The notes: generated from the letters alone by a model not told the origin. DNA of 53,467 nucleotides from a virus (IMGVR_UViG_3300010354_003850:1-53467), one strand, 5' to 3'. Counted from the first letter of the stretch, positions 1 to 53,467 are shown. Program-made: numbers and translations.

Positions 1-186
1 GTCAAGGTAATCGCAACGGTTCCTCCGATGCAGGAAAACCCAATAGATAACAAATACGAGTTGTTTCGTTACATTGAGAAGTACATCAAGAACATGAAGG
101 CAAAGGGTGTCATCAAGGGAAAGTATGAGATCGTTCATCCGAATGATCCCAAGTTCCGACAGAGTGCCAAAAGAAAAGTATCCTGA
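1..186 (+). CDS. 3' end of a hypothetical protein (truncated by window)
   Basis: Open frame from base 1 (VKVIATVPPMQENP...KRKVS) to TGA at 184-186. Confidence 0.6.
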   Translation, partial: VKVIATVPPMQENPIDNKYELFRYIEKYIKNMKAKGVIKGKYEIVHPNDPKFRQSAKRKVS

Positions 187-190
187 CCTA

Positions 191-218
191 TTGACTCCTG
201 TCGGGAGTGTGGTATAGT
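191..218 (+). promoter_or_regulatory. sigma70-like early promoter
   Basis: TTGACT-N16-TATAGT with TG upstream of the -10. Confidence 0.65.
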
Positions 219-223
219 CCATT

Positions 224-347
224 CACAAAACCTTGCCAAGGGCTTTCTAGATGGCTGTTGGTCTTGGCAAAAAGGTGCGTTTACTGCCAACCGGTGGCGG
301 GATGCGCCGAGGACGGGTTATGCTAGGTTCCCCGTCCTTTCCTTTTT
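224..347 (+). ncRNA. candidate small structured RNA ending in an intrinsic terminator
   Basis: Three consecutive hairpins after the promoter, the last (GGACGGG/CCCGTCC) followed by a T-rich tract; no + strand ORF. Confidence 0.45.
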
Positions 348-356
348 AATCGTAGG

Positions 357-363
357 CTAAATA
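357..363 (+). promoter_or_regulatory. T4-like late promoter
   Basis: CTAAATA upstream of the 776-aa ORF; same motif recurs before many genes. Confidence 0.65.
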
Positions 364-380
364 CTCCCACTAGGAGCATT

Positions 381-2711
381 GTGCCAATGATTAACGATTT
401 CCAAAGAAGAATTCTCGCTGAAGCCGCCAAGTTCGGTGGCGTGTTCGCCTCTAATTCACAGAAGATTGCAAAAGAATTGAATGAGGCTCCCGCTCTTGGA
501 TCCGACACGGCTACAACCATGTTCGGCTACAGCAAGCCGCAGTTCGAAGCCAAGATTCGACAATTGTTGCAGAAGATGGGATTCGAAAAGGGCATCACAC
601 GAATGATGACGAAGCCAAATGGCAACATGGTTCTTTACTTTGCCAACAAGGCAAAGGCACGGGACTTTGCCATGACCTTCGAAGGAATGACTCGCCGCAT
701 GTCGGGCGGAAGCAACATCGTGCAGTTCACCACCGGTGCAGACATGACACCCGATCAGAAGAAGTTCGCCACAGGAGCAGAGGCAATGGTGGAACTCATG
801 CTCAACAAACTCAAGAAGGAAAGCCTTGACAACGAGTCATACATTTTCATGGCTCTTGAGAATCTTCATGAGGAATATGTGACCGAGGGTGGCGTGAAGG
901 CTGCTCTTGAGGACTTCATGTATTCTCTCCCCAAGGCGGCGATTGCCGAACTCAAACCGCTGATGAAGACCAAGGGCGGCGTTGCACAGCAAGTCATGCG
1001 ACTCGCTTCGATCACGGCGATTCTGAACAAACACGGCGTTGTCAAGAAGTTTATGGGATTCAATACCGCCAATCTTGTCAATGATTACTTTGATACTTTC
1101 CACGGTGAGAGTGTTGAGGAGAATGGCGAGGTCTTAAGTGAGGGATCGGCAATGATTCCATTCAAGAAGATCCTCAAGGGAGTCAACGATATGGAAGGAC
1201 CATTCCTGATCGTTGTCATGCGTAAGGGCGGACCTGGCGCACTTATTCAGAAGAAGGTTCCTGGTCGTGCTGCGCTCCCTGCACACATCAACCATATGCT
1301 ATCAACCGAACTTCAGAAGTATGAGTGGAAGGCTATTGCAATTGAGAATGCAAAGGGCAAGATCGTCAATGTGCTTTATCCAAATGATGTATTGGTCAAG
1401 GCGGGATCAAAGCCCTCTTTCAAGGAAGAGGTTGAACTTGAACTTGATGAAGACAATTGGGGCGGTGGTTTTGAGACTTCCCGTGAGGCTCAGGCAAAGG
1501 TTCAGGCAGGACTCAAGGCAGATGCCAAGAAGCGTCAGGCTTTGATCTTGAGTGCCTTGCAGCAAGTCATCGATGGCAAGATGTCGAAGCCCGCTTTCAA
1601 GAAGTTGACAGGCTCCTCTTTTGGAGACATCATGTCCCTGCCCTTCTATTCGAAGAAGGTCAAGATGAAGAAGGAAGAGGTAGTCGAAGACGGCGAGATC
1701 GAAGAGGCAAAAGAGAAGTACCTCACAGGTCCAGGAAAGAAGGATCCAAAGAGAATCATCGGCATCTACACCATGAAGGGCAAGTGGATCAAGGACATGG
1801 GCAGCGAGAAGGAAGCCGCAAACTTCGTAAATAAGAGTTGGGGCGAGTCGGTCGAAGAGGAGATCGAAGAGGCAACTTCAATCGGCAAGGTATTGAAAGC
1901 CGCAAAAAAGTCTGTCTTGGCAGATAGAGATGGTCGCAATACGCCCAAAGCAAAAGCGGCAATGGCAGCATACAAGACAGCAGCGAAAAATCATTTGAAT
2001 AAGGAAGATGTCGAAGTCTCTGAACAGTTCAAGGCAGGGGATAAGGTAAAGGTTCCCCACAAGGGCAAGATGGTCAGCGGCAAGATCGTCCGATTCGATG
2101 ATGGCGGCACAAGCAAGGCACAGCAACATGGCGGTGGCTATGTGGTTGATGTCGGTGAGCCTGCAAGCATCACCGTTCCGAAGCAGAAGGTGCAGAAGGA
2201 AGAGGTTGAAGTTAGCGAGGCTGTTAACATCGGAACCAATGCATATCAGATTCAGCGGTCGGGATCAAACTGGGAAGTGTGGCGGCTGTCCTACAGTCAG
2301 GGCAGCGTCCGTTTCGCAGACGGACGCAAGGGCACCAAGTTGCGTAGCGACTTCAAGTCATACGAAGATGCCTTGGCATACGCAAAGAAGGACGCAGGGG
2401 TGAAGGAGGAGGTCGAGATTGAAGAAGGCGTTCGCATCATGACAGGCGCAGAGACCATGATCAAGAATGCGGGTGGATCTTCCATGGTTAGCAACTTCCG
2501 TAAGATCAAGTCAGAGTTCGGCAAGAAGCCCGTGGGAAGCGTCATTGTTCTCACCACCGAGAAGGATCCCGAGTCTCATGAAATCAAGGTATATGATCCG
2601 AAAGACTTTCAGAACATGGTGAAGGGTCTCGCCAAGAAGGTTGAACCAAAGGTTGGTTCAAAGGGAAGTTGGTCGGACGGTGAAGTGACCGTCATCGGCA
2701 TCAAGGAATAA
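381..2711 (+). CDS. large modular Lys/Glu-rich protein, probable internal head polyprotein
   Basis: 776 aa; late promoter; basic modules separated by repeated (K)EEVE(V/I)(S/E)E linkers; one SH3/KOW-like module (FKAGDKVKV...). Confidence 0.6.
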   Translation: MPMINDFQRRILAEAAKFGGVFASNSQKIAKELNEAPALGSDTATTMFGYSKPQFEAKIRQLLQKMGFEKGITRMMTKPNGNMVLYFANKAKARDFAMTFEGMTRRMSGGSNIVQFTTGADMTPDQKKFATGAEAMVELMLNKLKKESLDNESYIFMALENLHEEYVTEGGVKAALEDFMYSLPKAAIAELKPLMKTKGGVAQQVMRLASITAILNKHGVVKKFMGFNTANLVNDYFDTFHGESVEENGEVLSEGSAMIPFKKILKGVNDMEGPFLIVVMRKGGPGALIQKKVPGRAALPAHINHMLSTELQKYEWKAIAIENAKGKIVNVLYPNDVLVKAGSKPSFKEEVELELDEDNWGGGFETSREAQAKVQAGLKADAKKRQALILSALQQVIDGKMSKPAFKKLTGSSFGDIMSLPFYSKKVKMKKEEVVEDGEIEEAKEKYLTGPGKKDPKRIIGIYTMKGKWIKDMGSEKEAANFVNKSWGESVEEEIEEATSIGKVLKAAKKSVLADRDGRNTPKAKAAMAAYKTAAKNHLNKEDVEVSEQFKAGDKVKVPHKGKMVSGKIVRFDDGGTSKAQQHGGGYVVDVGEPASITVPKQKVQKEEVEVSEAVNIGTNAYQIQRSGSNWEVWRLSYSQGSVRFADGRKGTKLRSDFKSYEDALAYAKKDAGVKEEVEIEEGVRIMTGAETMIKNAGGSSMVSNFRKIKSEFGKKPVGSVIVLTTEKDPESHEIKVYDPKDFQNMVKGLAKKVEPKVGSKGSWSDGEVTVIGIKE

Positions 2712-2742
2712 ACAACTTAAAAGAAAGCGGTCAAGTCCGAAA

Positions 2743-2785
2743 AAAAGATAAGCCCCTGCCATGCTCTGGTGGGGGTTTGTCTTTT
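2743..2785 (+). terminator. intrinsic terminator, possibly bidirectional
   Basis: AAAAGATAAGCCCCTGCCA / TGGTGGGGGTTTGTCTTTT stem-loop. Confidence 0.6.
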
Positions 2786-2893
2786 AACTTGTTTGGAGTT
2801 GGGTAATAAAGCGTTCGGTGGCTGCAATTCAGGGTATACATATCCGCACCCTCCGATGAAGAGGGGTGTCTAAAAATAGGAGAAAAGACAGTA

Positions 2894-3649
2894 ATGAATC
2901 GCAACACTTTTATCGCAACAGGAGTCGCCGCAGTCCTTTCGACCGCTGCACTCGCACAGAACGCCGCTCCCGCTCCCGCCCCTGCGTGGGATCTCAAGTG
3001 GTCGTTCAATGAGACAGCAGAGATCCACACCTTCAAGGGTGCTGGCTCCACCCTCGTTGGGCTGAATCAGAATCTGTCGGTTGACATCAACAACAAGTTC
3101 CACATCGACTTGGATGTTCCTGTGTACACGCAGGATGACAACACCACGGTGAGCAACATCAACCTTGGTGGTATGTGGGACGCATTTGGAGGAAAGAATG
3201 ATACACTCGGTCAATGGAACTTCGCTATTGGTGGTGGTGTGTATCTACCTGTGGGTTCGGAGTACTTCCGCAATGCGAATGTTGACCCGTACCTCAACGC
3301 TGCTTTCAACTGTGATCTCTGGATTTTCGACTTCACGCAGACAGCGGGTTACCGCTTCAACGGTGGCGAGTCCTACATCACTTGGCTCGGCGCAAAGACC
3401 AACTCGGATGTCCTCAACTTTGAGACAGACCTTGCCTATGCATGGAACTCGCTCAAGTTCGGTCTTGCTTTCGACCAACTGTACTATGTGAATTCTGGCG
3501 AAGCCCAACTCTTCCTTGGCCCCACGGTCAATTGGAATGTGGCTTCGAATGTCGATCTGAACATGGGGGTTGCAATCCCCGTTTATCAGGATGTTGTGAC
3601 CCCGGAGGCGAACGCAATCGTCACCGCCGGTCTAGGCATCAAGTTCTAA
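2894..3649 (+). CDS. outer-membrane beta-barrel protein with Sec signal peptide
   Basis: Signal peptide ending ALA-Q, Pro/Ala linker, alternating aromatic/hydrophobic strands, C-terminal GLGIKF beta-signal; AGGAG RBS. Confidence 0.7.
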   Translation: MNRNTFIATGVAAVLSTAALAQNAAPAPAPAWDLKWSFNETAEIHTFKGAGSTLVGLNQNLSVDINNKFHIDLDVPVYTQDDNTTVSNINLGGMWDAFGGKNDTLGQWNFAIGGGVYLPVGSEYFRNANVDPYLNAAFNCDLWIFDFTQTAGYRFNGGESYITWLGAKTNSDVLNFETDLAYAWNSLKFGLAFDQLYYVNSGEAQLFLGPTVNWNVASNVDLNMGVAIPVYQDVVTPEANAIVTAGLGIKF

Positions 3650-3682
3650 TAGTTGCTTTACACATCTAACAAAGGAGAAAAA

Positions 3683-3838
3683 ATGAGCAACAATAAGTGC
3701 CCCGTTACTGGCTGTGGTTTCTGCTGGAAGAACCCGACCCATGTGGTCCTCTTCCTCGCCGTCCTCCCGTTCGCCCTCAAGGGTGTACAGGTTGCATGGG
3801 AAACCGTTTCCACGGCAGTCAACACGCTGACCAAGTGA
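3683..3838 (+). CDS. small membrane protein with N-terminal Cys cluster
   Basis: AAGGAG RBS, ATG 3683; CPVTGCGFC then a hydrophobic helix. Confidence 0.65.
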   Translation: MSNNKCPVTGCGFCWKNPTHVVLFLAVLPFALKGVQVAWETVSTAVNTLTK

Positions 3839-3861
3839 CTTGATGTCATAAAGGTAGAATT

Positions 3862-3889
3862 GGGGGGAGTCTTCGGACTCCCCCCTTTT
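3862..3889 (+). terminator. intrinsic terminator with C(UUCG)G tetraloop
   Basis: GGGGGGAGTC-TTCG-GACTCCCCCC-TTTT. Confidence 0.9.
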
Positions 3890-3897
3890 CATTTGGG

Positions 3898-3904
3898 CTA
3901 AATA
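3898..3904 (+). promoter_or_regulatory. T4-like late promoter
   Basis: CTAAATA, 5 nt before GTG 3910. Confidence 0.65.
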
Positions 3905-3909
3905 CCTTT

Positions 3910-4209
3910 GTGAAGAGTTTCCGCCAATATCTTAAAGAAACAAACAATACCGGCAACATGCTTTACTTCTCTGCTTTCGGTGCGGGATTTGCAGTTGACA
4001 CGGTTGATGCTGATTTCGATGTTGACGAGTATGACAGCGACCCCGAGGATCGAAAGAAAATGAAACCTTGGGAAGTCAGGAACGCACTTGCCGCAAATGA
4101 AAGACGGGAAATGGTGCTTCGTTGGCTCAAGTCCGCTGGTGCGGGAGAAAAGTCCGTCACAGACAAAAGCATCCCAAAAACACCTGATTGGCAATCGGAG
4201 GAAAGATGA
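3910..4209 (+). CDS. hypothetical protein with capsid-targeting-like N-terminus
   Basis: Begins MKSFRQYLKE. Confidence 0.6.
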   Translation: MKSFRQYLKETNNTGNMLYFSAFGAGFAVDTVDADFDVDEYDSDPEDRKKMKPWEVRNALAANERREMVLRWLKSAGAGEKSVTDKSIPKTPDWQSEER

Positions 4210-5117
4210 AAGCATTTGGCAAGTATCTCACGGAGCGTCATGATGGTGATGGTGACTGTATGCAAGCCGCCGTCAATTTCATGATGCGGGCATACACCCA
4301 ATTTTTTGGAAAGCCTGTCAAGACTGCCACGGGAAAGCCTGTGCTTGTTCAGGCATTGGTATATGGGCAAGGCGCAGTCAAAGGATTGCGGTTTCCACAC
4401 GCATGGGTAGAGGATGGGGATACTGTCATCGATCAATCAAACGGCAGGGATATCAGAATGGACAAAAAGGTTTACTATGCTTTGGGTGGAGTGAAGCCCA
4501 AGGAGCGAGGAGCCTATTACAAGTATGATTTCCCTGCAATGAAAAGGAAACTCATATCCACGGGTCACTATGGTCCATGGGAATTAGACGAGTCCCTAGA
4601 AGAGTCGATAGGAATCGGAGACAAGAGAAAAATTGGAAAGAGAAAGAAGCGAGTGAGTGCCGCTCTCCTTTCCGCACTTGGAGAGTCTTTAGGTGAGGGT
4701 ATAGTCACCGACAGACCAACCACGGGATATGCGGGATATCGAATGCAGGAACCGATGTCCAAGGTATCGTGGAACGACCTGAAGAGGCTTGAAAGTGTCC
4801 TTGATGCCATGTTCGCATCCGCAAAGTTGGACATCGCATTCACCCGTCACTTTTGGGAGCGCATCAACGGAAGTCGTGGCTACGGCGGCACAGTCACCTT
4901 GCCCGAGTTACAGGATGCATTCCGAAAGACATACGCAAAGTATGCACAGAAGATCAAGGATCACCCCGCCGACTGGAAGGCGATTATCCTTGATGTCAGT
5001 AAGAACCTGAACATGCCGTTCACCCTTGATTGGGACGGAAAGAAGAAGAGCATGATCATGGTCACAGCAATGAAGAAGCCAAATTTCATGAGTCCTGATC
5101 CCAAGTTGCCGGTATGA
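4206..5117 (+). CDS. two-domain protein: transglutaminase/papain-like (C-H-D/E) plus RelE/BECR-like domain; capsid-targeting-like N-terminus
   Basis: Start at ATGA overlap, MKAFGKYLTE; GDCMQAA...PHAWVE...VID; later FTRHFWERIN. Confidence 0.5.
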   Translation: MKAFGKYLTERHDGDGDCMQAAVNFMMRAYTQFFGKPVKTATGKPVLVQALVYGQGAVKGLRFPHAWVEDGDTVIDQSNGRDIRMDKKVYYALGGVKPKERGAYYKYDFPAMKRKLISTGHYGPWELDESLEESIGIGDKRKIGKRKKRVSAALLSALGESLGEGIVTDRPTTGYAGYRMQEPMSKVSWNDLKRLESVLDAMFASAKLDIAFTRHFWERINGSRGYGGTVTLPELQDAFRKTYAKYAQKIKDHPADWKAIILDVSKNLNMPFTLDWDGKKKSMIMVTAMKKPNFMSPDPKLPV

Positions 5118-5296
5118 AAGAAGACATCATCCAACGAGGAAAAGATTGGTTTCAGTTCCGCAAAGGAATGGACGATTTCGTTCTTCAGCAGAAATCCCTG
5201 AAGAAGGGAAAGGAAACCAAAACACGGGCGATTCCAAATAATACACAGATTGCCCCCCACTCCGTGAGAAACATTGGGGTGACCACAAGACCATAA
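5114..5296 (+). CDS. small basic hypothetical protein
   Basis: 60-aa ORF coupled by ATGA overlap. Confidence 0.5.
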   Translation: MKEDIIQRGKDWFQFRKGMDDFVLQQKSLKKGKETKTRAIPNNTQIAPHSVRNIGVTTRP

Positions 5297-5308
5297 ATAG
5301 GAAATGAC

Positions 5309-6385
5309 ATGAAGACTTTCCAAGAACTACGAGACACACACCAGATCGAATTCTACAAGCCCCTCGCAGAAGAGATTCAGCGATACCTTGAGGAAAAACT
5401 CCTCATCGTTGGAAAGGGTCAGAACACAGGACAGGCAGTCATCCTCGCCGGTGGTGCCGGGTCAGGAAAGTCATTTGCCGTGAACCAAATGATTGGTGGT
5501 CAATACAAGATATTCAATCCCGATGACATCAAGGATTCGCTCATCAAGATGCGTGACAACATCGCCAAAGGAAAGAGCGACTTCCCAAGATCATCGAACT
5601 TACTTGATCTCATGGACAAGATCAAGAACTTAGACCTTCGCAATCCAACTGATACCGGTCTTCTTCACATGGCAGTCAAGGGATTGAGCCTTGATCAAAG
5701 AAAGATGCAAGCATTCTTTATGACGGACAAGACAAAGAGCATTCTGCCGAATGTCTTGTTTGATGCCACGCTGAAGGACATCAGCCAACTTCTAGGAGAT
5801 GGGGAAGGGTTCGGCATTCTCGATTTCCTGCGCCATGCAGGATACAAGCCGGAGAACATTCACATCATATGGATTCTCACCGACTATAGAATTGCCATGC
5901 GACAGAACCTCACCCGTGAGCGTGTGGTTCCTGCGGACATTCTGTTCAAGACGCACAGCGGCGCATCGAAGACCATGCAAGACATCATGTTCCGTGATTA
6001 TCGCAGACTTGGCGTGAACGGCGACATCTCCGTTATCATCGGCGGCAAGAGTACGATTACATATGCGAAGGGCACGACAATCGAACGGGATGGAGTCAAC
6101 TACACGGTCACTCAAGACATGACCGGACCTGTGGTGAAGGACTTCAAGTACTTCCGTGTGAAGAAGGCAGGGGATTCGCAAATCAATCCTGCTGCGCTCA
6201 CAGCCATCAAGGACTTCATCGATCAATTTGCCCCCAAGCCGAATGCAACGCCCGATAAGGAACTAAAGAGAGTAATCAATGCAATTGGCAAGAAGAAGAC
6301 GGGCAAGAAGATTCACCCAACCACGGCAAAGGCACTTGACATACCGCTAGACAGTCCTGCCGTTGACAGAAGGACAACGCCGTAA
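5309..6385 (+). CDS. P-loop kinase (zeta-toxin/AAA_33-like); capsid-targeting-like N-terminus
   Basis: ILAGGAGSGKS Walker A, NPDDIK, VLFDAT, lid QNLTRERVVP; starts MKTFQELRD; ATAAATA at 5293-5299. Confidence 0.7.
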   Translation: MKTFQELRDTHQIEFYKPLAEEIQRYLEEKLLIVGKGQNTGQAVILAGGAGSGKSFAVNQMIGGQYKIFNPDDIKDSLIKMRDNIAKGKSDFPRSSNLLDLMDKIKNLDLRNPTDTGLLHMAVKGLSLDQRKMQAFFMTDKTKSILPNVLFDATLKDISQLLGDGEGFGILDFLRHAGYKPENIHIIWILTDYRIAMRQNLTRERVVPADILFKTHSGASKTMQDIMFRDYRRLGVNGDISVIIGGKSTITYAKGTTIERDGVNYTVTQDMTGPVVKDFKYFRVKKAGDSQINPAALTAIKDFIDQFAPKPNATPDKELKRVINAIGKKKTGKKIHPTTAKALDIPLDSPAVDRRTTP

Positions 6386-6402
6386 TTCAGACAGATTGCT
6401 TC

Positions 6403-6431
6403 TTGACACATCGTAAGAAATGGGGTAGGAT
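6403..6431 (+). promoter_or_regulatory. sigma70-like promoter, leaderless
   Basis: TTGACA-N17-TAGGAT, ATG 7 nt downstream. Confidence 0.65.
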
Positions 6432-6438
6432 AACCAAA

Positions 6439-6939
6439 ATGCTAAAGCCACGCCTAGTTAAGTCGCTGATTCAACAGAATGCAAACCTACTGCGGCAGCG
6501 TCAATACTTCATGGACTACCTCCGTGCATTGGAGTTGACTCTTCATGCGATACAGTCAACCGCAAAAGATACAGGAGCAGTCAATCTGAAGGACATCCAT
6601 GAAATCCGAGCGCAGATGCGGAACATGCTTGCCGTCAACGACATTGCACAGTTCAATCAGACAGGTCATATGCTGCCGCCTACCAAGGAGCAGTTGGGTG
6701 CATGGGTAAGCATCGACCAAGGAATCTTCAATGATTCGACCGACAAGAAGACGATCATCATGAAGGACGAAAAGGAACTGAAAGAGTTCCTGAATGATTT
6801 CTTCAACGGCATCATCGATCATGCAAAGAAGAAAAAGGAGAATCCCGAAATTGATCCCATGAATTTCGGCGGTGACCTTGAGGGTGAGTGGCAAGATTTT
6901 CCGCCAGACAACCCCTTTGATGACGGCGAGAACAAGTAA
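6439..6939 (+). CDS. hypothetical protein
   Basis: ORF; start moved to ATG 6439 because the ORF-track TTG lies in the -35 box. Confidence 0.6.
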   Translation: MLKPRLVKSLIQQNANLLRQRQYFMDYLRALELTLHAIQSTAKDTGAVNLKDIHEIRAQMRNMLAVNDIAQFNQTGHMLPPTKEQLGAWVSIDQGIFNDSTDKKTIIMKDEKELKEFLNDFFNGIIDHAKKKKENPEIDPMNFGGDLEGEWQDFPPDNPFDDGENK

Positions 6940-7526
6940 TGGACTATTACAACACACACGAACTGAATGAGGCTACGCTCGTTCGCTTGTATCGTCATAC
7001 AACGGACAGGAACATCGGTATCATTTCTGCGTTCCGTGGTCGTTACACCAAGCAGGAGAACATGAAGCGCAGCAGCGATTTGGAATCATTGATTCGTGCT
7101 GCGGGGTTTGGGTTCTATCGCTTGGAGGGGCATTACATCGAAGGCTACGGTTCGGAGCAGTCGAAGGATGTCAAAGAGCGTTCCTATCTCATCATCGGAA
7201 ACAAGGGCGATGACAGCGGCAACCTGAAGGGGTTCCTCCGCAAGATGGGCGGCAAGTTCAATCAGGACTCCGTTCTCTACAAGCCATTCGACTCAAAGGC
7301 GGCAGTACTCATCGGCACACAGGCGCAGGATGAAGACGGCAATGCTGTTGAGTTCCCCGGCATGGGCAAGGAATTCTCCGTTGGGGAGTTCAAGCCAATG
7401 AAGGTGAATCAGTTCTATTCCAAGATGAAGGGAAAGCCATTTGTTTTTGAATCTTATGGTATTCAAAAGACTTGGTTTGAAGCCTTTGCTGATTACATTC
7501 GTTCAAAGCAGTCCGAAGCCACTTGA
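6939..7526 (+). CDS. conserved phage hypothetical protein (DUF3293-like)
   Basis: GIISAFR...EN...L...G.Y.E...E.S...F.QDSVL pattern. Confidence 0.55.
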   Translation: MDYYNTHELNEATLVRLYRHTTDRNIGIISAFRGRYTKQENMKRSSDLESLIRAAGFGFYRLEGHYIEGYGSEQSKDVKERSYLIIGNKGDDSGNLKGFLRKMGGKFNQDSVLYKPFDSKAAVLIGTQAQDEDGNAVEFPGMGKEFSVGEFKPMKVNQFYSKMKGKPFVFESYGIQKTWFEAFADYIRSKQSEAT

Positions 7527-7551
7527 CTCCCCGAAAGGGTTGTGATATGAT
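7523..7551 (+). promoter_or_regulatory. sigma70-like promoter, leaderless
   Basis: TTGACT-N17-TATGAT, ATG 7559 7 nt downstream. Confidence 0.7.
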
Positions 7552-7558
7552 TCACATC

Positions 7559-7849
7559 ATGGCAAAGATCATCGACAATCTAACCGAACAGCAGGATGCG
7601 CTCCGCAGCGAGATCATCGCTGCACTTCATGAGTCCGTTTGCAGCGTGACCTTCATCAAGTCAGACGGCACGGAGCGAGTCATGCAATGCACCCTTCTTC
7701 CCGAGAGGCTTCCGATTCGGGATGATGCCAACACAGGCAAGCCCAAGCCGAAGCGCACTCCGATGAATGTCGTTGTGTGGGACATCGAAAAGAGTGACTG
7801 GCGGTCATTTAACATTAAGAATGTAATCCGCTGGAAACGAGAGCGTTGA
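7559..7849 (+). CDS. WYL_2 (Sm/SH3-like) T4-type protein
   Basis: VTFIKSDGTERVMQCTL...VWDIEKSDWRSF. Confidence 0.75.
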   Translation: MAKIIDNLTEQQDALRSEIIAALHESVCSVTFIKSDGTERVMQCTLLPERLPIRDDANTGKPKPKRTPMNVVVWDIEKSDWRSFNIKNVIRWKRER

Positions 7850-7856
7850 ATCTCTT

Positions 7857-7930
7857 GTTCCCGTAACTCAGTTGGATAGAGTAGTTGCCTTCTAAGCAAC
7901 AAGTCGCTGGTTCGAATCCAGCCGGGAACG
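7857..7930 (+). tRNA. tRNA-Arg(TCT)
   Basis: Cloverleaf; anticodon arm GTTGC-CTTCTAA-GCAAC; TTCGAAT. Confidence 0.92.
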
Positions 7931-7935
7931 CTAAC

Positions 7936-8008
7936 GCTCTCGTAACTCAGTTGGTAGAGTAGCGGTCTTTTAAACCGCAAGTCATGGGTTCGAACCCCAT
8001 CGGGAGCA
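7936..8008 (+). tRNA. tRNA-Lys(TTT)
   Basis: Cloverleaf; GCGGT-CTTTTAA-ACCGC. Confidence 0.92.
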
Positions 8009-8029
8009 TTCGGCTAAATACCTGTGACC

Positions 8030-8557
8030 ATGAAATCCTTTATGCACCACATCACAGAGGCACCCAAAGGCGAAATCTACTGCGACATGGACGGTGTTCT
8101 GGTTGACATCATCGGCGGTCTTTCGAAACTTTACGGGATCAAGGATTTGAGCAATCGTAACTTTGATTCCTACATCGATCCGCTCAAGCCACAGATCGAC
8201 AAGGAGCATCCGAATCTATTTGCCGAACTTCCTTGGATGAAGGACGGCAAGCAGTTGTGGAACTACATCTCCAAGTACGAGCCGAACATTCTTTCCGCAC
8301 ACACCAACACATGGCAACCTAACTCAAAGGCTGACAAGAGAAAGTGGATTGAAAAGAATCTTCGTCCGCTTCCCAATCTCAGTCACATTCTTTTGCAGCG
8401 TCACAAAAAGAAGTACGCCACGAAGAATGGTGTGCCGAACATTCTTATCGATGATTGGAGCAAGAACATCGATGAGTGGAAGGCAGCGGGGGGAATCGGA
8501 ATCAAGCACAAGAGCGCAGCGGAGACAATTGCAGCATTGAAGAAACTTGGTTATTGA
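8030..8557 (+). CDS. 5'(3')-deoxyribonucleotidase, HAD/NT5C family; capsid-targeting-like N-terminus
   Basis: YCDMDGVLVD and LIDDWSKN motifs; MKSFMHHITE; CTAAATA at 8014-8020. Confidence 0.8.
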   Translation: MKSFMHHITEAPKGEIYCDMDGVLVDIIGGLSKLYGIKDLSNRNFDSYIDPLKPQIDKEHPNLFAELPWMKDGKQLWNYISKYEPNILSAHTNTWQPNSKADKRKWIEKNLRPLPNLSHILLQRHKKKYATKNGVPNILIDDWSKNIDEWKAAGGIGIKHKSAAETIAALKKLGY

Positions 8558-8561
8558 ATAT

Positions 8562-8634
8562 GGCGGGGTAGACCAACGGCAGAGTCAGTTGACTCAAAAT
8601 CAACAAAGTGTGGGTTCGAATCCCACTCCCGCTA
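8562..8634 (+). tRNA. tRNA-Leu(CAA) with short variable loop
   Basis: GTTGA-CTCAAAA-TCAAC; 5-nt variable region AAAGT; A73. Confidence 0.8.
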
Positions 8635-8653
8635 CTAGTGAAAGGAGTTTGTT

Positions 8654-8983
8654 ATGCAAGGCAACAATGGCGCAGGAAAGGGCGATGATTACCGCCCCGT
8701 AGACCTTGAGAAGTACGGCAAGAACTACGATGCCATCTTTGGCTCAAAGGAGCCGAAGAAAAAGAAAAACGAGAAGCCCCAAGACACATGGATCATCCCA
8801 ATTGAGGAATCCATGTTTTATGATTTGGACGAAAAGACGGGACAGGAAACTGCGGAGAAGAAGTGCTATATTCGCATCCCGCCCGAAGTTTGTCGCCGCA
8901 TGAAGATTCGTGTGGGCACACCGCTTGACATAAAGGTTGTGAATGGAACCATTCAAGTAAGAAAGGTGAAGGGAAAGAGATGA
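8654..8983 (+). CDS. hypothetical protein with C-terminal AbrB/MazE-like domain
   Basis: AAGGAG RBS; IRIPPEVCRRMKIRVGTPLDIKV. Confidence 0.55.
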   Translation: MQGNNGAGKGDDYRPVDLEKYGKNYDAIFGSKEPKKKKNEKPQDTWIIPIEESMFYDLDEKTGQETAEKKCYIRIPPEVCRRMKIRVGTPLDIKVVNGTIQVRKVKGKR

Positions 8984-9216
8984 GCGAAGAAACATATGTG
9001 CCGGGAAAGGCATACAACGAAGGATGGCAGGATCGCTACGCAGGAAAGTTGGAGCGTAGTTGGAATAGCATGGGAGGTTCACGGTCTCCGTATTGGGAGG
9101 AGTATCAGCAGGGTTATGCCGATGCCTCCAAGGAGATCATTGAGAATGCCCGCACCGCTGTTAAAAAGAACACAAACGAAGCCAAGAGTGACAGTCAAAC
9201 CTTTCTTTTTGGCTGA
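8980..9216 (+). CDS. small hypothetical protein (weak RMF-like pattern)
   Basis: AYNEGWQD...SPYWEEYQQGY. Confidence 0.55.
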   Translation: MSEETYVPGKAYNEGWQDRYAGKLERSWNSMGGSRSPYWEEYQQGYADASKEIIENARTAVKKNTNEAKSDSQTFLFG

Positions 9217-9224
9217 TATAAATA
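9217..9224 (+). promoter_or_regulatory. T4 late promoter consensus
   Basis: Exact TATAAATA, 7 nt before ATG 9232. Confidence 0.8.
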
Positions 9225-9231
9225 CCGTACC

Positions 9232-9597
9232 ATGACTCTAATTACCACACTACTTACCCTTCAGGCACAACTTCGTGTCCTGCATTGGCAAACAAAGTCT
9301 TACGCAGAGCATCAAGCATTGGGTGGTCTGTATGGAGACTTGGACGAAAAGATTGATGATTTCGTTGAGACCTTCTCCGGTCGATATGGTGTTCCTGCCG
9401 CAAAGACCGACTATAAACTGACGGTGGTCAATTACAAGGACAACGCAGGAGTTGTTCAGATTCTTGACACCGCAATCGGATACATGATGAAAGATGTTCC
9501 TGCCATGCTTAAGCCGGAGGATACTGATCTGTTGAACATCCGTGATGAGATTGTCGGTTCAATGAACAAGACCAAGTACTTGCTCAGACTTAAGTGA
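9232..9597 (+). CDS. ferritin/Dps-like four-helix protein (DUF5856-like)
   Basis: HWQTKSYAEHQALG.LY..L...ID.FVE. Confidence 0.7.
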   Translation: MTLITTLLTLQAQLRVLHWQTKSYAEHQALGGLYGDLDEKIDDFVETFSGRYGVPAAKTDYKLTVVNYKDNAGVVQILDTAIGYMMKDVPAMLKPEDTDLLNIRDEIVGSMNKTKYLLRLK

Positions 9598-9609
9598 TTG
9601 GAGATCATC

Positions 9610-10056
9610 ATGAAATGTGAATTTGATCGATATGAAGATGATCCAGACTATGGACCTAGCAGCACTTTCTATTACAAGTCCGGGTTTTCTTTACATATAG
9701 TACGAGTCCTTAACGGCATTGACATTCGACCAAAAATTAATGAAGATTGGAACGGCATATGTTCCCTTATTTCACGGAGCGATGCTGAAGTTTACATTTG
9801 GTTTGATTGTGTGATTGATGCGCTGACTCGGTATTTCTCGATTTACGGGAATTCTCCAAAGATACTAGTATCCTTTAAAGAAGATATGAGTGACGAATCT
9901 CCCACTTTCAAATACATTGTCAACGCATTCGCATCAATAGATTACACTTTAGTAAGGAAGATGAAGAAGGAATGTGGGGCGTGTGAAAATTTGTATTTGA
10001 TGGTCTTCAAGCATTCAACCGCCGAAGAGGTCGAACAGCCGTATGACCACTACTGA
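9610..10056 (+). CDS. hypothetical protein, paralogue A
   Basis: AT-rich ORF; aligns by eye with the next ORF; CxxC near C-terminus. Confidence 0.6.
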   Translation: MKCEFDRYEDDPDYGPSSTFYYKSGFSLHIVRVLNGIDIRPKINEDWNGICSLISRSDAEVYIWFDCVIDALTRYFSIYGNSPKILVSFKEDMSDESPTFKYIVNAFASIDYTLVRKMKKECGACENLYLMVFKHSTAEEVEQPYDHY

Positions 10057-10510
10057 TTGTCATTTTCAAAGAGTCTGGTTTCCTTCCAATGAAAGTGGAA
10101 CAATTTCTCATGCATATGACTACTCTTGTGGACTGACTGTACGCATATACGGAAACATTGGTGACGAACTGATTACTATCAAACCACACATTAGCAACAA
10201 CTTTTCTGCCATATGCGAAAAAATGCAAATCATGACGGAAACTCTATCTATGTGGTTTGATGTTGTAAAAGACTCAGTTGTACGACACATCGAAAATACG
10301 ATGTATCGTCCAAAGTACATCATGATAGCCTTCAAAAAGAATCTTTCGGATGACCCCGTTATTGAGCAACAGGTGATTGACAGGTTTGAATCAATAGGCT
10401 ATAATCTGCACAAAGAGATGACTAGAAAGTGTCTAAATTGTGATGACGCAAGTGATCTCTACATTACTGTCTTTAGAAACAAAGGGGTCGAACAGGAATC
10501 GATTGCATGA
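10043..10510 (+). CDS. hypothetical protein, paralogue B
   Basis: Shared IC, WFD, FK...SD, CxxC and LY..VF motifs. Confidence 0.6.
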   Translation: MTTTDCHFQRVWFPSNESGTISHAYDYSCGLTVRIYGNIGDELITIKPHISNNFSAICEKMQIMTETLSMWFDVVKDSVVRHIENTMYRPKYIMIAFKKNLSDDPVIEQQVIDRFESIGYNLHKEMTRKCLNCDDASDLYITVFRNKGVEQESIA

Positions 10511-10824
10511 GTACTGATGAGTGATGCGCCAAGAGGAACCATGCTAGGCTCTTAAAAGCGTATGGAAATCAAGACTGCCAACAAGCAGACTCGCCGTTAC
10601 GCTCTCGCAGCGTGACCTCAAACCACCCGACTCCGCTAGGGTGGGGAGAGCAAACAGCGGATGGGCTTTCGGGAACGGGAACGCCGAAGGAAGCCGAGAA
10701 CAAAGAGTCCCAATCTGATCCGCTAAGTCGCCTTCAGCGGCGGGTCTGAACAAGTGAAGGATATTGGCGTAGTAAGCACCACGGAATGCATGACAACACG
10801 GGGGTTCGAATCCCCCCGACTCCA
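10484..10824 (+). ncRNA. ssrA: tmRNA, tag peptide (A)ANKQTRRYALAA
   Basis: Acceptor GGGGTCG/CGACTCC-A with G3:U70; T-arm GGGGG-TTCGAAT-CCCCC; tag frame 10577-10615 ending YALAA-TGA. Confidence 0.9.
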
Positions 10825-10830
10825 CTAACT

Positions 10831-10902
10831 GCGGATGTAACTCAACGGTAGAGTGCCACCCTTCCAAGATGGCTGTTGTGGGTTCGAATCCCATCATCCG
10901 CT
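10831..10902 (+). tRNA. tRNA-Gly(TCC)
   Basis: GCGGATG/CATCCGC acceptor, CTTCCAA loop, U73. Confidence 0.9.
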
Positions 10903-10927
10903 TCTTTGATAGATCAACGAAACGCTA

Positions 10928-11151
10928 ACCAAGGAGATACAATGAACGCCGTCCATAGTTAACTATTATTGATTGAGTCGGTGTGTAGGTCCGTTGGTGT
11001 ACCCTAGGTACTATACCCTTCCGAAAGGATGTAAAACGGCAGCACCGACACTCGGACCGATGGCGGGAATGTCCATCGTTTTGGCAAGTAGTGGAATGTT
11101 CTTGCCATGTAATGGCAAATACATCTCCGGTCTGACCCACCTCACGGGTCA
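10928..11151 (+). ncRNA. candidate multi-stem structured RNA inside the tRNA cluster
   Basis: Nested and adjacent complementary segments; no convincing long ORF. Confidence 0.4.
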
Positions 11152-11158
11152 TTTCTAT

Positions 11159-11230
11159 TGGCTCGTAGCACAACGGTAGTGCATCCCGCTGTTAACGGGA
11201 CGGTTGAAGGTTCGAATCCTTCCGAGCCAG
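11159..11230 (+). tRNA. tRNA-Asn(GTT)
   Basis: TCCCG-CTGTTAA-CGGGA; TGGCTCG/CGAGCCA. Confidence 0.92.
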
Positions 11231-11231
11231 T

Positions 11232-11302
11232 TCCCTTGTGGTGTAACGGTAGCACAGGAGATTTTGGTTCTTCTAGTTTTGGTTCGAATCCAAGCGAGGG
11301 AA
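11232..11302 (+). tRNA. tRNA-Gln(TTG)
   Basis: GGAGA-TTTTGGT-TCTTC; TCCCTTG/CGAGGGA. Confidence 0.88.
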
Positions 11303-11307
11303 CCTAT

Positions 11308-11379
11308 GCCGTCTTAGCACAGCGGTAGTGCAGTTGATTTGTAATCAACAGGTCATCGGTTCGAATCCGATAGGCGGCT
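11308..11379 (+). tRNA. tRNA-Thr(TGT)
   Basis: GTTGA-TTTGTAA-TCAAC. Confidence 0.92.
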
Positions 11380-11395
11380 TTGGTCTGATAATCAC

Positions 11396-11477
11396 GGGAG
11401 TGTACTCAAGCGGACAACGAGGGCAGACTGTAAATCTGCTGCCATTGGCTACGGGGGTTCGAATCCCTCCGCTCCCA
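11396..11477 (+). tRNA. tRNA-Tyr(GTA)
   Basis: GCAGA-CTGTAAA-TCTGC; long variable arm. Confidence 0.92.
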
Positions 11478-11480
11478 TTC

Positions 11481-11509
11481 TTGACACGGGGGAAGTTCTG
11501 TGCTATGAT
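11481..11509 (+). promoter_or_regulatory. sigma70-like promoter, leaderless
   Basis: TTGACA-N17-TATGAT with extended TG; ATG 11517 7 nt downstream. Confidence 0.75.
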
Positions 11510-11516
11510 CGTCAAT

Positions 11517-11897
11517 ATGAACAATTACACCTTCACCTTCGGAAGTCGTTACGGCGAGAAGAGAACTGCAACCTTGATTGAGGAAGAGAAGGGACAGGCT
11601 ACCTTCCATGTGCATGGCGTATCTCGCTATGTCCGTGGTGGAGAAGACATGTTCGACTTTGAGGGTGGTCCGTTCTATGGGGTCGGTGGCGACTTCCATG
11701 GGCGAGGAGACATTCTCTCCGTTGTCCCTGCACCTAGAGTGGTTCCCGCAGATCAGAATGATTCTGTTGGGGGATGCCTTGTTGTGGTCAAGTTGAACAA
11801 GGATGCCAAGAAGGAAATTCAGAAGTGGAACGAAAGCCGTCCCAAGATCGAAGCACTCAAGCAGGAGATCGGTGAATGGCTAGACAATGGGGAATAA
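11517..11897 (+). CDS. hypothetical protein
   Basis: MNNYTFTFGSRYGE...; upstream part of the ORF-track call overlaps tRNAs and is excluded. Confidence 0.65.
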   Translation: MNNYTFTFGSRYGEKRTATLIEEEKGQATFHVHGVSRYVRGGEDMFDFEGGPFYGVGGDFHGRGDILSVVPAPRVVPADQNDSVGGCLVVVKLNKDAKKEIQKWNESRPKIEALKQEIGEWLDNGE

Positions 11898-12262
11898 AAC
11901 TGTACAGCGGCAATGAAGACCGTGGTTGGGTTGTTTCGCACGGGCGTGTTGTCGCAGTCTACGAAGACAAGGACTTTGCAGAAAAGGAAGCAGAATGGCT
12001 GACGAACTTTCAGAAGAAGTGCGGAACGAAGAATCAGTACAAGGCAACCAAGTGGACTCCCGAGGAGGGAATGGAAACCCAAGTACAAGTGCCGCAATCG
12101 ACAAGATCGCAAAACTCGCTGACGCTCTCCGAGCATCGCAAGAAAAGCGTAGAGAAGAAATCGAAGCCCGTTACCCAAGGGTCTTCGGCGGTGGCACCAA
12201 CTCTCCCGACAAATCTATCGGAACTGTTTATTGGGAATTTGGATACGGATGGGACTCCCTGA
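11876..12262 (+). CDS. hypothetical protein (3' part overlaps next gene)
   Basis: GGAG RBS; protein-like N-terminal 70 aa. Confidence 0.4.
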   Translation: MARQWGIKLYSGNEDRGWVVSHGRVVAVYEDKDFAEKEAEWLTNFQKKCGTKNQYKATKWTPEEGMETQVQVPQSTRSQNSLTLSEHRKKSVEKKSKPVTQGSSAVAPTLPTNLSELFIGNLDTDGTP

Positions 12263-12594
12263 TCGAAAACCTTGCGGCGGCTATCGACCGTGAGATTGAA
12301 CACGATCCTTCCCTCCTCATCGAAGACCATGAGAACGGCAAGTTTGCCTTCAAGGTTGAGCAGATGAAGGAGAAGTTCGGCGCACTCCGTTTCTACTACA
12401 GCGGAGGAAACGATAGGATTCATGGTCTCGTTGACATGACAGAGAACCTGTCTGCAAGCGTTTGCGAGGTTTGTGGTAGTCTTGGGACTCTGTGCAAGAA
12501 GGACAACGGTTCTTGGATGAAGACCCTGTGCGAGGACTGTGCGGAAAAGATGGGATTCACCCCCATTTTGTTTGATGATGATGCAGAGGCATGA
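11995..12594 (+). CDS. conserved phage protein with KEKFGxLRFY motif and C-terminal Zn ribbon
   Basis: GWDSLI...QMKEKFGALRFY...CEVCG...LCEDC. Confidence 0.7.
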   Translation: MADELSEEVRNEESVQGNQVDSRGGNGNPSTSAAIDKIAKLADALRASQEKRREEIEARYPRVFGGGTNSPDKSIGTVYWEFGYGWDSLIENLAAAIDREIEHDPSLLIEDHENGKFAFKVEQMKEKFGALRFYYSGGNDRIHGLVDMTENLSASVCEVCGSLGTLCKKDNGSWMKTLCEDCAEKMGFTPILFDDDAEA

Positions 12595-12611
12595 TGTCAT
12601 AAATAGTGGAT

Positions 12612-13016
12612 ATGGCTAACCAATTCGACAACCCACTAGTAAATGACATCATCAAGGTGATCTCCGAGGAAACAAATCCGCCCATGACTCTTGTAGTCAA
12701 CGGCACGAACGCAAAGACTCTGGATTTCACCGAGGACGCAAACGATCCTTCCGTCCACCTGTTTGGTCTTGGGGTTAGGAAACTCTCCACCCTGAAGAAA
12801 GAGATTCAGCAGGACTTGATGCGGTTCACTCAATTGGTCGGCAACAGGGATGCAAAGGATCTCATGGTTTACCTGACCGATTTTCAAGGCAAGTATTCGA
12901 GCAATATGTACTTCGCCTATAAGATTCAAGCCTTGATGGAAATCGAAGAGTTCATGAAGCGTCCCGAAGTCAAGCGCAAGGTGACCTTGATCAAGAAGAA
13001 GAAGCAAGGTGGCTAA
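12612..13016 (+). CDS. hypothetical late protein
   Basis: ATAAATA 12599-12605, ATG 6 nt later. Confidence 0.6.
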   Translation: MANQFDNPLVNDIIKVISEETNPPMTLVVNGTNAKTLDFTEDANDPSVHLFGLGVRKLSTLKKEIQQDLMRFTQLVGNRDAKDLMVYLTDFQGKYSSNMYFAYKIQALMEIEEFMKRPEVKRKVTLIKKKKQGG

Positions 13017-13416
13017 AGCATTGAGAAACAATGCCCGTGTGACAAGTTGTCGCACACGCACATGCGCCCCCACGGGCGAGATGAAGGCATTGATTGCAGC
13101 CAAGTTGGGCAAGGGCGGCAAGTCTGATGACCGTGGCTATTCCGAAATTCTTGCTTTGGTTGACAAGATGGTTGAATCGAATGTTTGGGGAGGCAGCATC
13201 AAGGGATACCTTTTCAAGGGATCGGTTGATACTGGTACAAGGAGTGCGGTCACGGGATTCGCCAGAAGCAACGGCTGGCAACAGACAAATGGAAAGCGAA
13301 TCGTAAAGTATGGAATCATCATTCGTGGTGGCAAGCAGAACCGCCGTCACCTTCTCATCTTCGGTTACTATCGTGGAACCCCAAACCGAGCATACTGCTC
13401 ATTAACTGTAATATGA
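13009..13416 (+). CDS. basic hypothetical protein
   Basis: 135-aa ORF overlapping previous stop. Confidence 0.5.
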   Translation: MAKALRNNARVTSCRTRTCAPTGEMKALIAAKLGKGGKSDDRGYSEILALVDKMVESNVWGGSIKGYLFKGSVDTGTRSAVTGFARSNGWQQTNGKRIVKYGIIIRGGKQNRRHLLIFGYYRGTPNRAYCSLTVI

Positions 13417-13434
13417 AAAAGATCATTCAATTGT

Positions 13435-13463
13435 TTGACATGAAAGGTCGTAGGGTGTATGAT
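13435..13463 (+). promoter_or_regulatory. sigma70-like promoter
   Basis: TTGACA-N17-TATGAT. Confidence 0.7.
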
Positions 13464-13514
13464 TTCGCCCACGATTGGGAAAACGACTTACCATCTCTTG
13501 AAAGGAGAATCGTT

Positions 13515-13820
13515 ATGCGTCAGAGAACAGGTGTGATTGAGAATATTCGTACTGGTACTTTTTTCATGGCTGTGGGTGTCGTTGCTTCGGCGGCGGCTTG
13601 CTACTTCGCATGGACCGGCAACCTTGCCGTGGCGATTGGTCTTGTTGCCGTTGGTGGACTGCTACATGCCGCAGGGAGCGCAGTTTCCTTTGCGAACGAG
13701 CGTCTTGAGTCGGTAACTACCGAGTACCGTGAGCGGGAGAACACCCGTGAAATCTGGACAAACATCAGCCGCATCGAAGATCGGCTTGAAGAGTTGCAGA
13801 CAAAGCGCAGCACCAAGTAA
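13515..13820 (+). CDS. membrane protein (two TM helices plus charged coiled-coil tail)
   Basis: AAGGAG RBS before ATG 13515; two hydrophobic segments. Confidence 0.65.
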   Translation: MRQRTGVIENIRTGTFFMAVGVVASAAACYFAWTGNLAVAIGLVAVGGLLHAAGSAVSFANERLESVTTEYRERENTREIWTNISRIEDRLEELQTKRSTK

Positions 13821-13841
13821 GATTCATTGTAATCTTATTTG

Positions 13842-13875
13842 GGGAGGGGGGTTCCGCTACTCCCCCCTCCCTTTT
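13842..13875 (+). terminator. intrinsic terminator
   Basis: GGGAGGGGGG...CCCCCCTCCC-TTTT. Confidence 0.8.
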
Positions 13876-13879
13876 GCTA

Positions 13880-13953
13880 GGCCCCATCGTCTAGTCGGTC
13901 TAGGACACCTCCCTTTCACGGAGATAACAGGGGTTCGAATCCCCTTGGGGTCA
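13880..13953 (+). tRNA. tRNA-Glu(TTC)
   Basis: GGCCCCATCGTCTAG start; CTTTCAC loop; TTCGAAT. Confidence 0.9.
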
Positions 13954-13976
13954 TTGGAGAGATAAATATGGAAGAT

Positions 13977-15125
13977 ATGCAATCGTTTAGCGAATTCGCC
14001 GTAGAAATCACCGATGTCCTCAAGGAATCCACCGAGGGGCATAAGTTTCAAAACGACTTGGCAAAGAAGATTCTTGCTTCCCTGACACCACAGCAGCGCA
14101 AGAAGGTCAAGGTAGTTGTCGCTCCTCCAAGTTCCACCCTTCCTGACATATCGATTATTCACAAGGACTATCCGAACGAGCCGCTGATCATCGAATGCAA
14201 ACTCGACAATGCACAGTCTGGCGGCATCACATGGGTGTTTGATGGTTCAAATTGGCAGTTCTCTACCCGTTCTGCACGGGCGAAGAGAATGTGCGAGTTG
14301 GACGATCCAACTCTGTGCGTCACCGTCATTGACATGGTTAAGAGTCCGCTCGTTCGAAACCGGATCGACAAGATTCAGTCGGAGTTGGGCAAGTGGTTCC
14401 CCGAACTATCAAGCAACAAGATTCCATTTCAGGCTTGCAAGGAATTCTGGCCCACCCTACTAGACAAGTACACCACGCATGACGAGGGCGGGAAGTGGCA
14501 GATTCCTGTCAGCAATACCTTCTGGAAGACATTGAACTCGCTCATGAAAAATGACCACTTCCTTGCCATCAGGGGATCGGGTTTGTTCCGTGTGGGTGGT
14601 GCAAAGTATCCTAGTTGGTTTCAGCCAACCAAGGAATTCCTTGCCACGATGCCTATTGTTTCGGAAATCACCGCAGCCCCAAAAGGAAACCTTGAACTTC
14701 GCCTGAAGCAGTCAGGAATGAAGCAGCGCAAGTTGCAAGCCAACCGTGTGCTACACATTCACTCCACCACAAAGCCAACGGTCGGACAGCATGTCCATGT
14801 TCAAGAATTGGGGAGCCTTGGTAAGAGTGGTGATTACAACGCACCAATCGGTCTGATCAGCAGCAAGGGTTCGACAACATACATCGTCAGTTCATCGGAG
14901 TCCGGTTCGATTGGGCAGATCAAGACAATTCATTCCGTGACACTAGATCCCAAGAGTGCCAACAAGAAGAGCGGGGACAAGGTATGGATCGTCAAGTGTG
15001 ATCTGAATCACCGTGTTGGCACGATCACTTTTGAGACCAACCTTCGTATCATTGACATCGATGTGAAGAGTGGAGTCAACCTTGAGACTAGTGCGGAAGA
15101 CTTTGCCCTGTTCTTCAAGGCATAA
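13977..15125 (+). CDS. PD-(D/E)xK nuclease-like protein; capsid-targeting-like N-terminus
   Basis: GHKFQNDL...PDISI...IIECK; MQSFSEFAVE; ATAAATA 13962-13968 (alternative start 13968). Confidence 0.55.
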   Translation: MQSFSEFAVEITDVLKESTEGHKFQNDLAKKILASLTPQQRKKVKVVVAPPSSTLPDISIIHKDYPNEPLIIECKLDNAQSGGITWVFDGSNWQFSTRSARAKRMCELDDPTLCVTVIDMVKSPLVRNRIDKIQSELGKWFPELSSNKIPFQACKEFWPTLLDKYTTHDEGGKWQIPVSNTFWKTLNSLMKNDHFLAIRGSGLFRVGGAKYPSWFQPTKEFLATMPIVSEITAAPKGNLELRLKQSGMKQRKLQANRVLHIHSTTKPTVGQHVHVQELGSLGKSGDYNAPIGLISSKGSTTYIVSSSESGSIGQIKTIHSVTLDPKSANKKSGDKVWIVKCDLNHRVGTITFETNLRIIDIDVKSGVNLETSAEDFALFFKA

Positions 15126-15203
15126 AATCTGATACTTTTCATCAGAACGAACCGAAGGGAATGATAAATAACCTTTGGGCAGATGCCTCCGTTTGGAGGG
15201 GTT

Positions 15204-15902
15204 ATGAGGAGACTGTTGGTATTCACAGTCGCTCTGGTTCTTGCGGCAGGAACCATCCTCAAGGGTAAACAACCCGAAGTAGTCAGCACCCAAACAAACA
15301 TAGCAGAACAAGTCATGAATCTCGCTGTTGAGATTCATGCTATCAAAGACGGAAACATAGGAGTCGGATCAGGCGTTCTTTACAGAGCGAACGGAGAACT
15401 ATATGTTCTCACCGCAGCGCATGTAGTGGAAGAAGGTGCGATGTGTCTCATCGACCAGAAATCTATTGACGATGATTCGGTATGCAAAATGTGGCAAGGC
15501 GAGGTGGTTGCTCGGGACAATGATTCCGATTGGGCAATCATCCGGCTCGTAGGGGAATCACAAGGCATCAGAGTTGGAACAACTTTCATGCCCTCACCCC
15601 TACGGGTCGGAAACGAAGTTTATGTCGTTGGTTCACCTTTGGGAGAAGAAAACACTATTACCGAGGGCATCGTTGCAAATCATAAAAGGTCTGTGTCGTG
15701 GAACAACGACAGACACACAGTCATAACATGCAACGGTGCCCCCGGTTCTAGTGGAGGAGGAGTGTACGATGCGAAAACAGGAAAATGCATTGGTATCGTT
15801 GTTCGACTCAATTGTGGGGCAAACCTTTTGTATGTTGTTTCAATCGAAACGATACTCAAGGATTTGGAAGAAATGGGTAAGTCATCTTTGCTTCCCTCTT
15901 GA
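15204..15902 (+). CDS. trypsin-like serine protease with N-terminal signal/anchor
   Basis: LTAAHVV, DWAII, PGSSGGG triad motifs; ATAAATA 15164-15170. Confidence 0.85.
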   Translation: MRRLLVFTVALVLAAGTILKGKQPEVVSTQTNIAEQVMNLAVEIHAIKDGNIGVGSGVLYRANGELYVLTAAHVVEEGAMCLIDQKSIDDDSVCKMWQGEVVARDNDSDWAIIRLVGESQGIRVGTTFMPSPLRVGNEVYVVGSPLGEENTITEGIVANHKRSVSWNNDRHTVITCNGAPGSSGGGVYDAKTGKCIGIVVRLNCGANLLYVVSIETILKDLEEMGKSSLLPS

Positions 15903-15926
15903 CTTCAGGGCTAAACAGGCTATGAT
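15899..15926 (+). promoter_or_regulatory. sigma70-like promoter for clamp/clamp-loader genes
   Basis: TTGACT-N16-TATGAT. Confidence 0.6.
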
Positions 15927-15964
15927 CCCTGTAACTCTACGAGTCAAAGGAGACCGTCTACATC

Positions 15965-16657
15965 ATGAGCGCAACAATGAACAAGATCACCATTTCATCT
16001 GACACGCTGAACATCCTCAAGAATTTTGCATCGATCAACAGCAACCTCCATGTCAAGCCGGGGCAGACGATCACCACGATCTCTCCTTCGGCAACCATCC
16101 TTGCAGAAGCCAAGGTAGAGGAGTCTTTCGACACCGAGTTCGGAATTTGGGACATGGCGAAGTTCCTGTCCACAGTCAGCCTGTTCAAGGATGCCGAGTT
16201 CTCTTTCGAGGACACCCATGTGACGATCAGTTCTGCGGGTTCCAAGGCATCGGTCAAGTATTTCTACAGCGACCCGCAACTCCTAACCAAGTCGGACAAG
16301 AAGATCACGATGCCCAAGATTGCGGTATCGTTCCTTCTCAACTCCAATGACATGGCGGCGATTCTCAAGGCGGCATCGGTGCTTCAGGCTCCCGACATGT
16401 GCATTGAATCCTGCGATGACGGTGTGTGCATCCGTGTGTGCGACAAGAAGGATCCGACCGCACACAGTTGGAGTCTGACCGTTGCGGAGAACCCCGATAA
16501 TTCGACCTTCAAGTTCTGGTTCAAGGTGGAAAACCTCAAGATGATTGCCGGTGACTACAATGTGCAACTCGCAGAGAAGCGTGTTGCCAAGTTCGAAGGG
16601 ACTACGATCCCCGTGAACTATTGGGTCGCAATGGAATCAGACAGCAGCAAGGGATAA
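15965..16657 (+). CDS. gp45: sliding clamp
   Basis: TLNILKNFASINSN, FGIWD, ENLKMI.GDY, YWVAME; synteny. Confidence 0.95.
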   Translation: MSATMNKITISSDTLNILKNFASINSNLHVKPGQTITTISPSATILAEAKVEESFDTEFGIWDMAKFLSTVSLFKDAEFSFEDTHVTISSAGSKASVKYFYSDPQLLTKSDKKITMPKIAVSFLLNSNDMAAILKAASVLQAPDMCIESCDDGVCIRVCDKKDPTAHSWSLTVAENPDNSTFKFWFKVENLKMIAGDYNVQLAEKRVAKFEGTTIPVNYWVAMESDSSKG

Positions 16658-16660
16658 TTC

Positions 16661-17593
16661 ATGAACGATCTCCTCGTAGAGAAGTATCGACCCCGAAAGG
16701 TGTCGGAGTGTGTCCTTCCCGAAGCACTATCCGACACCTTCGGGGACATGGTTAAGTCGGAGGACATTCCAAATATGATCCTCTGTGGTGGTGCGGGCTG
16801 CGGCAAGACAACCGTAGCCCGTGCCTTGTGCGATGAACTCAATCGTGATGTGCTGTTCATCAACGCATCCGAAGATGGCGGCATCGATACCTTGCGTACC
16901 CGAATTCGGCAGTTCGCTTCTGCGGTATCGTTGGGTGGTGGTCACAAGGTTGTCATCCTAGACGAGGCTGATTACCTGAACCCACAGTCTACGCAACCCG
17001 CTCTCCGTGGTTTCATCGAAGAGTTTGCCAAGAACTGCCGCTTCATCCTCACATGCAACTTCAAGCATCGGATCATCGAACCGCTGCACAGCCGCTGCAC
17101 ATGCATCGACTTCAAGATTCCTGCGAAGGAGAAGCCGAAGATGGCGAAGCAGTTCTTGGACAGGACGAAGGATATTCTTTCCAAAGAATCTATTGAGTCT
17201 GATGACCGTGTTCTTGCGGAACTTATCATTCGGCACTTTCCCGATTTCCGCCGTGTCTTGAATGAGATTCAGCGGTACTCCGTATCGGGTGCGATTGATG
17301 CAGGGATTCTTGTTGCTGCTGATGTTGGGGTGGAATCGCTCGTCAAAGCCTTGAAGAGCAAGAACTTCAATGAGATTCGCAAGTGGGTGGTGGACAACGG
17401 GGACAGGGACACAGCCCATGTTTTCCGCAAGATTTATGAAACCCTCGTAGATCAACTGCAACCCGCATCTGTCCCACAGGCAGTTCTCACTCTTTCGGAG
17501 TATCAGCACAGGGCGGCGTTTGCCGCCGATCAGGAGATCAACCTCGCCGCTTGTTGCATTATGTTGGCATCGGAATGCTCCTTCAAATCCTAA
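16661..17593 (+). CDS. gp44: clamp loader large subunit
   Basis: VEKYRP, GCGKTT, ILDEAD, SRC. Confidence 0.97.
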   Translation: MNDLLVEKYRPRKVSECVLPEALSDTFGDMVKSEDIPNMILCGGAGCGKTTVARALCDELNRDVLFINASEDGGIDTLRTRIRQFASAVSLGGGHKVVILDEADYLNPQSTQPALRGFIEEFAKNCRFILTCNFKHRIIEPLHSRCTCIDFKIPAKEKPKMAKQFLDRTKDILSKESIESDDRVLAELIIRHFPDFRRVLNEIQRYSVSGAIDAGILVAADVGVESLVKALKSKNFNEIRKWVVDNGDRDTAHVFRKIYETLVDQLQPASVPQAVLTLSEYQHRAAFAADQEINLAACCIMLASECSFKS

Positions 17594-17619
17594 ATAGAAG
17601 TGACGAAGGGAGGCACGGT

Positions 17620-18348
17620 ATGGTTGTAAAGAGCCTCAATGATCTTTCCATCACGATCCATGAGATCGGGAAAAGATACAACATTCAGAATTACATCGAT
17701 GAGTTCCGTACATCGATGACGAACGAAGTGAGTCAGAAGTTTTGGGATGAATTCAATTCGATTCGAACCACTCCTGTTGGAGAAATTGCAAATCCTTTGG
17801 AGAAGATCATGCTTCTCTCAAGTGTCATCAGCAATGAGGAGTTGGAAAAGGTATCGAAAATCAATCAGCGGCTTGACAAGAAGTATTCGTACACGGACTT
17901 TCTGAAAGAGTGTGAAAGTGCCCGTCAGGCTTTCCTGCGTGAGCGCAAGACATACTTCGCCATGAAAGTAGCAAAAAAGCACAGCGATGATTCGGGGAAC
18001 GGTGGACTTGGTTCCTACTTGGATATCACAGGAATGACCGATGTCATGCTTGCAGAATGGCTAGATTCTTTGTTGGAGAAAATCTATCCCGATCATCTAG
18101 ACATTGAATACGAAGATATGTCGGGAAAGAAAATCAAGACAAAGATATCTCACCGTGTCTGCGTTGTCGGACCGGATTATGTTGAAGCACCGCTGATTGA
18201 TCGGTATCATGGCAGCAATGCATATGATCAGTTCCTCCTTCATTCGGTCTATGACATCAAAAAGCGTAAGTGGGTTTATGTTCCCATGCGCCTCATCGTG
18301 AGCGTCAAGAGTGAGGACATTGACATTGAGAAGATTGACTTAACATGA
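17620..18348 (+). CDS. hypothetical late protein between gp44 and gp62
   Basis: CTAAATA 17590-17596, GGAGG RBS, ATG 17620. Confidence 0.6.
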   Translation: MVVKSLNDLSITIHEIGKRYNIQNYIDEFRTSMTNEVSQKFWDEFNSIRTTPVGEIANPLEKIMLLSSVISNEELEKVSKINQRLDKKYSYTDFLKECESARQAFLRERKTYFAMKVAKKHSDDSGNGGLGSYLDITGMTDVMLAEWLDSLLEKIYPDHLDIEYEDMSGKKIKTKISHRVCVVGPDYVEAPLIDRYHGSNAYDQFLLHSVYDIKKRKWVYVPMRLIVSVKSEDIDIEKIDLT

Positions 18349-18740
18349 GCAAACTAACCCCGTTCGACTTCATCAAAAGCATCAACGAAAAGACCGGAAA
18401 CATGATGGGCATAAACCCCGAGGCAGAGCGGGACTATGTTCCGTTTATCGTCAACCGGGGGCTTTCCTACAGCCCCGATACGATTTTTTATGCCAATGAA
18501 ATGAACTGCCTGCCCCTAGCGGACAAGAGAATGCAGTATGACTATCTCTACCACTCCGTCCGTAAACGCAAGAGATTTGATAAGTGGATCAAGCAGGACG
18601 AGCAGGACGAGGATTTGCTTGATGCGATCATGCTTGCTTATGGGGTGAGCAGGAAGAGGGCGATTGAATACATTCGTTTGTTGTCGAAGGAGCGGATTGA
18701 ATCCCTCCGAAAGAGCAGAGGTGGCTCTAATGCTAAATAA
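18345..18740 (+). CDS. gp62: clamp loader small subunit
   Basis: PFDFIKSIN...YVPFIVNRGLS...ANEMN...RKRKRF. Confidence 0.93.
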   Translation: MSKLTPFDFIKSINEKTGNMMGINPEAERDYVPFIVNRGLSYSPDTIFYANEMNCLPLADKRMQYDYLYHSVRKRKRFDKWIKQDEQDEDLLDAIMLAYGVSRKRAIEYIRLLSKERIESLRKSRGGSNAK

Positions 18741-18772
18741 TCGGAGAATCTTTACTAGGGAAGCATTGAGCC

Positions 18773-19195
18773 GTGAATACAGACGATATTGTGAGCAATC
18801 TGGTTGAGGTGAGTTTGCCGTCACCCGACAACTTCTTGAAGGTCAAGGAAACCCTGACCCGAATCGGCATCTCTTCAAAGACAGAGAAGAAACTGTATCA
18901 GTCGTGCCACATCCTGCACAAGCGGGGCAAGTATTACATCGTCCATTTCAAGGAACTCTTCATGCTTGATGGGCTTGAGAACGACTTCAGCGACTCTGAC
19001 AAGGGGCGTAGAAATACGATTGCAAACCTGTTGGAGCAATGGGGCTTGGTAAAGATTGTTAATCCCGCAAAGACCAAGGAACCTGTTTGTCCGATCTCTC
19101 ACTTCAAGATTCTCCCTTTCGGTGAAAAGAAGGATTGGGAATTGATCCCGAAGTATCGGATTGGGATTCGCAAGAAACCGCTTGACGAAGCCTGA
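18773..19195 (+). CDS. regA: translational repressor RegA
   Basis: FLKVKETLTRIGI, LYQSCHILHKRGKYYIVHFKELF. Confidence 0.97.
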   Translation: MNTDDIVSNLVEVSLPSPDNFLKVKETLTRIGISSKTEKKLYQSCHILHKRGKYYIVHFKELFMLDGLENDFSDSDKGRRNTIANLLEQWGLVKIVNPAKTKEPVCPISHFKILPFGEKKDWELIPKYRIGIRKKPLDEA

Positions 19196-19235
19196 TCTTG
19201 GTGTAGACTGACACAATCTATTTGAGGTATTCATT

Positions 19236-19781
19236 ATGAGTGATCGTGTTGTCACGCTAGGTTTTCACAAACTGCATCCGTCCGCATTTCCTCCTGCATA
19301 CGCAACCGAGGAGTCGGCGTGTTTTGACATCCGTGTTTGCCTTCCTGCGGGCAAGCGTGAGGTGGATGCATGGGACAAGAACAGCAGCAACTTCAAGACG
19401 ATGGCTTTCGTTGATGAAGTTCGTGGTGACAAGGACGCATCGATCATTCTTCGTCCCGGCAACAGGATTCTCCTGCCGACACAACTTGTCCTAGACATAC
19501 CCCGAGGATATTCGGTTCGACTGCACATGCGGTCAGGATTGGCGATCAAGGGGGGTTTGATGCTTTCGAACTGCGAAGGAGTTATCGACTCCGATTACAC
19601 GCAGCAACTGATGGTTCCTGTAACCAATACAAGCACGACCGATATTAAGATAACTCATGGCGACCGCATCTGCCAAGGCGAAATCGTGGAAAAAATCTAC
19701 ACGAACTTCGTGCAACTTGCCGATGAAGTAAAAGGGAAGACCGACCGTAGCGGCGGGTTCGGCTCCACAGGAAAGTCTTAA
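19236..19781 (+). CDS. dut: trimeric dUTPase
   Basis: RSGLA, GVIDSDY, GDRICQ, RSGGFGSTG; promoter TTGACG-N16-TAGACT at 19182-19209. Confidence 0.95.
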   Translation: MSDRVVTLGFHKLHPSAFPPAYATEESACFDIRVCLPAGKREVDAWDKNSSNFKTMAFVDEVRGDKDASIILRPGNRILLPTQLVLDIPRGYSVRLHMRSGLAIKGGLMLSNCEGVIDSDYTQQLMVPVTNTSTTDIKITHGDRICQGEIVEKIYTNFVQLADEVKGKTDRSGGFGSTGKS

Positions 19782-20608
19782 TGTCCGAAAACGAAGAACT
19801 GGAGATTCAGGCGAATAACGAGGATGATCCACATCCTTTTATCATCGCATATGAGTTTTTGCAGTCGCCATCCATTTCTGACTATGAGTTGGTTGCATCC
19901 TCCGACTCTCCGAAAAGAAATTGGATGGACAACACTCAAGAAAAGTTTGCGTATCGATGCTTGCCCCTACTGATGGCAAACACAATTGGATGGCAAATCA
20001 AAACACGGTTTGCTTTCATGGCTGTATGGAATGGTGGCGACAGAATCCAAGACCTTGTGGTTGCCTTCCTTGACAATGACAAGAGACATACCAAATCGGT
20101 TGTTTCACATTTCGGTTCTGGGATATTGACATTCCAATTGCCGTGGCATTTTAGGACAAGTCCGGGACATAATCTCTTCGTCACAGGACCGACTAACGAA
20201 CCACGAAAAGACATTGCTCCTTTGTCGGGCATCGTTGAAACTGATTGGTTGCCCTTCACATTTACAATGAATTGGAAGGTTCTTGAAAAGAATGTTCCTG
20301 TGGTGTTTCAACCGGGGGATGTTGTCTGCCAATTCTTTCCGTATCCAAGGGGATATCCCGAAAAGTTTCTTGCCATGCGGCAGGACATCACTTCAAATCC
20401 AAGCGTAAACAACGAATATCGCAAGTGGTCTTTGTCACGGGAAGAATTTAACCGAAAATTGAAAGACCCGAACTGCACAGAGATTACACGCAAAGATTGG
20501 GAGAAGAATTACTTTTTCGGAGAACACAAAGACGGAACGAAGTTCGAAGAACACCAAACACGGATAAATTCATGTCCGTTCAAACATCCACCGAAAGGAA
20601 AGGCTTAA
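19781..20608 (+). CDS. DUF6065-like protein
   Basis: AYRCLPLLMAN..GW, SHFGSG, GIVETDWLPFTFTMNW. Confidence 0.7.
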   Translation: MSENEELEIQANNEDDPHPFIIAYEFLQSPSISDYELVASSDSPKRNWMDNTQEKFAYRCLPLLMANTIGWQIKTRFAFMAVWNGGDRIQDLVVAFLDNDKRHTKSVVSHFGSGILTFQLPWHFRTSPGHNLFVTGPTNEPRKDIAPLSGIVETDWLPFTFTMNWKVLEKNVPVVFQPGDVVCQFFPYPRGYPEKFLAMRQDITSNPSVNNEYRKWSLSREEFNRKLKDPNCTEITRKDWEKNYFFGEHKDGTKFEEHQTRINSCPFKHPPKGKA

Positions 20609-20610
20609 TT

Positions 20611-21021
20611 ATGCACCGTGATGAACTGCTACAACACCACAAGGTACTATGTTCCAAGGCGTTTGAACTGATGCGCCGCAAGAATGCTGACTATGCAGGA
20701 CGGCATGGAGTCGAACCGTTTGCGAACTTCACTCGGTGTGAAGCCATGGGAATCTGTCGCACCGAAGCGGGTATGCTTGTCCGCATGACCGACAAGATGT
20801 CCCGACTGTCTTCGTTCGTGGAAGCGGGTGTGTTTCAGGTCAAGGATGAAAGTCTAGAGGACACGATCCTTGACATGATCAACTACTCGGTTCTTTTCTA
20901 TTCATACATTCAGTCCAAGAAGGAGGAAGAGCATCATGCATCTAGACCGCACTTCATCGTTGGTGAGAATGTTCACATTCAGCCTATTGAGTCTGATCCT
21001 CCTGCTCCCACAAACGGTTAA
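20611..21021 (+). CDS. nucleotide-modification-associated (DUF1599/Nmad1-like) protein
   Basis: RKNADYA...FANF...VRMTDKMSRL...ESLEDTILDMINYS. Confidence 0.7.
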   Translation: MHRDELLQHHKVLCSKAFELMRRKNADYAGRHGVEPFANFTRCEAMGICRTEAGMLVRMTDKMSRLSSFVEAGVFQVKDESLEDTILDMINYSVLFYSYIQSKKEEEHHASRPHFIVGENVHIQPIESDPPAPTNG

Positions 21022-21379
21022 TGCAGGAGAAGTGTCCGATGCAACCCTCGACAAGATCATCCCTGCCTTGGTTAGGGTGGAGTCGAAAGGTGACCCGAAG
21101 GCTGTTGGGGACGGAGGCAGAGCAATCGGCATTCTCCAAATTCACCGATGCTATTGGGAGGATGCGGTCGAATTCGACAAGTCTCTCGGTGGAAAGTACG
21201 AGGACTGCTTCAATCCTGACTACGCCAGACGAGTTGTACGGGCTTACCTCCGCAGATACGGAACCTCCGATTCGACTCTTGAGCAACTGGCAAGAATTCA
21301 TAACGGTGGACCAAAGGGACACAAGAAGTCAGCAACTCTGAAATATTGGGCAAAGGTGAAAAAGGAATTGAGCAAGTAG
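20969..21379 (+). CDS. lysozyme-fold enzyme (SLT/i-type-like) with signal peptide
   Basis: LVRVES.G...AVGDGG..IG.LQI...YW.D; ARIHNGGP. Confidence 0.8.
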   Translation: MFTFSLLSLILLLPQTVNAGEVSDATLDKIIPALVRVESKGDPKAVGDGGRAIGILQIHRCYWEDAVEFDKSLGGKYEDCFNPDYARRVVRAYLRRYGTSDSTLEQLARIHNGGPKGHKKSATLKYWAKVKKELSK

Positions 21380-21392
21380 ATGTGGTGGATGT

Positions 21393-22082
21393 ATGCCATA
21401 CAAAGATCCCGAAAAAAAGAAGTCTGCTGCCAAGGCAAGATACCTTGCTAATAGAGAGAAAAAAATTGCACAAGCAAAAGCATGGGTAGAGTCTCATCGT
21501 GAACAGATGCGAGAAAATCACAGAAGATGGCAAAAAGAAAACAGGGATCGTGTCAAGAGGTATCAGAAGAAATACGAATCAAAGGATCCAAAAAAATGGA
21601 AGGATTGGAAAAACAAGTGGAGAAGAGACTGGTATAAGAACAATCCTGAAAAGGCAGCGGAGTTGTGGAGAGTTAAGTTATATCGGAAAACCAAAAGTTT
21701 GGTGCCTCTTACAGCCAAAGAAAAACAAGCAGTTCTTTTGCTAGAGAAAACACGAAAGCAACTTCAAAAAGAGACAGGGCGAATCTATCATATAGATCAC
21801 ATTTTCCCGATTGTTCATGGTGGCATCCATCATCCGATCAACTTGAGAATACTTGATGGGACTGACAATTCTTCAAAACGAGATAAACTCCTTCCTGAAG
21901 CGATTGATCTTGCATATGACCACTACAAGTTGTATTATGAGCGAATCAGTCCCGAAAGAGCAGAGGACTTCGTGAAGCAACTTGCAAATGCGATTGGGCT
22001 GAACGAGGAAGAGATCGACTTGAAGAACAAAAAACTGCCCGCCCTACCACAGAAAGCGACATTGGAGGATTTATTCACATGA
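21393..22082 (+). CDS. free-standing HNH endonuclease
   Basis: Basic helical N-terminus; HIDHIFPI..GG.H...NLRIL....N. Confidence 0.85.
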   Translation: MPYKDPEKKKSAAKARYLANREKKIAQAKAWVESHREQMRENHRRWQKENRDRVKRYQKKYESKDPKKWKDWKNKWRRDWYKNNPEKAAELWRVKLYRKTKSLVPLTAKEKQAVLLLEKTRKQLQKETGRIYHIDHIFPIVHGGIHHPINLRILDGTDNSSKRDKLLPEAIDLAYDHYKLYYERISPERAEDFVKQLANAIGLNEEEIDLKNKKLPALPQKATLEDLFT

Positions 22083-22474
22083 GCAAACCATTCGGATACT
22101 CTTACTACTTGGACATGTATCGCTGCCGTATTGGATCGGCAGATGACCTAGAACTACACTACCGCTTTCTTGAGAGAGTGGTGGACAAGATCGGCATGAC
22201 CCGCATGAGTCAGCCTGTCGTGATTCACGGACCAACACAGAACGGGAAGGAACTGTATCCTGCGAAGGCTGGCGTGAGCGGTTGGGTTCCGCTGATCGAA
22301 AGCGGCATTCAGATTCACTCAATCGAACCCAAGCGTTTCATCACGCTTGATGTATACTCCTGCAACAAGTTTGACAAGCAGATCATCCTTGACTATGCTC
22401 GGGAGTGCTTTGACTTTGAGCAGCACGAAGAGCATTTCTTCGTTCGTGGCATGGGTTATGGGGATATCGAATGA
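22079..22474 (+). CDS. speD: S-adenosylmethionine decarboxylase proenzyme (pyruvoyl)
   Basis: GVSGWVPLIES, IHS.EP, TLDVYSC. Confidence 0.8.
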   Translation: MSKPFGYSYYLDMYRCRIGSADDLELHYRFLERVVDKIGMTRMSQPVVIHGPTQNGKELYPAKAGVSGWVPLIESGIQIHSIEPKRFITLDVYSCNKFDKQIILDYARECFDFEQHEEHFFVRGMGYGDIE

Positions 22475-22755
22475 AGAAGATAACACCTGTCGGCAAATGG
22501 ATTGCGGTAAAGACTGAAGGACTTGGTGCTGAAAAGAAAACCGAGTCGGGAATCATCTACAAAGAGAAGATTACCAATCCAAACATTTGGAGCGTGGTTG
22601 TCGCCATCGGCAACAAGGTGAGCGAAGACATTCGAATCGGTGATCGGGTTCTTTGGGACTTGACAAAGAACACAACCCGTGTAGGATATCAGTCTTGCGA
22701 TCTGATTCATCAAGACTGGATTCATGCAACGGAGAGAACTGATGCCAACGCATAA
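22471..22755 (+). CDS. GroES-like co-chaperonin
   Basis: ITPVGKWIAVK...EKKTESGII...VVAIG...IGDRV. Confidence 0.75.
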   Translation: MKKITPVGKWIAVKTEGLGAEKKTESGIIYKEKITNPNIWSVVVAIGNKVSEDIRIGDRVLWDLTKNTTRVGYQSCDLIHQDWIHATERTDANA

Positions 22756-23695
22756 GATTATTTTGGGTGACTGCATCAAGGGAATGAAGACGCTGCCTGA
22801 AGGCTGCATCAACACCTGTGTCACTTCGCCGCCGTATTTCGGCTTGCGTAACTATGGTGGTGGCGAGGACGAGATCGGACAGGAAGCAACCGTGGACGGA
22901 TTCGTTGAGAAGATGGTGGAGGTCTTCCGTGGCGTTCATCGCATTCTTCGTGATGATGGAACCCTGTGGCTGAACCTTGGCGACTCCTACATGTCTGCCA
23001 ACTGCGTCCCGCCCCCACAGACGGTTGCAAACGGAAACCACCGTGACATGCCGACCGACTTCGTTCCATCGAATCGACAGCCACAGAAGGGATTGAAGCA
23101 GAAGGACTTGATCGGCATTCCGTGGCGAGTGGCATTTGCCCTGCAAGCGGACGGTTGGTATCTCCGTCAGGATATCATTTGGCACAAGCCAAACCCGATG
23201 CCCGAGAGCGTGGAAGATCGTTGCACCAAGGCACACGAATACATCTTCCTTCTGTCCAAGAAGCCACGGTACTATTATGACTTTGAGGCAATCAAGGAAC
23301 CCGCCAAGGATTGGGGTACACGGGATCGAACCAACGGCAAGTACACCGCAGAGGACACCGAGTTCGGCTTGGAGCCGCATGGCGGTCTGAAGAACGGCAA
23401 CTTTGCCGAGCGTGGAAAGAACAAGCGTTCCGTTTGGAGCGTGACCACCAAGCCGTATCGTGGGGCGCACTTTGCCACCTTCCCGAAGGACTTGATTCTT
23501 CCGTGCGTCTTGGCAGGATGCCCCAAGGACGGCACGGTGTTCGATCCCTTCACGGGAAGCGGAACCACGGCGGTAGTTGCCCTGAACAACGGACGAAACT
23601 TCATTGGCACGGAACTCAATCCCGAGTACATTAAGATTGCCGAAGGGCGAATCGGGGAAGAGGTGAAACCGACCCTTGAAGGATTGTTTTCATGA
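22742..23695 (+). CDS. DNA methyltransferase, N4-C/N6-A beta class, copy 1
   Basis: TSPPY precedes HFATFP and DPFTGSGTT. Confidence 0.93.
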   Translation: MPTHKIILGDCIKGMKTLPEGCINTCVTSPPYFGLRNYGGGEDEIGQEATVDGFVEKMVEVFRGVHRILRDDGTLWLNLGDSYMSANCVPPPQTVANGNHRDMPTDFVPSNRQPQKGLKQKDLIGIPWRVAFALQADGWYLRQDIIWHKPNPMPESVEDRCTKAHEYIFLLSKKPRYYYDFEAIKEPAKDWGTRDRTNGKYTAEDTEFGLEPHGGLKNGNFAERGKNKRSVWSVTTKPYRGAHFATFPKDLILPCVLAGCPKDGTVFDPFTGSGTTAVVALNNGRNFIGTELNPEYIKIAEGRIGEEVKPTLEGLFS

Positions 23696-24675
23696 CGGTG
23701 AGTCATAGAATACTTCACGGCGATTGCATTCAAATGATGAAGACGCTGCCCGATGGTTGCGTCAATACTTGCATTACATCGCCGCCGTATTTTGGTCTCC
23801 GTGATTACAAAGGGGGTACGGCTGAAATTGGATGCGAGTCTTCCCCTGAAGAGTATGTCCGAAAGATAGTCGATGTCTTCCGTGAGGTTTACCGCATTCT
23901 GCGTGACGATGGAACGCTGTGGCTGAACCTTGGCGACTCTTATGCAAGCAATGGCTGTTACATTAATTCATGGTTGCAGAAAGAACACAATAAAGGCAAG
24001 AAGCATTTGCACACAAACAACCATGAAAGGTATGAAGATCGCAAGGCATTTCGTGGTGGAGAATACGGGATCAAATCCAAGGACTTGATGGGGATTCCAT
24101 GGCGAGTTGCACTTGCATTGCAGCAGGATGGTTGGTATCTGCGGCAGGACATCATTTGGCACAAGCCAAACCCCATGCCTGAAAGCGTTGAGGATCGTTG
24201 CACCAAGGCTCATGAGTACATCTTTCTACTGACGAAGAACCCAAAGTATTACTATGACTTTGATGCTGTTAAGGAGCCTGTTGCTCAAAGCACGGTAAGT
24301 CGATTGGCTCAAAAAAACTTGCCGAATCAAATCGGAAGCACCCGAGTGCCCGGAAAGACGAATGGCAACATGAAGGCTGTGGGCAATTCGGAAAAAAGAA
24401 ACCGCAGATCAGTTTGGACGGTGAATGTAAAAGGATACAAAGGAGCGCACTTCGCAACCTTTCCAAAGGAATTGATTGAGCCGTGTGTCTTGGCAGGATG
24501 TCCCGTTGGCGGCGTTGTGTTTGATCCATTTACGGGCAGCGGGACTACTGCCGTGGTTGCCCTGAACAATCAAAGAAACTTTGTGGGAACCGAGTTGAAT
24601 TCCGATTATGTCTGCCTTGCAGAGAGTAGAATCTCCGAAGAAGCACCGCAAACCCTCAAGGACATCCTTGCATGA
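23692..24675 (+). CDS. DNA methyltransferase, N4-C/N6-A beta class, copy 2
   Basis: Same motifs; close paralogue differing in two variable segments. Confidence 0.93.
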   Translation: MTVSHRILHGDCIQMMKTLPDGCVNTCITSPPYFGLRDYKGGTAEIGCESSPEEYVRKIVDVFREVYRILRDDGTLWLNLGDSYASNGCYINSWLQKEHNKGKKHLHTNNHERYEDRKAFRGGEYGIKSKDLMGIPWRVALALQQDGWYLRQDIIWHKPNPMPESVEDRCTKAHEYIFLLTKNPKYYYDFDAVKEPVAQSTVSRLAQKNLPNQIGSTRVPGKTNGNMKAVGNSEKRNRRSVWTVNVKGYKGAHFATFPKELIEPCVLAGCPVGGVVFDPFTGSGTTAVVALNNQRNFVGTELNSDYVCLAESRISEEAPQTLKDILA

Positions 24676-27212
24676 AGCCGTTCTATACATCCGTAAATCA
24701 AAAGGGCAGTCGCATTCAGCACCGTGGCTACGACAAGAACGGCTCCCGTGTGCATGAGTCCCTGACATTCCGCCCAACCCTCTATGTTCCCACCAAGAAG
24801 CCGAAGCCGACTTCGTGGAAGACCATCGATGGCTTGACTGTCGATCCCGTTGATTTCGAGAACACCTACGAGGCATGGGAGTTCATGAAGAAGTACTCCG
24901 ATGTTGAGGGGTTCAAGGTCTACGGCGACATCGAAGCGCAGTATCAGTTCATTGCGGAGAACTACGGAAGCGAGGGGGAGTTGGAGTACGACTCTTCCCT
25001 GATCCGCATCATGTACATCGACATCGAAGTTGAGAGTGAGGACGGCTTTGCTTCCCCTGACACTCCCACCGAGCGCATCAATGCCATCACCCTGCACATG
25101 GGCGGGAAGACATTCTCTTTCGGCTTGGGGGAGTTCAAGGTTGAAGGCGTGAATTGTTATTCGTTTGAAGACGAAGCCGCCATGCTGCGACACTTCCTTG
25201 AGGCATGGGAGGAACTTGATCCTGACATCATCACGGGGTGGAATGTCAACATGTTCGACATGCCGTACCTGTACCGCCGTATTGAAAAACTCATGGGCGA
25301 GAAGGAAGCCAAGCGTCTGTCTCCATGGCGTGAAGTACGCAATCGCAAGGTTGTCATCATGGAGCGGCAGAATTGGGTGTATGACTTTGCGGGGATCAGC
25401 ATCCTTGATTACATGGATTTGTACCGCAAGTTCACCTTTGTCACCCGTGAGTCCTACAAGTTGCAGCACATTGCCATGGTTGAGTTGGGCGAGGGCAAAA
25501 TCGACTATTCCGATGTCGGTACGCTTACGAACCTGTATCAGCAGGATTTTCAGCGATTCGTGGAGTACAACATCAAGGACACCATGATCGTTTCGCAATT
25601 GGAGGACAAGTTGCGCCTGATCGAACTTGCACAGGCACTTGCCTACAGCGCACGGGGAAACTTCGGGGATGTCTTCTCACAGGTGCGAATGTGGGACAGC
25701 ATCATCTACAACCATCTGCGAACCAAGAAGATCACCATCCCGCCGAAGACGGGCAACGACAAGGACAACCAATTCGAAGGTGCATATGTCAAGTCTCCCA
25801 TCATCGGCGGTCATGATTGGGTGGTTTCCTTCGACTTGGACTCGCTTTACCCACACCTGATCATGCAGTACAACTTGAGTCCCGAGACCATCGTTTCGGA
25901 ACGGTTGCCATCGATCAGCATGGACGCTCTGCTCAATCCCGGTAGCGATCCTTCTTTTGAGGGATTCCTGTCCATGGCGAAGGAGAAGAATCTGTGTGTT
26001 GCCGCCAACGGAACGATGTATCGGCGTGACATTCATGGCTTCTTGCCCGAACTCATGGATACCATGTATGCACAGCGCAAGGAATACAAGAAGCGAATGC
26101 TTGAGGCGAAGGGGTGGATCAAGACGGAGGGCGGCAAGGCTAGCCCCGATCAGGTTGCCTCCAAGAAGAAAGAAGTCTCCAAGTACCACAACTTTCAGTT
26201 GGTGCGTAAGGTGCAGTTGAACAGCGCATTCGGTGCGTTGGGAAACCAATACTGCCGTTACTACAACTTGAGCATGGCAGAGGCGATCACGGTATCAGGG
26301 CAGTTGTCCATTCGTTGGGCAGAGGAGAACCTGAACCGCTTTCTGAACAAGGCTTGCGACACCGAGGGCGAGGACTTCGTGATTGCCGTGGACACCGACT
26401 CGGTGTATCTGCGGCTCGGTCCATTGGTCGCCAAGGCTTTGCCGAAAGGCGACACCAAGAAGACCACGCTCCTTGTGGACAAGTTCTGCAACGAGGTGAT
26501 CTCCCCGAAGATCAACAAGTGGTACGAGCAGTTGGCAGTCCGCATGAATGCATATGGCAATCGAATGTCCATGAAGCGGGAGGCAATTGCATCAAAGGGA
26601 GTATTCACCGCCAAGAAGCGGTACATGCTTGCCGTCCACCTTGGGGAAGACAATGTTTATATGGACGATCCCGATCTCAAGATTATGGGCATCGAAACCG
26701 CCCGTTCATCGACCCCGCAGATCGTCCGTACAAGGCTCAAGGAGGCGATCAAGTTGATCCTGACCGCTGACGAGGGGGCATTGCACTCTTTCGTTGAGAG
26801 GTGCCACAGCGAGTTCCTAGGGCTTCCCGTGTACGACATCGCCTTTCCCCGTGGCTGCAATGGAATGGATGATTATGCGGACGCTGCCAGCATCTACAAG
26901 AAGGGCACCCCGATCCATGTAAAGGGTGCATTGGTCTACAACTATTGGGTCAAGAAGAAGGGGCTGACCAAGAAGTACCCGCTTGTACGCAACGGAGAAA
27001 AGATCAAGTTCGTTGCCCTGAAAGAACCGAACCCCGTTCGTGAAAAGGTCATTTCATTTCCTGCTGCCTTTCCAGACGAGTTTGGTTTGGACAAGTTCAT
27101 CGACCACGAAACGCAGTTTGAGAAGTCATTTATCGAACCCCTGTCAACTATCCTTGGCTGCATCGGTTGGTCTGTCAGGGAAGAAAGTTCATTGGAAGGA
27201 TTGTTCTCATGA
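24672..27212 (+). CDS. gp43: family B DNA polymerase
   Basis: DIEV exonuclease, SFDLDSLYP, KVQLNSAFG, DTDS, KKRY; C-terminal SLEGLFS. Confidence 0.98.
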   Translation: MKPFYTSVNQKGSRIQHRGYDKNGSRVHESLTFRPTLYVPTKKPKPTSWKTIDGLTVDPVDFENTYEAWEFMKKYSDVEGFKVYGDIEAQYQFIAENYGSEGELEYDSSLIRIMYIDIEVESEDGFASPDTPTERINAITLHMGGKTFSFGLGEFKVEGVNCYSFEDEAAMLRHFLEAWEELDPDIITGWNVNMFDMPYLYRRIEKLMGEKEAKRLSPWREVRNRKVVIMERQNWVYDFAGISILDYMDLYRKFTFVTRESYKLQHIAMVELGEGKIDYSDVGTLTNLYQQDFQRFVEYNIKDTMIVSQLEDKLRLIELAQALAYSARGNFGDVFSQVRMWDSIIYNHLRTKKITIPPKTGNDKDNQFEGAYVKSPIIGGHDWVVSFDLDSLYPHLIMQYNLSPETIVSERLPSISMDALLNPGSDPSFEGFLSMAKEKNLCVAANGTMYRRDIHGFLPELMDTMYAQRKEYKKRMLEAKGWIKTEGGKASPDQVASKKKEVSKYHNFQLVRKVQLNSAFGALGNQYCRYYNLSMAEAITVSGQLSIRWAEENLNRFLNKACDTEGEDFVIAVDTDSVYLRLGPLVAKALPKGDTKKTTLLVDKFCNEVISPKINKWYEQLAVRMNAYGNRMSMKREAIASKGVFTAKKRYMLAVHLGEDNVYMDDPDLKIMGIETARSSTPQIVRTRLKEAIKLILTADEGALHSFVERCHSEFLGLPVYDIAFPRGCNGMDDYADAASIYKKGTPIHVKGALVYNYWVKKKGLTKKYPLVRNGEKIKFVALKEPNPVREKVISFPAAFPDEFGLDKFIDHETQFEKSFIEPLSTILGCIGWSVREESSLEGLFS

Positions 27213-27337
27213 GAATGCTTGAATCATTGCTCCATGTAGGAGTATTCCTTGTAATTGTTTACATCTTCATCTGTGCTTCAGTCATGGTGCTGAACCCTAA
27301 ATACCGTCAATGGCGAAGAGATTCGAATCATTCGTAA
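27209..27337 (+). CDS. 42-aa single-TM peptide (not in ORF track)
   Basis: ATGA overlap with gp43; MRMLESLLHVGVFLVIVYIFICASVMVLNPKYRQWRRDSNHS. Confidence 0.45.
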   Translation: MRMLESLLHVGVFLVIVYIFICASVMVLNPKYRQWRRDSNHS

Positions 27338-28080
27338 AAGAACCGATTAAGTATCCGCATGTTCATCTGTGCTTTGATGATCACTCGGTTTCGAATTGGT
27401 ACTCTTGCCGCCAACTGCTGACGAAGTACGAAGCCAAGGCTGCATTCTATGTGGATTCATTTCATCTGTTGGAGGTCAGCGAGTTGCAGATGCTGAAGGA
27501 ACTTCGTGATGATGGTCACATTATTGGATGCCACAGCAAGAGTCATAAAGACGCAATGAACTATTCACGCAAGTTCAACATTGACAGATACATCGATGAC
27601 GAAGTTATTCCTGCCATGGAAGAAATGGCAGGAGCGGGATTCAAGCCAACTCACTTTGCGTTTCCATATTCTCGCTTTGACGAGACTCTTTACTCCGCTG
27701 TCAATCCCATGTTCTGTTATGTCCGTCCCGGCAACGAGAGCCATTTCTATGCGGGTGAGAGAATGTATTTCAATCCAAGCAGATTGGAAAAACAGGAAAC
27801 TCCTACAGAGACATTGATTCGAAACGGCGACATGGAGGCAGTCATGACAAAACTCCGTGAAGGCGCAGAGGCAAACCATGGAATCAGTATTGTTCTCCAC
27901 GATGTTCGTCCTGCGGGCGCACCCCCGCACACGGGCACACACGCACGGGCGCACATCACGCACGGGGAGTTGGAACAGATTCTTAATGCGCTGAAAGACA
28001 ATGGATACTCGTATGAAACCTTTGAGAAGGTGTGCAAATACGGGTCGGATCCTTTTGACAAGCCCGATGGCTTGGTGTAA
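27310..28080 (+). CDS. polysaccharide deacetylase (NodB/CE4); capsid-targeting-like N-terminus
   Basis: LCFDD, IGCHSKSH, FAFPY, IVLH; MAKRFESFVKE; CTAAATA 27297-27303. Confidence 0.8.
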   Translation: MAKRFESFVKEPIKYPHVHLCFDDHSVSNWYSCRQLLTKYEAKAAFYVDSFHLLEVSELQMLKELRDDGHIIGCHSKSHKDAMNYSRKFNIDRYIDDEVIPAMEEMAGAGFKPTHFAFPYSRFDETLYSAVNPMFCYVRPGNESHFYAGERMYFNPSRLEKQETPTETLIRNGDMEAVMTKLREGAEANHGISIVLHDVRPAGAPPHTGTHARAHITHGELEQILNALKDNGYSYETFEKVCKYGSDPFDKPDGLV

Positions 28081-28113
28081 GATCACCTAAATCATTCTAG
28101 TGAGGTATACCCA

Positions 28114-29157
28114 ATGAACTTTCTGAAGACACTCGTCAAGAGCAGCGGTAACGAATTCGCATCTATTGCAAACGATGGATTGGAGGCAGATGTCTCCGGT
28201 TTCATCGACACCGGCTCATACTCCTTCAACGCACTCGTTTCTGGTAGCCTGAAGGGTGGAATCCCCGACAACAAGATTCTAGGTATTGCGGGTGAGTCTG
28301 CCACAGGCAAGACTTACTTTGCGCTTGGTATTGCTGCACAGTTCCTCAAGGACAATAAGGAGGGTGCAATTCTTTACTTCGACTCGGAGCAGGCTGTGAC
28401 AAGCAGCATGATCTCTGATCGTGGGCTTGACAAGAACCGTGTTGCAGTATTTCCCGTGTCCACGGTGGAGCAATTCCGCCATCAGGTTCTTCAGATTCTC
28501 GACAACTATGGCAAGTTGGACAAGTCGGATCAGAAGCCGATGATGATCGTGCTTGACTCACTTGGAATGCTTTCGACCTCCAAGGAGATGAACGACAGCA
28601 CCGAGGGCAAGGAAGTCCGAGACATGACTCGCAGTCAGGTCATCAAGTCTGTGTTCCGCACCGTAACCCTCAAGTTGGGCAAGCACAACATTCCGATGAT
28701 CGTCACGAACCACACCTACGATGTCGTGGGTGCCTATGTACCGACCAAGGAAATGGGTGGCGGCAGCGGTCTCAAGTATGCTGCAACCACGATCATCTAC
28801 CTGTCCAAGAAGAAGCATAAGGACGGTGATGGACAGATCGTAGGAAACATCATCCATTGCAAGGCATACAAGAGCCGCATGACCAAGGAGAATCGTGTGG
28901 TCGATGTGCTGCTGAACTTCGACAGCGGACTTGATCGTTACTACGGTCTCATCGAACTTGGGATTAAGCACGGCGTGTTCAAGAAGGTATCGAACAAGGT
29001 GCAGTTCCCCGATGGCAAGTCGGAGTTTGAGTCCAAGATCAACAAGAACCCCGAGAAGTGGTTCACCGAGGATGTGATCAAGGCACTTGAGGATGCTGCT
29101 GCCAAGGAGTTCAAGTACGGTCAGGACGAGGAGGCGGAAGATGTCGCCGGAGAATGA
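28114..29157 (+). CDS. uvsX: RecA-like recombinase
   Basis: GESATGKT, YFDSE, LDSLG, MGGGSGLKYAA. Confidence 0.96.
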   Translation: MNFLKTLVKSSGNEFASIANDGLEADVSGFIDTGSYSFNALVSGSLKGGIPDNKILGIAGESATGKTYFALGIAAQFLKDNKEGAILYFDSEQAVTSSMISDRGLDKNRVAVFPVSTVEQFRHQVLQILDNYGKLDKSDQKPMMIVLDSLGMLSTSKEMNDSTEGKEVRDMTRSQVIKSVFRTVTLKLGKHNIPMIVTNHTYDVVGAYVPTKEMGGGSGLKYAATTIIYLSKKKHKDGDGQIVGNIIHCKAYKSRMTKENRVVDVLLNFDSGLDRYYGLIELGIKHGVFKKVSNKVQFPDGKSEFESKINKNPEKWFTEDVIKALEDAAAKEFKYGQDEEAEDVAGE

Positions 29158-29662
29158 TCCGAAGCCCCTTCTTTTTGATGGGTTTGAAAAGGCATACATC
29201 GGTATGCTCCGAAGGTATGGGCACTCCGCACCCGTTGCACTCTACGATTACAACAAGTGCATGAACATCCTCATGGATCGGGACGGAATGGAGGAGGATG
29301 AGGCTGTTGAGTGGATTGAGGTAAATATGTTGGGCGGCTACCTAGGAGAATCCACTCCCGGCATGGTGTTTCGCTGCACACTCAATGAAATGGCAGAGGA
29401 GTGCGACATCCCCCTTCCCGAACAGGAAGATGATGACCGTGATTACGGGGATGAGCATGAGGAAGAGTTGACTGTGGAGCAAAAGGAAGCAATTGAGAAT
29501 GCTCTTCACAAGTTTGCTCATCACTTCGTGAATTATGTGCGGGATGTCGATCCCAAACTGTTCCTTCGTGCAAAGCAATATGCTGCGGACTATTCTGGAA
29601 CCGACATGGTTGAATTTGTCGTTGACGATGAGGATGAAAAGGGAGAGGGCAATGGCGCATAA
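29141..29662 (+). CDS. acidic conserved phage hypothetical protein
   Basis: DGFEKAYIG...YDY.K...L..RDGM..DEA.EW...N..G.Y.GE.TP. Confidence 0.65.
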   Translation: MSPENDPKPLLFDGFEKAYIGMLRRYGHSAPVALYDYNKCMNILMDRDGMEEDEAVEWIEVNMLGGYLGESTPGMVFRCTLNEMAEECDIPLPEQEDDDRDYGDEHEEELTVEQKEAIENALHKFAHHFVNYVRDVDPKLFLRAKQYAADYSGTDMVEFVVDDEDEKGEGNGA

Positions 29663-30314
29663 ACTTGCCGTGGTAGTTCCTTATCGTGACAGAGAACCGC
29701 ATATGCGGTTTTTTGTTCCATTCATGTTCAACTTCTTGACGAATCAGGAGATCGACCACAGGATCGTGATTGTCGAACAGCACAAGCATGAGAAACTTTT
29801 CAATCGTGCAAAGTTGATGAATGTTGGATACGACATCGCAAAGAACGATTGCGATTACTTTGTTTTCCATGATGTTGATCTCATTCCCGAGTCAGCAGAC
29901 TACTCTTATCCGAAATGCCCCACTCATATGTCGGCATACTGTTCGCAGTTCAATTATCAACTGCCGTATGAAACCATCTTTGGTGGCGTATCGATGTTCA
30001 CCAAGGAAGACTTCATCAAGGTGAACGGATACAGCAATGAGTATTGGGGATGGGGGGCAGAGGATGATGACATGTACAACCGCTGTGAGCGTGAGGGAAC
30101 GGGCTTTGAACGAAGACCGAACAGGTACAACAGCCTTGCTCACGAAAAGCAAACGCTGACGCAGCAGGATTACATGAAGAACATCGAAAAACTTCAACAG
30201 CAAAAGGCGGGGCAGAAAAACCATCGTGAGGATGGTTTGAACACATTACAGTACACGCTGATTGCAGAGCAACCCTTGGGCTTTACAGCCAGAAAGTACA
30301 CGGTGTCGATATGA
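29652..30314 (+). CDS. GT7 beta-1,4-galactosyltransferase-like
   Basis: VPYRDR, FNRAKLMNVG, FHDVD, FGGV, WGWGAEDDD. Confidence 0.9.
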   Translation: MAHKLAVVVPYRDREPHMRFFVPFMFNFLTNQEIDHRIVIVEQHKHEKLFNRAKLMNVGYDIAKNDCDYFVFHDVDLIPESADYSYPKCPTHMSAYCSQFNYQLPYETIFGGVSMFTKEDFIKVNGYSNEYWGWGAEDDDMYNRCEREGTGFERRPNRYNSLAHEKQTLTQQDYMKNIEKLQQQKAGQKNHREDGLNTLQYTLIAEQPLGFTARKYTVSI

Positions 30315-31117
30315 GAGCGATTGGACCGGATTGGTTGAATATTGATTTGCCTTTTCCATGTGAGGTTCATGCCCACAAGTTCATGAGCAATTTGTCGCCC
30401 ACCCAAAATTACAGAGTTTATGTGGACACATGGGAGCCTCGCTCTTCTTGTGAATCTGTTGAAACGATTCGTCAATATGCAAATCGTTTTGATTTGATTC
30501 TTACCCTTGATGATGAACTAGCAAAGTTGCCAAATGCAAAATTGTTGGTTGGAGGAAGCACATGGGTTCATCCGTGGCTTCCTGATCGCAAGGACTTCAG
30601 CGTTTCTTTTCTTTGCACGGCGAACAACTATCTTCCCGGCTATCAGATTCGCCACACTCTTTGGGCAAATCAGCATAGGATTTATGCCCTGCCAAAGAGG
30701 TTCTGGTCGAGCAGAATGCGACCGGTTGATCCGAACCGAATGATTCCCACAAGGACTGATGGGCAGAACGAAAAAGTAGAACTCTTCTACAGCATGTTCT
30801 CCATCTGTCCAGAGAACACGCAGCAGAGAAACTATTTCACCGAAAAGGTTCTTGATTGCCTTGTAACCAAGACGGTTCCCATCTATTGGGGATGCCCGAA
30901 CATCGGGGATTACTTTGATGTCCGTGGGATGGTTATTGTCAACGATATCGAAGACCTGTTCAAAAAGGTCAACTCTCTGACCGAAGAGACCTACATGCAA
31001 ATGCTTCCTTATGTTGAGGAAAACTACAAGAAGTCCCTGGCATATGCAAAGCCTGATGGTCCCGAAAGACTTCGGGCAGCAATCCTTGCCGCAAAGAGGG
31101 TAGAGGTTTCTGCATGA
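30311..31117 (+). CDS. GT10 fucosyltransferase-like
   Basis: ICPEN...NYFTEKV.D...VPIYWG. Confidence 0.8.
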   Translation: MRAIGPDWLNIDLPFPCEVHAHKFMSNLSPTQNYRVYVDTWEPRSSCESVETIRQYANRFDLILTLDDELAKLPNAKLLVGGSTWVHPWLPDRKDFSVSFLCTANNYLPGYQIRHTLWANQHRIYALPKRFWSSRMRPVDPNRMIPTRTDGQNEKVELFYSMFSICPENTQQRNYFTEKVLDCLVTKTVPIYWGCPNIGDYFDVRGMVIVNDIEDLFKKVNSLTEETYMQMLPYVEENYKKSLAYAKPDGPERLRAAILAAKRVEVSA

Positions 31118-31857
31118 AGAATTTGGTTATTATTCCCGCAGGGAAGAATTCAGAGCATCAAAAGTGGGAACAGGATCACCGAGATCATGGATTTGATCTT
31201 TGTATCATGAACTACGCAACCCCATTTGTTTTTTCTGACAGAAACAGTCAAAACGCAAAGTTTGTGATGAATGAGAATGGGATGAAGTTCAAATTGATGA
31301 CAAAATTCATTGATCAGAATCCTTCCGTAGTTGAGAACTATGACTATGTGCTTTTGATGGACGATGATATCTCAACCAGCCCGATAGAAATAGAAAAACT
31401 GTTTGATGTATGCCGTAGCGAAAACTTTGATCTCTCGCAGGCAGGGCTGTGTTCAGGAAGCACATATACTTTTATGCCAACAGTAAAAGTGAAGAACGCA
31501 AAATACCACCTGACAAATATGGTTGAAATAATGATGCCATGTTTCAGCAAAAGACTTTTCAAAGAAACTATCGAAGACATTAGAAATTCGAAATATGGTC
31601 ATGGGTGGGGGTTAGAAGGTGTGTGGAACAAGAAGTTTCATGTTGGTAATGGTGCAAGTAAGTTTGGCGGAAAGATTGGTGTGATCGATTGCGTTAACTT
31701 TTGTCATTTGAGACCTCTTGGTGGAGGGGATACAAAGATATACGAAAAGTTTGGATCTCCTTGGGACGAACTCAAAGAGCAAGAAGTCCGTGTTGGATTC
31801 AAATGGGCAGAAATGAATTTCACGACATATTCAATTGAGTGGACGGATTCACAATGA
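31114..31857 (+). CDS. DUF707-like putative glycosyltransferase
   Basis: YDYVLLMDDD, TNMVEIMMPCFS, GWGLE, IGVID. Confidence 0.75.
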   Translation: MKNLVIIPAGKNSEHQKWEQDHRDHGFDLCIMNYATPFVFSDRNSQNAKFVMNENGMKFKLMTKFIDQNPSVVENYDYVLLMDDDISTSPIEIEKLFDVCRSENFDLSQAGLCSGSTYTFMPTVKVKNAKYHLTNMVEIMMPCFSKRLFKETIEDIRNSKYGHGWGLEGVWNKKFHVGNGASKFGGKIGVIDCVNFCHLRPLGGGDTKIYEKFGSPWDELKEQEVRVGFKWAEMNFTTYSIEWTDSQ

Positions 31858-32672
31858 GAGAAACAATACGAGTAGAATTTGATGGATCGTTTCTAAACTT
31901 TGAAGAGAATGGCTGTTACGAAAGTCGTGGAAAAAGCACAATTGCACTAATTCAGGATGCTTACAATTCAATACCTAGAGAAACACTTGACAGGCTGAAT
32001 CCTTTTTCGGTTCTTTTCTACTTGGGGGACAGAAGCATGTATCCTTTCTCCTATAGTGCAAAGCAGTACAATCCAAGAACCATACCCTGCCATGTTTTCC
32101 ATGCGTGGAAGGAATGCGGGATATCAGATTATGATTCTGTTTGTAATGAAATGAATTCTGCCTCTTTACAAGAGCCAAAGGACTCTCGTCTTTTTTGGAT
32201 CGGAAATGCTGCAACTCATTCAACAAGGAATTTGTTTTTGGATGTAACCAAGAGTAGATCCGATGTGTACGCAATTGATTCTGGAAATTGGCACGGAACG
32301 GACGGGACAATGAAGACTGCTGAAAAGAAGTACATTTCTTTGCCAGAACATTGTGATTACAAGTATCTCATTGATATACAAGGAAATGGTTATTCAGGAA
32401 GAACCAAGTTACTGATGCATAGCGGGAGACCCCTGTTTTATCAAGACAGAGAATGGCATGAGTATTGGTTCTTTGAAACAAAACCATTTGTTCACTACAT
32501 TCCTGTCAAAGAAGATTTCAGCGATCTGAACGAAAAACTAGACTGGGCTAGTGAAAATCCACAGGTATGTGATACAATCGCCGCAAACGCACTTGCTTTT
32601 GCGAAAGCAAATCTTCGAAGAAGCAATGCTGTTAAGAGATACCAAGACATCATCATGATGCTAGGAGAGTGA
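31854..32672 (+). CDS. GT90 (CAP10/POGLUT-like) glycosyltransferase
   Basis: FWIG, YKYLIDIQGNGYSGR, PFVHYIPV..D.SDL. Confidence 0.82.
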   Translation: MRETIRVEFDGSFLNFEENGCYESRGKSTIALIQDAYNSIPRETLDRLNPFSVLFYLGDRSMYPFSYSAKQYNPRTIPCHVFHAWKECGISDYDSVCNEMNSASLQEPKDSRLFWIGNAATHSTRNLFLDVTKSRSDVYAIDSGNWHGTDGTMKTAEKKYISLPEHCDYKYLIDIQGNGYSGRTKLLMHSGRPLFYQDREWHEYWFFETKPFVHYIPVKEDFSDLNEKLDWASENPQVCDTIAANALAFAKANLRRSNAVKRYQDIIMMLGE

Positions 32673-32673
32673 C

Positions 32674-33756
32674 TTGTACGACTATTTGATTATCGGATCA
32701 GGATTGTTTGGCTCCATCTTTGCCCGTCAAATGACGGACAGGGGTGCGAAGTGTCTTGTGGTTGACAAGAGGAGCCATATCGGGGGAAACTGCTATACCC
32801 GAAATGTGGGTGGGATCAATGTCCATGAGTATGGACCGCACATCTTCCATACTAACAGCGACACCGTTTGGAATTACATGAACCGATGGACAAAGTTCAA
32901 TCACTATGTCAATCGTCCAAAAGTTCTTTACGGAGACAAGTTGTATTCGTTTCCCATCAACCTCTTCACACTCTACCAACTATGGGGTGTCAAAACCCCC
33001 GCAGAGGCGCACCGAAAGTTGCAAGAGGTCAAGGTTCCGATTTCAAATCCGAAAAACCTTGAGGAATGGGTGCTTTCGCAAGTCGGTGAAGAAATATACC
33101 AGAAGTTCGTCTACGGATACACGAAGAAGCAATGGGGTCGTGATCCAAAGGACTTGCCATCATTCATCATCAAGAGATTGCCAATACGCATGACCTTTGA
33201 TGACAATTATTACGAGGACAAGTATCAGGGAATTCCCATCGGCGGCTATACCGCAATATTCGAGAAGTTGCTGCAAGGGATTGACCATGAAGAGGGCGTT
33301 GATTACATGAAAGATAGAGAGCATCTTGAACGGAAGGCTAAAAAGATCGTCTATACGGGACCAATTGACGAATTCTTCGGATGCGACAACGGCAGACTGG
33401 AGTGGCGCAGCCTTCGCTTTGAGCATGAAACGCATGATGTGGAAGACTATCAGGGAAACGCCATCGTCAACTATACCGAAGAAGCAACGCCGTACACAAG
33501 AACATGCGAACACAAACACTTTGAATTCGGAAGACAATCTCACACGGTTGTTACTAAGGAATATCCACAGAATTGGGATTCAAACAAAGAGAAGTTCTAT
33601 CCAGTCAATGACGAAAAAAATAACGAAATGTATCAACAGTACAAGCAACGGATAGATTCTTCACGCCACATTTTTGGCGGTCGTTTGGCAGACTATAAGT
33701 ACTATGACATGCATCAAGTAGTTGGTTCCGCATTAGCAAGGAGCGATAAAGAATGA
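32674..33756 (+). CDS. glf: UDP-galactopyranose mutase
   Basis: GSGLFG, IGGNCY, HEYGPHIFHT, GRLADYKYYDMHQ. Confidence 0.96.
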   Translation: MYDYLIIGSGLFGSIFARQMTDRGAKCLVVDKRSHIGGNCYTRNVGGINVHEYGPHIFHTNSDTVWNYMNRWTKFNHYVNRPKVLYGDKLYSFPINLFTLYQLWGVKTPAEAHRKLQEVKVPISNPKNLEEWVLSQVGEEIYQKFVYGYTKKQWGRDPKDLPSFIIKRLPIRMTFDDNYYEDKYQGIPIGGYTAIFEKLLQGIDHEEGVDYMKDREHLERKAKKIVYTGPIDEFFGCDNGRLEWRSLRFEHETHDVEDYQGNAIVNYTEEATPYTRTCEHKHFEFGRQSHTVVTKEYPQNWDSNKEKFYPVNDEKNNEMYQQYKQRIDSSRHIFGGRLADYKYYDMHQVVGSALARSDKE

Positions 33757-34532
33757 GCAAGAAAAAGTGTGCAATTTTACTGCGTGGTCACTCAAAAAGA
33801 ACACGGACGGATCCATACGATCCCATTTACTTTGATGCATTGCTTGGTGGAGTTCAGTCCTTCAAGGAAAATGTTCTTGCGCCGCTGAAAGATCAATATG
33901 AAGTTGATGTCTACATGGTGCCATCAAACAATGACAACATAGCACAACTTTGTGCAGAACTGTCTCCTAGGCAATTTTGGTTGTCGATGAATGAAGGAGA
34001 CTTGGCGCAGTCTACAAACATGCTGACGGGCTTAACCATGCTAAGGAAGCAAGATCATTATGACTGCATCTTTATCACCCGATTTGACATCCTGTACAAG
34101 AAGAAAATTACAGAATTCGTAAACGGAAGAAATGAGGATGTAATCATCCCATTTTTCGATGTTCAAACAACACCGAATCGATCATGTGATATTATGCATT
34201 GGATTAACAACGATTCAGAAAACAAGGTGTTTGACAAGTTCATTGATTCCGTTTTGGATATCAGAAACAACAACAAAGAATACAACGAAAAAAATACATG
34301 GGAAAAAAGGGAAAGAACTTTTCACGACATCTACAACCCACTAACCGAAAGAGGTCTAAAGGTCGGTGTAATGGTTGAAGGAAACTACGATAGCAATACA
34401 TCAAGATGGCCCGGTGCATGGAAACTTCCCGAAGGATCAAGAAATGACATTTTTGCCATGAGCGGAAGATTGTACTATTACGATGATATCCATCATCCAA
34501 CTTTGTTCCGCCCCCAAATAAAGGGAAAGTAA
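33753..34532 (+). CDS. hypothetical glycan-cluster protein
   Basis: AILLRG...YDCIFITRFD motif; position in island. Confidence 0.55.
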   Translation: MSKKKCAILLRGHSKRTRTDPYDPIYFDALLGGVQSFKENVLAPLKDQYEVDVYMVPSNNDNIAQLCAELSPRQFWLSMNEGDLAQSTNMLTGLTMLRKQDHYDCIFITRFDILYKKKITEFVNGRNEDVIIPFFDVQTTPNRSCDIMHWINNDSENKVFDKFIDSVLDIRNNNKEYNEKNTWEKRERTFHDIYNPLTERGLKVGVMVEGNYDSNTSRWPGAWKLPEGSRNDIFAMSGRLYYYDDIHHPTLFRPQIKGK

Positions 34533-34533
34533 C

Positions 34534-35145
34534 ATGAAAGTTGATGCCGTTCTTTTCGATCTTGATGGGGTTTTGGTAGATGCTTGTGACTGGCACTATC
34601 ATGCCCTAAATCATGCTCTAGTTGATGCAGGATATTTGGCAATTTCAAGAGATGATCATCTATCAAAATACAATGGTCTGCCAACAAAGGTAAAGTTAAA
34701 GATGTTGGGCATTCCTGAAGGACTGGCGGAAAAGATCAATTCTGCAAAACAAGAACACACCCTATCAACCATACGAAAAACCGCCAAGGTGATGCCAGAG
34801 AAATTGGAATTGCACAAGCATCTGAAATCAAAGGGTATTAAGATCGCTTGTGTGACCAACTCAATAAAAGAAACGGCGACAGAGATGTTGCGACATACAG
34901 GACAATTAGAGTACATTGACCTTCTTGTTTCGAACGAAATGGTGAAGAATAACAAACCAAGTCCCGAATGCTATAACATTGCAGTAGAAAAATTAGGAAT
35001 TGACCCAAAGTTTTGCGTGTGTGTCGAAGACTCTCCGAAAGGTATTGAGGCAGCAAAATCAAGTGTTGTTTCAAACCTTTGGGTTGTCCCCGACCCATCT
35101 TATGTGAACAAAGTCAACTTCGTTTCATTTATTTCAGAGGACTAA
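34534..35145 (+). CDS. HAD-family phosphatase
   Basis: FDLDGVLVD, VTNS, KPSP, VEDSPKG. Confidence 0.9.
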   Translation: MKVDAVLFDLDGVLVDACDWHYHALNHALVDAGYLAISRDDHLSKYNGLPTKVKLKMLGIPEGLAEKINSAKQEHTLSTIRKTAKVMPEKLELHKHLKSKGIKIACVTNSIKETATEMLRHTGQLEYIDLLVSNEMVKNNKPSPECYNIAVEKLGIDPKFCVCVEDSPKGIEAAKSSVVSNLWVVPDPSYVNKVNFVSFISED

Positions 35146-35147
35146 TC

Positions 35148-35861
35148 ATGAAGATACTCATACCAATGGCAGGAGAGGGGAGTAGGTTTGCGAAAGAGGG
35201 ATATACTTTTCCGAAACCTTTAATAGATGTGCGGGGCAAACCAATGATTCAAGCAGTTGTTGAGAATCTTGATTTTGATGCAGAGTACATCTTTCTAGTT
35301 AGAAAAGAACACTTGGAAAAGTATCAAGGTCTTCCGTCCACTCTTGAGAGAATAACCAATGGCAAATCAAAGATTGTCACAGTTGATAGCCTTACAGAGG
35401 GTGCTGCATGTACCGCTCTACTGGCTGAAAAATACATCAATAACGATGACGATCTTCTGATCGCCAACTCCGACCAAATCATCGAATACAGTCCGCAGAA
35501 CTTCAACTCATTGAGAAACATGACTAATGTTGACGGAATCGTATTTGCATTCAATGCAGTTCATCCGAAGTGGTCTTTCGTGAAAACCAATTCAAGGGGA
35601 ATTGTTATTGAGGTTGCGGAAAAGAAGCCGATCTCGGACATCGCAACATGCGGAATTTATTGGTATCGCCGTGGTTCCGATTTTGTTGCATGTGCGAAAA
35701 AAATGATCGAAAAGAACATTCGTGTCAACAACGAATTCTACATTGCTCCTGTGTACAACGAAATGATTCAGAACGGAGGAACTTTGATTCCTTTCTTCGT
35801 CCACCGTATGCACGGAATTGGAACTCCTGAAGACCTTAATGCATATCTATCAACAACATGA
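35148..35861 (+). CDS. sugar-phosphate nucleotidyltransferase
   Basis: IPMAGEGSRF...PKPLI, TEGAA, AEKKPIS, GTPEDL. Confidence 0.88.
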   Translation: MKILIPMAGEGSRFAKEGYTFPKPLIDVRGKPMIQAVVENLDFDAEYIFLVRKEHLEKYQGLPSTLERITNGKSKIVTVDSLTEGAACTALLAEKYINNDDDLLIANSDQIIEYSPQNFNSLRNMTNVDGIVFAFNAVHPKWSFVKTNSRGIVIEVAEKKPISDIATCGIYWYRRGSDFVACAKKMIEKNIRVNNEFYIAPVYNEMIQNGGTLIPFFVHRMHGIGTPEDLNAYLSTT

Positions 35862-36313
35862 GCAAATTGTTGGTCATCTCGCATAGAGGAAACACGGAAG
35901 GTCGAATTCCCGAAAAGGAGAATTCCCCAGAGTACATTCAAAATGCTGTAGATTTTGGGTTTCGTGTTGAGGTGGATGTTTGGTTTCAGGATGGATCATT
36001 TTTCCTTGGACACGATTTCCCACAATATAAAACCACACTTTCGTGGCTGCGAGAAAATCCGCTATGGTGTCATGCGAAGAATCGTGATGCATTTGAGCGG
36101 CTGCTTCATGGTGGGCTTCATTGTTTCTGGCACGAAACAGACAAATGGACGATCACAAGCAAAGGTGTAGTTTGGGCGTATCCGAACAATCCCATGAAAG
36201 ACTGTATCTTGGTTGCTCTTGAGAAATGGGACGCAGAAAAACACTCCACCTTAAAAGAAATTCGTGGCGTGTGTACTGATTATCCTGTATCTTGGTTGAG
36301 CAAGACCGACTAA
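35858..36313 (+). CDS. glycerophosphodiester phosphodiesterase-like protein
   Basis: ISHRGN, EN, EVDVW, LGHD, VCTD. Confidence 0.75.
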   Translation: MSKLLVISHRGNTEGRIPEKENSPEYIQNAVDFGFRVEVDVWFQDGSFFLGHDFPQYKTTLSWLRENPLWCHAKNRDAFERLLHGGLHCFWHETDKWTITSKGVVWAYPNNPMKDCILVALEKWDAEKHSTLKEIRGVCTDYPVSWLSKTD

Positions 36314-36344
36314 ATACTCCGCACAAAGGAGTGAGGTATACACT

Positions 36345-37247
36345 ATGAGATATTTGGTTACTGGTGGTGCAGGATTTATTGGTTCTAATTTGGTTGATTC
36401 GTTGATCAATGATGGGCATGATGTAACCGTCATAGACAATGAGTCCTCGGATGCCCATGATCAATTCTATTGGAATCCGAAAGCAAAGAACCACAAATAC
36501 AATATCAATGACTATGAAATGGTACGCAAACTCTACGAGGGGATTGATGTAGTATTTCATCTTGCAGCAGAGGCTCGGATTCAGCCTTGCATTGTCGATC
36601 CTCTAAAAGCAGTTGAAGCAAATATGCTCGGTACTGCAAGCGTACTCCAATGCGCCCGTGTGTGCCGGGTAAAGAGGGTCATTTATTCATCCACATCATC
36701 GGCATACGGTTTAAGTAATGAGCCACCGTTGGTCGAAACGATGCCAAACGACTGTCTGAATCCGTACTCCGTAACAAAAACGGGAGGAGAGGAACTATGC
36801 AAAATGTACTCCAAACTCTACGGACTGCAAACGCTTATATTCCGATACTTCAATGTATATGGAGAAAGACAGCCACTTAGAGGACAATATGCTCCGGTTA
36901 TTGGAATTTTCTTGCGTCAGCGGGCGGCAGGGGAGGCAATGACAATCGTAGGAGATGGTGAACAGAGAAGAGATTTTACTCATGTAAGCGATGTTGTTCG
37001 TGCAAATGTTCTCGCCGCTGAATTCAATCCCTCCGAGTCTTGGGAGTGGGGGCAGATTTACAACATCGGAACAGGAACAAATCACTCAATCAATGAAATT
37101 GCTCATTTGATGGGGGGACATACTGTAAACATTCCTGCACGATTGGGCGAATCTAGGATTACTTTGGCAAATGCGAACAAAGCAAAAGAACACTTGAATT
37201 GGACAGCCAAAGTTAGGCTTGAGGATTGGATCGAAAGAAACAAATAA
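36345..37247 (+). CDS. NAD-dependent sugar epimerase/dehydratase
   Basis: TGGAGFIG, YSVTK, RYFNVYG, RDFTHV; CTAAATA 36310-36316. Confidence 0.93.
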   Translation: MRYLVTGGAGFIGSNLVDSLINDGHDVTVIDNESSDAHDQFYWNPKAKNHKYNINDYEMVRKLYEGIDVVFHLAAEARIQPCIVDPLKAVEANMLGTASVLQCARVCRVKRVIYSSTSSAYGLSNEPPLVETMPNDCLNPYSVTKTGGEELCKMYSKLYGLQTLIFRYFNVYGERQPLRGQYAPVIGIFLRQRAAGEAMTIVGDGEQRRDFTHVSDVVRANVLAAEFNPSESWEWGQIYNIGTGTNHSINEIAHLMGGHTVNIPARLGESRITLANANKAKEHLNWTAKVRLEDWIERNK

Positions 37248-37258
37248 GGACGATTGCA

Positions 37259-38863
37259 ATGAAACTAATTACAGTATGCTCCGAGTCGCACAATCAATTG
37301 CTGGAAACGCACTTTCTCCCATCAATTCCAACTACTTTGACTCCGATTGTCGAGAGAACAAAGCAGCATGGGAATGGTAGATATGATACAGAACATTTTC
37401 TTGATGCGATGAAAGACAAACTTCGCACGGTAATTCATTACACAAAAACAGAGAAAGACCCCTTCATATACTCGGATGTTGATGTTCGATTCAATCCTTT
37501 ACTGAATCCTGTTCCTATTTTGTTCGAACTGCTGCGAAGATCAGGATCAGATATGCTTTGTCAGAGAGACTGGAGAGCAGTCTGTTGTGGATTCATGGTC
37601 ATAGTCCCTTCCAAGAAAAATGCAGACTATCTTCAGGCAGTAATGGATTACATGGAACTGCCAATTAATGCATCAAGAAAAATGGACTTTCACGATCAGG
37701 TTGCATTCAATGAACTGTATGGGTCGAATCATTTTCAAAATGTAGAGAGACCGAAGATAACACTAATTGATGCGACAAATGGGTTTGGAAACATGAACCA
37801 CATACAGCCGGGTGTTCTGTGGGAACCAAACAATGACATCATTGAAAAGAACAAAGACCTCATGAAGAAGCAATTCATGTGGCACGGCAATTTTACTGTT
37901 GGGAATGAAAACAAAATGGAGATGTTGGAGAGATTCAAGAACGCAGCAATGGTTCAGACAAGTAATCCGATTTCCGATTTGCTTCGACCTTGGCCCCCAA
38001 GATATGGTGTGTATCCGCCATACAATGCAACTCTCCCTCTAGAAGACTACTTTCATAAGTTTGCTGAAGGAAAATCGTTCAATCGCCAATACATCGGAGT
38101 TTCATGGACTACTCTGTACAATGATGGAACAAACATCGATGTCCAAGCAGTACTCAATCGTCTACCTAGAGATGGTAGTTATTTCACGGTATGTCAACAC
38201 GATGATGCACCACAAAGGCATTTTTTGCCGAAGGATACCATGATTTTTTCTGCTGGAGGAAATGCAACTCGGGGCAACATCATTCCAATTCCCCTGATAT
38301 GCTCACCAATCGTTCTTCCAAATGAAGACATCTCTGTTGAGAAAGAGTTACTTTGTTCTTTTGTTGGGTCAGATACTCACCCTATTCGTAAAAAGATGAT
38401 TCAGCAATTTGAGAATGATGATGATTTTGCAATTATTCATCGTGAGTGGGCGATGAATGTGGGCGAAGCATCACTTAATCTATTCAAGAGAATCACGAAG
38501 AGGAGCGTATTTGCTCTTTGTCCTAGGGGATATGGGAAAACAAGTTTCCGTATGTACGAGGTTATGCAAATGGGAGCAATTCCGGTATACCTTTCAGATG
38601 ATCACTACTTACCTTGGGCAGATGAACTTGACTGGAATGAGTTTGCTGTTCTGGTTAAAGAAAAAGATATACCGAATATCAAGACCATACTTCTTTCTTA
38701 CAGCGAAAAAAAGCAACAGGATATGGTCAACCGTGCAAAACAAATCTACAATGATTATTTCAGCCTAGACGGTGTTTGCAAACAAATACAAAAAAGAGTC
38801 AACAACCAAAACCTCACATCAGCAAAGGAACTTCGTCATGGAACACTTCTATCAACTCCCTAA
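37259..38863 (+). CDS. fusion of GT77-like nucleotide-diphospho-sugar transferase and GT47 exostosin-like domain
   Basis: YSDVDV, HDQVAFN, HGNFTVG; FVGS, FALCPRGYG, IPVYLSD...LPW. Confidence 0.75.
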   Translation: MKLITVCSESHNQLLETHFLPSIPTTLTPIVERTKQHGNGRYDTEHFLDAMKDKLRTVIHYTKTEKDPFIYSDVDVRFNPLLNPVPILFELLRRSGSDMLCQRDWRAVCCGFMVIVPSKKNADYLQAVMDYMELPINASRKMDFHDQVAFNELYGSNHFQNVERPKITLIDATNGFGNMNHIQPGVLWEPNNDIIEKNKDLMKKQFMWHGNFTVGNENKMEMLERFKNAAMVQTSNPISDLLRPWPPRYGVYPPYNATLPLEDYFHKFAEGKSFNRQYIGVSWTTLYNDGTNIDVQAVLNRLPRDGSYFTVCQHDDAPQRHFLPKDTMIFSAGGNATRGNIIPIPLICSPIVLPNEDISVEKELLCSFVGSDTHPIRKKMIQQFENDDDFAIIHREWAMNVGEASLNLFKRITKRSVFALCPRGYGKTSFRMYEVMQMGAIPVYLSDDHYLPWADELDWNEFAVLVKEKDIPNIKTILLSYSEKKQQDMVNRAKQIYNDYFSLDGVCKQIQKRVNNQNLTSAKELRHGTLLSTP

Positions 38864-39974
38864 TTTCGGAGAAGACTGGTTTACATACCCACAACTTTAC
38901 AAGAGGTTTGTAAACAAACTTCCAAGCAACTCAAAAATTGTTGAAGTTGGCTCTTGGAAAGGCAAAAGCACCGCATTTCTTGGTGTGGAAATTATCAATT
39001 CGGGGAAGAATATCGAACTCCATGCAGTAGACACATGGGGAGGTTCTGGTGAACACAGTAATGATCCTTATGTCAAGACAAACACACTCTATCCATTGTT
39101 TCTGGCAAACATTGCACCAGTAAGTTCTGTCGTAAAGACTGTTCGTAAGAAATCGACAGAAGCAGCCAAAGACTACGAGGATGAATCTTTGGATATCGTG
39201 TTCATTGATGCATGTCACGAATATGAGTGTGTGAAGGAAGATATTGCTGCATGGCTTCCAAAGGTAAAAATGGGCGGTATATTGGCAGGACACGACTTTA
39301 CAGCAAGTTTCCCCGGAGTAATCAAAGCCGTACAAGAACTGTTTCCCATCGATCAGATAGAGGCTACGGAGATGTGTTGGGTTTACACAAAGAATAAACC
39401 AAAATCATTGAATCCGAATCGAGTGTTTGTCGATATTGGAACCAATCTCATGCAGGGATATGATCATCTGTCAAAAAAGTTTGGTGTTGATGATTCCTGG
39501 AAAGTCTGTTTGATTGAACCTAACAGGAATTGCCATTCCACAATATTGTCGAAGATAGAAAACAAACCAAACATGAAATTGTACAAGGCTGCAATCGATT
39601 CCAAAAATGGTGTGGCGAAGTTTGTACGCACAGAGGATACTCCGACAGATATTGCGGGAACAATATGCGGCAAAGATTGGCTTACTGCGGTGCGAGCCAA
39701 ATTTGATCTGGTGACAGACAAGACCGAGGAATACGAGGTCGAAACAAAATCGTTGTCAAGTATTTTGAATGAGTATCCCGATCATTCGTTTTGGTTGAAG
39801 TTAGACTGTGAGGGAAAAGAGTATGACATTCTTGAATCACTTGATACTGACCAATACGATATTCAGGCTTTGGTCGTAGAATTTCATATCATTAATGAGA
39901 AAGACACGGAAAGAAAACAAAACATTCTTCAGAAATTCTCTGCCGCTGGAATTCCGGTATACGAGTGGCATTAA
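38838..39974 (+). CDS. double SAM-dependent methyltransferase (Methyltransf_24-like plus FkbM-like)
   Basis: VEVGSWKGKS, VFIDACH.YE, GHD; FVDIG, KLDCEG.E, VEFH. Confidence 0.8.
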   Translation: MEHFYQLPNFGEDWFTYPQLYKRFVNKLPSNSKIVEVGSWKGKSTAFLGVEIINSGKNIELHAVDTWGGSGEHSNDPYVKTNTLYPLFLANIAPVSSVVKTVRKKSTEAAKDYEDESLDIVFIDACHEYECVKEDIAAWLPKVKMGGILAGHDFTASFPGVIKAVQELFPIDQIEATEMCWVYTKNKPKSLNPNRVFVDIGTNLMQGYDHLSKKFGVDDSWKVCLIEPNRNCHSTILSKIENKPNMKLYKAAIDSKNGVAKFVRTEDTPTDIAGTICGKDWLTAVRAKFDLVTDKTEEYEVETKSLSSILNEYPDHSFWLKLDCEGKEYDILESLDTDQYDIQALVVEFHIINEKDTERKQNILQKFSAAGIPVYEWH

Positions 39975-40034
39975 CAAGCAAGTTGGTAAAAATGGCTTGC
40001 AATCTGTCTGCTGCTGTGTATGATTACACTCTAG

Positions 40035-41462
40035 ATGAACGATAAAATCGAACTCGTCATTCTGCGTAGTTTGCTCTACAGGGCAGACTATACCCGCAGA
40101 GTTCAGCCCTTCCTCAAGGAAGAGTATTTCCACGACAACTGCGAAAAGCGGCTGTTCAAGACCATCTCTGACTTTATTGAGAAGTACTCAAACGCACCGA
40201 CCCGTGAAGCGTTGAACATCATTCTCAATGGTCAGGATGGTCTTTCGCAGGGGGAATACGATGAGTGCATCAAGTTGGTGGAGGCTATCTCTGTTGGGCA
40301 GGAGAATCCCGATGAACAATGGCTAATCGACCAGACCGAGAAGTTCTGCAAGGACAAGGCGGTTTACAATGCCATCATGGAGTCAATCGAACTCCTTGAC
40401 GAGAAAAAGGCAAAGGGTCGCTCCAAGAACGCCATTCCCGAGATTCTTACGAAGGCATTGAGCGTATCCTTTGATGAACACATCGGTCACGACTTCATTG
40501 AAGATGCTAGTGAACGGTACGACTTCTATCACCGTGTGGAGAAGAAAACTGCATTTGATCTTGACTACTTCAACAAGATCACCAACGGTGGTGTGCCCGA
40601 CAAGACTCTGAATGTAGTGCTTGCAGGAACAGGCGTGGGCAAGAGTCTATTCATGTGCCATCATGCAGCCAACTGCCTTACACAAAGCAAGAATGTTCTT
40701 TACATCACCTGTGAGATGGCGGAAGAGCGGATCGCAGAGCGCATCGATGCCAACCTGATGGACATCTCACTTGATGATCTGAAGAAGTTGCCTCTTGAAA
40801 TCTATTCCAAGCGGCTTGCAAAGGTTACGGCAGGGATCACGGGCAAGTTGCTCATCAAGGAGTACCCCACGGCATCTGCCAATGTCAATCACTTCCGACA
40901 CCTGTTGGACGAGTTGCGCCTGAAGAAGAACTTCAAGCCGGATGTGGTCTTCATCGACTATCTGAACATCTGTGCTTCTTCCCGTTTCAAGGCGAATGGC
41001 AATGTCAATTCGTACACATATGTCAAGGCGATTGCCGAGGAACTTCGTGGTTTGGCTGTGGAGATGGGTGTTCCGATCTTCACCGCCACGCAGACAAATC
41101 GATCAGGTTTCTCCAACACCGATGTTGAGTTGACCGACACTTCCGAATCATTCGGTCTTCCTGCAACGGCAGATTTCATGTTTGCTCTGATCTCAACCGA
41201 GCAGTTGGACGAGTTGGGTCAAGTGATGGTGAAGCAGTTGAAGAATCGGTACAACGATGTCGCTACCAATCGCAAATTCGTCATTGGAATTGACCGTTCC
41301 AAGATGAAGTTGTTCGATGTTGCTGAGGAGGAGCAGCAGTTGATCCAAGGAAACCACGCAGCAGACCAAGACGAGGACGATGAGGGTCGTGCGCCCATAC
41401 GCACGGGCGGGTACGGGCGCACGGGCGCACGGGAGAAACCCGCCCTAGATGATTGGTCTTGA
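40035..41462 (+). CDS. gp41: replicative helicase
   Basis: AGTGVGKS, KEYPT, IDYLNI, TATQTNR, SESFGLP; promoter TTGCAA-N16-TATGAT at 39997-40024. Confidence 0.97.
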   Translation: MNDKIELVILRSLLYRADYTRRVQPFLKEEYFHDNCEKRLFKTISDFIEKYSNAPTREALNIILNGQDGLSQGEYDECIKLVEAISVGQENPDEQWLIDQTEKFCKDKAVYNAIMESIELLDEKKAKGRSKNAIPEILTKALSVSFDEHIGHDFIEDASERYDFYHRVEKKTAFDLDYFNKITNGGVPDKTLNVVLAGTGVGKSLFMCHHAANCLTQSKNVLYITCEMAEERIAERIDANLMDISLDDLKKLPLEIYSKRLAKVTAGITGKLLIKEYPTASANVNHFRHLLDELRLKKNFKPDVVFIDYLNICASSRFKANGNVNSYTYVKAIAEELRGLAVEMGVPIFTATQTNRSGFSNTDVELTDTSESFGLPATADFMFALISTEQLDELGQVMVKQLKNRYNDVATNRKFVIGIDRSKMKLFDVAEEEQQLIQGNHAADQDEDDEGRAPIRTGGYGRTGAREKPALDDWS

Positions 41463-41469
41463 CACCCAC

Positions 41470-41543
41470 AGGCGGGTGCCTGAAGTGGAAAAAGGTGGTG
41501 ACTTATAATCGCCCTCATGCGGGTTCGATCCCCGCCCCGCCTA
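41470..41543 (+). tRNA. tRNA-Ile(TAT)
   Basis: AGGCGGG/CCCGCCT acceptor; GGTGA-CTTATAA-TCGCC; GCGGG-TTCGATC-CCCGC. Confidence 0.8.
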
Positions 41544-41582
41544 TTACAAAACACCTAAATACTCCCCGCAGGAAGGATATCT

Positions 41583-42782
41583 GTGCTATCGTTTAAAGAT
41601 GCCATACCCTCCTTGACGGAGGAAACCGTCAGGAACAAGCACCTTGATCACATTGAGGATCTTATGATTCTTCAAGGTGAAAGAGGGCTAAAACTGTCAA
41701 TTGCATTTCTAAAGGACATAGCGCAAAGCCTCAAGACCGGCGAGACCTCCTTGGGAATTTCTACCAAGTGGGATGGAAAGCCTGCAATTGTGTGTGGAAT
41801 AAACCCCGACAACGGCAAGTTCTTCGTTGCAACAAAGGGAGCATTCAACAAGACTGTTGTTGCATTTCACACCGAAGCAGAAGTCAAAAAGGGCGTTCCG
41901 AATGCTGATCTGGCATCGAAGTTGATTCAATGCCTGAAGTATTTGCCAAAAATTGGAATCAAGGGAGTCTTGCAGGGAGACCTGATGTTCACCCCCGATT
42001 CCAAAAAGACGCAGACGATAGATGGTAAAGAGTACATCACCTTCATGCCGAATACCATCATGTACGCAATCCCTGTAGGAAGCGATATAGGGCGTTCTGT
42101 TGCGTCTGCGAAGGTGGGGATAGCCTTCCACACCGTCTACAGCGGAAAGACCATGGCGGCTCTCTCTGCCTCTTCATTCAACTTCAATTCATCCTCTCTG
42201 AAGAAGACTCCTGATGTCTGGTTCACCGATCCAAACATCTACGACATTACCCCCGCCCTTCTCAAAGGAAATGAATATCAATCTCTGATGAGCATGATTA
42301 AAGATTGTGAATCAAAAGCGAAGACTGTCGGTCCGTTCATCAAAACGCTGATGAGTAACAAGGATTTGGTCGAATACATTCTTCCATATGTGAATGCAAC
42401 AATCAACGGTGGCTTGGCGCAGTTCTCGTCAAAAGGACTTGCCTTGAGCATCGAAACCAAGTTGGACAAAGAGATCGATAAGTTGAAAACCGAGCGGGGT
42501 AAGCAGGGAAAGCAGGAAGTCAAGAAAAAGTTGCTTTCCTTCATCAGCGCATATGACAAGCAGTTCAACGAAATGTTTGGACTACATAATAGTATTGCCA
42601 AGGCAAAAGAAGTACTTCTTGGCAAGTTCTATGCCCTGTCACAGTTTGGACATTTCTTTGTGGACGATGAGGGCATTCGTCCGACAGACCCCGAGGGGGT
42701 TGTCATCGCTCGTTCGGGCAAAGTAACAAAATTGGTCAATCGTCTTCGTTTCAGCCGCCAAAATAGGAAGATCAATCAATGA
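41583..42782 (+). CDS. ligase-fold nucleotidyltransferase-like protein (DUF6267-like); capsid-targeting-like N-terminus
   Basis: HLDHIED, TKWDG (KxDG), LQGDLMF, EGVV...KLV; CTAAATA 41555-41561; MLSFKD...LTEE. Confidence 0.6.
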   Translation: MLSFKDAIPSLTEETVRNKHLDHIEDLMILQGERGLKLSIAFLKDIAQSLKTGETSLGISTKWDGKPAIVCGINPDNGKFFVATKGAFNKTVVAFHTEAEVKKGVPNADLASKLIQCLKYLPKIGIKGVLQGDLMFTPDSKKTQTIDGKEYITFMPNTIMYAIPVGSDIGRSVASAKVGIAFHTVYSGKTMAALSASSFNFNSSSLKKTPDVWFTDPNIYDITPALLKGNEYQSLMSMIKDCESKAKTVGPFIKTLMSNKDLVEYILPYVNATINGGLAQFSSKGLALSIETKLDKEIDKLKTERGKQGKQEVKKKLLSFISAYDKQFNEMFGLHNSIAKAKEVLLGKFYALSQFGHFFVDDEGIRPTDPEGVVIARSGKVTKLVNRLRFSRQNRKINQ

Positions 42783-45700
42783 TGGAGAGGTTTGCAACTC
42801 ATATCACCGAAGCAAAGAAGAAAGATACCGCAGTCTTTGCATTCGGAAGAATGAACCCGCCCACGATTGGTCACGGTGCTGTCGTTGACAAGGTAATGTC
42901 CGAGGCATCAAAGAGAAACGCAGATCACTACATCTTTGTCTCCAAGACGCAGGAGCCAAAAAAGAATCCCTTGGATCAAAAGACCAAGATTGCCTATCTC
43001 AAGAAGTTTTTCCCGAGAGGCAATTTTCCGATTGGCAAGTCAATCAATCCATTTGACACGGTTCTGTACCTGTGTGAACTTGGGTACAAGCACATTGTTG
43101 TCGTAACAGGAAGCGATCACCTTGCCGAGTACAACAAGATCAAGGAATACAAGGGCAAGGTTGCATCAAACGATCCGAAGAAGCGAAAGTATTCGTTTGA
43201 AACATTTGAGGTCGTAATTGCCGGTGAGGCGAGAGATGACGCAGCCACAGGCGTTGCCGGTATGTCCGCTTCAAAGATGCGGGCTGCTGCGTTCAACAAC
43301 GATTACAAGTCTTTCTCCGCAGGCGTTCCGGGTACGGACGATGCAACCAAAAAGAAGTTGTTCAAGGATGTGCGAAAGGGACTCAACCTCAAGGAAGAGT
43401 ATTTCCCCGAAGCCAAGGACGAGACAGAGAATGTCACCATTCTTGCAGTTACTTCTTCGGAAAAAGATTTGAGCGACACCATCGAAAAGATGGAGGAAAT
43501 CTGCAAGCGGCGCAAGATCAATTTCTATGCGGTGAAGACAAGCAAGGCACAGGTTGACATTTCGAATGTCGCATCCAACAAGATAACGATCAAGAACTAT
43601 GACGGAGAAGGCAAGGATGTGACGATTGTCCCCGGCGATACCGTTGCCGTGGTTCGTGGTGGCGTGATGAACAGCGACATCGGTGTTGCAATCATGACGA
43701 TCTTGCAGAACAATGGCGTGTTCATGATCAATGAGCGTGGGGGCATGGAACTATGTGCCAACAAGTTGGAGACAGCAATTGCTCTCAAGAAGCATGAATT
43801 GCCCCATCCACGAACTGCCTTTGTCGCAAACGAAGAGAACATTGAATCGGCAGTCAAGGAAATCGGCGGAAAGTTCCCCGTCATCGTGAAGACGCTCACG
43901 GGCGCAGAGGGAATCGGGGTTTCCAAGATCGAAAGCATGGAAAGCCTGAAGTCCGTCTTGCAGACCCTGTGGAAGTACGGCGCAGAGGTCATCATGCAGG
44001 AGTTCCTGCCGAACTTCAAGAACGATGTGCGAAGCATCTGTCTCAACGGCAAGATATTCGCATGTGCCAAGCGGGACAAGGCACCGAAGGATTTCAGAAC
44101 CAATATCGCCCGAGGTTCCAAGGGCGGGTCTTTCCAACTTTCTGACGAGGAAATAAAGTTGGTGGAGCGGGCAGCAAGGGTCAGCAAGTGCTACTATGTC
44201 GGCATCGACCATGTAATCAACGATGGCAAGCCTTACATTATTGAAATGAATGCGTCACCGGGCAGCGGCAACATCTATTACCGATACTACGAGGACGGCA
44301 AGGGCAAGGACAATGTAAAGGGTGAGGAGTTGGTTGAGGATTTTGTTGATTACATTCTGAACAAGGCACATTGGAAGTTGTTCTCGAATCTTGCGGTCCG
44401 TGAGGAGGTCGTTATCGATGGCGAGGAATACACCGCCAAGATTGACACCGGCAACAGCGGTTACAACATGATCCATGCCGAGGACATCAAGGATAACGGA
44501 GATCACACCGTCACCTTCAAGTTGCCCAACGGCAAGAAGGTCACCAAGAAGATCGTCAGTCGCATCACGGTTAAGAGTGGAATCGGACAAAAGAAGCGTT
44601 TGGTGGTACTCATGGATATTGAATTCCATGGCAAGAAGTACACAAACATCAAGTTCAGCCTTGGTGATCGCAGCCATATGTCAACGAAGGTTCTCATTGG
44701 TTTGCAGTTTTTGAGCAAGACAGGAATGGTGGTGGATCCTGCTGATGCAATCTATCCACAGCCCGATGTCAACTCCAAGCGCAAGGGCGATGAAGAAGAG
44801 GAGATGAACGAGGACATGGCAATCAGCCAAGCCAAGGAGGCGGCAGTTGACATCCTCAAGACACCTGTTATTGCATCAAAGATATTTGCCGTTGCCAACA
44901 AAAAGGGCAAGTTGGCTCCCGAAGAATACAAGAGGGAAGTCGAAACGGTCAAGATGGAAATCATCAATCAGGCATACAAGGCATTGGGTGCAGGAAATAC
45001 CCTCACTCGATTTACCCAAGAAAACAAAGTAGCCAAGATACTGACCAAATTGATGGACAAGTTCATCGTGAGTGGCGGAATCGACATCAGCACATGGAAC
45101 AAATTGATGATGGGTGCAATCAAGTTTGTTCACATTCTTGGCATGGGCGATGAGTTGGAGGGAACTCCGATTGCGGAAGCGGATGCGACCAAAGGCAAGG
45201 AATTCAAGACAAAGACGGGAAAGATCAAGCAGAGTCCAAAAGACAAGGGTACGGGTCTTCCAAAGAAGTATGTCTCTGGATTGAGCAAGCGTGATGCAGA
45301 ACTACGAAAGAAGCGTTTGGAGAAGAGGAAGAACATGAGAGATGATGATCCAAAGACATGGGAATTCGTCAACCCCAAGGAAAAGAACATCAAGACGAAG
45401 CCATCGAAGTACAGCACTCTTTACAAGAAGTTGGAAAAGAAGGGGCAACTCAAGGCTCTGAAGAACCAATACGAACACGATACGGTAATGGAGCGATTGT
45501 TGGTCATTGACGAATCCAACGGCTCTGTTGGTCAAAAGATGCGTAAGGCAATTGAGACCGAGGAAAGGTGCCGCAATCGTGGAATGAGTGAAGGTGCAAA
45601 AATATCTCGTTGGTACATTGAATACCTGAAGGAAATTCGAAACACAGAATTGTCTTCCGATGAAACTCCATCGGATATCAACGAAGATTTTGAGTTCTTC

Positions 45701-46381
45701 ATGGTTGAGGTCAGTCCACCAAGCGGTCCTGCACGGCGATTCTCCAAGAAAGAAAAGATCAAGCAGCAATTCAGAGATCGTTACGGCAAGCGATGGAAGG
45801 AAGTTTTCTATGCTACGGCATGGAAGATGCACAAGGGAGAGTCCGTTGAGCCGACCGAGGATTGGTTGACCGAATCAAAAAAGATCAATTCGGTCATGCA
45901 ATGGACTGCCTTGGGCAAGCGTGGTCCTCTTCTGATTGGAACAAAGGAAATCGTAAACACCTACAAGCGAGACACCCCGGGTGAGCGTGAGCGACTTGGC
46001 GAGGAAAAGACTCCCGAGGAGAAGGATGCGCTGTACAAGGAGTGGCAAAAACTCGTAAACATGTCGGGAAAGGAAATACAATCGTTCCTTGATTCCGATG
46101 AGGGCAAGGAAGCGGGACTCTCTCGCAAAGAGGCTGGCAAGGCAGGATCAAGTGGTGGCAAGATCACAAGTGGCAGAGATTCTGCCCGTGCAATTATTCG
46201 TATGCTTGACACCCCCAAGGACAAGTGGACACCAAACGATTGGAAATGGGCTGGCAAGCAAGTCAGTTTCATTAGTCGCATGAAGGGCGCAAAAGGTGGT
46301 CTCCGTGACGAAAAGGGCAGACCAACCCGCAAATTGCTTGCGCTCAAAGTATGGGGCTACAATCCGGAGAAGAAGTCATGA
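42779..46381 (+). CDS. 1200-aa polyprotein: HxGH nucleotidyltransferase, RimK-type ATP-grasp ligase, retropepsin-like protease, small basic modules
   Basis: FGRMNPPTIGH; NKLET, GAEGIGV, QEF, FRTNIARG, GID, EMNASPG; AKIDTG; MERFATHITE. Confidence 0.8.
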   Translation: MMERFATHITEAKKKDTAVFAFGRMNPPTIGHGAVVDKVMSEASKRNADHYIFVSKTQEPKKNPLDQKTKIAYLKKFFPRGNFPIGKSINPFDTVLYLCELGYKHIVVVTGSDHLAEYNKIKEYKGKVASNDPKKRKYSFETFEVVIAGEARDDAATGVAGMSASKMRAAAFNNDYKSFSAGVPGTDDATKKKLFKDVRKGLNLKEEYFPEAKDETENVTILAVTSSEKDLSDTIEKMEEICKRRKINFYAVKTSKAQVDISNVASNKITIKNYDGEGKDVTIVPGDTVAVVRGGVMNSDIGVAIMTILQNNGVFMINERGGMELCANKLETAIALKKHELPHPRTAFVANEENIESAVKEIGGKFPVIVKTLTGAEGIGVSKIESMESLKSVLQTLWKYGAEVIMQEFLPNFKNDVRSICLNGKIFACAKRDKAPKDFRTNIARGSKGGSFQLSDEEIKLVERAARVSKCYYVGIDHVINDGKPYIIEMNASPGSGNIYYRYYEDGKGKDNVKGEELVEDFVDYILNKAHWKLFSNLAVREEVVIDGEEYTAKIDTGNSGYNMIHAEDIKDNGDHTVTFKLPNGKKVTKKIVSRITVKSGIGQKKRLVVLMDIEFHGKKYTNIKFSLGDRSHMSTKVLIGLQFLSKTGMVVDPADAIYPQPDVNSKRKGDEEEEMNEDMAISQAKEAAVDILKTPVIASKIFAVANKKGKLAPEEYKREVETVKMEIINQAYKALGAGNTLTRFTQENKVAKILTKLMDKFIVSGGIDISTWNKLMMGAIKFVHILGMGDELEGTPIAEADATKGKEFKTKTGKIKQSPKDKGTGLPKKYVSGLSKRDAELRKKRLEKRKNMRDDDPKTWEFVNPKEKNIKTKPSKYSTLYKKLEKKGQLKALKNQYEHDTVMERLLVIDESNGSVGQKMRKAIETEERCRNRGMSEGAKISRWYIEYLKEIRNTELSSDETPSDINEDFEFFMVEVSPPSGPARRFSKKEKIKQQFRDRYGKRWKEVFYATAWKMHKGESVEPTEDWLTESKKINSVMQWTALGKRGPLLIGTKEIVNTYKRDTPGERERLGEEKTPEEKDALYKEWQKLVNMSGKEIQSFLDSDEGKEAGLSRKEAGKAGSSGGKITSGRDSARAIIRMLDTPKDKWTPNDWKWAGKQVSFISRMKGAKGGLRDEKGRPTRKLLALKVWGYNPEKKS

Positions 46382-46638
46382 AATCATTCAAGGGACTGCT
46401 GAACAGCATTCAAGAAGCAAGAATCGCTGCGCTTGAAAAGAAAGCAAAGAAGAGCGGCATCCCTTACGGCATTCTAAAGAAAGTGTACGACCGGGGCATG
46501 GCAGCATGGAAGGGTGGGCATAGACCCGGTGCCAGCAGCCATGCATGGGCGTTCGCAAGAGTCAATTCATTCATAGTTGGCGGCAAGACCCGAAAGACGG
46601 CGGATGCCGATCTTTGGAAGAAGGCAAAGGGCGGCTGA
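46378..46638 (+). CDS. small basic protein (DUF5824-like); capsid-targeting-like N-terminus
   Basis: MKSFKGLLNSIQE; SGIPYGILKKVYDRG.AAW...HRPG...WA.ARVNSF. Confidence 0.7.
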   Translation: MKSFKGLLNSIQEARIAALEKKAKKSGIPYGILKKVYDRGMAAWKGGHRPGASSHAWAFARVNSFIVGGKTRKTADADLWKKAKGG

Positions 46639-46646
46639 TCCCGTAC

Positions 46647-46654
46647 TATAAATA
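46647..46654 (+). promoter_or_regulatory. T4 late promoter consensus
   Basis: Exact TATAAATA. Confidence 0.8.
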
Positions 46655-46677
46655 ACGAGTATCCACAGGAGAGACTA

Positions 46678-47046
46678 ATGTTTCACAATCCATTCAATTC
46701 CAAGATCGTTGCAGACATCACCAAGTTTCTGAATGAACACAGAAACGACATCGACATCATGCCATGCCTGAACGAGAAGGCTGCTGCCGCTGCCGAGAAG
46801 GTCGCAGAGCAGACCGTCCTTGAGGAGCGCAAGACTGTCCTTGTTACTCTGTTCAACGAAGCAGTTAAGGATTGCGGTTGCCGTGGAACAACCAAGGAAG
46901 CAAATGACTTTGCCAAGGCTGTGCAGATGCACATCGAAGCAAAGAAGATTGTAGTCCCCGCTGGCAAGGTTACCAACCCATCCCACAAGGCAAATGAGTT
47001 GGAAACCCCCGAGAGCGTCAAGAAGAAGACTGCAAACCCCAAGTAA
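46678..47046 (+). CDS. hypothetical late protein
   Basis: Late promoter, AGGAG RBS. Confidence 0.65.
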   Translation: MFHNPFNSKIVADITKFLNEHRNDIDIMPCLNEKAAAAAEKVAEQTVLEERKTVLVTLFNEAVKDCGCRGTTKEANDFAKAVQMHIEAKKIVVPAGKVTNPSHKANELETPESVKKKTANPK

Positions 47047-47081
47047 TCAACGGATAAATAGACCAAGAGGAGAACTACCCA

Positions 47082-48185
47082 ATGGCATATTGGAATTCAA
47101 CCGACAGAGAAGAATCGAAGCCAACATGGCTGAACGCCGCACAGAAGATTAACTGCGTCCGCACAGTCAAGGGTTGGGAACTCCCTCTTGATGGGACTTC
47201 TCTTGGTGGACAGTTGCACGGAAAGTTGGGAACCACGGCAAGCATCCCCGTGACCGAACTATTGGTAGCAATGCCAAATGATCCGGTATATTCTCCGTAT
47301 CTTCTCCTTACCGTTACGGGCAGAGCAGCAAACCTTGCTGTAAACGCTTCGGGCGGAACTGGATACACCGCAGGAACCAAGATTCTCTGCTATTTGCCTG
47401 ATAATTACCCAATCGGATCGACATCTGCTAGTGTCTTTGCCGGAACAATTGCCGGTTCGACAGCAGCAGCAGGAACCGTTACTCTTCAGGTAACACCAAT
47501 CGTTCCTGCAAATTACACCACGATTGACGAAAGCATTCAGGTCGAAGTCAAGGCAAACGGTCTTGTTCACCCGATTGGATTCACAGGACCGACTGCACAG
47601 ATTCAAACCGCAACATTTGTGGATAACTATGATACAAACTCATTGCTGACTTCTCGCTCGGTGACAAGTGCCGCAGGAGGTACAGCATCAAGTGATGTTC
47701 CCGCATATGCTCCGTACATCACTTGCCCCTTCAACGGCGATAGCGCAACTGCCGGTGGATTTGATGGTGTGGGTCTTTCCTTCACTACATCCGCAGCGGG
47801 TTCGGGAACTGCATATGGAAACTATGCAGTAAATGGTTATGGAGTTTCTACTCTTAACTTCCCCGCCTCTGCAACCGCATATGTCAAGATCGTTGCAAAC
47901 GACAGCAACTTCACCAACAACCTGACATTCTCGGAGCCAACGGATCCATTTGGCACTTATGGAAACCTGATTCAGGGAGCCGACCTGTTGACAACAACGA
48001 ATGTTCCTGCCGCCATCTATGAGGCATTCTTCGGACCGACAAGTTCGTTCAACAACAACATTGCGGTTCTCAAGGTCAATAGAGCAGGAGCAACAGCAGG
48101 AAGTTACACGGTCAGAGTTCTTGTAACCGATGATGGTGCAGGAAGCCTGACAGGTGACAGCACATTCAAGGTTGCATTCGTCTGA
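47082..48185 (+). CDS. Thr/Ala/Gly-rich probable virion structural protein
   Basis: ATAAATA 47054-47060; GAGGAG RBS; beta-rich low-charge composition. Confidence 0.6.
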   Translation: MAYWNSTDREESKPTWLNAAQKINCVRTVKGWELPLDGTSLGGQLHGKLGTTASIPVTELLVAMPNDPVYSPYLLLTVTGRAANLAVNASGGTGYTAGTKILCYLPDNYPIGSTSASVFAGTIAGSTAAAGTVTLQVTPIVPANYTTIDESIQVEVKANGLVHPIGFTGPTAQIQTATFVDNYDTNSLLTSRSVTSAAGGTASSDVPAYAPYITCPFNGDSATAGGFDGVGLSFTTSAAGSGTAYGNYAVNGYGVSTLNFPASATAYVKIVANDSNFTNNLTFSEPTDPFGTYGNLIQGADLLTTTNVPAAIYEAFFGPTSSFNNNIAVLKVNRAGATAGSYTVRVLVTDDGAGSLTGDSTFKVAFV

Positions 48186-48204
48186 TAAAAAGGAAGGAAC
48201 CGAC

Positions 48205-48693
48205 ATGAAGTCTTACAAAGAACTTCGCAAGACAATTCGTGAGCAGCACGGGGCATCTGAACCTTTTAGTGCATTTACTTCCCGTGGGCGTGTCGGTCCT
48301 CAAGATGGCGACAATGGGTTGGATGCGGACATGAATTTGTCTTCCCTAACGCCGGGAGCAATTGCCCGCATCAACACCTATCTCGGTGCATTGTCGGCAA
48401 AGCCCTATATCGACCCAATGGCTGCACTCAAGCAAGCACAGGGTCGTTTGCAGATGATTGGACTCAACTTTGATCTGACCAAGGAATGCGCCATGAGATT
48501 GGCTACGCAGACAGAAGAGATTATTCCTCTTGTCCGCTTTGGTGGCGTGTTCGGTAGTGATGGTACTACATACAGTACATCTTATGATGACGGAATCACT
48601 CCGAAACTTGGTCACGGTCTTGCAATTCGTGTTGAAACTCACAGACTCCCAAATGGATTGACACAGATTCACGCACAGATTGTACCAAACTGA
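48205..48693 (+). CDS. hypothetical protein with capsid-targeting-like N-terminus
   Basis: AGGAAGGA RBS; MKSYKELRKTIRE. Confidence 0.6.
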   Translation: MKSYKELRKTIREQHGASEPFSAFTSRGRVGPQDGDNGLDADMNLSSLTPGAIARINTYLGALSAKPYIDPMAALKQAQGRLQMIGLNFDLTKECAMRLATQTEEIIPLVRFGGVFGSDGTTYSTSYDDGITPKLGHGLAIRVETHRLPNGLTQIHAQIVPN

Positions 48694-48711
48694 TTCCAAT
48701 GGCTTTACATA

Positions 48712-49101
48712 ATGCAGGGCGACAGCCTGACCAATGAGAACTACATTCGTTATGCGATGCGGAACTACGACAATCCGTATTGCATTGGGGTCAAGGAATT
48801 CGAAGAAGACCTGGCACGGATCGTGTATCTAAAGAGACTTTTTCGAAGATACAAGAAGGGCGGCGTTCTTCGTGAGCGTCTTATCCTCAATCATATCATC
48901 ACATTCTGCAATGTTTTTGGAGTCGAGGCAGGCACTCGACTTCTGTTCTTTAAGATAGACTCCGATCTTCACTACATACTTAAGACTTTTCTAGTGTTCC
49001 TAGAGTATTTGCCGGAAGACAAGCAGAAGTTCAATCTTGAAGTCGATATAGTGAAGATCAGCATGGATCAGGAAATCATCAAACGACTTCGGAGCATCTG
49101 A
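48712..49101 (+). CDS. conserved T4-like phage hypothetical protein
   Basis: YDNP.C....EF.EDL.RI.YLKRL..RY...G.LRERLILNH. Confidence 0.75.
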   Translation: MQGDSLTNENYIRYAMRNYDNPYCIGVKEFEEDLARIVYLKRLFRRYKKGGVLRERLILNHIITFCNVFGVEAGTRLLFFKIDSDLHYILKTFLVFLEYLPEDKQKFNLEVDIVKISMDQEIIKRLRSI

Positions 49102-49670
49102 TGAACATCGACAACCTTGTTACGAGTCAGTTTCGCCGTTTCATGACTTCTCCAATCAAGGAACCCAAGTGCGTCTTTGAACGCCTTGTGTACGAATTTC
49201 GCAAGCAAGTTGAGGCGGGAATGCCATTCAATACTTGGTCGCAGCCCTATCTTCCACACATGGTTGCAGAGTCCGGCTATCAACTTAATGAATTCAGCAA
49301 GAAGGAAACTCAAGTGATTGAATCCCTCATCAAGGAAGAACTTGAAAAATATGGGCTTCTTCACTCAATTCTGAACGAGCAGCACGAAGCAAAGACAATC
49401 GAACCGGGAAAGTATTCCCTTTCAAATGGAACGAGATTCGAACTCAATGCACCGCTTTTGCCTTGCGATGAATTCTTGGGATATCCAATCTACAAGCACG
49501 GAGACTTGCGATTCACATATGAACAGGTTCATCACGAGGATGCTCCCGTGAATGCCGTTGGTCATGGCAACATTGCGGGTGTCTCTCCGGGGCAGGAGCC
49601 TCCGGGCAAGAGCGGACTGTATCTACGCAGAAACAAGAAGAAGACGAAGGAACTCAAGCGCAAACTGTGA
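49101..49670 (+). CDS. hypothetical protein
   Basis: 189-aa ORF coupled to previous; C-terminal EDAPVNAVG.GNIAG. Confidence 0.6.
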   Translation: MNIDNLVTSQFRRFMTSPIKEPKCVFERLVYEFRKQVEAGMPFNTWSQPYLPHMVAESGYQLNEFSKKETQVIESLIKEELEKYGLLHSILNEQHEAKTIEPGKYSLSNGTRFELNAPLLPCDEFLGYPIYKHGDLRFTYEQVHHEDAPVNAVGHGNIAGVSPGQEPPGKSGLYLRRNKKKTKELKRKL

Positions 49671-49836
49671 GGCGGTATGTATGCGCCTGAACTGCTTGTT
49701 TTGAGGTCGAGTTTTCGAGTTTCATAAGAAAGTCTATTCATCTTCTCGGACTTATAATCCGGAAAACGATCTTATAACTTTGATTCGATTGTCCTTGACT
49801 GCGAGCAACATCAGAAGTACAGTAGTCACAAATTAA

Positions 49837-50865
49837 ATGCCGATACACATCGACACAAAGTACATCAATCTGCTGTCACCACGGCTAGAGAAGTTCCAAT
49901 GGAAGAAGCAGTCATTGGCGGTCTGTCGTTGTCCAATCTGCGGGGACAGCCAGAAGAGCAAAAGCAAGGCTCGGTTTTATCTGTACGAAAAGAAGGGATC
50001 GTTCTTCTGCAAGTGCCACAACTGCGACTATAGCGCATCTTTGGGTTGGCTTCTCAAGACAATCGATTCCAATCTCCACAAGCAGTATTCATTCGATGTC
50101 CTAAAGGAAACAGGAGTCTCGCACGGGCGCACACGGGCAGGCACGGGCGCACCCGCCCCCGCACGAAGGGCAGAAGACAAGGTTCTGAAGTTGCTGCCCA
50201 AATTGTCTGAACTTGAGAAGACTCATCCTGCGGTCGAATGGGCAATCAACAGGAAACTTCCCAAAGAGAGCCTTGACATACTGTACTATGCAGAGGACTA
50301 TGGCGAATGGGCGAAGAACATCGATGCCGATGTACAGGCGGGAAACGATCAACGAGTTGTCATTCCCATACTAGACAAGGACGGAAAGGTGATCGGCGCA
50401 CAGGGAAGAATCTTGAGCGGGAAGAATCCTGACAGAAAGACGATTCGATACATCACGGTGAAGGCAGACAAAGACGGTGGAAAGTCTTGGTACGGTCTAG
50501 ATCGATGCAATTCCAAGAAGCCCGTTATTGTTGTTGAAGGTCCGATTGACAGCCTGTTCCTTGACAATGCCGTGGCAATGATCGGTTTGTCTGATGCAAC
50601 AAACATCCCTGTCGATCTTGATGGTGCAGAACTGATCTATGCATTGGACAATGAGCCAAGGAACAAGCAAGTTGTTGAATCCATGGAACGATTGATCGAT
50701 GAAGGTCACACCGTTTGCATTTGGTCTGATCGTTTCCGTGGAATGAAGGACATCAACGAAATGATTCTTGCAGGATACAGCAAGATCAGCGTAATGCAGG
50801 AAATACAACGCAATTCCCATTCGGGTCTTGCGGCACATATTGCCCTCAAAAGGTGGGCTAAATAA
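49837..50865 (+). CDS. gp61: DNA primase
   Basis: RCPICGDS...CHNC Zn finger; VEGPIDSLF; DNEPRN; KDINEM; promoter TTGACT-N17-TACAGT at 49795-49823. Confidence 0.96.
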   Translation: MPIHIDTKYINLLSPRLEKFQWKKQSLAVCRCPICGDSQKSKSKARFYLYEKKGSFFCKCHNCDYSASLGWLLKTIDSNLHKQYSFDVLKETGVSHGRTRAGTGAPAPARRAEDKVLKLLPKLSELEKTHPAVEWAINRKLPKESLDILYYAEDYGEWAKNIDADVQAGNDQRVVIPILDKDGKVIGAQGRILSGKNPDRKTIRYITVKADKDGGKSWYGLDRCNSKKPVIVVEGPIDSLFLDNAVAMIGLSDATNIPVDLDGAELIYALDNEPRNKQVVESMERLIDEGHTVCIWSDRFRGMKDINEMILAGYSKISVMQEIQRNSHSGLAAHIALKRWAK

Positions 50866-50881
50866 CAAAGGAGGATTTGAG

Positions 50882-51148
50882 ATGAACCCCGAGAATGATG
50901 ACATTGAGTACGCAAGCGATGCACAGGATGACATGGGTGATGTACATCAGGAACCCATGCCAACCGTCATTGATCTAGTTGTTGACGGCAAGGCTAGCGA
51001 GGCAAAGGACGCAATTTATTCCGCACTTTACCAAAAGGTAGGCGAAAGAATCGATGCGCTCCGTCCCGAAATTCGGCAGTCGATCAACGGCGCAATCGCA
51101 AACATTGCACAGATAGAACCGACAGAAACATCTACCGAGCAGGAGTGA
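50882..51148 (+). CDS. small acidic late protein (possibly prohead-core-like)
   Basis: CTAAATA 50858-50864; GGAGG RBS. Confidence 0.55.
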   Translation: MNPENDDIEYASDAQDDMGDVHQEPMPTVIDLVVDGKASEAKDAIYSALYQKVGERIDALRPEIRQSINGAIANIAQIEPTETSTEQE

Positions 51149-51151
51149 TCC

Positions 51152-51829
51152 ATGGAAGTGATTAGTGAAGCCATCCCTGTTCTTGACAGGGGCTTTGTTC
51201 AATATGTTTCGCATATGGGGGATGACCTCACGGTGGTGAATGCCGCCCGTGTTTCATTCAACAAGGAAAGCACGGAGTTCACCGGACGGGACGAAAAACT
51301 TATTTCGTACCTTGCCAAGCACAAGCATTGGACTCCGTTCGCACATCCGCAGATCACGCTGCGGATCAAGGCACCAATTTCCATTCGAACGCAACTCTTC
51401 AAGCACAAGCAGGGATTCGTTGAGAACGAGGTTTCCCGCAGATATGTGATCGAAGACCCCGAGGTATACCTTCCGAGATGGAGAAATGCCCCCACGGATG
51501 GGGCAAAGCAAGGATCGTCCGGCACGATGGACATCAATGAGGAATACAACACTTGCAGTCGTGCATATCTGATGGTGGTCGAAGAGGCTATGCACACATA
51601 CAAGATGCTCCTAGACAAGGGAGTTGCCCCGGAGCAGGCAAGGTTCGTGCTTCCGCAGGGAACATACACCGAATGGTGGTGGACGGGAAGTCTTGCTGCA
51701 TATGCACGGGTATACGGTCTGCGATCAGATTCCCATGCCCAATGGGAGGTTCGTGAGTATTCAAATGCAATTGGGGTGATCGTTCGTGATCTTTTCCCTG
51801 TCTCATGGGCAGCATTGACAAGCAGATAA
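51152..51829 (+). CDS. thyX: FAD-dependent thymidylate synthase
   Basis: VNAARVSF, HWTPF, QLFKH, NEVSRRY, PEQARFVLP, HAQWEVR. Confidence 0.95.
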   Translation: MEVISEAIPVLDRGFVQYVSHMGDDLTVVNAARVSFNKESTEFTGRDEKLISYLAKHKHWTPFAHPQITLRIKAPISIRTQLFKHKQGFVENEVSRRYVIEDPEVYLPRWRNAPTDGAKQGSSGTMDINEEYNTCSRAYLMVVEEAMHTYKMLLDKGVAPEQARFVLPQGTYTEWWWTGSLAAYARVYGLRSDSHAQWEVREYSNAIGVIVRDLFPVSWAALTSR

Positions 51830-51870
51830 GCCGTCCCTAAATACCCTGTAATCCCCTTTACGAGTACAGG

Positions 51871-53467
<1,597 letters not shown>

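Follow-up and report, generated by a model that had tools for sequence, protein, structure and literature searches.

Restriction-type words are missing from a T4-like freshwater phage, down to its tRNA stems

The window analysed here, a whole record of 53,467 bases, is part of a T4-like lytic freshwater phage and contains no AGCT, ACGT or CGCG. Long-term selection on its lineage has very probably favoured the loss of every copy of the short double-stranded words that Type II restriction endonucleases of the host population cut. We infer restriction enzymes as the selecting agent, and so too the particular enzymes and the host. The direct results are word counts with their null models, shared and lineage-specific word sets, paired changes in tRNA genes and a depletion of the dipeptide Trp-Pro. 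This way of escape is well known in phages; here it is seen in an unusually complete and extreme form.

Word counts and null models

Words were counted directly across the whole window, with expectations from a maximal-order Markov model. AGCT, ACGT and CGCG were at 0 copies (106, 119 and 110 expected) and GGCC was at 6 (137 expected). GATC (312 copies, 348 expected) and TCGA (254 copies, 291 expected) were normal. For a codon-aware null, 200 synonymous-codon shuffles were made within the 65 called genes, which are all on the + strand and span 49,854 of the 53,467 bases. The shuffles gave 152.4 ± 9.4 copies of AGCT (lowest shuffle 130), 127.7 ± 8.5 of ACGT (lowest 106), 105.5 ± 7.7 of CGCG (lowest 84) and 120.1 ± 8.4 of GGCC (lowest 100). 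The 3,099 non-coding bases are also free of AGCT, ACGT and CGCG. The original prediction, that AGCT is purged, that ACGT and CGCG are absent or very rare, and that GATC and TCGA are common, was thus borne out by both null models, with the three purged words far below expectation.

Two five-base words, CASTG and CGWCG, were at 0 copies, as were about 20 six-base words. Among the latter are CGATCG, CTGCAG, AGATCT, GTCGAC, ACCTGC, CGTCTC, GACGAC and GCACGC, and among the absent degenerate words are RGCGCY (27 expected), GRCGYC (34), GWGCWC (31), GRGCYC (27), YGGCCR (35) and WGGCCW (36). The prediction had ascribed the purge to 4-bp restriction systems; four-base words are indeed purged, but the limit to 4 bp was wrong. 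Six-base classes for which an order-3 Markov model predicts 6 or more copies were compared after leaving out those holding any avoided four- or five-base word, GGCC included, and 9 of 29 palindromes were at zero against 8 of 1823 non-palindromes. Palindromes or known recognition-type words make up the great majority of what is missing, and the types seen are palindromes, degenerate palindromes and a few asymmetric Type IIS-like words.

The loss affects both orientations of the non-palindromic words. CACTG and CAGTG were both at 0, as were CGACG and CGTCG, and pooled counts were 0 for ACCTGC/GCAGGT, CGTCTC/GAGACG and GACGAC/GTCGTC. Because both orientations are lost though all genes lie on one strand, duplex DNA was the target of selection. 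The words might instead have done harm at the RNA level, for instance by exposing transcripts to a sequence-specific RNase. Pandoravirus dulcis and quercus, which are AGCT-free and lack a known restriction explanation, could be cited in favour, and the same idea was discussed and rejected for them (Poirot et al. 2019, bioRxiv 10.1101/712018). Selection on RNA would not be expected to remove non-palindromic words in both orientations from genes of one strand, nor to clear the non-coding bases, and its probability is close to nothing.

Relatives and lineage-specific sets

The family B DNA polymerase of the window (T4 gp43 type, 24672-27212, + strand) was used as a marker. With it 24 relative loci were recovered, 12 at 76-90% polymerase identity and 12 at 46-50%; the clade loci, like the clade tRNAs, are mutually related, so Fisher p-values do not rest on independent samples. 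AGCT, CASTG, CGATCG and CTGCAG were all at 0 in 12 of the 12 closer loci, and ACGT was at 0 in 11 (L006 has one copy). Each of the 12 distant loci retains both AGCT (3-29 copies) and ACGT (10-61 copies). These marine relatives have CCGG at 0 in 12 of 12 and CGCG at 0-7 copies (0-1 in 11), and GATC is almost gone from 11 of them.

Within the closer group the sets differ. Three loci at 90% identity have CGCG and CGWCG at 0, as in the window, and nine at 76-81% have CCGG at 0 with 18-64 copies of CGCG. One relative, G001 (168,426 bases, 93%-complete), has AGCT at 0 (415 expected), ACGT at 0 (419), CCGG at 0 (559) and CASTG at 0, yet keeps CGCG (504 copies, 623 expected), so the avoided set is lineage-specific. 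Of the words by which the sets differ, CGCG, CGWCG, AGATCT, GGTACC, GACNNNGTC and CGTCTC are avoided in one sister lineage, and CCGG and CCAGA in the other. In the polymerase alignment CGCG stands at 17 positions of the sister lineage and at none of these in the window, where the replacements are varied (CGCA, CATG, TGCC, CGTG, CAAG and others).

An error of sequencing or assembly has a practically negligible probability. The same zeros were found in 12 contigs with different metagenome identifiers, and host-like contigs from a genome bin shared with contigs of a relative show normal counts; no point in its support was found. It is also very unlikely that the phage avoids its own enzymes, namely site-specific nucleases with which it would shred host DNA wherever the words it lacks occur. 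T4-type phages do degrade host DNA, and many window genes match no family, which leaves room for an unrecognised nuclease. Against this, about 20 or more words, in sets that differ between sisters, would need dozens of nucleases with fast turnover, and restriction-endonuclease families were matched by 0 of 50 proteins scanned. Selection by host restriction is the best supported reading, because the words are of a palindromic type, the loss is on both strands and the avoided sets differ between lineages. The prediction had named host restriction as the cause, and it is supported in part; its epithet 'AluI-like' is conjectural, and so is its view of what the phage methyltransferases cover.

tRNA genes

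The tRNA genes were confirmed at the positions given here with ARAGORN and Rfam RF00005. Within the stretch searched with Rfam, eight tRNAs reached 51.7-71.9 bits, where the gathering score is 29. AGCU is part of the family consensus, since consensus positions 8-13 of RF00005 read UAGCuu. In tRNA-Arg(UCU) (7857-7931), tRNA-Lys(UUU) (7936-8008) and tRNA-Gly(UCC) (10831-10902), all on the + strand, the D-arm reads UA-ACUC...GAGU, and in tRNA-Asn(GUU) (11158-11231, placed by Rfam at 11159-11230) and tRNA-Thr(UGU) (11308-11379), also on the + strand, UA-GCAC...GUGC. The D-stem is paired at 4 of 4 positions in each of the five, with A10-U25 in the first form and A12-U23 in the second, and the earlier readings of these arms (ACTC/GAGT and GCAC/GTGC) were correct.

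Of the 46 clade tRNAs, which are related sequences and not independent samples, 0 contain AGCT, against 28 of 70 in the cyanophages S-CRM01, S-PM2, syn9, S-SSM4 and S-MS29. For CASTG the figures are 0 of 46 and 14 of 70, and GGCC is about equally frequent (7 of 46 and 10 of 70). Of 32 aligned tRNAs, 31 distinct rows were counted. Pair 10-25 is G-C in 23, A-U in 7 and G-U in 1; pair 12-23 is U-A in 17, A-U in 10, G-C in 3 and unpaired in 1; and 99.5% of stem cells are paired. G10-C25 is a nearly universal position of the tRNA core.

Orthologues of tRNA-Arg(UCU) carry ACUC/GAGU in the window and in the relatives G002 and G004, GCGC/GCGC in G001, and GCGC/GAGC with a G-A mismatch, a half-compensated intermediate, in L157. 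The marine cyanophage orthologues have GCUC/GAGC in 4 of 4 cases, as do four cyanophage orthologues of tRNA-Thr. For tRNA-Lys one relative's orthologue has GCGC/GCGC and that of S-PM2 has ACUC/GAGU, and for tRNA-Gly ACUC/GAGU is common to all five clade copies seen. Two independent paired solutions had been claimed; the clade orthologues hold at least three, besides the one half-compensated intermediate. As to the further claim, that the D-stem changes are compensatory, Arg and Thr differ from the GCUC/GAGC of cyanophages by paired changes. A10-U25 (ACUC/GAGU) occurs also in tRNA-Lys(UUU) and tRNA-Val of S-PM2 and S-CRM01, other tRNAs of which carry AGCT, so in Lys and Gly it need not be a response to the purge. 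Judged from these sequences the pair may there be ancestral, older than the purge. That A10-U25 stems occur where tRNAs keep AGCT counts against the restriction reading, as does the incompleteness of the GGCC purge.

Surviving GGCC sites and Trp-Pro

Three of the six surviving GGCC copies are Trp-Pro dipeptides encoded TGG-CCC (14448-14453, 34407-34412 and 37991-37996, + strand). Another lies in tRNA-Glu(UUC) (13880-13953, + strand), where it forms the first four bases of the acceptor stem and is retained in relatives. Trp-Pro has no synonymous escape because TGG-CCN always contains GGCC. The window has 3 Trp-Pro against 10 expected, as few as in only 1.1% of shuffles, with 11 of the control dipeptide Pro-Trp. 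G001 has 6 against 29 expected, with 36 Pro-Trp; counts in relatives come from related sequences and are not independent samples. The depletion is 3-5 fold. Control counts were 84 against 107 and 32 against 42.5 expected in diverse bacterial loci, and 14 against 15.3 in marine cyanophage-like contigs. The clustering of survivors where no synonymous option exists, together with the depletion of Trp-Pro, is a signature of selection.

Phage identity and methyltransferases

A T4-type replication module was recognised with Pfam and PHROG (sliding clamp, clamp loader, family B polymerase, UvsX, helicase, primase and RegA), and the best polymerase matches in the phage collection were Synechococcus phages at 48-49% identity. 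The photosystem II gene psbA is usual in Kyanoviridae. The psbA family (PF00124) was not found in five related records, including the 93%-complete G001, and the Synechococcus elongatus control was detected; for this reason the phage was not filed as a cyanophage. Kyanoviridae (syn9, S-PM2, S-SSM4, S-MS29 and S-CRM01) have a replication module of the same type and also carry tRNA clusters. They differ in a polymerase identity of only about 49%, in psbA (given its absence from the G001 matches) and in that the marine relatives retain AGCT and ACGT.

Two tandem neighbours match the DNA methyltransferase family PF01555 (E 1e-52 to 3e-53). The first (22724-23695, + strand) has SPPY at residue 35 and FTGSG at 276, and the second (23692-24675, + strand) has SPPY at 30 and FTGSG at 280. 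In both, SPPY precedes the FxGxG motif, as in beta class N4-cytosine enzymes, of which we take SPPY to be the mark, and by their motifs both proteins look like cytosine methyltransferases. The C-terminal tail of the first, TLEGLFS, resembles that of the DNA polymerase, SLEGLFS; the tail of the second is TLKDILA. A further gene (6939-7526, + strand) matches the S-adenosylmethionine lyase family of the phage T3 SAMase type (PF23780, 50 bits, cut-off 28), possibly a second anti-restriction device.

The cytosine-type enzymes bear on whether the words could have decayed by mutation alone, through deamination of cytosines methylated in them by host or phage enzymes. C is present in all of the avoided words, and the change of tRNA G10 to A would match C-to-T on the opposite strand. 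Such a bias is not expected alone to take hundreds of expected sites to exactly zero, and changes of U12 to A or G are not products of deamination. The replacements at the 17 CGCG positions are too varied for it, and it does not foresee GGCC surviving where synonymous change is impossible or a depleted Trp-Pro; it is extremely unlikely.

Cyanobacterial genomes

A Cyanobium genome bin containing several contigs of a relative had no depletion in its own DNA, with AGCT at 369 copies (322 expected), ACGT at 73 (82) and GGCC at 1083 (1096). A purge of AGCT or ACGT approaching that of the phage was not found among 30 cyanobacterial genomes sampled. Partial deficits among them were limited to G041 (ACGT 22, 47 expected) and the AT-rich, 2.0-Mb G123 (AGCT 40, 121 expected; ACGT 18, 80 expected). 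In 10 large cyanobacterial genomes sampled, CGATCG, which is absent from the phage, was over-represented. These results count against the restriction reading. Most of the 10, or all of them, contained next to no GRCGYC, GWGCWC, GRGCYC, CTGCAG, GTCGAC or TGCGCA (9 in the case of GRCGYC), and all six words are absent from the phage too.

Discussion

Under selection by host restriction, DNA without a site could not be cut whatever its methylation history, and each lost site would raise the chance that an injected genome survives. In genes most sites would be removed through changes under which the protein could stay the same. In tRNA genes a one-base change in a D-stem pair would break AGCU at positions 9-12, and the partner base would change next and restore pairing, with G10-C25 becoming A-U and U12-A23 becoming A-U or G-C. 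At Trp-Pro (TGG-CCN) either the dipeptide would be lost or its least dangerous form, TGG-CCC, retained. Opinion is evenly balanced on a stronger statement, that from the missing words one can read the pooled restriction repertoire of an uncultured host population, whose pressure rewrote G10-C25 and stripped Trp-Pro. If true, the constraint imposed by restriction enzymes extends beyond silent sites to RNA structure and to protein sequence, and sister lineages with different sets mark host switches that can be traced by sequence alone.

Non-temperate dsDNA phages are documented to counter restriction by eliminating sites, chiefly orthodox Type II ones (Rusinov et al. 2018, PMC6286503). The phages of that study, as its main text presents them, resemble the window in having recognition-type words, mostly orthodox Type II palindromes, wholly or almost wholly eliminated, and in a virulent-type architecture. 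They differ in that the window has three 4-bp palindromes, two 5-bp words and about 20 six-base words near or at zero together, and in that its effect reaches tRNA stems and a dipeptide; the main text of PMC6286503 mentions tRNA and amino acids 0 times each.

Restriction-rich cyanobacterial genomes share with the phage the rarity of palindromic 6-mers, including the six scarce words listed above; in Microcystis PCC 7806, palindromes account for 51% of those 6-mers that fall in the rarest 1% (Frangeul et al. 2008, PMC2442094). Unlike the phage, the 10 large genomes retain AGCT, ACGT and CASTG, and they have CGATCG in abundance.

GCGC is missing from five enterobacterial phages of 345-359 kb, a lack that the authors attribute to isoschizomers of a 4-bp cutter (bioRxiv 10.1101/712018). 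As in the window, a 4-bp palindrome is wholly gone from a large phage genome; those phages miss one 4-mer, whereas G001 misses three (AGCT, ACGT, CCGG) and the window three (AGCT, ACGT, CGCG). The AGCT-free pandoraviruses of the same preprint are like the window in that AGCT is at zero in one clade and kept in its sister, and in that replacements look undirected. They are eukaryotic giant viruses in which AGCT is the one word affected and for which the restriction model was rejected experimentally (bioRxiv 10.1101/712018). In the window the loss extends to an entire panel of restriction-type words, in keeping with restriction.

Gene content of the window

The window was the whole record, a single contig of 53,467 bases. 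A simple gene call gave 65 genes, all on the + strand and covering 49,854 bases; minus-strand frames (up to 330 aa) were left out of the gene set. A T4-type replication module was formed by the window genes, with sliding clamp, clamp-loader subunits, RegA, family B DNA polymerase, DnaB-type helicase, UvsX/RecA and primase, all on +. Ten tRNA genes were present. The best matches of the polymerase in the phage collection were Synechococcus myophages, at an amino-acid identity of only 48-49%, and a near-identity DNA search of positions 7000-15000 against the phage collection gave no match.

A sugar-metabolism block of ~10 kb (29535-39974, +) was located between UvsX and the helicase. It contained glycosyltransferases (GT7-like, GT10-like, GT90 and GT47/exostosin), DUF707, UDP-galactopyranose mutase, a nucleotidyl transferase, an NAD-dependent epimerase/dehydratase and an FkbM-type methyltransferase. 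A polysaccharide deacetylase was found at 27310-28080 (+), and a 1200-aa protein (42779-46381, +) carried RimK-type ATP-grasp, putative ATP-dependent zinc protease, DUF3140 and DUF6321 domains.

Word counts

Observed counts were compared with Markov expectations and with 200 synonymous-codon shuffles that preserved each protein and the codon usage of each gene (mean ± sd and lowest shuffle given). AGCT, ACGT and CGCG, which the original prediction had called absent or very rare, were not found at all. Markov expectations were 106, 119 and 110, and the shuffles gave 152.4 ± 9.4 (lowest 130), 127.7 ± 8.5 (lowest 106) and 105.5 ± 7.7 (lowest 84), respectively. GGCC was observed 6 times (Markov 137; shuffles 120.1 ± 8.4, lowest 100). 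GATC and TCGA, predicted to be common, were not depleted, with 312 and 254 copies against Markov expectations of 348 and 291. Because the shuffles preserve proteins and codon usage, the reading of these tetranucleotides was correct and the deficit lies far outside chance.

The purge is wider than this and extends to five- and six-base words. Against shuffle expectations, CASTG was observed 0 times (61 expected), CGWCG 0 (93), CCWGG 7 (75) and CTNAG 14 (124). Six-base classes without avoided 4- or 5-mers (GGCC included) and with an order-3 Markov expectation of at least 6 were then counted, and zero copies were found for 9 of 29 palindromes and 8 of 1823 non-palindromes. Absent palindromes (shuffle expectation in brackets) were CGATCG (14.6), CTGCAG (14.5), AGATCT (15.1) and GTCGAC (9.5), and absent degenerate palindromes were RGCGCY (26.6), GRCGYC (33.7), GWGCWC (31.1), GRGCYC (27.1), YGGCCR (35.0), WGGCCW (36.4), RGGWCCY (16.2) and GACNNNGTC (12.3). 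Asymmetric words with zero copies were ACCTGC (25.7), CGTCTC (18.0), GACGAC (23.4), GCACGC (11.7) and CCCAGC (14.5). GATC, GANTC, CATG, TGCA, GAATTC, ATCGAT, TTCGAA and CCATGG were among the words at expectation. Both orientations of asymmetric words were missing (CACTG 0 and CAGTG 0; CGACG 0 and CGTCG 0) despite all called genes being on one strand, which points to selection on duplex DNA and not on transcripts.

Relatives and lineage-specific word sets

Viral contigs were scanned by polymerase, and 24 loci were returned. The 12 loci at 76-90% polymerase identity all had 0 AGCT, 0 CASTG, 0 CGATCG and 0 CTGCAG, and 11 of them had 0 ACGT (L006 had one copy). Identical zeros occurred across contigs of different metagenome identifiers, so an artefact was ruled out. 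The three loci at 90% identity also had, like the window, 0 CGCG, 0 CGWCG, 0 AGATCT and 0 GCATGC; the nine at 76-81% retained CGCG (18-64 copies) and had 0 CCGG. At 17 alignment positions of the polymerase gene CGCG was present in the sister lineage and at none in the window's lineage. The spanning codons encoded the same residues at 9 of these positions and different residues at 8, with varied replacements.

The relative G001 (168,426 bases, estimated 93% complete) gave larger statistical power than the window. Observed/expected counts were AGCT 0/415, ACGT 0/419, CCGG 0/559, GGCC 79/478 and CGCG 504/623. Absent or nearly absent were CASTG, CCAGA, RGCGCY, GRCGYC, GWGCWC, CGATCG, CGTACG, CTCGAG, CTGCAG, GTCGAC, GTGCAC, TCGCGA, TGCGCA, TGGCCA, CACGAG, GACGAC and GCACGC. 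The extent of the site-elimination strategy is thus at least three 4-bp words gone from about 170 kb.

A different purge is borne by the 12 marine-cyanophage-like loci at 46-50% identity (L012-L024; about 39-43% G+C). AGCT (3-29 copies) and ACGT (10-61 copies) were retained, CCGG was 0 in all 12, CGCG was 0-7 (0-1 in 11 loci; 7 in L012), and GATC was 0-5 in 11 loci and 53 in L012. Such lineage-specific word sets fit host-specific enzyme repertoires.

GGCC survivors and Trp-Pro

All six surviving GGCC sites were of the form GGCCC/GGGCC. Three encode Trp-Pro (TGG-CCC), one makes up the first four bases of tRNA-Glu, and two encode Gly-Pro. One Gly-Pro site, at 52307, is in a collagen-repeat protein (51871-53466, +) that is cut by the window end.

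Trp-Pro always contains GGCC because Trp has one codon and all Pro codons start with CC; reasoned from the code table, it is the only dipeptide that must contain an avoided 4-mer. CCC was used at all three Trp-Pro sites, so that TGGCCA, TGGCCG and TGGCCT (in the zero-count classes YGGCCR and WGGCCW) were avoided. Trp-Pro was observed 3 times in the window (10.0 expected; Pro-Trp control 11) and 6 times in G001 (29.0; control 36). The clade loci, which overlap G001 and are mutually related, had 4 (28.9; control 32). Counts were 84 (106.7; control 158) and 32 (42.5; control 54) in two sets of diverse bacterial loci, A and B, and 14 (15.3; control 24) in marine cyanophage-like contigs. Only 1.1% of residue shuffles had as few Trp-Pro as the window. 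Scarcity of Trp-Pro means that selection against GGCC extends into protein sequence, and loss of this dipeptide is the protein-level cost of the purge. Mutation bias was considered as another source of the missing words; the Trp-Pro depletion argues for selection instead.

tRNA D-stems

The original prediction described two paired AGCT-free D-stems, ACUC/GAGU in tRNA-Arg, -Lys and -Gly and GCAC/GUGC in tRNA-Asn and -Thr, as compensatory changes. The five stems were as described, with 4 pairs each, and the tRNAs were good by Rfam, in which the consensus at positions 8-13 is UAGCuu. The baseline was 70 distinct tRNAs of five named phages (S-CRM01, S-PM2, syn9, S-SSM4 and S-MS29), found by ARAGORN in 30 loci retained out of 77 Rfam matches. 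The clade set was 46 tRNAs (window 10, G001 11, part of G003 6, G004 16, and 3 from L157, a contig of a relative inside a Cyanobium genome bin). AGCT was present in 28 of 70 baseline tRNAs and in 0 of 46 clade tRNAs (Fisher p = 6e-8, in which independence is overstated since the sequences are related), and CASTG in 14 of 70 and 0 of 46. On high-GC contigs of the Cyanobium bin, AGCT was found within the first 30 bases of 12 of 26 tRNAs.

The strongest evidence for compensation is the comparison of orthologues. tRNA-Arg(UCU), which adjoins tRNA-Lys in every record, had GCUC/GAGC in 4 of 4 marine phages. On the clade side, the stem was ACUC/GAGU in G004, in the window and in the more distant phage G002; G001 had GCGC/GCGC. 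In L157 (contig C413 of bin G006; 1578-1652, -) the stem was GCGC/GAGC, with a single U12-to-G change and the resulting G12-A23 mismatch still unrepaired. This is an apparent half-compensated intermediate, one step from GCUC/GAGC and one from the GCGC/GCGC of G001. tRNA-Thr(UGU) had GCUC/GAGC in 4 of 4 named phages and GCAC/GUGC or GCAG/AUGC in the clade. tRNA-Lys(UUU) orthologues that share one acceptor stem had ACUC/GAGU in the window and G001 and GCGC/GCGC in L157. In an alignment of 32 tRNAs for Arg, Lys, Thr and Asn, of which 31 distinct rows were counted, 99.5% of stem cells were paired. Pair 10-25 was G-C in 23 rows, A-U in 7 and G-U in 1, and pair 12-23 was U-A in 17, A-U in 10, G-C in 3 and unpaired in 1.

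ACUC/GAGU was also present in Lys and Val of S-PM2 and in Val and Lys(CUU) of S-CRM01, so the AGCU-free stem of Lys and Gly may be ancestral; the sole Gly(UCC) outgroup seen had GUUC/GAAC. With three solutions in one tRNA and a surviving half-finished intermediate, the clade offers a natural experiment on how RNA compensation evolves.

G002 (a 145,204-base viral contig; loci L066-L073) is a different phage that has some AGCT-free tRNA genes near-identical to those of the window (AGCT in 0 of 15 of its tRNAs). Its genome was only partly purged (observed/expected AGCT 73/444, ACGT 15/355, TCGA 140/445). The sharing suggests that tRNA cassettes are exchanged between phages of one host community. 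Directly upstream of tRNA-Gly in the window, a phage-encoded tmRNA gene (10484-10827, +) was matched by Rfam RF00023 at 77.7 bits (gathering score 47); ARAGORN made no call there. The tag, in the frame from 10577, reads ANKQTRRYALAA and then stop.

Other anti-restriction genes

Two tandem DNA methyltransferases (PF01555) were encoded at 22724-23695 and 23692-24675 (+), with SPPY ahead of FTGSG in both, which we take as the mark of N4-cytosine enzymes. CcrM and N4-cytosine enzymes are among the solved structures nearest to them. Some retained C-containing sites, such as GATC, TCGA, CATG and TGCA, may be covered by the two methyltransferases. A protein at 6939-7526 (+) matched the S-adenosylmethionine (SAM) lyase family; in phage T3, SAM lyase activity counters SAM-dependent restriction. 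Anti-restriction thus seems to have several layers, of which site loss is one. A SAM decarboxylase (SpeD-like) protein (22079-22474, +) was found in addition to the lyase family protein and the two SAM-dependent methyltransferases. With the predicted lyase, decarboxylase and methyltransferases, the phage would both consume and destroy SAM.

Similar C-terminal tails were seen in the polymerase (24672-27212, SLEGLFS), methyltransferase 1 (TLEGLFS), methyltransferase 2 (TLKDILA) and a 229-aa protein (21393-22082, TLEDLFT), all on +. The corresponding tail of T4-type polymerases binds the sliding clamp. Because their tails resemble it, the methyltransferases may work at the replication fork, on the clamp.

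Host

A cyanobacterial host is suggested by the cultured relatives nearest to the window, which are cyanophages, by Cyanobium bin G006, which contains at least 4 contigs of a relative, and by a tRNA set that reads A/U-ending codons. Such sets are typical of phages with G+C below that of the host. GWGCWC, GRGCYC, GTCGAC and TGCGCA were also absent or nearly absent in the phage and in 10 of 10 sampled cyanobacteria, picked out of 151 genomes for fewest GACGTC and CTGCAG, with the four words not used as criteria. Neither in 8 picocyanobacterial genomes of high GC nor in ~720 kb of diverse bacterial loci were these words depleted.

Other results speak against such a host or are neutral. The own DNA of bin G006 had no AGCT, ACGT or GGCC deficit; CGATCG, absent in the phage, was abundant in large cyanobacterial genomes. 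None of 5 related records, the 93%-complete G001 included, had a match to the photosystem gene family PF00124, so a cyanobacterial host cannot be taken as established. The host-mirror screen used six-base counts in 151 cyanobacterial genomes and then 10-40 kb from each of 30. No AGCT/ACGT purge like that of the phage was seen in these 30, and only partial deficits in G123 and G041. Low TAGCTA counts were rejected as a sign of AGCT purge, being explained by CTAG avoidance or high GC. A spacer-type search of 401 cyanobacterial genomes with 20 kb of the window yielded nothing beyond short, chance-like matches; the single 26-base perfect match (L310) had no adjoining repeat array. For methyltransferase 1 and UDP-galactopyranose mutase, the nearest genomic homologues were on short contigs of low GC that had been binned with unrelated taxa (Cyanobium, Crocinitomicaceae, Gemmatimonadetes), and the remaining matches were scattered over many phyla. 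These contigs look like binned phage DNA and give little indication of the host.

Ten cyanobacterial genomes of 5-7 Mb (G026, G032, G035, G041, G047, G065, G071, G092, G110, G122) had single- or double-digit GACGTC and CTGCAG per genome and several-fold over-represented CGATCG. In 16-40 kb samples they had almost no GGWCC, GWGCWC, GRGCYC, GTCGAC or TGCGCA, and GRCGYC was near-absent in 9 of 10 (24 in G035, 35 expected). CASTG was depleted in high-GC picocyanobacteria (G007, G061, G067, G091, G109, G121, G133, G142) and also in G031 and G106, at ~0.2-0.5 of dinucleotide expectation in these ten genomes; the value for diverse bacterial loci was 0.83. The depletion is a possible hint of a CASTG-specific system in the high-GC picocyanobacterial group.

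Comparison with known systems

Host restriction, the proposed cause, is supported in kind, as restriction-site avoidance; the detail (enzymes, host and methyltransferase coverage) is unproven. The avoided word set could guide host assignment for uncultured phages, and could help in designing DNA able to survive entry into cyanobacteria with many restriction systems or into other hosts. Bloom-forming cyanobacteria have exceptionally many restriction systems (PMC8262939), and Microcystis genomes have few palindromic 6-mers (PMC2442094).

Loss of sites has long been known as a means of anti-restriction. In a survey of almost 4000 viruses, about one genome in ten was reported to show complete or near-complete elimination, which mostly concerned orthodox Type II sites in non-temperate phages (PMC6286503). 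Whole 4-mers are missing elsewhere, GCGC from five 345-359 kb phages and AGCT from two pandoraviruses (bioRxiv 10.1101/712018). A limited literature search on phage restriction-site avoidance found no description of the tRNA D-stem solutions or of Trp-Pro depletion, which is not proof of absence; the main survey mentions neither tRNA nor amino acids in its main text (PMC6286503). Three features seem to be new: how many words were purged together, the paired tRNA D-stem solutions with their intermediate, and the Trp-Pro depletion. Restriction-site avoidance is textbook, but cases this complete are still useful. The observation is confirmed and extended, and the phenomenon is of a known kind in an unusually complete and instructive case.
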